From contig JBERSB010000259.1 of NCBI GenBank assembly GCA_041236755.1, positions 1 through 34,277 of the forward strand: a stretch of DNA of 34,277 nucleotides, written 5' to 3'. Below are positions 1 through 34,277 of the stretch, piece after piece (position 1 is the first letter of the stretch; each line of letters opens with the position of its first letter). The notes beneath the pieces are model-generated. The model was not told where the DNA came from and ran no database searches. It saw nothing but the letters and a program-made list of their open reading frames with translations. Origin of the DNA: Luminiphilus sp. Its GTDB lineage: Bacteria > Planctomycetota > UBA1135 > UBA2386. The translations under genes and the position numbers were made by a program.

Positions 1-2580
1 GTCCTTGGGCAAGGACGCGTTGGTCGTGCCGTCGGAGACGTATGGGCCGTAGCGTCCGTCGAACAGCTTGATCGGCAGCTCGGACTCGGGGTGGTTGCCG
101 AGCTCCTTCTTGGGCTGCGCCGCGGCGCGGCGGCCGCGTTGCTTGGGCTCGCTGAAGATCTTGATCGCCTCCTCCATCGTGAAGGTCAGCGGCGAGCCGT
201 CGGCCGGGATGCTGCGCGTGTCCGTGCCCCACTTGAGGTAGGGGCCGAAGCGGCCGTTGGCGGCGAGCAGCGGCAGCTCGTCCGGCTCCTCTGCGAGCGG
301 CGGCTTGCCGACGCCGACGGTGCGGGGCAGCGCGAGCGTCGCGAGCGCCTCTTGGAGCGTCACCGTCTCAGGCTCCATGCCCTTGAGGAGCGACGCCATC
401 TTGGGCTTCTCCTCCTTCTTGAGCTTCTTGCCCTTGGGCACCTCGGGCATCTCGCCGAGCTGGAAGTACGGGCCGAACCGGCCGACCTTCAGGTAGACCG
501 TCTTGCCGGTCTCCGGGTCGCTGCCGAGCTCCTTGGGGCCTTCAGCACCCTTCGCGATCAGCTCGAGGGCGCGCGCCAGCGTCAGCTCGTCGGGCGGGGT
601 CTCGTCGGGCACGGGCGCGTTCTTGTCGCCGCACGACAAGAACGGCCCGTAGCGGCCGACCCGGACCTCGACCAGCTCGCCCTGCTCGTTGTTGCCCAGC
701 GGGATCGAGCAGATCTTGCGCGGGTCGATGTCGTCCTGCACCGCGCCGATGCGGTCTTGCAGGCCCGGCGAGCCGTTGCCGAGGTAGAAGTGCTTGAGGT
801 AGTCGTTGCGGGTCGCCTTGCCGTTGCTGATCTCGTCGAGGTCGCTCTCCATCTTGGCGGTGAACGCGTAGTCGACGAGCCAGCCGAGGTACTGCGCGAG
901 CAGGTCCACGACGGCGAACGCGGTGAACGTCGGCACCAGCGCCGAGCCCTTCTTCCAGACGTACTGGCGGCGCACGATCGTCTCGATGATCGCCGCGTAG
1001 GTCGACGGACGGCCGATGCCGCGCGCCTCGAGCTCCTTGATCAGGCCGGCCTCGGTGATCCGCCCGGGCGGCTGCGTCGTGTGGCCGGACGGCGCGAGCT
1101 CGTCGGCCTTCGCGGTCTCGCCCTCCTCGAGGCTCGGCAGCACGCGCTCGGCGTCGGCCTTGGCGTCCTCGGCGTCGGCGTCGTCGAGGTCCTCGACGTA
1201 GGCCAGCCGGTAGCCCGCGAAGTCGACCGTCTTGCCGGTCGCGCCGAAGCGCGCCTCGCCGTGCTCCTTGGACTGCATCGTCAGCGCCATCGTCGTGCGC
1301 TGCCCCTCGGCGTCCTTCATCTGGCACGCGACCGTGCGCCGCCAGATCAGGTCGTAGAGCTTGCGCTCGTCGTCGCCCATCTCGGCCGACAGGTCGTTGG
1401 GGTGCGTGAACGACTCGCCGGCGGGCCGGATCGCCTCGTGAGCCTCCTGCGCGTTCTTGACCTTGGTCGAGTAGCTGCGCGGCTGTTCGGGCACGTAGTC
1501 CGCGCCGAACTCCGCTCCGATCAGCGCGCGCGCGGCGGCGACGGCCTGCGTCGACAGCGTCGTCGAGTCCGTGCGCATGTAGGTGATGAAGCCGTTCTCG
1601 TAGAGCCGCTGGGCGGCGCGCATCGTGCGCTGCGCCGCGAACCGCAGCTTGCGCGCAGACTCCTGCTGCAGCGTCGAGGTCGTGAACGGCGGCTTCGGGC
1701 GCTCGGTGTAGGGCTTCTGCTCGACCTTGACGACCTGGGCGCGGCCGCCTTGGAACTCCTCCGCGAGCGCCCGGGCGACCGCCTCGGGCAGCACCGCGAC
1801 GTCGCCGCCGTCCTTCTGCTCGGCGGTCTTGAGCTTGCCGGTGTCCGGGTCGAAGTGGCTGCCGTTGGCGACGCGCTTGCCGCCGATCGACTGCATGTTG
1901 GCCGGGAACGCGATCGCCTCCTCGCCGCCCTGGAGCGTGGCTTCCAGCGTCCAGTAGTCGGCGGGCACGAAGCGCATGCGCTCGCGCTCCCGCTCGACGA
2001 TCAGCCGCACCGCGACCGACTGGACCCGGCCGGCCGACAGCTTCGGCTTGACCTTCTTCCAGAGCAGCGGAGATACGGTGTAGCCGTAGAGTCGGTCGAC
2101 GAGGCGGCGCGTCTCCTGGGCCTCGACGAGGTCCATGTCGATCTCACGCGGCGTCTCCAAGGCCTTGAGGATGGCGGACTTGGTGATCTCGTGGAAGACC
2201 AGGCGCTTGGTCTCGCACTTGGGCTTCAGCTCCTCGAGCAGGTGCCAGGAGATCGACTCGCCCTCGCGGTCTTCATCGGTCGCGAGGTAGAGCGTCGAGG
2301 CGTCCTTGACCATCGCGCGGAGCTTCTTGAGGTGCTCCTTCTTCTCGGCCGGGACCACGTAGAGGGCCTTGAAGTCCTCTTCGACGTCGATGCCGAGCTT
2401 GGCCCACTTCTCGCCCTTGAGCCTCGCGGGCACCTCGCTGGCCGTGCTCGGCAGGTCCCGGATGTGGCCGATGCTGGCCTCTATGCGGTAGTCCGAGCCC
2501 AGGTACTTGCCGATCGTGCGCGCCTTGGCGGGCGATTCGACGATCACGACGGGTGTCCCTGCTTGGTTGTTCTTGGGCAT
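1..2580 (-). CDS. topA: DNA topoisomerase I (type IA), 3' end beyond window
   Basis: Translated by hand from ATG at 2580 (absent from the ORF track because no stop lies in the window): MPKNNQAGTPVVIVESPAKARTIGKYLG...SIGHIRDLP (TOPRIM), ATDEDREGE, SAGRVQS, catalytic GFITYMRTDS, GIGRPSTYA, and C-terminal GR(F/Y)GP(F/Y) repeats. Confidence 0.97.
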   Translation of the reverse strand, partial: MPKNNQAGTPVVIVESPAKARTIGKYLGSDYRIEASIGHIRDLPSTASEVPARLKGEKWAKLGIDVEEDFKALYVVPAEKKEHLKKLRAMVKDASTLYLATDEDREGESISWHLLEELKPKCETKRLVFHEITKSAILKALETPREIDMDLVEAQETRRLVDRLYGYTVSPLLWKKVKPKLSAGRVQSVAVRLIVERERERMRFVPADYWTLEATLQGGEEAIAFPANMQSIGGKRVANGSHFDPDTGKLKTAEQKDGGDVAVLPEAVARALAEEFQGGRAQVVKVEQKPYTERPKPPFTTSTLQQESARKLRFAAQRTMRAAQRLYENGFITYMRTDSTTLSTQAVAAARALIGAEFGADYVPEQPRSYSTKVKNAQEAHEAIRPAGESFTHPNDLSAEMGDDERKLYDLIWRRTVACQMKDAEGQRTTMALTMQSKEHGEARFGATGKTVDFAGYRLAYVEDLDDADAEDAKADAERVLPSLEEGETAKADELAPSGHTTQPPGRITEAGLIKELEARGIGRPSTYAAIIETIVRRQYVWKKGSALVPTFTAFAVVDLLAQYLGWLVDYAFTAKMESDLDEISNGKATRNDYLKHFYLGNGSPGLQDRIGAVQDDIDPRKICSIPLGNNEQGELVEVRVGRYGPFLSCGDKNAPVPDETPPDELTLARALELIAKGAEGPKELGSDPETGKTVYLKVGRFGPYFQLGEMPEVPKGKKLKKEEKPKMASLLKGMEPETVTLQEALATLALPRTVGVGKPPLAEEPDELPLLAANGRFGPYLKWGTDTRSIPADGSPLTFTMEEAIKIFSEPKQRGRRAAAQPKKELGNHPESELPIKLFDGRYGPYVSDGTTNASLPKD

Positions 2581-2601
2581 TCGCTGGTGGGGGCCGACGC
2601 C

Positions 2602-2631
2602 TTGTTAGGGGGCCGGGGAACCCACTGTCAA
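2602..2631 (-). promoter_or_regulatory. candidate sigma70 promoter of topA
   Basis: Minus strand reads TTGACA (2631-2626), an 18-bp GC-rich spacer, then TAACAA (2607-2602), about 20 nt upstream of the ATG. The -10 is imperfect. Confidence 0.5.
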
Positions 2632-2715
2632 GCGTCGTCGGTCCGCGGGGCGCCCTACGAACGGATTGGTGGGCCCTTGTGCGTAGCGCGCGGTGCTGCC
2701 GCAGGTTCTCGGAAG

Positions 2716-2758
2716 GGTCACGTGGTCTTCACGGCATCTGAACGGGGCTTCCTAGCTT
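2716..2758 (+). promoter_or_regulatory. 11-bp-period direct repeats (OmpR/PhoB-type box) plus -10 element
   Basis: GGTCACGTGGT/CTTCACGGCAT/CTGAACGGGGC followed by TAGCTT (2753-2758). The 14-mer TCTTCACGGCATCT (2726-2739) recurs at 4942-4955. Confidence 0.6.
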
Positions 2759-2832
2759 GTCTCGTGCCTGAGGGCGCTCCCGAAGGCGAACGACACGCAA
2801 TCCAAGCAACCAATCCAATCAGACACTGCACC

Positions 2833-4782
2833 ATGCACCCCACGCGCATTCTCGTCGCCTGCCTCGGCCTCGTCGCGGCGGCTTCCGCCCAATCCATCAC
2901 GGGCAGCAACGGCGTCGATTTCTCCGCTCCGTTCAACACTTCGATCACGCTGGACCCGGCCAACAACCCCCACGTGCTGTCCGGTGACATCTACATCGAG
3001 CCGGGCGCGACCCTGACGATCCTCCCGGGCGTCCGCTTCGAGAGCAACCTCAACAGCACGCTGGCCATCACCCGCGGCGCCCAGATCTTCGCCGAGGGCA
3101 CCCAGGACGCCCCGATCGTGTTCACGTCCAACCAGGACACCGGTGTCTACCGCCAGGACGCCAACAACGAGTGGGGCAACCTGACGGTCATGGGCTCGGG
3201 TTACATCTCCGAGGACGAGACGGCCACCAACACGTCGACGCCTTCGGCGAGCAACTATGCGGACATGGAAGGCCTGACGCCTGCGGTCGTCGGCTTCAAC
3301 GACTACGGCGGCGGCGACGACAACGACGACAGCGGCACGATCGCGTTCTGCACCTTCTCCTACGGCGGCATCGCGTCGATCCCGGGCAAGGAGCTGAACG
3401 GCCTGTCGCTCGGCGGCATCGGCCGCGGCACCGACATCCACCACGTCGAGATCCTGAACAACATCGACGACGGCATCGAGGTCTGGGGCGGCACCGTCAA
3501 CCTCAGCTACGTGTCGATCTGGAACATCGGAGACGACAGCTTCGACATCGACCAGGGCTGGCGCGGCAAGGCCCAGTTCGGCCTGATCGTGCAGGGCGCC
3601 TCGAACCAGGGCGCGCAGGGCTCGGGCTTCGGCGACAACGCGATGGAGATCGACGGCGCCGAGCGCTGCGACTGGCAGCCGGTCACGACTGCGGCCATCC
3701 ACAACTTCACGGTCGTCGGCGGCGACCGCCCGGCCGGCGTCAACCCGACCGACGAGCTGGTCGAGTTCCGCGACAACGCGCGCGTCCAGTTCCTCAACTG
3801 CATCTTCATGGACGCAGGCAAGGAGGTCATCAACGACAAGGTCACCGACGGTGAGGCCAACAACAACACCACCGTCTGCGGCGCCGGCTCGGCCGTTCCG
3901 CAGCTGCTGACGCGCATGACCACGCCCGCCACGCAGACCTACGCGAACAACCCGTTCTCGAACCCGGCTGCGGCCTACCAGGCGCAGAACAGCGCCGGCA
4001 ACCTCGTCGAGTTCCGCGGCTGCCTCTACTACAACAACAACGCGAGTTCGGCCTACACCGAGGCGCTCGGCTACGGCGTGTTCTCCTCGTTCCCGGTCGC
4101 GGGCACCAACCACGCCAACAACGACATCCTCGTCAGCATGCCGATCACGGCGCGCCAGCGCTCGGCCACGACCTTCATCGGCTCGGGCAGCAGCAACCAC
4201 GGCGTCAACCCGGTCACGTTCCTGGACCCGACGCCGACCGGCGCGGCGCTCTCGGTCGCCGAGGTCAGCCCCGCCGACGGCTTCTTCCGCGGCGCGCCCT
4301 ACGCCGGCGGCTTCGCGCCGGGCAACAACTGGCTGATCGGCTGGAGCCGCACCAGCGTCTACGGCCTGACCACCCAGCGCACGGCCGGCACCAACGAGCC
4401 GATCCACGGCACCGAGAACGGCGGCGCGGCGGGCCACCCTGTGCTCTACACGGACGGTGACTGGAGCGTCGGCTCGCAGGTCACCCAGAACCTGACCAAC
4501 CTGCCGCTGGGCGTGGGCTTCATCCTGTTCGCGACGGCGCCCGCGAACCCGATCGTCCCGACGGCCGGCATCCCGCTCGGCCTGTTCGGCATCGACACCC
4601 TGATCCCGAGCAGCACCGGCGCGATCGTGGTCGTGTCGGGCGCCGGTCAGGGCAGCTACGGCTTCACGATGCCGGCGGGCAACTGGTCCGGGCTGAAGTT
4701 CTACACGCAGGGCTTCGCCTTCGACGCGAGCCTGCCGAACGGCGACTTCTCGGTCTCGAACGCGCAGCGCCACAACCTCTGA
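2833..4782 (+). CDS. secreted right-handed beta-helix protein with distinct C-terminal beta domain (649 aa)
   Basis: True start is ATG 2833 (MHPTRILVACLGLVAAASA-Q signal peptide) inside the 91..4782 ORF. Beta-helix-type motifs: IEPGATLTILPGV, AEGTQDAPIVFTS, WGNL, DDSGTI, ELNGLSLGGIGRGT, DDGIEVWGGTVN, GDDSFDIDQGWRG. Confidence 0.85.
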   Translation: MHPTRILVACLGLVAAASAQSITGSNGVDFSAPFNTSITLDPANNPHVLSGDIYIEPGATLTILPGVRFESNLNSTLAITRGAQIFAEGTQDAPIVFTSNQDTGVYRQDANNEWGNLTVMGSGYISEDETATNTSTPSASNYADMEGLTPAVVGFNDYGGGDDNDDSGTIAFCTFSYGGIASIPGKELNGLSLGGIGRGTDIHHVEILNNIDDGIEVWGGTVNLSYVSIWNIGDDSFDIDQGWRGKAQFGLIVQGASNQGAQGSGFGDNAMEIDGAERCDWQPVTTAAIHNFTVVGGDRPAGVNPTDELVEFRDNARVQFLNCIFMDAGKEVINDKVTDGEANNNTTVCGAGSAVPQLLTRMTTPATQTYANNPFSNPAAAYQAQNSAGNLVEFRGCLYYNNNASSAYTEALGYGVFSSFPVAGTNHANNDILVSMPITARQRSATTFIGSGSSNHGVNPVTFLDPTPTGAALSVAEVSPADGFFRGAPYAGGFAPGNNWLIGWSRTSVYGLTTQRTAGTNEPIHGTENGGAAGHPVLYTDGDWSVGSQVTQNLTNLPLGVGFILFATAPANPIVPTAGIPLGLFGIDTLIPSSTGAIVVVSGAGQGSYGFTMPAGNWSGLKFYTQGFAFDASLPNGDFSVSNAQRHNL

Positions 4783-4806
4783 GCGTCCGAGAGGTCGTGA
4801 CGACAC

Positions 4807-4842
4807 GCAGGCGGGGTGCGGCCAAGGTCGCGCTCCGCCTGC
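4807..4842 (+). terminator. strong hairpin downstream of beta-helix gene (terminator or mRNA stabiliser)
   Basis: GCAGGCGGGGTGCGGC-CAAG-GTCGCGCTCCGCCTGC pairs fully when G-U pairs are allowed; starts 25 nt after the stop; no U-tract. Confidence 0.55.
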
Positions 4843-4888
4843 TGCAATTCCGGGGACGCACCGGCGCGCTGATGCGCGTCGCCCATCG

Positions 4889-4974
4889 CTTGACGAGATC
4901 TTGACCGGACGTCGGCCCTTCTAGTCCGAATCACAACGGTCTCTTCACGGCATCTACACGTAGGTCCATAGCGT
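4889..4974 (+). promoter_or_regulatory. 11-bp-period direct repeats (OmpR/PhoB-type box) plus -10 element
   Basis: CTTGACGAGAT/CTTGACCGGAC (4889-4910), then CACAACGGTCT/CTTCACGGCAT/CTACACGTAGG (4932-4964), then TAGCGT (4969-4974). Motif-to -10 spacing is 13 nt, the same as at 2726-2758. Confidence 0.6.
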
Positions 4975-5080
4975 CGTCGTCGTGATCCCGGACGAGGCGC
5001 GAACGGCCGTGCCGAACCGGGCCCGCACAGCGCCGCCGACGCGGCGCGACTGCACGCGCCAACCACTGCTGACTGTCTTC

Positions 5081-6352
5081 ATGAAGACGCCCTTCGCCTC
5101 CTCTGTACTGCTGCTCTGCGTGCTGCCGCTGGTCTCCTGCGGCGACGACCACCAGCACGCCGTGACCTCCGCCCGCGCGGCCGGGCACGCCGAAGTCGTC
5201 GACGCGGCCGCGGACCCCTCGCAGAGAGCGCTGCTCGAGCTGGCGTTCGAGGCGGCGTCACGGTTCCCCACGTCGCCACACAAGAAGAACCGGGGCCGCG
5301 CCCAAGGGCTGGTGCTCGCCGGTTGCTTCGAGCTCGGTCTGCCGCTCCTGGCGCTGCGCTTCGCGCCGCAGGCCGAGGGCTGGCGACGCGGGGCCGCCTA
5401 CGCGGACTTCGTCTACCACGCTGCTCGCCAAGGCGTCACCGAAGGCTCGCGGCGCTACCTCGCGCTCGCATCGCAGGTCGTCGACGCTGAGTCCGCGGTC
5501 CCGAACGCGCAGCAATGGCGGCTCGACACGGTGCGCCTGAAGATCGCGCGGGCGCTCGCGGCCGTCGGCGACCTCGACGGCGCCCAGCAGACCGCGGGAG
5601 CGATCGACGCGTCTTCGCGCGGCGCCGTCGACCCGGACTGGTCGACGACGGTCGCGTCCCGCGTCGTGGACATGGACCTCGACGCGGCGCGCCGGGACCT
5701 CGCCCTGATCACGGACTCGTTCGAAGGTCAGTCGCTCGGCGAGCAGGGCTCCTCGCTGGCGGTCCTGAGCGCGATGCACGGACGGTTCTTCTCGGATCGC
5801 GAGCTGCGCGAACAGCTCGAGGAGCGCCTGCTGGTCCGCTACGTCAAGTTGCCGGCAGCCCTGCGCCTCGAGGCCATCGCGCCGCTCGTGGGTCACTACC
5901 TCGCCAACGACGAGGTGGACGGCGCGCGTGAGATCGTCGCGCAGCTGGCCGCGCTCGTCGAGCGCACGCGCTGGCGCCCGGAGGACAAGCTGCCGGCGCT
6001 GGCGCGCATGGCCGAGCTGCGCGCGGACCTCGGAGACGTCGACCTGGCGCGGCAGGAGCTGGAAGCAGCCCTGGTCTACTACCACGAGGTCCGAGGCGAG
6101 ATCTTCGACATCTACCGCTGCGACGCGCTGCGCCCGGTCGGCCTCGCGTTCGCGCACCTCGGGGACCGCGAGCGGGCCCTGGACCTGCTCGCGACGGCGC
6201 TCGAGGAGGGGGTCCAGAACCCCAACGCGCGGCCGCGCTGCGATGACCTCGTCGAGACCTGCGTCGCCATGGCTTCGCGACGTATCGAGCCGTCCGCAGA
6301 GATGTTCGACAGGATGCGCGCGGTCTGCGCCGACCTGAACGAGCCCTGGTAG
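5081..6352 (+). CDS. alpha-helical (TPR-like) lipoprotein of unknown function (423 aa)
   Basis: ATG 5081 gives MKTPFASSVLLLCVLPLVS-C (lipobox-like). Amphipathic helical repeats (GDLDGAQQ, GDVDLARQEL, GDRERALDLL). Ends 2 nt before the receptor gene. Confidence 0.7.
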   Translation: MKTPFASSVLLLCVLPLVSCGDDHQHAVTSARAAGHAEVVDAAADPSQRALLELAFEAASRFPTSPHKKNRGRAQGLVLAGCFELGLPLLALRFAPQAEGWRRGAAYADFVYHAARQGVTEGSRRYLALASQVVDAESAVPNAQQWRLDTVRLKIARALAAVGDLDGAQQTAGAIDASSRGAVDPDWSTTVASRVVDMDLDAARRDLALITDSFEGQSLGEQGSSLAVLSAMHGRFFSDRELREQLEERLLVRYVKLPAALRLEAIAPLVGHYLANDEVDGAREIVAQLAALVERTRWRPEDKLPALARMAELRADLGDVDLARQELEAALVYYHEVRGEIFDIYRCDALRPVGLAFAHLGDRERALDLLATALEEGVQNPNARPRCDDLVETCVAMASRRIEPSAEMFDRMRAVCADLNEPW

Positions 6353-6354
6353 CT

Positions 6355-9354
6355 GTGAACCCGAATCGCATCTTCCTCGTGTTGGGCGCCGCGCTGCTGG
6401 TCGCGGCAGCCGCGAACGCGCAGCAGGTCGGCACGATCCGGGGCACCGTCATCGACAAGGACTTCAACGAGCCGCTGGCGGGCGTGACGGTCCAGATCGT
6501 CGGAGTACAGCAGCGCGTCGTGACCGACGGCAACGGCGTCTTCCTCTTCCGGGGGTTGCCGCCCGAGAACTACACGGTCGTGCTCGCGAAGGACGGCTAC
6601 ACCCGCGCGGTGGTGCAAGTTCGCGTGGTCTCGGGGCAGCAGTCCGACGAGCGCGTAGAGATGCTCGGGGACTTCACGGAGCTGGAGGAGTTCGTCGTGC
6701 GCGAGCAGGTCCAGCAGTCGTTGACCACCGAGCAGAAGGTGCTCGAGAGCCGCTTCGACAACGCCGCCATGGTCGACGCCATCAGCTCCGAGCTGATGTC
6801 CAAGAGCGGCGCCGGAAGCGCCGACGAGGCGCTCCGCCTCGTCGCCGGCGCATCGACGCAGGACGGCAAGTCGGCGGTGATCCGAGGCCTGCCCGACCGC
6901 TACGTGGCGACTCTGGTCAACGGCGTGCTGTTCCCCAGCTCGGACGAGGACAAGCGCGCAGTCGAGCTCGACGTCTTCCCGGCGAGCGCCATCCAGACCG
7001 TCGAAGTCAGCAAGACGTTCACGCCTGACCAGCAGGGCAACGCGTCGGGCGGCGCGGTCAACGTGGTGCTGCGCAGCGTGCCGGAGCAGCCGTTCTTCGT
7101 GAACTACAGCCTCGGCACCAGCTACAACACGCAGACCACCGGCCGCCGGGACTTCTTGAGCTACGCCGACGGCGGCGTGGGGGCCTTCGGGAGGAGCGGC
7201 AGCGAGCGCAACATCCAGCAGGTCGGCGAGAGCTGGACCGGCGCGGTCGGCGCCGACACCGTCGAGGCGCCCGACAACGTGAAGTGGTCTGCGTCGACCG
7301 GCGGTCGCTACGAGCTGGACGACGACTGGCGGATCGGCGGCTTCTTGAACTTCTTCTACGACCGCAGCGCCAACTTCCGCGAGAACGCCCGCGACGAGTC
7401 GTGGAAGGTCGGCCAGGTCGGCAGCCTGATGACGCCGCAGACCCAGCTCGGGACGCTGCAGCAGCCGCCGTTCACCACGTCGCTGCTCGAGCTGGACCGC
7501 AGCCAGGAGACGGTGCAGTGGGGCGGCCTCTCGACGTTCGGTCTGGAGAGCGACAACCACGCGTTCAACGTGACGCACCTGTTCTCGCGCGTCGCCGAGG
7601 ACACGGTCACGTTCGCCGAGGACACGCAGGGCAAGAACTACTTCTTCCCGGGTCACGACCCGAACGACCCGACCTCCCCCGGCTTCAACCAGAACGACTC
7701 GGCGCCTTGGACCCGGCAGCAGACGCTCGCCTACGTCGAGCGCGGCACCGCGGCGCTGCAGCTCAACGGCCGACACCGCTGGGACCTTTGGGGCTTCGGC
7801 GCGCTGCGCGGCATCGAGATGGACTGGACGGTCGCCCAGAACGAGGCCTACCGAGACACGCCCGACCGGCGCGAGTTCGCGACGTTCTGGGATCCGGGCG
7901 CGGGCCCGAACGGCACGTTCTTCCAGCTCAAGCCGGCAGCGGAGTTCACCCTCGGCAACCTCCAGCGCACCTTCATCAAGATCGAGGAGGAGAGCGAGGA
8001 GCTGGCGCTCAACTTCCGACTGCCCGTCGACGTGTGGGGCGGACGTGAAGGTGCGTTCAAGTTCGGCTGGTTCCAGGACAGCGTCGAGCGGACGTTCACG
8101 CAGGAGACCTTCTCGAACTTCAACGATCCGAACCAGCAGTTCCAGGGCGCCTGGGAGGGCATCGGCTGGGCGCAGAACTGGGTCTACGAAGAGCACCCGA
8201 TCACGGCGGCGGAGACCGACGTGGACTACGTCGGTAGGCAGGACATCGAGGCGCAGTACTTGATGGTCGACCTGCCGCTCACAGACGAGCTCCGGATGGT
8301 GAGTGGAGTGCGCTGGGAGGCTACGGACATCTCGATCATCAGCGATCCCGAGTCCGAGGCGACGTGGGTTCCCTCGACCGACGCTGAGGGCAACCCCAAC
8401 TTCGGGATCGCGAACTTCCCCGTCAGCGACCCGACGGATCCGACCTACGACCCCGACCTGCTCGCTTCTGCCAATCCCCAGCGGTCCCAGGACAACGTGC
8501 TGCCTGCCATCGGCTTCATCTACGAGCCGATCGACGGGCTGATCCTCCGCGCCTCCTACACGGAGACCGTCGCGCGACAGACGTTCAAGGAACTGTCGCC
8601 GGTGTTCCAGCAGGAGTACATCGGCGGTCCGGTGTTCATCGGCGACCCGAACCTCGAGATCAGCGAGGTGCAGAACACGGACTTCCGCATCGATTACATG
8701 CCTGCGGAGGGCTCGCTGTTCTCGGTGTCCTACTTCAAGAAGGACATCGAGAAGCCGATCGAGTACGTCGAGGCGGCGCAGGGATTCACCTTCACCAAGC
8801 CGGTCAACTACCCGAGCGGCAAGCTGCGCGGCTGGGAGGTGGAACTCCGCCAGGAGATGAGCCAGTTCTGGCGGCCGCTCCAGGGCCTGCAGGTCGGCGG
8901 GAACTCGACGTGGATCGACGCGACCGTTCGGCGACCCGACAGCGAGCTGGAGCAGTTCCTGCAGTTCCAGGGCGTCGAGGACGACCCGACGCGCGACATG
9001 ACCGACGCGCCCGACTACCTCTGGAACCTGTTCACGACCTACGACGTCGCCGCGACGGGGACCAGCTTCGGCGCGTTCTACACGGTGACCGGCGACACGC
9101 TGATCCAGGGCCCCGGCCCTTCCAACAGCGCCTTCATCCCTGCGACCTACGACAAGGCCTACGACAACCTGACGCTGACCATGCGGCAGGACCTCGGCCG
9201 CGGCGTGACCCTGTCGCTGTCGGCGAAGAACCTGACCGACGCCAACCGGCAGCAGGTCTACCGGACCAAGTATCTCCCCGAGGACCGCATACGCCGCGAC
9301 TACACGACCGGCGTCACCTACTCGCTCTCGATCGGCGGCGTGATCCGCTTCTGA
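6355..9354 (+). CDS. TonB-dependent outer-membrane receptor with N-terminal CarboxypepD_reg-like domain
   Basis: Signal peptide; GTIRGTVIDKDFNEPLAGVTV; plug motifs IRGLPDRY and VEVSKTFTPDQQGNASGGAVNV; barrel strands LRASYTETVARQTFKEL and LSLSAKNLTD; C-terminal Phe. Confidence 0.93.
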   Translation: MNPNRIFLVLGAALLVAAAANAQQVGTIRGTVIDKDFNEPLAGVTVQIVGVQQRVVTDGNGVFLFRGLPPENYTVVLAKDGYTRAVVQVRVVSGQQSDERVEMLGDFTELEEFVVREQVQQSLTTEQKVLESRFDNAAMVDAISSELMSKSGAGSADEALRLVAGASTQDGKSAVIRGLPDRYVATLVNGVLFPSSDEDKRAVELDVFPASAIQTVEVSKTFTPDQQGNASGGAVNVVLRSVPEQPFFVNYSLGTSYNTQTTGRRDFLSYADGGVGAFGRSGSERNIQQVGESWTGAVGADTVEAPDNVKWSASTGGRYELDDDWRIGGFLNFFYDRSANFRENARDESWKVGQVGSLMTPQTQLGTLQQPPFTTSLLELDRSQETVQWGGLSTFGLESDNHAFNVTHLFSRVAEDTVTFAEDTQGKNYFFPGHDPNDPTSPGFNQNDSAPWTRQQTLAYVERGTAALQLNGRHRWDLWGFGALRGIEMDWTVAQNEAYRDTPDRREFATFWDPGAGPNGTFFQLKPAAEFTLGNLQRTFIKIEEESEELALNFRLPVDVWGGREGAFKFGWFQDSVERTFTQETFSNFNDPNQQFQGAWEGIGWAQNWVYEEHPITAAETDVDYVGRQDIEAQYLMVDLPLTDELRMVSGVRWEATDISIISDPESEATWVPSTDAEGNPNFGIANFPVSDPTDPTYDPDLLASANPQRSQDNVLPAIGFIYEPIDGLILRASYTETVARQTFKELSPVFQQEYIGGPVFIGDPNLEISEVQNTDFRIDYMPAEGSLFSVSYFKKDIEKPIEYVEAAQGFTFTKPVNYPSGKLRGWEVELRQEMSQFWRPLQGLQVGGNSTWIDATVRRPDSELEQFLQFQGVEDDPTRDMTDAPDYLWNLFTTYDVAATGTSFGAFYTVTGDTLIQGPGPSNSAFIPATYDKAYDNLTLTMRQDLGRGVTLSLSAKNLTDANRQQVYRTKYLPEDRIRRDYTTGVTYSLSIGGVIRF

Positions 9355-9414
9355 ACTGCACCCTTCTCCTGCCTCCCTGAAATGACCTCCGCCCCAACAG
9401 TAAGGAACTGTCCC

Positions 9415-10266
9415 ATGCCGTTTGACCGGCGCCGCTCCCGGCTCCTGGCGCGCCGCGCTGCGCCGCTCGTGCTCGCCCTCGCTGTCGTCGCGAGCGCGCC
9501 CGACGCTGCGGCTCAGTCGGGCGGTCAGCCGCCCCGGAGCGTCGAGGACCCGACCGCGATCGCCAAGACCGTGCGCGCAGCCCACGCGGAGTACGCGCTG
9601 GCGAAGCGGACGATCTCCGAAGAACGCGCGGCGTGGCAGAAAGGCAAGCAGACGCTGGAGGCGCAGGTGCAGGTGCTCGAGGGCGAGATCCAGTCCTTCG
9701 AGGCGCGCATCGCCGAAGCCAACAAGAGCATCGAGGCCGCAGACGGGAAGTACGGCGAGCTAGAGCGACAGAAGGCGCGCCTCGAGCGCGTCTCCAAGCT
9801 CCTCGACGAGCGGATCACCCGACTCGAAGAGCGCACCAGAGCGCTGCTCCGCCGGGTGCCGGAACCGCTCGCACTCAACGTCAAGCCGATCTCTCAGCGA
9901 CTGCCCGAGAGCGACGAAGAGCGCGCCAAGCTGTCTCTCAGCGAGCGCTACCAGAACGTGATCGGCGTGCTCAACCCGATCGACAAGTGGAACCGCGAGG
10001 TCCGGATCGAGAACGAGCGCCGCGACCTCCAGGGAGGCAGGAGCGTCTCGGTCACGGTGCTCTACATCGGCCTCGCGCAGGGCTACTACGTCGGCGGCAA
10101 GGGGCCGGACGGCAAGCCGAACCTCGCCGGCGTCGGGGTGCCGACCCCGGACGGCTGGCGCTGGACGCCCGCGGACTCGCTGGCGCCGGATGTCAGCAAG
10201 GCCGTCTCGATCTACCGCAACGAGCAGCTCGCACGCCTCGTGCGGCTGCCGGTCAGCATCCAGTGA
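9415..10266 (+). CDS. DUF3450 family coiled-coil periplasmic protein (TtpB-like)
   Basis: AAGGA RBS before ATG 9415 (alternative start 9382); signal peptide; long coiled coil; LSLSERYQNVI...VLYIGLAQGYY...GWRW motif; sits directly before the long ExbB. Confidence 0.8.
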   Translation: MPFDRRRSRLLARRAAPLVLALAVVASAPDAAAQSGGQPPRSVEDPTAIAKTVRAAHAEYALAKRTISEERAAWQKGKQTLEAQVQVLEGEIQSFEARIAEANKSIEAADGKYGELERQKARLERVSKLLDERITRLEERTRALLRRVPEPLALNVKPISQRLPESDEERAKLSLSERYQNVIGVLNPIDKWNREVRIENERRDLQGGRSVSVTVLYIGLAQGYYVGGKGPDGKPNLAGVGVPTPDGWRWTPADSLAPDVSKAVSIYRNEQLARLVRLPVSIQ

Positions 10267-10280
10267 GCGAGGCCTTGACG

Positions 10281-11756
10281 ATGCACACCAACCAGATGCT
10301 CTCTCATTTCCTGGCGGCGGCGACGTGCTTGGCCGCTGCGCTGACCGGCCAGGGCGAGGCGACGACGCCTTCTGCCCAGGAGCCTCGCGCCACGCTCGAA
10401 GCCGCGGCGGCATCGATGCAGGCAGACATGTCGGCTGCGCTCGCTGAGCTCGATGCGCTCCGCGCAGAGATCGGCGCCGAGCGGCTGCCGCTCGCGAAGA
10501 AGCTGACGCAGACCGAGGGACGCTTGAGCGCGGTCCGCCGGGACTTCGACGCCGTCTCCAGGGAGCTGGTCAAGAAGACCGACAGCCTCGCCGGACTCGA
10601 CGCTTCGCTCACCGCGCTGAACCGGCAGTCCGACTACCTCTCCAGCCTGCTCGGACAGTACGGAGAGGAGTTCCGGACGCGGCTGCACATCGCCGAGCTG
10701 CAGCGATACCGGCAGCCGCTCGAGGCCGCGAAGCTGGCGCTCGAGAACACCAAGCTGACCGACGTCGATCGGTTCGGGACCCAGCTGGGTGTCGTCGAGC
10801 TGTCGCTGGACAAGCTCGAGGACGAGCTGGGCGGCACCCGCTTCGACGGGCGCGCCAAGGTCGACAACGGCGAGCTCAAGGCGGGCCGCGTGGTGATGCT
10901 GGGTCCGATGGCGCTGTTCCAGGCGGCGGACGGCTCGGCGATCGGCTCGATCGAGGAGACCGGCGGCTCACAGGAGCCGACCGTGCTGGACTTCTCGGAA
11001 GAGGAGGACCGTCGAGCGGCGGCCGGCATCGCGCTCGGTAGCGGTGGCCAGTTTCCGATGGACGTCACCCTCGGCAACGCGCAGAAGGTCGAGGCGATCC
11101 AGGAGACGTGGTGGGAGCACGTGCAGAAGGGCGGCGTCATCATGATCCCCATGGCTGTTCTGGCCGGGGCCGCGCTGCTCGTGGTGCTGCTCAAGTGGCT
11201 CTCGATGGTGTTCGTGCGACGCCCCTCCAAGCGCCGCGTCGCCCAGCTGCTCACGGTTGTCCAGGAGGGGGACCACGCGACCGCGAAGCAGCTCGCGCAG
11301 TCGATGCGGGGTCCCGCTGGACGGATGCTCGCTGCGGGCGCCGAGCACCTCGGCGAGCCGCGTGAGCTGATCGAAGAGGTGATGTTCGAGAAGCTGCTGA
11401 CCACGCGCCTCAAGCTGCAGAGTTGGCTGCCGTTCGTCGCGATCTGCGCCACGTCGGCGCCCTTGCTCGGCCTGCTGGGCACCGTGACCGGGATCATGGG
11501 CACCTTCGCGCTGATGACGGAGTTCGGCACCGGCGACCCCAAGGTGCTCTCGTCGGGGATCTCCGAGGCCCTAATCACGACCGAGCACGGTCTGATCATC
11601 GCCATCCCGTCGCTGCTTCTGCACGCCTTCCTGGCGCGCAAGGCCAAGGGCGTCACCGACGGCATGGAGAAGATGGCCGTGCAGTTCATGAATCACATCC
11701 GCGAGCCGAAGCCGGCGGCCGCCCCCTCGGCCGCCGTCGCGTCCGAGGTCGCCTGA
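10281..11756 (+). CDS. long MotA/TolQ/ExbB protein with N-terminal periplasmic coiled coil (TtpC-like)
   Basis: ATG 10281; signal peptide, coiled coil, PMDVTLG, then ExbB core APLLGLLGTVTGIMGTF...SGISEALITTEHGLIIAIP. Confidence 0.9.
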   Translation: MHTNQMLSHFLAAATCLAAALTGQGEATTPSAQEPRATLEAAAASMQADMSAALAELDALRAEIGAERLPLAKKLTQTEGRLSAVRRDFDAVSRELVKKTDSLAGLDASLTALNRQSDYLSSLLGQYGEEFRTRLHIAELQRYRQPLEAAKLALENTKLTDVDRFGTQLGVVELSLDKLEDELGGTRFDGRAKVDNGELKAGRVVMLGPMALFQAADGSAIGSIEETGGSQEPTVLDFSEEEDRRAAAGIALGSGGQFPMDVTLGNAQKVEAIQETWWEHVQKGGVIMIPMAVLAGAALLVVLLKWLSMVFVRRPSKRRVAQLLTVVQEGDHATAKQLAQSMRGPAGRMLAAGAEHLGEPRELIEEVMFEKLLTTRLKLQSWLPFVAICATSAPLLGLLGTVTGIMGTFALMTEFGTGDPKVLSSGISEALITTEHGLIIAIPSLLLHAFLARKAKGVTDGMEKMAVQFMNHIREPKPAAAPSAAVASEVA

Positions 11757-11763
11757 TCCTCAG

Positions 11764-12432
11764 ATGTTCGCCTTCGTCGAAGTGGCCGCGTCGTGGTCCG
11801 AGCAGCTCGCGCTGCTCTGGGGCGCCGCGTGGGACATCTGGGAGAAGGGCGGTTGGGCGATGGGCGCGATCTTCTTGAACGCTGTCATCATGTTCGGCTT
11901 CGGTGTCCACACGCTGATGAGGATCGCGCGGAAGAGCTTCCGCGGTCGCGGCGAGAAGACCTGGCGGCTGTGGATCGAGCACCCGAAGTACCGCGAGGGC
12001 AAGGTCGGCGAGCTGCTCGACGAGGTCACCATCGCAGAGAGCCTGGAGCAGTCGGCGGCGGTCTTCGACGGACTCCGTCAGGCCGAGCTGGCGCCGATCA
12101 ACCGTGACCTCAGGGTCATGAAAGTCTGCATCGCAGCAGCGCCGCTCCTCGGCCTCCTCGGCACCGTCACCGGCATGCTCGCGACCTTCGCTGCGCTCGC
12201 GGCGGGCAAGGGCGGCGACAAGACGATGGTAGCCGTCAGCCAGGGCATCTCCGAGGCGCTGATCACGACGATGACAGGCCTCGTCGTCGCGCTGCCGGGG
12301 CTGTTCTTCCAATACGGCCTCTCGCGCATGCGCAACCAGTATGCGGCCTTCCTGGCGAAGCTCGAGACGGGCTGCGCGCAAGACCTCCACCGGCGCATGC
12401 AGGCGCGCGCCGGCGACTCCGAGGCCGCCTGA
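11764..12432 (+). CDS. exbB: MotA/TolQ/ExbB proton channel protein
   Basis: APLLGLLGTVTGMLATF...GISEALITTMTGLVVALP motifs. Confidence 0.9.
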   Translation: MFAFVEVAASWSEQLALLWGAAWDIWEKGGWAMGAIFLNAVIMFGFGVHTLMRIARKSFRGRGEKTWRLWIEHPKYREGKVGELLDEVTIAESLEQSAAVFDGLRQAELAPINRDLRVMKVCIAAAPLLGLLGTVTGMLATFAALAAGKGGDKTMVAVSQGISEALITTMTGLVVALPGLFFQYGLSRMRNQYAAFLAKLETGCAQDLHRRMQARAGDSEAA

Positions 12433-12470
12433 GGCACACCGCGAGACCACCTACCTGGAACAAGACCACC

Positions 12471-12884
12471 ATGCGACGCTTCCGAGACTTCAGCAACGAG
12501 GACGCGGCCGAGGGCGGCATCGACATGTCGCCCATGATCGACTGCGTCTTCATCCTGCTCATCTTCTTCATCGTCACGACGACTTTCGTCGAGGAGACGG
12601 GCGTCGATGTGGACAAGCCACAGGCCGCCGCCGGTGTCTCGCTGCAGAAGAACAGCGTGATGTTCGCGCTGACTGCGGAGGGTGAGGTCTACTTCGACTC
12701 GAAGCCGGTCGGGATCGCCGCGGTGCGCTCCATCGTCGCCCGCAAGATGCTCAAGGAGAAACAGCCGGTCATCGTGCAGGCCGACCAGGCTGCGTCCGCG
12801 GGCATGCTCACGCGCGTCATCGACCAGTGCAAGCTGGGCAACGCCCCGACCGTCAGCATCGCGACCCGAAAGGCGGGGAGCTAG
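12471..12884 (+). CDS. exbD: biopolymer transporter ExbD
   Basis: IDMSPMIDCVFILLIFFIVTTTF transmembrane segment with conserved Asp; VIVQAD periplasmic motif. Confidence 0.93.
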   Translation: MRRFRDFSNEDAAEGGIDMSPMIDCVFILLIFFIVTTTFVEETGVDVDKPQAAAGVSLQKNSVMFALTAEGEVYFDSKPVGIAAVRSIVARKMLKEKQPVIVQADQAASAGMLTRVIDQCKLGNAPTVSIATRKAGS

Positions 12885-12886
12885 AG

Positions 12887-13552
12887 ATGTCGTCCGAGGA
12901 GCCTTCGAGGCGGTCGAGCCGCACGTGGCGCGCGCTGTTCGCAGCCGTCGGCGGGCTCGCCTGTGCGCTCGGTTGTTTCTTACTGCTGCCGCTCCTGCGC
13001 GCGATCACCGCGCCGCCCAGGGCCGATCTGGAGCTTCGTCGTGCTGAGACTGTGGAGCTGCCGCCGCCGCCGCCGCCGGAGGAAGAAAAGGACGAGCCCG
13101 AGCAGGAAGAGGAGCCGCCTCCGCCCGAAGCGAGCGCCGAGGCCCCGCCCCTGGACCTGTCCGACCTGGAGCTGGTGCTGAACGGCGGCGGCTTCAACGA
13201 CGGCGCAGGCGCGTTCGCGGGCGGGCTGCCGCTGCAGCTGCCGGGCGGCGTCGCGGGCGGAAGCATGGCCGACCTCTTCGACATGGGTGACCTCGAGGAG
13301 AAGCCGAGGCCGATCTATCGCGCGCGCCCCGACACCACTCGCGAGATGCGCAAGCGCATGCCGTGCACCGTCCTGATCCAGATGACGGTCGACAAGCTGG
13401 GGCGGGTCGTCAATCCGACCGTGGTCAGCACAGACGATCCGTTGTTCAACGCCGCGGCGCTCAGCGCCATCCGCCAGTGGAAGTTCGAAGCCGGCAAGCG
13501 GCGCGGCAAGCCCGACGACTTCCGCGTCCGTCAGCCCATTACGTTCAAGTGA
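12887..13552 (+). CDS. tonB: energy transducer TonB
   Basis: ATG 12887; N-terminal TM helix; Pro/Glu-rich linker (PPPPPPEEEKDEPEQEEEPPPP); TonB_C motifs VDKLGRV...AALSAIRQWKFEAG...VRQPITF. Confidence 0.9.
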   Translation: MSSEEPSRRSSRTWRALFAAVGGLACALGCFLLLPLLRAITAPPRADLELRRAETVELPPPPPPEEEKDEPEQEEEPPPPEASAEAPPLDLSDLELVLNGGGFNDGAGAFAGGLPLQLPGGVAGGSMADLFDMGDLEEKPRPIYRARPDTTREMRKRMPCTVLIQMTVDKLGRVVNPTVVSTDDPLFNAAALSAIRQWKFEAGKRRGKPDDFRVRQPITFK

Positions 13553-13562
13553 GGTGTAAGTG

Positions 13563-15101
13563 ATGTCTTCCCGAATCCCGACCTTCGCGGCCGCCGCGTC
13601 GCTGCTGCTGGCAGCCTGCGCGACGCACACGACGGGCCTGCCGTCGCCGCCTGTTGCGGCGCTGAAGGCTGACGTCACTCCTGAAGCCGAGGCGGCTACC
13701 GAGGCGCCGGCCGTCGAGGCGGCCGCGCTGGAGGTGGCTGCACAGGAACCCGCACAGGAGCCTGCGCCGGCCCAGGAGAGCGGCTCGCAGGCGACGCTCC
13801 GCGAGATCTGGGCCAAGCCGTCGTTCCAGCGTCGCCTCGCGCAGAACTGGCTGCGCGGCGGCGAGGTCGACCCGCCGCTGACACTCCGGGAGGGCGAGTT
13901 CCGCCAAGAGGTGCTGCAGCTGATCAGTGACGACGACATCGAGGACGCCACAGCCCGTCTGCAGAGCCTCCAGGGGCCCGACGCCAGTCCCGTGTGGGAC
14001 TTCATGCTCGGCAACCTCAACTTCGGCAGGGAGCAGTATGCCGACGCCGCGCGCGAGCTGACGAAGGCCGTCGGTAAGTATCCCAGCTACCGCCGTGCCT
14101 GGCAGATGCTGGGCTTTGCGCAGATGCGCGCGGGCGAGTTCACGTCGGCTGTCGAGTCGTTCGTCGAGGTGATCGGGCTCGGCGGCGGCGACGCGCAGAC
14201 CTACGGCTTCCTCGGCGTGGCGCACGCGCAGGCCGGGGAGTTCACGGCGGCGGAGTCGGCGTTCCGCCTCGTGATGATGATGGACCCGCGCGACGACCGC
14301 TGGAAGAAGCTGCTCGCCGAGTCGCTCGGGCGGCAGGGCAAGTACGCGGAGTGCATCAGCCTGATCAACTCGCTGATCGCCAAGGACCGCGACAATGTCG
14401 AGCTGTGGAAGATGCAGGCCAACGCGTTCGCCAACATGGGCGACACCGAGAGCGCCGCGACCAGCTTCGAGATCATCGACCGTCTGGGCGGCGCCGACTA
14501 TGTAACGCTCGCCAACCTCGGCACGATCTACTTCAACGACGGCCTGTTCTCGATGGCTGTCGACGCCTACCTGCGCGCGCTCCAGCGCCCGGACCGGGGC
14601 AGTCACGAGGCCGCGCTGGCCGTCGCCAACAGCCTCGCGACGCGTTCCGCCTACGAAGAAGCGGGCCGCCTCGTCGCCGGCGTCGAGGAGGCCTACGCCG
14701 CGACGCTGTCGGCGGAGAGCAAGATGGAGCTTCTCAAGCTCCGCGCGCGGCTCGCGGTGGCGTCCGGCGCCACCGAGGAGCAGGTCGCGCTGCTGCACAA
14801 GATCGTCGAGTCGAATCCGCTCGACGGCGACGCGCTGATCCAGCTGGCGCGGCACTACCAGGGCGCAGGCGACGTCGAGCAGGCCGAGTTCCGCTACGAA
14901 CAGGCGGCACGCAACCCCGACTTCACGGCGCGCGCCAAGGTGCTACACGGCCAACTGCTCGCAAACCAGCAGCGCTTCGCCGAGGCCGAGCCGCTGCTCG
15001 AGGCAGCGCTGCAGCTCAAGCGCAGCGACGACGTGAGCCAGCTGCTCGAATACGTCAAGCGCGCCAAGGCGCGCGCGGCGTCGAAGAAGTCGGGCGCCTA
15101 G
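13563..15101 (+). CDS. TPR-repeat lipoprotein (TtpD-like position)
   Basis: MSSRIPTFAAAASLLLAA-C lipobox; Ala/Glu/Pro linker; many TPR units (FMLGNLNF, AWQMLGFAQ, YGFLGVAH, LANLGTIYFN). Confidence 0.88.
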   Translation: MSSRIPTFAAAASLLLAACATHTTGLPSPPVAALKADVTPEAEAATEAPAVEAAALEVAAQEPAQEPAPAQESGSQATLREIWAKPSFQRRLAQNWLRGGEVDPPLTLREGEFRQEVLQLISDDDIEDATARLQSLQGPDASPVWDFMLGNLNFGREQYADAARELTKAVGKYPSYRRAWQMLGFAQMRAGEFTSAVESFVEVIGLGGGDAQTYGFLGVAHAQAGEFTAAESAFRLVMMMDPRDDRWKKLLAESLGRQGKYAECISLINSLIAKDRDNVELWKMQANAFANMGDTESAATSFEIIDRLGGADYVTLANLGTIYFNDGLFSMAVDAYLRALQRPDRGSHEAALAVANSLATRSAYEEAGRLVAGVEEAYAATLSAESKMELLKLRARLAVASGATEEQVALLHKIVESNPLDGDALIQLARHYQGAGDVEQAEFRYEQAARNPDFTARAKVLHGQLLANQQRFAEAEPLLEAALQLKRSDDVSQLLEYVKRAKARAASKKSGA

Positions 15102-15109
15102 GCGCCTGG

Positions 15110-16285
15110 CTACGCCTTGCGCAGCGGCCGCACGATCAGGTCCTTCAGCGCGAAGTTGCTGCCCTCGCCGACGCGGGTGACGAACAGGTCGTTGTGGTGG
15201 CGGATCAGGCCGAACTCGTCGAAGCACGACACGCCGCCGCAGATCTCCATGCCGAGCGCCACCAGTTCGCTCGCGCGGCGGCTGCACTCGACCTTGATCT
15301 TGGCGGCCTGCTCGCGGCCGAGCGTGCCCTTCTCGTAGAGGTCGCAGCAGTGCACAAGCCACGTCAGCCCGCTCTCGAGCGCGATGTCCATGTCGACGAT
15401 GACGTCCTGCACGCGCTGGAAGCGGCCGATCGGCTGGTCGTCGAACTGGTGCCGCTCCTCGGCGTAGATCCGGCACTTGTCGAGCGCGAACGCGAGCGAG
15501 CCGAGCGCCAAGGACGCGATGAACAGGCGGCCACCGTTGAGCGTGGTGACCATCACCTTGAAGCCGTTGTTGACCTCTCCCAGGATCGCGTCGTCGCCGA
15601 CCTCGACGTTCTCGAACATGATCGAGCCGGTCGATGACTGCTCCCAGACCTTCTTGCCCTGCATCTCCTGGTAGAAGACGCCCTGCTGGTCCATCGGCAC
15701 GATGAAGCACGTCGAGCGCTTGCCGTTGGGGGCGTCGGGCGCGGTCAGCGCGTGCACGACGACGTGGCTCGCCCACTTCGCGTTGGTCGACCAGCACTTC
15801 TCGCCGTTGATCACCCACTTGTCGCCCTGCTTGGCGGCGGTCACCTCCGGGTTGGCGGCGTCGCTGCCGCGGCCGGGCTCCGAGAGGCCGAACACGAACA
15901 TGCGCTCGCCCGCGGCCAGCGCCGGCAGGTGCGCCTGCTTCTGCGCGTCGGAGCCGCACAGCTGCAGCGGCTTGGCGCCGAGCGAGATCGCGGCGCCCGG
16001 CGTGATCGCGACGGCCTGGCTGTGGTAGCCGATCGCGAGCCCCATCAGGCAGAGGTCTGCGTGGTCGCCGCCCTGGCCGCCGAACTCCTCGGCGATCGGG
16101 ATGCCGAACAGGCCCATCTCGCCCATGGCCCGGATGCAATCGTCGGGCACCAGCTGGTGCTCCCGCTCCCACTTCAGCAGGTGCGGCGCGATCTGCTCGT
16201 CGCTGAAGTCGCGGACCGCCTCGTAGAAGGCGAACTTGTCCTCGTCGATCAGGCCGGCGAGATAGGTGTCGATACGGCGTGCCAT
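15110..16285 (-). CDS. acyl-CoA dehydrogenase (391 aa)
   Basis: Start ATG 16285 (MARRIDTY); FGLSEPGRGSDA, INGEKCWSTN, RHQFDDQPIGRFQ, GEGSN (catalytic Glu at the MCAD-type position). Confidence 0.93.
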   Translation of the reverse strand: MARRIDTYLAGLIDEDKFAFYEAVRDFSDEQIAPHLLKWEREHQLVPDDCIRAMGEMGLFGIPIAEEFGGQGGDHADLCLMGLAIGYHSQAVAITPGAAISLGAKPLQLCGSDAQKQAHLPALAAGERMFVFGLSEPGRGSDAANPEVTAAKQGDKWVINGEKCWSTNAKWASHVVVHALTAPDAPNGKRSTCFIVPMDQQGVFYQEMQGKKVWEQSSTGSIMFENVEVGDDAILGEVNNGFKVMVTTLNGGRLFIASLALGSLAFALDKCRIYAEERHQFDDQPIGRFQRVQDVIVDMDIALESGLTWLVHCCDLYEKGTLGREQAAKIKVECSRRASELVALGMEICGGVSCFDEFGLIRHHNDLFVTRVGEGSNFALKDLIVRPLRKA

Positions 16286-16340
16286 CGCCCGAGACAGTAG
16301 GACGCGGCCGGGGCCGAGACCAGCGCGGGCCCGGCCCTGC

Positions 16341-18374
16341 TCAGCGGCCGCCTGCGGACTCGTCCGTAGCCGCCTTCTCGGCGGCTTCGAGCGCCTGCAG
16401 GAACGCCGTCGCGGTCGCGTTGCCGCGGTCGAGCTCCAGCACGCGGCGGAAGGCGGCCATCGCCGGCCCCGGCCGCGCCGAGAAGCGCATGTTGTAGCCG
16501 AGCAGCAGCTTGGCCCAGGCGTCGTAGGGCTTGTCCGAGCAGTAGCGCTGCAGCGCTTCGACCTGCGCGTCGAACTCGCTCGCGTCCTCGTAGAAGCCGC
16601 GCTTGTCGGTCTCGGCCGTGACGATCGCGGGCTCGAGCCGGACGGCCTCGGTGACGAGGAAGGCGGCGTAGTGGTAGTCGCCGTTGGCGAACACGGCGTC
16701 GGCCAGCACGAGGTGCACCGAGGCGTCCTCGGGGAGCAGGTTGCGGGCCTTGGCGTAGGCTTCGGCCGCGTCGTCGTAGCGGCCCGCGCGGAAGTAGAAG
16801 TCGCCGAGCTCGACGTACTTGTCGGCGAGCGCCTCGGTCTCGGGCGCCGGCCCTGCCGGCGCAGCACCGGCCGCGACGAGCACCTCGGTGCTGCCGCCGT
16901 CGACCGGCTCGAGCGGCGACTCCTCGACGACGACCACGCTGCTCGGCACGTAGAGGTAGGTCGGGCAGTAGGTCGTGGTCGGGTACCACCAGTAGCTGGC
17001 CGGCAGCGCGTTCGGGACCGACCAGCCGGTCCAGTAGGCCGATTGGTAGCACGTGTTCCAGTAGGACGTGTGCCACGCGTAGTAGGGCGCGAGCACGCCG
17101 ACGTTCCAGCACCACGGGTTGAAGCCGTTCCAGCCCCAGCCGCACAGGCTCCATCGCGACGCCCAGCCGTAGCCGAACGGCGTGTAGCACCCCGCACCCC
17201 AGCCGCCGAAGCTGTTGCAGCACCAGTTGTTGTTCCAGCCCCAGGTGTTGCCCCAGACGCCGCCGAAGGTCGTCCTCCGCGTCCCGGTCGACCAGCCGTA
17301 GCCGACGAACGAACCCGCGCGGGGCGACGTCGTCGCGTAGCCGGCCGGCGCGCCCAGCCGCGGCGCGCCCACGCTCGGCGTGGCGTAGGTGTTGGTCGTC
17401 GCGATCGCGCTCGAGCTGACGCGCCGCGCCTCGAGGCGTCCGGCGTCGGCTGCAGGCGAAGGCCGCCGCGTCGCGCGGGGCGCCTCGCGGCCGGCGTCGC
17501 GGGGGAGGTAGCGCTCGCGGATCGGCGCCGTCGACGCGCGTGTGCCGCGCGTCGGGCGTGCGGTGTCGGGCGTCGTGCCGTAGCGGCGCGTCGTGCGGTT
17601 GGTGTTGCTGTTGTTCGGGCGCAGGCCGCTCGTCGCGCCCGCCCCCGAGCGCCCGTCCGTCGTGGGGGTCTTCGTGGTCCGGGTGGTCGCGCGCACGTCG
17701 GACGCGCGGCTGCTGCCCGGCGCGTAGCGCGACCTCGAGCTGCTGCTCGACGGCGTCCTCGTGGACCGCGTGGTGCTGCTGGTGTCCGCCGCGCGGCCCG
17801 TGGTGCGCGGGGCGTAGCGGGACGACGAGCCGCGCGTCGACGGCGTGCGCGTCGGGCGGGTGATGGTGCGCGCGTCGCTGGAGCTGCTGGTTCGCGGCGT
17901 GTAGCGCGAGCTGCTGCTGCTGCGCGGCGGGGACGTGCGGCTCGGAGACGTGCGCGCGGACGAACTCGTGTCCGCCGAGCTGCTGCTGCCCGGGGCGTAG
18001 CGGCTGGGCGTCCGCGTCGTGCGGACGCGGCTCGCAGAGCTGCGTGTCGTCGGCCGGGTCGTCACGCGCGACGGCGAAGGCGTCGTGGTGGGGGTCGTCG
18101 CGCGGCTGGGCGCGGGTCGCGAGACGCGGCTCGGCGCGCGCGTCGTGGACGAGCGCGTCGTGCTCGGGGTGCGGGTGGGCGCGGGCCGCGTCACCCGCGG
18201 TGTCGGGCGGCTGGGAGCCGGGCGCGAGACCCGAGGTGCGGGGCGGCTCGGGGCGGGGCGCGTGACCGAGGGCCGCGGGCTGGGCCGGGACGGCGTGCTG
18301 CGTCGCTGTGCGGTCAGCGACGCGCCGATCATCAGGCCGAGCAGCGCGATCAGGAGGGGTCGTAGGTTCGTCAT
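16341..18374 (-). CDS. secreted protein: Arg/Ser/Thr/Pro-rich disordered region, Trp/Tyr/Gly/Asn-rich segment, C-terminal TPRs
   Basis: GAGGA RBS; signal peptide ending SLTA-Q; over 300 aa of low complexity; aromatic block; TPRs (LGDFYFRAGRYDDAAEAYAKA, LADAVFANGDYHYAA). Confidence 0.85.
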   Translation of the reverse strand: MTNLRPLLIALLGLMIGASLTAQRRSTPSRPSPRPSVTRPAPSRPAPRVSRPAPSRPTPRVTRPAPTRTPSTTRSSTTRAPSRVSRPAPSRATTPTTTPSPSRVTTRPTTRSSASRVRTTRTPSRYAPGSSSSADTSSSARTSPSRTSPPRSSSSSRYTPRTSSSSDARTITRPTRTPSTRGSSSRYAPRTTGRAADTSSTTRSTRTPSSSSSRSRYAPGSSRASDVRATTRTTKTPTTDGRSGAGATSGLRPNNSNTNRTTRRYGTTPDTARPTRGTRASTAPIRERYLPRDAGREAPRATRRPSPAADAGRLEARRVSSSAIATTNTYATPSVGAPRLGAPAGYATTSPRAGSFVGYGWSTGTRRTTFGGVWGNTWGWNNNWCCNSFGGWGAGCYTPFGYGWASRWSLCGWGWNGFNPWCWNVGVLAPYYAWHTSYWNTCYQSAYWTGWSVPNALPASYWWYPTTTYCPTYLYVPSSVVVVEESPLEPVDGGSTEVLVAAGAAPAGPAPETEALADKYVELGDFYFRAGRYDDAAEAYAKARNLLPEDASVHLVLADAVFANGDYHYAAFLVTEAVRLEPAIVTAETDKRGFYEDASEFDAQVEALQRYCSDKPYDAWAKLLLGYNMRFSARPGPAMAAFRRVLELDRGNATATAFLQALEAAEKAATDESAGGR
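17718..18003 (-). repeat. intragenic repeats encoding SRY(A/T)P four times
   Basis: SRYAPGSSSSAD, SRYTPRTSSSSD, SRYAPRTTGRAAD and SRYAPGSSRASD at about 30-aa spacing; further (S/T)RPAP(S/T)R repeats nearer the N-terminus. Confidence 0.7.
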
Positions 18375-18409
18375 GGGTTCCTCGTGGAGAGGTCGTCAGG
18401 CGCCAGCGA

Positions 18410-18425
18410 TGCAACAAGGATACCG
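18410..18425 (-). promoter_or_regulatory. candidate sigma54 (-24/-12) promoter
   Basis: Minus strand CGGTATCCTTGTTGCA = GG-N10-GC with TTGCA at -12, about 35 nt upstream of ATG 18374. Confidence 0.5.
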
Positions 18426-18475
18426 CGCGGGATATCTTCCTCGCTCGTTGTGTCCGAAGGACTTCGGTCGCAATA

Positions 18476-18491
18476 ATACGTTCGAACGTAT
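18476..18491. promoter_or_regulatory. perfect 16-bp palindrome, candidate transcription-factor site
   Basis: ATACGTTCGAACGTAT is its own reverse complement and lies in an AT-richer divergent intergenic region. Confidence 0.55.
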
Positions 18492-18585
18492 CAAATCGTC
18501 GCTCCCGGGGGCGGGCTGTCTCGTCGTCGCTACACGCGGCGGCAGGCCCAAGACAGCGCGCAACGGCGGCCGACGTTCTGCAGAC

Positions 18586-19233
18586 ATGGCCCATCGATCG
18601 CCGAACCCGACCGGCAGCGCCGATCCGACCGCGCCGAAGTCCCGCTTGCTGGGCGCGCCGCTGCGCACCTTCTTCCGCGGGCTCGCCGCGATCCTGCCGC
18701 TCGCCCTGACCGGATCGCTGATCACCTGGGCGGTGGTCAGCGGAGAGACGCTGCTGCGCAACGTCATCCTGCTGTGGCTGCCCGAGGAGCAGTACTGGCC
18801 CGGCATGGGCTTCGTCCTGTCGATCGCCCTCGTGTTCGTCACGGGCCTGCTGCTCTACTCCTTCGTGGCGCGCCGGCTCTACCGGGCGTTCACCGCGCTC
18901 TTGGAGCGGATCCCGGTCGTCAAGTCGATCTACGGCATGTTCGTCGACGTCGCCCGGCTGGTCGCGAGCGGCGAGGAGAAGCCGTTCAAGCAGGTCGTCA
19001 TGGTGCGGCTGCCCGAGGGCCTGGAGCTGATCGGGTTCCTCACGCGGGACCGCTTCGACGACCACCCCGACGTCGGCGAGGACAAGTTGGCCGTCTACCT
19101 GCCGATGAGCTACCAGCTCGGCGGCTTCACCGTGATCGTGTCGGCGGACAACGTGCGCGCGCTCTCGATGACGGTCGAGGAGGCGCTGCGGTTCTGCGTC
19201 ACGGCGGGCGTCTCGCGGGCCGAGGAAGTCTGA
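18586..19233 (+). CDS. DUF502 family membrane protein
   Basis: FFRGLAAILPLALT, two TM helices, LERIPVVKSIY, FKQVVMV, IGFLT, VYLPMSYQLGGF, MTVEEALRF. Confidence 0.9.
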   Translation: MAHRSPNPTGSADPTAPKSRLLGAPLRTFFRGLAAILPLALTGSLITWAVVSGETLLRNVILLWLPEEQYWPGMGFVLSIALVFVTGLLLYSFVARRLYRAFTALLERIPVVKSIYGMFVDVARLVASGEEKPFKQVVMVRLPEGLELIGFLTRDRFDDHPDVGEDKLAVYLPMSYQLGGFTVIVSADNVRALSMTVEEALRFCVTAGVSRAEEV

Positions 19234-19281
19234 GCGGGGGCGCGCAGACGGCGCCGAGTGCGTAAGATCAGCGGTCCCACC

Positions 19282-22182
19282 ATGCGGACCCCTCACGCTG
19301 TAGCCGTTTCGTTCCTGAGCGCCGCTGCGCTCGTCGCCCAGAAGCCGTCGTGGCCCTACTCGATGGACTTCGGGCCGTGCCTGATGACCACCTTCGCGGG
19401 CAACGGGCTGTGCGGCGACGTCGACAAAGGGCTCGTCGTGCGGCTCGGCGACGCGGGCGCGGTCGCCTTCGACACGGAGCTGCTGCGCATGGCGGTCGCC
19501 TGGACCGACGGCTGGCTGACGCTGCGCGGCACCGCCTACGACGGCAGCCACGGTCCGTTCCCGTCGCGGCGCGGCCTGGCGCTCGCCGAGACCCGCGTCG
19601 GCCCCGGCTGGTACCGCGGCGACGCCAAGGCAGACCCTCGGCCGATCCCGCACGGCCCGCTGCCGACCGACTGGGGGCGCTACGGCGGCTACCGTCGCGT
19701 CGGTGACCAGGTCCTCGTCGACTACCGCGTCGGCGACATGGACGTGACCGAGCACTACGCGCTCGAGCAGCGGGCTCTCCCCGTACTGCTGCGCACGCTC
19801 GAGCTCGGCCCGTCGGCGACGGCGCAGACCATGGTCGTGCTCGACGGCCCGGCAGGCTGCACGGGCGCGTCCGTGACGCAGGACGGCACGCGTATGGCCG
19901 TGCTCAACTGGACGCCGAAGCGCGCGGGCAAGGTCGAGTACGAGGGCACGACGGCTGGTTGGGACCGGCTCTCGCTCGGGGCGCCTTCGTCGTCGGACGT
20001 CGTCGGCGAGACCGCCAAGATCTCGTTCGTCGCCGGCATGGCGACCGCGCACGGCAAGTCGCAGCAGGACCTGACGGTCCCTGCGCTGAGCGACGGCCAG
20101 GGTGCTGCCAACGAGGACGACTGGAAGGGCAGCGTCTGGTTCGACAAGCACAAGGTCGGCAACCGCAACATCGACCACGGCCGCTACCTGGTCGAGCTCG
20201 ACGCGGCCGCGGACGTGACGCGTATCCACACCTACTCGTGGCACAAGAGCCAGCGCGCGGTCCAGAAGTACGTCGTCTACGGCAGCGACGGCGCGGACCC
20301 GGCCGCCGAGGACCTCGGCAAGGCCGGCTGGAAGCGCATCGCGCAGGTCGACAGCAGCAGGCTCGGCCGCGGCGACAAGCATGTGGTCGCGATCTCCGAT
20401 CCCGCGGGGCTCGGGAAGTTCCGTCACCTGCTGTTCGACGCCAAGGACGGCGGCACGTTCTTCTCGGAGATCGACGTCTACGCGGGCGAGGCCCGCGCGA
20501 AGATCGACACCGACGGCCGGCCTTCGGAGCGGCTGGTCGCGGTCGCGCACGGCGACGCCGGTCCGGCGCTGGAGACCGAGGGCGAGCGGGTCGTGCTGCG
20601 CGTCCCGCCGCACGACCAGACGATGCGCGTGCAGCTCGCCGTCGCGGCCGGTCAAGCCGGCGCGCAGCTCGGCACGCTGACGATCGACCTGATGAAGCCG
20701 CGCCGCGTCGCGGCGTTGCCCGACGGACCGGCTGCGCCGCGCTGGGGTGCGCCAATCGTCACCAAGGGCGCGCTCGGCGACGACGACGGGCCGTTCGCCG
20801 TGGACACCGTCACGATCCCGTTCGAGAACCCCTACGGCTCGCGCATGCGCACGGGGGCGTTCGACTTCTTCTCCGACGGCCGCGCCGCGGTGTCGACGTG
20901 GAACGGCGACGTCTGGCTCGTCTCGGGCATCGACGAGGACCTCGACCGCCTGGAGTGGCGCCGGTTCGCGACGGGGCTGTTCGACCCGCTCGGCCTGCGC
21001 ATCGTGGACGACGTCGTCTACGTGCACGGCCGCGACGGGCTCACGCGCCTGATCGACACCGACGACGACGGTGAGGCGGACCGCTACGAGAACTTCAACA
21101 ACCAGGTCTACATCACGCCCGCGTTCCACGAGTTCGCGTTCGACCTGCAGACCGACGCCGACGGCAACTTCTACTTCAGCAAGGGCGCGCCGGTGAACCC
21201 GGGCGGCCGCGGCTTCATGAAGATCGTCCCGCACCACGGCACGATCCTGAAGGTCAGCAAGGACGGGGACACGATCGAGGCGGTCGCGACCGGGATGCGG
21301 GCGCCCAACGGCATCGGCGTGTCCCCGACCGGCGTGCTGACCAGCGGCGACAACGAGGGCACCTACATGCCGCGCTGCCGCCTCAACTGGATCGAGGAGG
21401 CCGGGTTCTACGCGGGCGTCAAGGACACCGCGCACCGCTCGCCGGTGCCCGACCAGCCGGACCTGCCGCTTTGCTGGATGCCGATGGACATCGACAACTC
21501 GAGCGGCGGCCAGGTGTGGGTCACCGGCGCGGGTTGGGGCGACCTGCAGGGCCACCTGCTGCACAACTCCTACGGGAAGTGCTCGACCTACCTGGTGCTG
21601 CCCGAGCGCGTCAACGGCCGCATGCAGGGCGGCGTCGTGCGGCTGCCCGCCAACTACACGTCGAGCGCGATGCGCGGCCGCTTCTCGCCGATCGACGGTC
21701 AACTCTACACGATCGGCCTCAAGGGCTGGCAGACCTCGGCAGCGCGCGAGGGCGGCTTCCACCGCGTGCGGCGCACCAACAAGCCGCTCGACCTGCCGCT
21801 CGCGCTGAGCACCTGCGACGAGGGCGTCTACCTGACGTTCTCGACGCCCGTCGACGCCGAGCTGGGCGCCGACCCCGAGAGCTACGGCGTCGAGGTCTGG
21901 AACTACCTCTACTCGCAGAACTACGGCTCGCCGGAGCTCTCGGTGCTCGAGCCCGAGCGCAAGCGCGAGCAGGGCAAGGAGAACCGCGACCCGCTCGAGG
22001 TCGTGTCCGCGACGCTGTCGAGCGATCGCCGCACGGTGTTCCTCGCGATCAAGGGCATGCGCCCCGTGCACCAGATGAAGATCACCTGGGACCTCGACAC
22101 CGAGGACGGCCGCGCGCTGCGCGGCGCGCTGCACAACTCGATCCACTCGCTGCAGAAGAACCCGGGGTTCCCGAAGAAGTAG
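19282..22182 (+). CDS. large secreted protein: DUF6797-like N-terminus, discoidin-like insert, glucose/sorbosone dehydrogenase-like beta-propeller
   Basis: Signal peptide ending LVA-Q; MDFGP...FDTELLR...GSHG; propeller motifs FATGLFDPLGL, LIDTDDDGEADRYE, ATGMRAPNGIG, GDNEG, RGRFSPIDGQLY. Family names recalled from memory, not searched. Confidence 0.75.
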   Translation: MRTPHAVAVSFLSAAALVAQKPSWPYSMDFGPCLMTTFAGNGLCGDVDKGLVVRLGDAGAVAFDTELLRMAVAWTDGWLTLRGTAYDGSHGPFPSRRGLALAETRVGPGWYRGDAKADPRPIPHGPLPTDWGRYGGYRRVGDQVLVDYRVGDMDVTEHYALEQRALPVLLRTLELGPSATAQTMVVLDGPAGCTGASVTQDGTRMAVLNWTPKRAGKVEYEGTTAGWDRLSLGAPSSSDVVGETAKISFVAGMATAHGKSQQDLTVPALSDGQGAANEDDWKGSVWFDKHKVGNRNIDHGRYLVELDAAADVTRIHTYSWHKSQRAVQKYVVYGSDGADPAAEDLGKAGWKRIAQVDSSRLGRGDKHVVAISDPAGLGKFRHLLFDAKDGGTFFSEIDVYAGEARAKIDTDGRPSERLVAVAHGDAGPALETEGERVVLRVPPHDQTMRVQLAVAAGQAGAQLGTLTIDLMKPRRVAALPDGPAAPRWGAPIVTKGALGDDDGPFAVDTVTIPFENPYGSRMRTGAFDFFSDGRAAVSTWNGDVWLVSGIDEDLDRLEWRRFATGLFDPLGLRIVDDVVYVHGRDGLTRLIDTDDDGEADRYENFNNQVYITPAFHEFAFDLQTDADGNFYFSKGAPVNPGGRGFMKIVPHHGTILKVSKDGDTIEAVATGMRAPNGIGVSPTGVLTSGDNEGTYMPRCRLNWIEEAGFYAGVKDTAHRSPVPDQPDLPLCWMPMDIDNSSGGQVWVTGAGWGDLQGHLLHNSYGKCSTYLVLPERVNGRMQGGVVRLPANYTSSAMRGRFSPIDGQLYTIGLKGWQTSAAREGGFHRVRRTNKPLDLPLALSTCDEGVYLTFSTPVDAELGADPESYGVEVWNYLYSQNYGSPELSVLEPERKREQGKENRDPLEVVSATLSSDRRTVFLAIKGMRPVHQMKITWDLDTEDGRALRGALHNSIHSLQKNPGFPKK

Positions 22183-22188
22183 AGGCAG

Positions 22189-24240
22189 ATGCGCGTCCGG
22201 AGTTCGTTGGCGCTCGGCTGGCTGCTGGCGGTCACGGTGTTGACCTCCGCAGGCTTCGAGCAGGTCTCCGCGGAGCCGTCGCCGGCCCGCGGCTCGATGG
22301 CGCGCGGCGCCAAGGTGACGTTCGCGGCCTCGCGCGGCGGCAAGGTCACGCACAGCCAGCGGGCGCGACTGCTCTCGCTCGCCGTGGAGCGCGGCGAGAC
22401 GCCGACGCCGTACCTGCCCGCGGGCGCGTTCACGGCGACGGTCGACGCGGTGGTGACGCTGCCGGCGCGCGACCGCATGAAGTTCCGCGTCGACGGCCGC
22501 GGCAACGTCACGCTGCGCGTCAACGGCAAGACCGTGCTCGACGGCCGCATGCGCGGCCGCGACCCGCTCGAGACCGAGAAGGCGGTCCGCCTCAAGAAGG
22601 GCGAGAACGACCTGCAGGTCGTCTTCGAGAGCGCCGCGCGCGGTGACGGCGAGCTGCGGGTCTTCTGGTCCGGTTACGACTTCGGCTTCGAGCCGATCGC
22701 GCCGGAGCTGTTGAGCTACCCCGCGGACGACGAGGCCGTCGTCGCCGGCGAACAGCTCCGCCGCGGCCACGCGCTGTTCGTCGAACGCCGCTGCGCGCGC
22801 TGCCACGACTACGACGAGCTGCGCGTGAGCGAGTCGGCCTACCTGGAGCTCGACCGCGCCGGCCCCGATCTGCGCCGGGTGGCGTCGCGGGCGCGTCCCG
22901 GTTGGCTGGCCAAGTGGATGCGCGATCCGCACGCGGTGCGTCCGGACGCGACCATGCCCAGGATGCCGCTCTCGGACTCCGACGCCGACGACGTCGCGGT
23001 CTACCTCAGCGGCCTCGGCGAACCTGCGCCGGCGATCGCGTTCACGGACGCCCAGCGCGAGGTGGGTGCGGCCCGCTTCCGCGAGCTCGGCTGCGTCGCG
23101 TGCCACACCCGCACCGACGAGTCGGCAGAGGACGCCGCGATCGGCGACCGCATCCGGCTGCAGTTCGTCGAGGAGAAGTGGCACCCCGCGGCGCTCGTCG
23201 CCTACCTGCAAGAGCCGAGCGCGCACTACCCCGGCGTGCGCATGCCCGACCTCGAGGTCTCGGCCGAGGACGCCGCGGGGCTCGCGGCCTACCTGCTCGC
23301 GTCGGCGCGGGAGCTGTCCGCGCCCAAGGGTGACGCCAAGAAGGGCCGTCGCCTCGTGCAGAAGCACGGCTGCGCGACCTGCCACGCGTTCCACGACGAC
23401 ATCCCCCCTGCGGTCCGCTTGTTCCCGCGCTACCGCAACCTGAAGCCCGAGCGCGGCTGCCTCGCCGACGAGGCCGGTGGCGAGGCGCCGTACTTCGACC
23501 TGGACGCCGACGAGCTCGCGGCCCTGCGGGCGTTCCTGCCCCACGCTGGCGAAGCGCCGTTCCGCACGGCCCCGCTCGACTACATCGCGCGGCACTACAC
23601 CATGGAGCGTTGCGTCGCCTGCCACGCGCTCGACGCGTCGCCGTCGACCTGGGCGCAGCTCGCAGAGCGCTGGTCCGAGGACGAGCCGCTGCCGCCCGAA
23701 CAGGACCCTGCAGCGCAGGGCCTGCCGTCGCTCACGTGGGTCGGCAGCAAGCTGCAGCCCAGCTGGATCCGTTCGTTCGTGACCGGCCAGTTGCCGTCGC
23801 CGCGGCCCTGGCTGACGGCGCGCATGCCGAACTTCGAGCGGCACGGCAGAGCGATCACCGACGGGCTGGTGCGCGAGCACGGCTACGGCTCCAAGGACGA
23901 GCCGATCCTCGCGGGCAAGGCCAACCTCTCGGTGCACGGCCAGCGTCTGCTGGCCCAGGGCACGGGCTTCGGATGCGTGCAGTGCCACGCCGTCGGAGAC
24001 CAGAAGGCCACGCAGGTCTTCGAACGTGAGGGCATCAACCTGCTGACCGCGCGCGGCCGCCTGCGGCACGAGTACTACACCCGCTGGCTCGCGGATCCGA
24101 CCAGGCTCGATCCGGACGCGCGCATGCCGAAGTACGCCGACGACAACGGCAAGACGGCGTTCACCGACGTGCTCGGTGGCAAGGCTACAGACCAGTTCGA
24201 AGCGATCTGGCAGTTCCTGGGCGACAAGACGCGCAGGTGA
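22189..24240 (+). CDS. pentaheme c-type cytochrome with N-terminal PA14-like domain
   Basis: Five CxxCH motifs: CARCH (22792), CVACH (23092), CATCH (23371), CVACH (23611), CVQCH (23974). Signal peptide; VTLRVNGKTVL...VRLKKGEN...LRVFWSG (PA14-like). Confidence 0.9.
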   Translation: MRVRSSLALGWLLAVTVLTSAGFEQVSAEPSPARGSMARGAKVTFAASRGGKVTHSQRARLLSLAVERGETPTPYLPAGAFTATVDAVVTLPARDRMKFRVDGRGNVTLRVNGKTVLDGRMRGRDPLETEKAVRLKKGENDLQVVFESAARGDGELRVFWSGYDFGFEPIAPELLSYPADDEAVVAGEQLRRGHALFVERRCARCHDYDELRVSESAYLELDRAGPDLRRVASRARPGWLAKWMRDPHAVRPDATMPRMPLSDSDADDVAVYLSGLGEPAPAIAFTDAQREVGAARFRELGCVACHTRTDESAEDAAIGDRIRLQFVEEKWHPAALVAYLQEPSAHYPGVRMPDLEVSAEDAAGLAAYLLASARELSAPKGDAKKGRRLVQKHGCATCHAFHDDIPPAVRLFPRYRNLKPERGCLADEAGGEAPYFDLDADELAALRAFLPHAGEAPFRTAPLDYIARHYTMERCVACHALDASPSTWAQLAERWSEDEPLPPEQDPAAQGLPSLTWVGSKLQPSWIRSFVTGQLPSPRPWLTARMPNFERHGRAITDGLVREHGYGSKDEPILAGKANLSVHGQRLLAQGTGFGCVQCHAVGDQKATQVFEREGINLLTARGRLRHEYYTRWLADPTRLDPDARMPKYADDNGKTAFTDVLGGKATDQFEAIWQFLGDKTRR

Positions 24241-24884
24241 GCGACGAGCTCGCAGCGCTCGGGGTCGATGTCACGGACGAGGAAGACTCCGGCCTCGTGC
24301 TGCGCTCCGAGCACCGCGACTGGTTGCTGTCGGTGTTCCGCACATTCTCGCTGCGCGCCGAGGCGCACGGCCCGCACCTGCGCGTCGCGACCAGGGACCG
24401 CGCCCAGGTGACGCGCATCGTGGGCGCAGCGCTCGCACCCCAAGCCCTCTTGTTCGATCTGGACGGAGTGCTCGCCGACCTGTCGCGTCGCCGCCCCCTC
24501 GCCGCGGCAGACGACCTCGCAGCGCTGGCGCGCGACCACGGGGTCGGGGTCGTGACCACGTGCCCACGCCGACTCGCTGAGTCGGTGCTCGAGCGCTACG
24601 GGTTCCTGGCGCACGTCGGCGCTGTGGTCGGCAGCGAGGACGGCCCGTGCAAGCCCGACCCCGCGCCGGTGCGCCTCGCGATGGAGCGGCTCGGCGTCGA
24701 GCGCGCGTGGATGCTCGGCGACAACCCGAGCGACGTGACCGCGGCGCGCGGCGCGCAGGCGGTGCCGTTCGCCGTGACGCCGCTAGGCATCGGCGCCGAG
24801 TCGCACCTCGCGCGGCTGCGCGGCGCGGGCGCGGTGAGGTTCGTCGACGGCGTCGCGGAGCTGCGCGCGCTGCGCGGGGCGTAG
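24237..24884 (+). CDS. HAD-superfamily hydrolase with short N-terminal extension
   Basis: Motif I LLFDLDGVLAD, motif II VVTT, motif III KPDP, motif IV GDNPSD. GTGA overlap with the cytochrome gene. Confidence 0.85.
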   Translation: MSDELAALGVDVTDEEDSGLVLRSEHRDWLLSVFRTFSLRAEAHGPHLRVATRDRAQVTRIVGAALAPQALLFDLDGVLADLSRRRPLAAADDLAALARDHGVGVVTTCPRRLAESVLERYGFLAHVGAVVGSEDGPCKPDPAPVRLAMERLGVERAWMLGDNPSDVTAARGAQAVPFAVTPLGIGAESHLARLRGAGAVRFVDGVAELRALRGA

Positions 24885-24897
24885 CGCGCTGCTGCGG

Positions 24898-26220
24898 CTA
24901 CTTCTTGTCGGCGTCCAGCTGGCGGTAGCGGCCGCGGTACTTCTCGGCGAGCACCGTCTGCTTGTTGCGGAGGTCGACCTCGCGCCCCTGGATCCAGGCG
25001 CGCTGGATCTCGGTCGTCAGCTCGAGCGGGCTGCCGTCCGACACGAACAGGGTCGCATCCTTGCCGACCTCGAGCGACCCCATGCGCTCACCGACTCCGA
25101 GGATCTCTGCAGGCAGCCGCGTCACCGCGGCGAGCGCCACGTCCTCGGGCAGCCCGAACGCCGCGGCCGTCGCCGCGTGGTAGGGCAGGTTGCGGTCGTT
25201 GGAGTAGTCGTCTCCGGTCGCGATGCAGAAGCGCACGCCGGCCGTGTGCAGGTCGCGCGGCAGCGTGAACGGCTCGTCGTAGGGCGCGTCCTCGCGCCTG
25301 GGCAGCCGGTGCACGCCGTCGATCACCACCGGCACGTCGTGCTTCTTGAGCATCTCGGCACACGCGCGGGCCTCGTGCCCGCCGACGACGACGATCCGCA
25401 GGCCGCGCTGCGCACCCCACTGCACGGCGGACTCGATCTGTTCGACCGAGTTGGCGAGCACGAACACGGGGCGCTCACCGCGGACCGCAGGGAGCAGCGC
25501 CTCGTGGCGGACATCGCGCGCGACCGTCGGGTCGCCGTCGCGGGCGGCGCCCCAGGCCTTCGCGGCGGCGAACGCGTCGTCGATCCGCTGCCGCCGCTCC
25601 GTCACGCTCGTCGAGCTCTCGCTCGACGCGCGACGCCAACGGGATCGACCGCCGCCCTCGCTCGGCCAGGACACCACCGGGCCCGCGTCGCGCAGCAGCG
25701 CCATGTCGGCGTTGGTCCAGCCGTCGAGTTGGATCAGCGACGCCCGGCCGGGCACGGAGCCACCGACGGGGAACGTGAGCGCGGCCAGGACGCCGTTGCT
25801 GCGCGCGACCGGGATCGCCGCCGAGTCGGGGTTGACCGCCGTCGCCGCGACCGCCTCCGGCGACATGTCGCCGAGCTCGTTGGTGTCGACGGACTGCGGC
25901 ACCTGCCCGATCTCGATCAGGCCGAGCGAGGTGTGCGCGGAGATCATCCCCGGGAAGACGTGACGACCCTCGAGGTCGATGCGGACCGGCGCCACCCGGA
26001 CCTCGCCGAGCCGCGGGTTCTCGCCGTTGGGGAGCACGCCCTGGATCTTGCCGTCGCGGAACCAGATCGTGCCGTTCAGCAGCACCTTGCCGGCAGCGGT
26101 GTGGATCGTCGCGTTGGCGAGGATCACGGCACCTCGCTGCGGCGCTGCCTTGGACAGCAGGTCCTGCGCGGGCAGGTGGGGGAGCAGCGCGAGCGCTGCG
26201 AGGGCGATCGGACGGGTCAT
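24898..26220 (-). CDS. secreted amidohydrolase-family subunit with degenerate metal motif
   Basis: Signal peptide; IDLEGRHVFPGMISAHTSLG; GSLEVGKDATL; TGATG coupling to the upstream gene. Confidence 0.85.
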   Translation of the reverse strand: MTRPIALAALALLPHLPAQDLLSKAAPQRGAVILANATIHTAAGKVLLNGTIWFRDGKIQGVLPNGENPRLGEVRVAPVRIDLEGRHVFPGMISAHTSLGLIEIGQVPQSVDTNELGDMSPEAVAATAVNPDSAAIPVARSNGVLAALTFPVGGSVPGRASLIQLDGWTNADMALLRDAGPVVSWPSEGGGRSRWRRASSESSTSVTERRQRIDDAFAAAKAWGAARDGDPTVARDVRHEALLPAVRGERPVFVLANSVEQIESAVQWGAQRGLRIVVVGGHEARACAEMLKKHDVPVVIDGVHRLPRREDAPYDEPFTLPRDLHTAGVRFCIATGDDYSNDRNLPYHAATAAAFGLPEDVALAAVTRLPAEILGVGERMGSLEVGKDATLFVSDGSPLELTTEIQRAWIQGREVDLRNKQTVLAEKYRGRYRQLDADKK

Positions 26221-29200
26221 CAGCGGCCTCCTTCGGCGTTGCGGCAGCAGTAGTCGTTGTTGGTCTCCTCGGCGCGCCAGTAGGCGTCCTTCGGGTCGCC
26301 CTCCTTCGCGGTGCGGCCGCCGCGCTTGCCTGCGGCGAGCGCGAGCTGCAGCAGCCGCTGCCGCTCCTCGGCGACGCCTGCGCGCAGCTCGGCGTCACGC
26401 TCGAGCGAGAACATCTTGCGGCCGTCCACCCACGTCGCCTCGCACCGCGCGGCGTAGCCGAGCGGGTTGTGCGACCACAGCGCCAGGTCGGCGTCCTTGC
26501 CCGCGGTCAGTGAGCCGGTCCGGTCGAAGACGCCGAGCTGGATCGCCGGATTCCTGGTGACGAAGTGCAGCGCCTCGGCCTCGTCGACGCCGCCGTACTT
26601 CACCGCCTTGCCGGCCTCGGTGTTGAGGCGCCGCGCGTGCTCGTTGCTGTCGCTGTTGAACGACACGACCACGCCCGCCTCGTGCATGATCGCGCCGTTG
26701 TCGGGGATCGCGTCGTAGACCTCGAGCTTGTAGGCCCACCAGTCGCTGAACGAAGACGCGCCGACCGCCGAGCGCCGGATCGCGTCGGCGACCTTGTAGC
26801 CCTCGAGCACGTGCTGGAACGTGCCGATCTTGATGCCGTACTCGTCGGCGAGGCCGCACAGCATGAAGATCTCGTCCTGGCGGTAGCTGTGGCAGTGCAC
26901 CCAGCGCTTGCTGGCGAGCACCTCGGCGAGCGCCTGCAGCTCGAGGTCGACGCGCGGCGGCAGGACCTTCGCGCGGTCGCGCGGCGCGCGCGCTTCGTAG
27001 GCCGCGTGCTCGCGCGCATACGCCTCGGCCGCGGCGAACCGGTCACGGAGGACCCCCTCGACGCCCATCCGCGTGCTCGGGTAGCGGGTGCTCGGATCAC
27101 CTCGTCGGTTCACGCGGCGCGGGTTCTCACCGAGCGCGAACTTGATGCCCGGCATCGAGCCCGAGAAGAACATGTCGTCGGGCTCGGCGACGCCGTAGCG
27201 CACCTTGACCGTGTTCGACTGGCCGCCGATCACGTTTGCGGAGCCGTGCAGCTGGTTGACTGCGGTCACGCCGCCCGCCAGCTGCCGGTACCAGTTGACG
27301 TCGTCGGGGTCGAGCACGTCCTGGATGCGGACCTCGCTGGTCACCGCCTGGCCGCTCTCGTTGACGCCGCGCGAGATGCCGGTGTGCGAGTGGCAGTCGA
27401 TGACGCCCGTCGTCAGGTGCTTACCGGTCGCCTCGAGCACCTCGACGTCATCGGCCAGCGCGGGCATGTCCTCCCGCCGCCCGGCGAACGCGATCTTGCC
27501 GCCGCGCACGACCACCGCGCCGCTCTGGACCTTGCCCCGGCCGTCTCCGGTCCAGACCGTCGCGCCGACGATCGCGAAGGTGCCCTGCTCGGGCAGGGCT
27601 TCGAAGCCGTAGCCGCCGAGCGGCGTCGGCAGCGCTGCGAGCGGCGCGGGCTCGGCGGCCGCGCGCTCCTCTTCGACCTCCGACTCGGACTGCGCGCGGT
27701 TCGCGGCCACCTGCTGCGCGCTGCCGTCGGGCGCCGTGCAGACGCCCGCGAGGCCGGCTCCCTCGGCGCGCAGACGCAGCCAGTAGGTGCCTTCCCCGAC
27801 CGCCTCGCCGGAGAGCTGGCACGTCAGCGACGCAGGTCCGCGCTTGACGGACGCGACCTTGACCTTCTGCTCGCCGGCGGCGCACTCGAGCTTCTTGCCG
27901 TCGATGCGCAGCGTCACGGCCACGCCGTCCGCTGCGCCCGGGAAGCCCTCGGTCCAGGTCCAGTCGCCGTCGAGGCCGGCGTCCTCGGGCGCGTTCACCA
28001 CGTGGCGCACGCCGCCGACCCAGACGTCGCGGACGACGCGGTCCTCGCCGAACAGCTCGCCCTGCACGACCACGAGGTTGGCGAGCTTGCCGACCTCGAC
28101 GGTGCCGCAGTGCGCGTCGACGCCGAGCAGCGCGGCCGGCGTCGTGGTGACGGCCGCGAGCGCCTGCGCGTCGGTGCCGCCGTGCTCCTGCGCGTCGCGG
28201 ACGCGCGCGGCGAAGTCCTCGCGGTCGCGCAGCCGCGCGGTCGTCCAGGCGACCGTCAGGCCCGCGTCCATCAGGCGTCGGCTGTTGCTCGGCGCGTGCT
28301 CCCAGGACTGCAGCTGACGCAGCGTCGCGCGGTCGGCCTCGGCCGCCGTCGAGACGTCGGGGGCATCCGGCAGCTGCAGCGGCACCACGATCGGCGCGCC
28401 GCGCCGAGCGAGGGCCGGCAGCCTGCGGAACTCCATGCCGCTGCCGACGATCACCGGCTGCCGCTGGAACTCGGCCGCGACCCGCAGGGCGCGCAGCGCT
28501 TGCAGCTCGTTCTGGGTGTCGAACCACATCGGCATCGCGCGCTGGGCCGCGATCGCCTCGAGCACGCGCGAGGGCTGCGGCGCGCCTGCAGCCAGCGCTG
28601 CGTCGGCCGCGACGGCGCGCCCACAGCGCTCGTACCAGTCGCCGTCGCTGAGCGACTGTCGCAGCAGCGCGATCGCGCCCATCTCGCTGTTGGGGTAGCC
28701 GCCGCGGTTGGTCTGCAGGCTCGCGGCCGCATAGGCCTGCGCCCGCAGCACGCGCGCCGGCGCGGTCTCGCTGGGCTCGTCGAGCAGCACGACGGCGCTG
28801 GTGCCCTTGAGGATGCCCCCGGAAGGCGCTGCGGCGACGACCGCGTAGCCGAGCGCGCGCAGGCTCTCGCGGTCGTCTTCGCCGACCAGCGCGCCGTCCA
28901 GCGCGTTGCGCTGCGGCTGCACCATCGTGTTCCAGTGCTTGTCGGTCGTGTCCTCGTCGAGCGCGGGTACGTCCGAAGCGAAGTAGGGCTCGACCAGGCC
29001 CGGGTAGATCGTGAGGCCGGTGCAGTCGACGACGGTCGCGCCCCTGGGCGCAGCACCGCTACCGACCGCGGTGATCCTGCCGTTACGCATGACGACCGTC
29101 GCGCCGTCGAGGGTCTGCCCCGGCGCTGGCACGACGCGCGCGTTCTGCAGCGCATACCAGCCCGGGTCGACGGGGCGGGGGCCGTTGTGCGGCGGGCCCT

Positions 29201-29255
29201 GGCCGATCACCGAGGCCGTCAGGGCGACGAGGGCGACGACGTGGTCGATTCGCAT
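26220..29255 (-). CDS. secreted tandem two-domain amidohydrolase
   Basis: ATG 29255 (MRIDHVVALVALTASVIG-Q). Domain 1 YPGLVEPY...GTVEVGKLANL; domain 2 GVIDCHSH, HCHSY, QHVLEGY, NSD, GSLTAGKDADL. Confidence 0.9.
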   Translation of the reverse strand: MRIDHVVALVALTASVIGQGPPHNGPRPVDPGWYALQNARVVPAPGQTLDGATVVMRNGRITAVGSGAAPRGATVVDCTGLTIYPGLVEPYFASDVPALDEDTTDKHWNTMVQPQRNALDGALVGEDDRESLRALGYAVVAAAPSGGILKGTSAVVLLDEPSETAPARVLRAQAYAAASLQTNRGGYPNSEMGAIALLRQSLSDGDWYERCGRAVAADAALAAGAPQPSRVLEAIAAQRAMPMWFDTQNELQALRALRVAAEFQRQPVIVGSGMEFRRLPALARRGAPIVVPLQLPDAPDVSTAAEADRATLRQLQSWEHAPSNSRRLMDAGLTVAWTTARLRDREDFAARVRDAQEHGGTDAQALAAVTTTPAALLGVDAHCGTVEVGKLANLVVVQGELFGEDRVVRDVWVGGVRHVVNAPEDAGLDGDWTWTEGFPGAADGVAVTLRIDGKKLECAAGEQKVKVASVKRGPASLTCQLSGEAVGEGTYWLRLRAEGAGLAGVCTAPDGSAQQVAANRAQSESEVEEERAAAEPAPLAALPTPLGGYGFEALPEQGTFAIVGATVWTGDGRGKVQSGAVVVRGGKIAFAGRREDMPALADDVEVLEATGKHLTTGVIDCHSHTGISRGVNESGQAVTSEVRIQDVLDPDDVNWYRQLAGGVTAVNQLHGSANVIGGQSNTVKVRYGVAEPDDMFFSGSMPGIKFALGENPRRVNRRGDPSTRYPSTRMGVEGVLRDRFAAAEAYAREHAAYEARAPRDRAKVLPPRVDLELQALAEVLASKRWVHCHSYRQDEIFMLCGLADEYGIKIGTFQHVLEGYKVADAIRRSAVGASSFSDWWAYKLEVYDAIPDNGAIMHEAGVVVSFNSDSNEHARRLNTEAGKAVKYGGVDEAEALHFVTRNPAIQLGVFDRTGSLTAGKDADLALWSHNPLGYAARCEATWVDGRKMFSLERDAELRAGVAEERQRLLQLALAAGKRGGRTAKEGDPKDAYWRAEETNNDYCCRNAEGGR

Positions 29256-29261
29256 CGCCGC

Positions 29262-29267
29262 AGCATA
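29262..29267 (-). promoter_or_regulatory. candidate -10 box for a leaderless transcript
   Basis: TATGCT, 6 nt, ATG 29255; no SD sequence. Confidence 0.45.
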
Positions 29268-29316
29268 CGAGCGCGCGCGCAGGCGCCGCACCGGATTCGG
29301 CGCAGGATCGCGCCGG

Positions 29317-30366
29317 TCACCCGAGCGCAGGCTCGCGCACGATCTCGGCGAGGGCCTCGACCCACGGCGGCTCCGCGTTGACGCACGGGACCGCGAGCAG
29401 GTCTTCGCCGCCGGCCTCCACGAAGGTCTCTTTGGCCTGCATGCCGATCTCCTCGATCGTCTCCAGGCAGTCGGCGACGAACGACGGGCAGAGCACCGCG
29501 ACGCGCTTGACGCCCTCCTTGGGCAGCTGCTCGAGGCGCACGTCGGTGAACGGCTGGATCCACCGCTTGGTCAGCCGCGACTGGAAGGTGACCTCGTAGT
29601 CCTGTTCGCCCAGGCCGAGGCGCGCGGCGAGGCCTTGGGCCGTCGCGTAGCTCTGCGCGCTGTAGCAGAAGCGGTTGGCGTGCGTGATCGTCTTGCAGCA
29701 GTCCTGCACCTTGAGGCAGTGCTCGCCGCTCGCGTCGCTCTTCTTGACGTGCTTCTCCGGCAGGCCGTGGAAGCTCATCAGCACCTTGTCGGCGCCGAAC
29801 GCGTCGAGGTGGGGGCGCGAGACCGTCGCGACGGCGTCGAGGAACGTCGGGTGGTCGAAGAACGGGGCGACGAAGCGCAGGTTGGGCGTGTTCTGCATCC
29901 GACCCGCGACGCGGACCACCTCGTCGTAGGCAGAAGCCCAGGCCGCCTGGGAGTACTGAGGGAACAGCGGGACGACCAGCACGTCGTCGACGCCCTGCGC
30001 CGCGAACTCTCCCAGCGCGTGCTCGACGGACGGGTTCTGGTAGCGCATCGCCAGCGCGACGCGGGTGTGCGAGCCGAGCTGCTCCTGCAGGCCGGCGACG
30101 AGGTCCTGGCCGTGGAACAGCAGCGGCGAGCCGCGGTCCGTCCAGACCTTCTCGTAGGCCTCTGCCGACTTGGCGGGGCGCGTGCGCAGGATGATCCCGT
30201 GCACCAGCGCTGCGCGCCCCGGCCACGGGATGTCGATGACCCTGGGGTCCATCAGGAACTGCGCGAGGTAGCGGCGGACGTCCGGTACGGCCGTCGAGTC
30301 GGGCGTACCGAGGTTGACCAGCAGCACGCCGGTCGGGCGCGCGGGGGCGGAGGGGGCGTCGGTCAT
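29317..30366 (-). CDS. hemH: ferrochelatase
   Basis: GVLLVNLGTPD, MRYQNPS, PLFPQYS, SFHGLP, FQSRL, WIQP, SFVADCLETIEEI. Confidence 0.97.
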   Translation of the reverse strand: MTDAPSAPARPTGVLLVNLGTPDSTAVPDVRRYLAQFLMDPRVIDIPWPGRAALVHGIILRTRPAKSAEAYEKVWTDRGSPLLFHGQDLVAGLQEQLGSHTRVALAMRYQNPSVEHALGEFAAQGVDDVLVVPLFPQYSQAAWASAYDEVVRVAGRMQNTPNLRFVAPFFDHPTFLDAVATVSRPHLDAFGADKVLMSFHGLPEKHVKKSDASGEHCLKVQDCCKTITHANRFCYSAQSYATAQGLAARLGLGEQDYEVTFQSRLTKRWIQPFTDVRLEQLPKEGVKRVAVLCPSFVADCLETIEEIGMQAKETFVEAGGEDLLAVPCVNAEPPWVEALAEIVREPALG

Positions 30367-31202
30367 CGTTGCTTCAGGAGCTGCGCATAGCCTGCGCGGT
30401 AGTCGGGGACGTCGAGCCGGAAGCCGCTCGCCTGCAGCAGCGTGCTGCGGCAGCGCTTGTCGCCGCCGCGGCCCGCGAAGTCCGCGGTCGGCTCGGGGAG
30501 CTGGATCTGCAGGCGCTCAGCGATCCACGCGTAGACCTCGCGCAGATCCGCAGGGTCGTCGTCCGAGACGACGTAGACCGGCGCCGGGTCAGCCATCGTG
30601 AGCGCATGCACGACAGCCTTCGCCGCGTCGTCGCGCCAGATGCGGTTGCCGTGCACGGCTGCGCGCGGCGGCGCGAGCTGCCCGGACGCGATCCGGTCCA
30701 CCAAGAAGGTGCGGCCCGGTCCGTAGATGCCGGACAGCCGCAGGGCGACGGACTCTGCGGCGAAGCGTCGGATCGCCTGTTCGCCGGCCAGCACGGCCTC
30801 GCCGCGGAAGTCGCTCGGGCACGGCGGCGTGCGCTCGTCGACCTCGCCGCCGTCGGTCCGGTGCCACACGCTGGTGCTGCCGACGAGGACCGCGCGCCGC
30901 ACGGGGTCGCCGCGTCGCTCGAGGTGCGCGAGCAGCCGCGCTGGCCCTTCGACGTAGGCGCGGCGGTAGCCGGCGGGATCCGGCGAGGGCGAGACGGCCC
31001 AGACGACCGCGTCGAGGTCCGGCGGGAGCTCGTCGAGGTCGCCGTCGAGCAGGTCCAGCGCGAGCGGCGTCACGGACGTAGGCGCCAGATACCGGGACCG
31101 GCGCACCCCGAAGACCTCGTCGCCGCGGGCTGCGAGCAGCTCCGCTGCGCGTGCGCCCACGTAGCCGCAGCCGGCGACGAGCACCCGCGAGGAGCTGCTC
31201 AC
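30363..31202 (-). CDS. atypical SDR / NAD-dependent epimerase (YeeZ-like)
   Basis: GTG 31202 overlaps the hemY stop; VLVAGCGYVG Rossmann motif; LRLSGIYGPGR; NRIWRDDAA; PDYRAGY. Confidence 0.85.
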   Translation of the reverse strand: MSSSSRVLVAGCGYVGARAAELLAARGDEVFGVRRSRYLAPTSVTPLALDLLDGDLDELPPDLDAVVWAVSPSPDPAGYRRAYVEGPARLLAHLERRGDPVRRAVLVGSTSVWHRTDGGEVDERTPPCPSDFRGEAVLAGEQAIRRFAAESVALRLSGIYGPGRTFLVDRIASGQLAPPRAAVHGNRIWRDDAAKAVVHALTMADPAPVYVVSDDDPADLREVYAWIAERLQIQLPEPTADFAGRGGDKRCRSTLLQASGFRLDVPDYRAGYAQLLKQR

Positions 31203-32530
31203 GCGCGGCTCCCTTCGGCGGTCCACTGCCCGACGACCGAGACCTTCTGGTAGCCGTTGCCGAGCAGCGTGAGGCCCGGGTGCTCGGCGACCCGATCGCC
31301 GATCGCGCGCAGGCGCGCGCAGTGGCCGCGCACGAACTGGGGGATCGCGGCGCGCGCGCGCGACACGTAGCGGAACACGGGCGCGCCACCGACCCCGACC
31401 AGGTCGCGCAGCGCATAGCAGGCCTGCTGCACGAGCTCCTCGTCGCCGCGGTCGACCTCCTGCGGATACGCGTGGCCGCCCGACATCACGCGGAACAGGG
31501 CATGCCCGTCGGGCGCCTGGTGCGGGAACACCGAGGAGACGTAGATCGCGCCGAGCACGCTGCCCAGCTCGCCCTGCGGCGCGAGGAACCCGAAGCCCTC
31601 GACGTCTGGAGGCACAGCGTCGCGGCGATAGCCGACGTAGCAGCTGACGACCGAGGTGGACGGGATCTGCCCGAGCTGTTCGGCGAGCGCGCTGTCCAGC
31701 GGCTGTACGAGCTGCGCTGTGTGCTGCGGCGGCGTCGCGATCGCGACCTCGGGCGCAGCGAGGCTCGTATGGTCGCCTCGCACCTCGTAGCCCTCGGCCG
31801 AGCGCGCGATCTCCTGCACGCGCGCGCCCGTGGTCACGCGCTCACCGAGCGCGTCCGCGAGCGCGGCGACGCTCTGCTGCATGCCCTGGGGGAAGCTGCA
31901 GACTGCCGGCCGCGGCCGCTCCCCGCGCTCGCGTCGCTGTCGAGCGCGCGCGCCCATGCCGCGGAGCAGGCTGCCGTGTTCGCGCGCGAGCTCGACGGCC
32001 AGCGGCAGCGTCGCCGCGGCCTCCAGCGTGTGCGCGTCGCCTGCGAAGATCCCGTGCATCATGGCCTCGGCGACGGGCACGGCCGCGCGCCCGAAGCGGC
32101 GCCGCACGAGGTCGGACACCGACTCGCCCTGCTGGCTGCGCGTGCGCACGCGCGGCTCCCAGAGCAGCCGGAGCTTCGACCACCAGGGGAGCAGCCCGGA
32201 GCGCAGCAGCGCTCCGGGCGAGGAGGGCAGCTCGTGCAGCCTGCCGCGCCGCGCGACGAAGCGCCGCTGGGCGCTGTCGGCGCAGGCGACGACCGAGCTC
32301 TTGAGCCCGGCAGCGTCGAGGAACGCGTCGACCGTGGCGTCGGGCCGGAAGCCCTGCGGCCCTTCTTCGAGCTGGAAGCCGTCCTTCGTCGTCGTGCGCA
32401 CCCAGCCGCCGAGCTGGTCGTCTGCCTCCAGCACGCGCACGCGCAGGCCTGGCTGGTGGCGCGTGCGCCAGAAGGCGTGGGCGAGCCCCGCGGGCCCGCC
32501 GCCGACGACGACGAGGTCACACGCGTCCAT
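31199..32530 (-). CDS. hemY: HemY-type FAD-dependent protoporphyrinogen oxidase
   Basis: ATG 32530; VVVGGGPAGL, LGGWVRT, EEGPQGF, GIFAGD, GFGFL, AIPQF; lies within the heme operon. Confidence 0.92.
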   Translation of the reverse strand: MDACDLVVVGGGPAGLAHAFWRTRHQPGLRVRVLEADDQLGGWVRTTTKDGFQLEEGPQGFRPDATVDAFLDAAGLKSSVVACADSAQRRFVARRGRLHELPSSPGALLRSGLLPWWSKLRLLWEPRVRTRSQQGESVSDLVRRRFGRAAVPVAEAMMHGIFAGDAHTLEAAATLPLAVELAREHGSLLRGMGARARQRRERGERPRPAVCSFPQGMQQSVAALADALGERVTTGARVQEIARSAEGYEVRGDHTSLAAPEVAIATPPQHTAQLVQPLDSALAEQLGQIPSTSVVSCYVGYRRDAVPPDVEGFGFLAPQGELGSVLGAIYVSSVFPHQAPDGHALFRVMSGGHAYPQEVDRGDEELVQQACYALRDLVGVGGAPVFRYVSRARAAIPQFVRGHCARLRAIGDRVAEHPGLTLLGNGYQKVSVVGQWTAEGSRA

Positions 32531-33915
32531 CAGACCGTGCGGGAGAACTTGGGACCGTCGCCTGCCTGCTGCTGGTTGGGCAGGTAGGCGTCGAAGGCCA
32601 TCGCGAGGTTGCGGATCAACAGCCTGCCGGCGTCGAGCACGCGCAGCCCGTCTTCGGAGATCTCGACGAGGCCGTCGTCCGCCATCGGGCGCAGGCGCTC
32701 CAGCGCGTCGGCGTAGCCATCGGTGAACTCCGACGCGCCGCCGTGGTCGGCGTAGTCGAGCCGAAAGCGGCACATCAAGTCGAGGATGACGCGTCGGCGC
32801 CGGTCGTCGTCGTCGCTGCGGCGGTGGCCGCGGTGCGTGGGCAGCTCGCCCCGCTCGACGGCCTCGCGCCAGGTCGCGACCTCCTTGTGGTTCTGCGTGA
32901 AGGCGCCCGCGACCTCCCCGATCGACGTGACGCCGAAGCTGAGCATGTCGTCGGCGGCGCGCGTCGTGTAGCCCATGAAGTTGCGGTGCAGCCGGCCGTC
33001 GCGCGCCGCTACCGCGAGCTCGGCCTCGGCGCGCGCGAAGTGGTCCATGCCGATCGGCTCCATGCCGTCGTCGACCAGCCCCTCGAGCGCCTGGCAGAAC
33101 AGCGCCTGCTTCTCGGCGCCTGTCGGCATCGCCGCCTCGGGCATCAGCTGCTGGTGCTTCTTGAGCCACGGGACGTGCGCGTAGCTGTAGCAGGCGATGC
33201 GGTCCGGGCGCAGCTCGGCGACCTGCTCGAGCGTGCGCGCGAAGCCCCGCTCGCTCTGGTAGGGCAGGCCGTAGACGAGGTCGAGGTTGACCGAGTCGAA
33301 GCCGAGCGCGCGCGCGTCCTCGACGAGCGCCTGGGTGGTCTCGAACGACTGGACCCGGTGGATGGCCTCCTGGACCTTCGGGTCGAAGTCCTGCACGCCC
33401 ATGCTGATCCGGTGGAAGCCGACGTCCGCGAGCGCCTCGAGGTGTGCTTGCGTCGTGACGCGCGGGTCGACCTCGACGCTGACCTCGGCGCCGTCCTGCA
33501 GCGGCAGCAGCGCGCAGAGCCCCTCGAAGAGCCGCCGGCACTCCTCGGGCGGCAGGAACGTCGGCGTGCCGCCGCCCCAGTGGTGCTGCAGCACGCGCCG
33601 GTCGGTCTCGCCGAGGTGCCGCGCGACCAGCGCCGCTTCCTGCAGGACCGTGTCGACGTAAGCGGCGGCCTTGGTCGGGTCCTGGGTGATCACCACGCTG
33701 CAGGCGCAGTACCAACAGAGGCTCTCGCAGTAGGGGATGTGCACGTACAGCGAGAACGGCGCGTCGCCCTGCCCGCCCGCGACCTCGAGCCGCTCGCGGT
33801 AGTCGTCGGGTCCGAAGGTGTCCTTCCAGACCGGTGCGGTGGGGTAGGACGTGTAGCGGGGGCCCGGGCGGTCGTAGCGCTCGAGCAGCTCACGATCGAT
33901 CGTGCGCATCGTCAT
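32530..33915 (-). CDS. hemN: oxygen-independent coproporphyrinogen III oxidase (radical SAM)
   Basis: GPRYTSYPTA, HIPYCESLCWYCAC (CxxxCxxC), GGGTPT, IGMDHFA, LHRNFMGYTT; ATGA overlap with hemE. Confidence 0.97.
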   Translation of the reverse strand: MTMRTIDRELLERYDRPGPRYTSYPTAPVWKDTFGPDDYRERLEVAGGQGDAPFSLYVHIPYCESLCWYCACSVVITQDPTKAAAYVDTVLQEAALVARHLGETDRRVLQHHWGGGTPTFLPPEECRRLFEGLCALLPLQDGAEVSVEVDPRVTTQAHLEALADVGFHRISMGVQDFDPKVQEAIHRVQSFETTQALVEDARALGFDSVNLDLVYGLPYQSERGFARTLEQVAELRPDRIACYSYAHVPWLKKHQQLMPEAAMPTGAEKQALFCQALEGLVDDGMEPIGMDHFARAEAELAVAARDGRLHRNFMGYTTRAADDMLSFGVTSIGEVAGAFTQNHKEVATWREAVERGELPTHRGHRRSDDDDRRRRVILDLMCRFRLDYADHGGASEFTDGYADALERLRPMADDGLVEISEDGLRVLDAGRLLIRNLAMAFDAYLPNQQQAGDGPKFSRTV

Positions 33916-34277
33916 CGTTCGGTCCGCGCGGCCTCCAGCGCTGTGTGCAGGCTCTCGGGGTCGGTCTGCGGCAGCACGCCATGGCCCAGGTTGAAGATGT
34001 GTCCTGCAGAGCCGGCGCATGCGCAGATCTTCTGCACGCGGCGCCGCAGGTCGTCCGGCCCGCAGAACAGCGCCGTCGGGTCGAGGTTGCCCTGCAGCGC
34101 CTTGCGGTCGCCGACGCGGTCACGGAACTGGCCGAGGTCGTGTCGCCAGTCGACCGCGAGCACGTCGGCGCACGAGCGCTGCATCGCGTCGAGGTGCTGG
34201 AACGCGCCGTTGACGTAGTTGATCGCGATCGCAGACCGCTCCTTGGCCGCCTCGAGCAGGCGCTCGGTCGCGGGTGC
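33912..34277 (-). CDS. hemE: uroporphyrinogen decarboxylase, C-terminal part (5' end beyond window)
   Basis: VDWR, LQGNLDP, GHIFNLGHGVLPQT; frame stays open to the window edge. Confidence 0.95.
   Translation of the reverse strand, partial: APATERLLEAAKERSAIAINYVNGAFQHLDAMQRSCADVLAVDWRHDLGQFRDRVGDRKALQGNLDPTALFCGPDDLRRRVQKICACAGSAGHIFNLGHGVLPQTDPESLHTALEAARTER

Follow-up and report, generated by a model that had tools for sequence, protein, structure and literature searches.

Described bacterial systems include pairs of a pectin-lyase-fold protein and a TonB-dependent transporter (TBDT) that are tied to phosphate starvation. In Caulobacter crescentus, ElpS (CC0170) is a surface-anchored protein whose production is confined to phosphate starvation and whose gene adjoins that of the TBDT CC0171, the receptor gene being reported as constitutively expressed; ElpS is described as not itself a phosphatase, and the elpS deletion as having no phosphatase phenotype (PMC2996285). 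In Flavobacterium johnsoniae, the TBDT Fjoh_0545 and the 'FII' lipoprotein Fjoh_0546 are encoded in a PhoBR operon with OprP and were induced 8-10 log2-fold (PMC8115612), and the beta-helix/TBDT pairing of BT4055/BT4056 has already been proposed as a TBDT 'lid' pair (bioRxiv 10.1101/2023.03.17.533168). These two pairs combine a TBDT carrying a CarboxypepD_reg-type N-terminus with a pectin-lyase-fold outer-membrane protein, phosphate depletion strongly induces pairs of this kind, whose genes lie with those for OprP and PhoBR (PMC8115612, bioRxiv 10.1101/2023.03.17.533168), and a TBDT/pectin-lyase-fold pair is reported close together in 621 genera (PMC8115612 / bioRxiv 10.1101/2023.03.17.533168). 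Phosphate induction is also described for PusCD pairs (PMC8115612), in which, as in SusC/SusD, a CarboxypepD_reg TBDT adjoins a helical, TPR-like lipoprotein. The TonB2 and TonB3 motors of Vibrio are encoded by a six-gene operon with ttpB first and ttpD last, headed in TonB3 by an outer-membrane receptor gene (PMC6957404); TonB3 is described as having no known function and as not iron-regulated (PMC6957404, PMC10734418).

Within the window (the whole 34,277-nt stretch of DNA that was analysed), nine genes were found at 2833-15101, all on the + strand and at or near the coordinates given by the initial annotation:

2833..4782, + strand, secreted right-handed beta-helix protein (649 aa, signal peptide, PF28492 Beta_helix_4)
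5081..6352, + strand, all-alpha TPR-like lipoprotein (423 aa, lipobox LVSC)
6355..9354, + strand, TBDT (999 aa; CarboxypepD_reg, plug and barrel by Pfam)
9382..10266, + strand, TtpB-like coiled-coil protein (DUF3450, signal peptide, PF11932 by Pfam)
10281..11756, + strand, TtpC-like long MotA/TolQ/ExbB protein (491 aa, by Pfam)
11764..12432, + strand, ExbB (Pfam 3.4e-21)
12471..12884, + strand, ExbD (Pfam 4.6e-27)
12887..13552, + strand, TonB with a TM helix, a Pro/Glu-rich spacer and a TonB_C domain (Pfam 2.8e-13)
13560..15101, + strand, TtpD-like TPR protein, a lipoprotein (513 aa, lipobox LLAAC, TPR matches by Pfam)

From the lipoprotein gene to the last TPR gene the intergenic gaps are 2, 27, 14, 7, 38, 2 and 7 nt, and the beta-helix and lipoprotein genes are separated by 298 nt; reading frames and Pfam matches thus bear out the earlier description of nine co-oriented genes with short gaps from the lipoprotein onward. 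Both flanks are unrelated to the locus (topA, - strand, 1-2580; an acyl-CoA dehydrogenase gene, - strand, 15110-16306), and no phosphatase, nuclease or inner-membrane transporter is encoded among the nine genes. Pfam backed the TBDT and all six motor parts (TtpB/TtpC/ExbB/ExbD/TonB/TPR). The TBDT matched CarboxypepD_reg (2e-16, N-terminal), Plug (5.5e-11) and the barrel (2e-32), and has a TonB-box-like ELEEFVV. The motor genes begin with the DUF3450 gene (PF11932, 3.5e-23, 82.6 bits, above the cut-off of 32.6) and end with the TtpD-like gene, whose product has many TPR matches (e.g. TPR_19, 9.7e-20); the TtpC-like protein carries its MotA_ExbB channel domain at residues 345-463 behind an N-terminal extension of roughly 290 aa, and this long MotA/TolQ/ExbB paralog is followed by a normal ExbB, ExbD and TonB, as in Ttp clusters. 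Judged by family and order, the motor genes encode the six protein types of Vibrio TonB2/TonB3 in unchanged order, as the initial annotation had noted (DUF3450, long ExbB, exbB, exbD, tonB, TPR; PMC6957404), and a receptor gene stands ahead of them as at the operon head of TonB3. Unlike in TonB2/TonB3, the receptor gene is itself preceded by the beta-helix and lipoprotein genes.

Synteny of the locus in Planctomycetota is strong. The beta-helix gene is present in 33 of 201 Planctomycetota genomes, and 29 of these 33 carry a DUF3450 gene on the same contig, no more than 7 kb away. The lipoprotein is found in 26 of the 201, exactly those with a close (at least 44% identity) beta-helix homolog, and its gene always adjoins the beta-helix gene there; 13 of 16 loci with the two genes side by side run on into a TBDT. 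Two loci (L014 and L017) have the beta-helix/lipoprotein/TBDT triad with no motor genes within the available flanks. Outside the phylum, distant PF28492 homologs adjoin TBDTs in six of eight non-planctomycete loci, and the adjoining TBDTs of five loci of other phyla match only the window TBDT, not the genome's two others. The gene-neighbourhood survey proposed in the initial annotation, covering 201 Planctomycetota genomes and other phyla, therefore decisively refuted an absence of conserved synteny, and the names attached to the best-matching homologs and loci support the planctomycete host that had been thought probable. The view that the receptor/beta-helix/Ttp motor combination is unusual for a planctomycete was overstated: the beta-helix/TBDT/motor module also occurs in Gammaproteobacteria (11 of 23 carriers), and this recurrence, together with the receptor-headed Vibrio TonB3 operon (PMC6957404), shows that the combination is not peculiar to the planctomycete.

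Three candidate regulatory features were located in the two gaps around the beta-helix gene:

2717..2758, + strand, Pho-type box 1: three 11-nt-phased direct repeats (GTCAC 2717-2721, TTCAC 2728-2732, TGAAC 2739-2743), then a -10-like TAGCTT (2753-2758)
4807..4842, + strand, 16-bp GC-rich hairpin 3' of the beta-helix stop codon, without a U tract
4930..4974, + strand, Pho-type box 2: direct repeats (ATCAC 4930-4934, TTCAC 4944-4948, TACAC 4955-4959), then a -10-like TAGCGT (4969-4974)

The hairpin (-43.6 kcal/mol, z -5.76, with none of 200 shuffles equally good) looks like a terminator or attenuator, and its stem sequence is kept in loci L003-L005. Box 1 precedes the beta-helix ATG by about 75 nt, in a block conserved across loci L002-L006, and box 2 precedes that of the lipoprotein gene by about 105 nt. 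The sequence CTTCACGGCATCT occurs exactly at both 2727-2739 and 4943-4955, within blocks kept in orthologous loci, so that the 'matching promoters' of the initial annotation were confirmed as conserved, 11-nt-phased direct repeats. A 35-nt matrix derived exclusively from other genomes (10 sites, L002-L007) was used to scan 8,257,482 positions of this genome, and scored the beta-helix promoter at 39.9, the lipoprotein promoter at 28.1, a site at C505:3358(-) at 25.1 and the next site at 18.2; the beta-helix promoter was the best match genome-wide with both matrices used. A Porin_O_P gene (4.3e-22) lies 81 nt downstream of the C505 site and is oriented divergently to pstS (1.5e-36)-phoU-pstC-pstA-pstB; the pstS side bears CTTCACGG twice plus CTTCAT in 11-nt phase. 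The Porin_O_P promoters of two related genomes (G002, G003) also bear the box, and in a third, same-genus genome (G160) one of six matches to a simple two-repeat pattern sits 186 nt upstream of the best PstS match; the box is absent at one porin-like gene of that genome (L032). The two-repeat pattern was not enriched over its reversed control in this genome (4 versus 1), whose sites had been seen before the pattern was written, or in G160 (6 versus 5), so only the locations of its matches are telling. A promoter box is thus common to both locus promoters and to pstS/phosphate-porin promoters, as looked for in a member of a Pho regulon. In other loci with a PF28492 homolog, PhoU and a PhoB-like regulator adjoin the homolog and its TBDT (L025), and pstS/pstC-like genes adjoin the homolog (L028). 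On these sequence comparisons, the locus appears to be switched on by phosphate starvation. The initial annotation had missed both this apparent membership of the phosphate-starvation response, to which the Pho-type boxes and the ElpS/Fjoh_0546 relatives point, and the characterised relatives of the beta-helix protein.

The beta-helix protein was modelled as a right-handed parallel beta-helix of the pectin-lyase superfamily (pLDDT 88.9) with an extra C-terminal beta-sandwich at about residues 520-649. Its best structural match is 7chu_A (Z 21.4, rmsd 3.0, 257 aligned residues), and many lyases and tailspikes also match (Z 16-21). By family it appears to belong with ElpS, Fjoh_0546 and BT4056: PF28492 is its precomputed family assignment, and a Hyphomonas homolog (L021), 37% identical to window residues 26-252 and likewise PF28492, is encoded with a TBDT and adjoining T2SS genes in the elpS layout described in PMC2996285. 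The link to ElpS runs through the common Pfam family, this Hyphomonas synteny and the papers' statements, and that to Fjoh_0546/BT4056 through the Hyphomonas homolog and the papers' statements. Across 20 sequences of four phyla, residues R81, W114, E146, E187, D212, D213, E216, D234, D235, D238, Q254, E272, N291, N322, W500 and W504 are invariant.

These properties would also suit a glycan-uptake locus, in which the beta-helix protein would act at the surface on an anionic glycan, as a polysaccharide lyase or hydrolase, and a Xanthomonas/Caulobacter-type carbohydrate TBDT would import the oligomers. The fold is typical of polysaccharide lyases and hydrolases, tailspike depolymerases, alginate epimerase/lyase and pectate lyases head the list of similar structures (Z 17-21), the invariant acidic residues recall, as we assume, Ca-dependent lyases, and the best NCBIfam model of the TBDT is TIGR01782 TonB-Xanth-Caul, although at 194.6 bits against a cut-off of 310. 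However, no sequence match was found between the beta-helix protein and any solved lyase, and no CAZyme, sugar transporter or sugar-catabolism gene adjoins the locus within the window. The promoter box is common to pstS and phosphate-porin promoters, and the relatives lie in Pho operons and are described as responding to phosphate, not carbon (PMC2996285, PMC8115612), which makes glycan uptake unlikely.

Anchoring mode varies within the beta-helix family: in the alignment, the signal peptide of the planctomycete proteins is plain, lacking a conserved Cys and a lipobox, whereas lipoboxes are present in the proteobacterial sequences whose N-terminus is complete, and T9SS sorting tails were seen in both Bacteroidota homologs scanned (L020, L028). 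The close planctomycete homologs are accompanied by the TPR lipoprotein, for which 61 homologs were found, every named one from Planctomycetota. The lipoprotein model is all-alpha (pLDDT 92.2), and complex prediction with the beta-helix protein gave a median ipSAE of 0.85 (0.86, 0.85, 0.79), compared with 0.00 for the best of three controls; the runs have at least 61% of contacts in common, and the partner pLDDT is at least 83. Of 157 solved complexes, 116 attain the same ipSAE mark, as do 2 of 215 mismatched pairs. The predicted interface includes the lipoprotein family's invariant H67, K69, W146 and N380. The TPR lipoprotein is thus predicted to bind the beta-helix protein, in a complex that could be periplasmic. 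The lipoprotein had no SusD match in Pfam or among its Foldseek matches, and the SusC model TIGR04056 reached 24.6 bits against the TBDT (cut-off 368.25, N-terminal domain only), so the pair was not assigned to SusC/SusD; unlike in SusC/SusD, the lipoprotein gene precedes the TBDT gene and its predicted partner is the beta-helix protein.

The initial annotation had offered export or display as an alternative, citing Myxococcus Oar. On this reading the motor-powered TBDT would carry the non-lipidated beta-helix protein out through the outer membrane, much as Oar handles PopC. The N-terminal CarboxypepD_reg domain of the TBDT, with plug and barrel, makes up what we take to be an Oar-like architecture, a lipid anchor is missing from the beta-helix protein, and the neighbouring genes encode no secretion system. 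ElpS, for its part, is reported to get to the cell surface independently of the T2SS (PMC2996285). However, the Bacteroidota homologs with their own T9SS route still adjoin a TBDT, and the aligned proteobacterial homologs are lipoproteins. As the pairing persists across three export/anchoring modes, a common surface function fits better, and export by the TBDT is not supported and seems distinctly improbable.

It is equally improbable that the promoter box is bound by a phosphate-unrelated regulator, its coincidence with porin and pst genes reflecting general envelope or nutrient stress. The best PhoB-model match in the genome scored 192.5 bits, below the cut-off of 296.2, leaving no PhoB ortholog at the curated cut-off, and there are only few sites per genome; however, four genomes (this one and three related) show the box at pstS or Porin_O_P promoters, in agreement with the phosphate regulation found experimentally for homologs in two other phyla. 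Iron or siderophore uptake would parallel the Fur-regulated Vibrio TonB2 system, as V. vulnificus needs the same six-gene motor to take up siderophores (PMC6957404), but is highly improbable, as the locus has no siderophore, heme or Fur-related genes, its promoters carry Pho-type direct repeats common to pst genes and not Fur-box-like, ElpS is reported not to be induced by iron depletion (PMC2996285), the P-responsive loci of F. johnsoniae are described as tightly repressed under N and Fe limitation (PMC8115612), and the receptor-headed TonB3 version is described as inactive in iron transport (PMC6957404; PMC10734418).

We therefore consider it fairly probable that the locus encodes an outer-membrane uptake system of the ElpS/TBDT kind that is powered through TonB, regulated by phosphate starvation (Pho-type) and equipped with its own TonB2/TonB3-type motor, and the dedicated uptake machine of the initial annotation, in which the beta-helix protein works with the TBDT, finds support in the synteny and in the proposed 'lid' pair (bioRxiv 10.1101/2023.03.17.533168). 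In such a phosphate-responsive uptake system, a putative PhoB-like winged-helix regulator would bind the 11-nt-phased direct repeats in place of a -35 element at two promoters. The first would drive the beta-helix gene alone, ending at the strong hairpin, and the second an eight-gene operon (lipoprotein, TBDT, ttpB, ttpC, exbB, exbD, tonB, ttpD). The plain signal peptide would export the beta-helix protein, and the co-inherited TPR lipoprotein would hold it, supplying the lipid anchor that the aligned proteobacterial homologs carry themselves. Together with the TBDT, this pair would form a substrate-capturing cap, presumably at the surface, in which the invariant acidic groove of the beta-helix would bind the substrate, probably via divalent cations. 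The substrate is probably a phosphorus compound, most likely a phosphorus-containing anion or polymer, which the TBDT would import, driven by the co-expressed motor; phosphate would then be freed and taken up via PstSCAB.

The locus is a planctomycete variant of a widespread system known from Caulobacter (ElpS) and Flavobacterium. ElpS is a lipoprotein later cleaved off by a T2SS-dependent protease (PMC2996285), whereas the window protein has no lipobox and, unlike at the elpS locus, no T2SS genes lie nearby; an extra C-terminal domain, a separate TPR lipoprotein and an attached full Ttp motor further set it apart. The Bacteroidota counterparts are lipoproteins (or T9SS-sorted in L020 and L028) with no motor genes reported beside them, and relative to the Fjoh_0545/Fjoh_0546 and BT4055/BT4056 pairs both the TPR lipoprotein and the motor are additions of the planctomycete version. 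What is specific to planctomycetes, on the models and alignments, is a non-lipidated beta-helix protein together with a TPR lipoprotein predicted to bind it.

Gene calling confirmed the claim of the initial annotation that positions 2833-15101 hold nine co-oriented genes, all on the + strand, and Pfam and NCBIfam assigned seven of the nine (all except the first two). In order, these are:

2833-4782, +, beta-helix protein, 649 aa, ordinary signal peptide
5081-6352, +, lipoprotein, 423 aa, lipobox LVSC
+, TonB-dependent transporter (TBDT), 999 aa, with CarboxypepD_reg, Plug and barrel domains
+, DUF3450 protein (TtpB-like), start of the motor block
+, MotA/ExbB-family protein (TtpC-like), 491 aa, channel domain confined to residues 345-463
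+, ExbB, motor block
+, ExbD, motor block
+, TonB, motor block
+, TPR protein (TtpD-like), 513 aa, lipobox LLAAC

The signal peptide, both lipoboxes and an ELEEFVV motif between the N-terminal domain and the plug of the TBDT were read from the translations. Intergenic gaps are 2-38 nt from the lipoprotein gene onward and 298 nt ahead of it, and the locus is flanked by unrelated genes on the opposite strand (topA and an acyl-CoA dehydrogenase gene), the remainder of the window being housekeeping genes. The nearest homologs and loci bear Planctomycetota names. In the assembly (4.15 Mb, 651 contigs, 88.7% complete), Plug occurs in three genes and TonB_C in two, while DUF3450 and the beta-helix family have one gene each; a tblastn search of this genome for paralogs of the motor proteins gave a MotA/TolQ-like gene on contig C49 as the sole match. 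Elsewhere in the window, positions 19258-24240 encode a DUF6797 protein (974 aa) and then a 683-aa multi-cytochrome-c protein, with HAD and amidohydrolase genes and a heme-biosynthesis group farther along: ferrochelatase (29317-30366), an amine-oxidase/HemY-like ORF (31199-33715) and a HemN-like radical SAM ORF (32530-34020), the last two overlapping as listed, with approximate limits. Very long antisense or out-of-frame ORFs of up to 2,606 aa also run across real genes (e.g. 16249-24069, - strand); these are due to the G+C content of approximately 70% in the window and are not genes.

Conservation of the gene order was assessed by a scan of genome contigs, which yielded 27 loci, 19 of them planctomycete-type. 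The lipoprotein gene lies directly 3′ of the beta-helix gene in 16 of the 17 loci that continue past the latter (the exception being L008), and is followed by the TBDT gene in 13 of 16, the other three (L005, L012, L015) ending within approximately 0.85 kb. The motor block is adjacent in eight of the ten loci with enough flank, downstream in six (L003, L004, L006, L007, L013, L019) and upstream in permuted order in two (L010, L011); no motor genes were present in the flanks of L014 and L017. Among 201 evenly sampled Planctomycetota genomes, 33 have the beta-helix gene (26 of these at 44% identity or more), 54 have DUF3450 and 26 the lipoprotein; the last are exactly the 26 with a close beta-helix homolog, and in every one the lipoprotein gene comes immediately after it. 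In 29 of the 33 genomes, DUF3450 and the beta-helix gene share a contig and are no more than 7 kb apart; in G045, G051, G131 and G189 they fall on separate contigs, the assemblies being fragmented. From these counts, therefore, synteny of the beta-helix and lipoprotein genes with the TBDT/Ttp block is clearly conserved, which upholds the association originally proposed.

Two genomes carry distant homologs (33-37% identity over residues ~30-345) and no lipoprotein, at G010:C53:7204-9186 and G184:C492:7714-9590, with a DUF3450 gene 0.4-0.6 kb away; this arrangement suggests a second, simpler module architecture within the phylum. One metagenome-assembled genome (MAG) has three contig fragments with pieces of the beta-helix gene (L008, L009, L023), of which L023 continues into lipoprotein and TBDT genes and L008 has 3.9 kb of downstream sequence free of a lipoprotein gene; these could reflect a second copy or mixed strains. 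Tandem beta-helix paralogs, with adjacent locus tags, occur in a planctomycete MAG, and the lipoprotein gene comes after them.

The Pfam/NCBIfam search gave no family for the beta-helix protein, the Pfam copy used being without PF28492; its more than 1,500 relatives, every one of them, carry PF28492 (Beta_helix_4, the Atlas family name), and one, P0099, comes from the isolate 'Planctomycetes bacterium Poly30'. A structural model (pLDDT 88.9) consists of a right-handed parallel beta-helix and a C-terminal beta-sandwich, and the best structure match to this model using VIA-align was 7chu_A (Z 21.4, rmsd 3.0, 257 aligned residues), followed at Z 16-21 by tailspikes, alginate epimerase/lyase, NosD and pectate lyases. 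Foldseek against the PDB returned weak generic matches alone (best E 8.6e-5, TM ~0.2), and a sequence profile of the family matched no PDB chain. The modelled right-handed beta-helix fold of the 649-aa protein is certain, but by itself it assigns no function. Alignment of 20 homologs from four phyla revealed a lipobox in the proteobacterial members with a complete N-terminus, whereas the planctomycete members are without one; both Bacteroidota homologs scanned have T9SS tails. Seven acidic residues (D212, D213, E216, D234, D235, D238 and E272) are invariant between phyla and are candidates for a ligand or metal site. Variants in length or copy number (proteins P0021-P0032 and P0019/P0023; loci L020, L026 and L040) include forms of ~1,000-1,100 aa in Phycisphaerae, Sedimentisphaera and Omnitrophica-labelled records, and loci of Bacteroidota, Caulobacterales and Gammaproteobacteria whose beta-helix domains are in tandem or duplicated internally.

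For the 423-aa lipoprotein, 61 relatives were found, the named ones all from Planctomycetota; it is modelled as an all-alpha TPR solenoid (pLDDT 92.2) with generic TPR proteins such as LGN as its Foldseek matches in the PDB. Prediction of a complex between beta-helix residues 30-649 and lipoprotein residues 45-423 gave ipSAE values of 0.86, 0.85 and 0.79 (median 0.85), against 0.00 for the best of three controls, with at least 61% of contacts in common between runs and a partner pLDDT of at least 83. Of 157 solved complexes, 116 attain the ipSAE mark applied, as do 2 of 215 mismatched pairs; these counts hold only roughly here because our own alignments were supplied. The predicted interface comprises invariant or near-invariant lipoprotein residues (H67, K69, W146, N380-P385 and P422-W423) and, on the beta-helix protein, a single face of the rungs at the N-terminus together with portions of the additional C-terminal domain; the seven invariant acidic residues lie outside it. 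Binding of the beta-helix protein to the lipoprotein is a prediction. As the planctomycete beta-helix protein lacks a lipobox and the TPR lipoprotein is strictly co-inherited with it, the lipoprotein could supply the anchor for the non-lipidated protein. On these models, the beta-helix protein of Planctomycetota appears to have lost its own anchor and to have gained a new lipoprotein as partner.

Homologs of the beta-helix domain were present in eight loci from other phyla, with a TBDT adjoining in six, and the TBDTs of five of these foreign loci match the window TBDT only, not the two other TBDTs of the genome. Gene orders are PhoU, PhoB-like regulator, PDZ protein, homolog, TBDT in Allosphingosinicella (L025); TBDT, homolog with T9SS sorting tail, PstS- and PstC/A-like genes in Bacteroidota (L028); and homolog, TBDT, GspD/E/F in Hyphomonas (L021). 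The Hyphomonas layout is that given for elpS (CC0170) and the TBDT gene CC0171 of Caulobacter and for Hyphomonas neptunium in PMC2996285, where ElpS is described as a surface-anchored lipoprotein made under phosphate starvation only, later freed by a T2SS-dependent protease, and itself no phosphatase. In Flavobacterium johnsoniae, the PhoBR operon includes, with OprP, the TBDT Fjoh_0545 and a lipoprotein of pectin-lyase fold, Fjoh_0546, both of which are up 8-10 log2-fold on phosphate depletion (PMC8115612). A preprint proposes that BT4056, Fjoh_0546 and ElpS are 'lids' of their TBDTs, and reports the lid/TBDT pair in proximity in 621 genera (bioRxiv 10.1101/2023.03.17.533168). The proposed link between the window protein and ElpS rests on the Hyphomonas homologs, by PF28492 in both, 37% identity over residues 26-252, and synteny. 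The Bacteroidota MAG locus L028 also encodes, adjoining its TBDT/beta-helix pair, a 747-aa PstC-like permease (13732-15975) with WD40/beta-propeller matches (~residues 232-408) before BPD_transp_1, an unusual fusion.

Both window promoters (2717-2758 before the beta-helix gene and 4930-4974 before the lipoprotein gene) contain the 13-mer CTTCACGGCATCT. When aligned with orthologous loci, both show direct repeats xxTCAy / CTTCAC / CT(G/A)(A/C)AC in 11-nt phase, followed by a spacer of approximately 9 nt and then TAGCTT or TAGCGT. We take this layout to be that of OmpR/PhoB-family activator sites replacing the -35 element, with a presumed resemblance to the Pho box. An exact regular expression of the window motif had no match in the orthologous loci, conservation being visible after alignment only; a sigma-70 consensus scan returned 0 promoters, and terminator-like sites were at chance level (6 vs 4.5 expected). 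A 16-bp hairpin after the beta-helix gene (z -5.76) is consistent with two separate transcription units that have one box apiece.

An 11-site matrix scan of this genome ranked on top the two window sites and then one foreign site. With a stricter matrix of 10 sites, all from other genomes, 8,257,482 positions of this genome were scored; the window promoters reached 39.9 and 28.1, followed by C505:3358 (-) at 25.1 and the next site at 18.2. The C505 site precedes by 81 nt a Porin_O_P gene divergent from pstS-phoU-pstC-pstA-pstB, in the phosphate locus of this genome (C505:1977-9592, equal to L029):

1977-3311, -, Porin_O_P gene, divergent from pstS
3955-4818, pstS
4876-6063, PhoU-domain protein, weak LMWPc match
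between the PhoU-domain gene and pstB, pstC/pstA-like permeases
8750-9592, pstB

Both divergent promoters of this locus bear direct-repeat boxes of the window type, the pstS side of the intergenic region containing CTTCACGG twice and CTTCAT, in phase, and the same paired repeats were found in the Porin_O_P promoters of the related genomes G002 and G003. In G160, a complete genome of the same genus, a loose two-repeat pattern has six matches; among them are both orthologous promoters and a site that precedes the best PstS match by 186 nt. A weak porin-like gene of G160 has no box. The loose pattern was not enriched over a reversed control (6 vs 5 in G160; 4 vs 1 in this genome, for which it was chosen post hoc), and the positions of its matches were used, not their counts. 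None of the genome's response regulators reached the cut-off of the PhoB model (best 192.5 bits, cut-off 296.2); candidate regulators of the OmpR/PhoB family are encoded at C283:4520-5215 and C421:2456-3136. The fourth-best matrix match (C138:4308-4342, score 18.2) may be a further regulon member or chance; 20 nt after it, where the contig ends, is a gene for a small secreted protein.

Outside Planctomycetota, 300 scored genomes of Gammaproteobacteria included 23 with the beta-helix family and 69 with DUF3450, a tally that takes in G246 and G348 (flagged unpublished), on neither of which any other result rests. The beta-helix and DUF3450 genes are at most 10 kb apart in 11 of the 23. Four gammaproteobacterial loci have the following orders:

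L040, homolog-homolog-TBDT-DUF3450-TtpC-ExbB-ExbD
L041, TBDT-homolog-DUF3450-TtpC-ExbB-ExbD
L042 and L043, DUF3450-TtpC-ExbB-ExbD ... TBDT-homolog, with a TonB match in L042 only

The TPR lipoprotein is absent from all four. The combination of beta-helix protein, TBDT and motor is not peculiar to planctomycetes. The dedicated uptake machine of the initial annotation finds partial support. By its sequence, the locus is an apparent ElpS-type TBDT system with its own Ttp motor under putative Pho-type control.

The Vibrio operon is reported to have six genes, and its TonB3 version to begin with a receptor gene, to be inactive in iron transport and to be of no known function (PMC6957404, PMC10734418). 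A broader proposal, which we consider rather improbable and offer tentatively, is that the beta-helix/TBDT/six-gene Ttp module of Planctomycetota and Gammaproteobacteria is identical with the TonB3 cluster, headed by a receptor gene, that vibrios and Teredinibacter have, and would be a dedicated TonB-powered phosphorus scavenger whose motor is built under phosphate starvation only, with the planctomycete cap re-engineered as two pieces, an ElpS-like beta-helix in soluble form and, as its dock, a new family of TPR lipoproteins. If true, it would provide a function for ElpS, TtpB/TtpD and TonB3 at once.

A search of one literature collection found no paper that connects TonB-dependent transport with phosphate limitation at a locus of this kind in Planctomycetes, and none tying DUF3450 to planctomycetes in such a sense. 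Two puzzles stand in print: what ElpS-type proteins and their TBDTs import in phosphate starvation, and the role of the receptor-linked TonB3-type motor. The locus physically ties the first to the second and makes both testable, supplies a candidate Pho box for Planctomycetota, and puts forward a specific new partner protein whose interface has been predicted. Confirmation would mean that bacteria of at least two phyla assemble a full outer-membrane importer with its own power supply only on phosphorus exhaustion, which would bear on how marine and freshwater planctomycetes cycle phosphorus.
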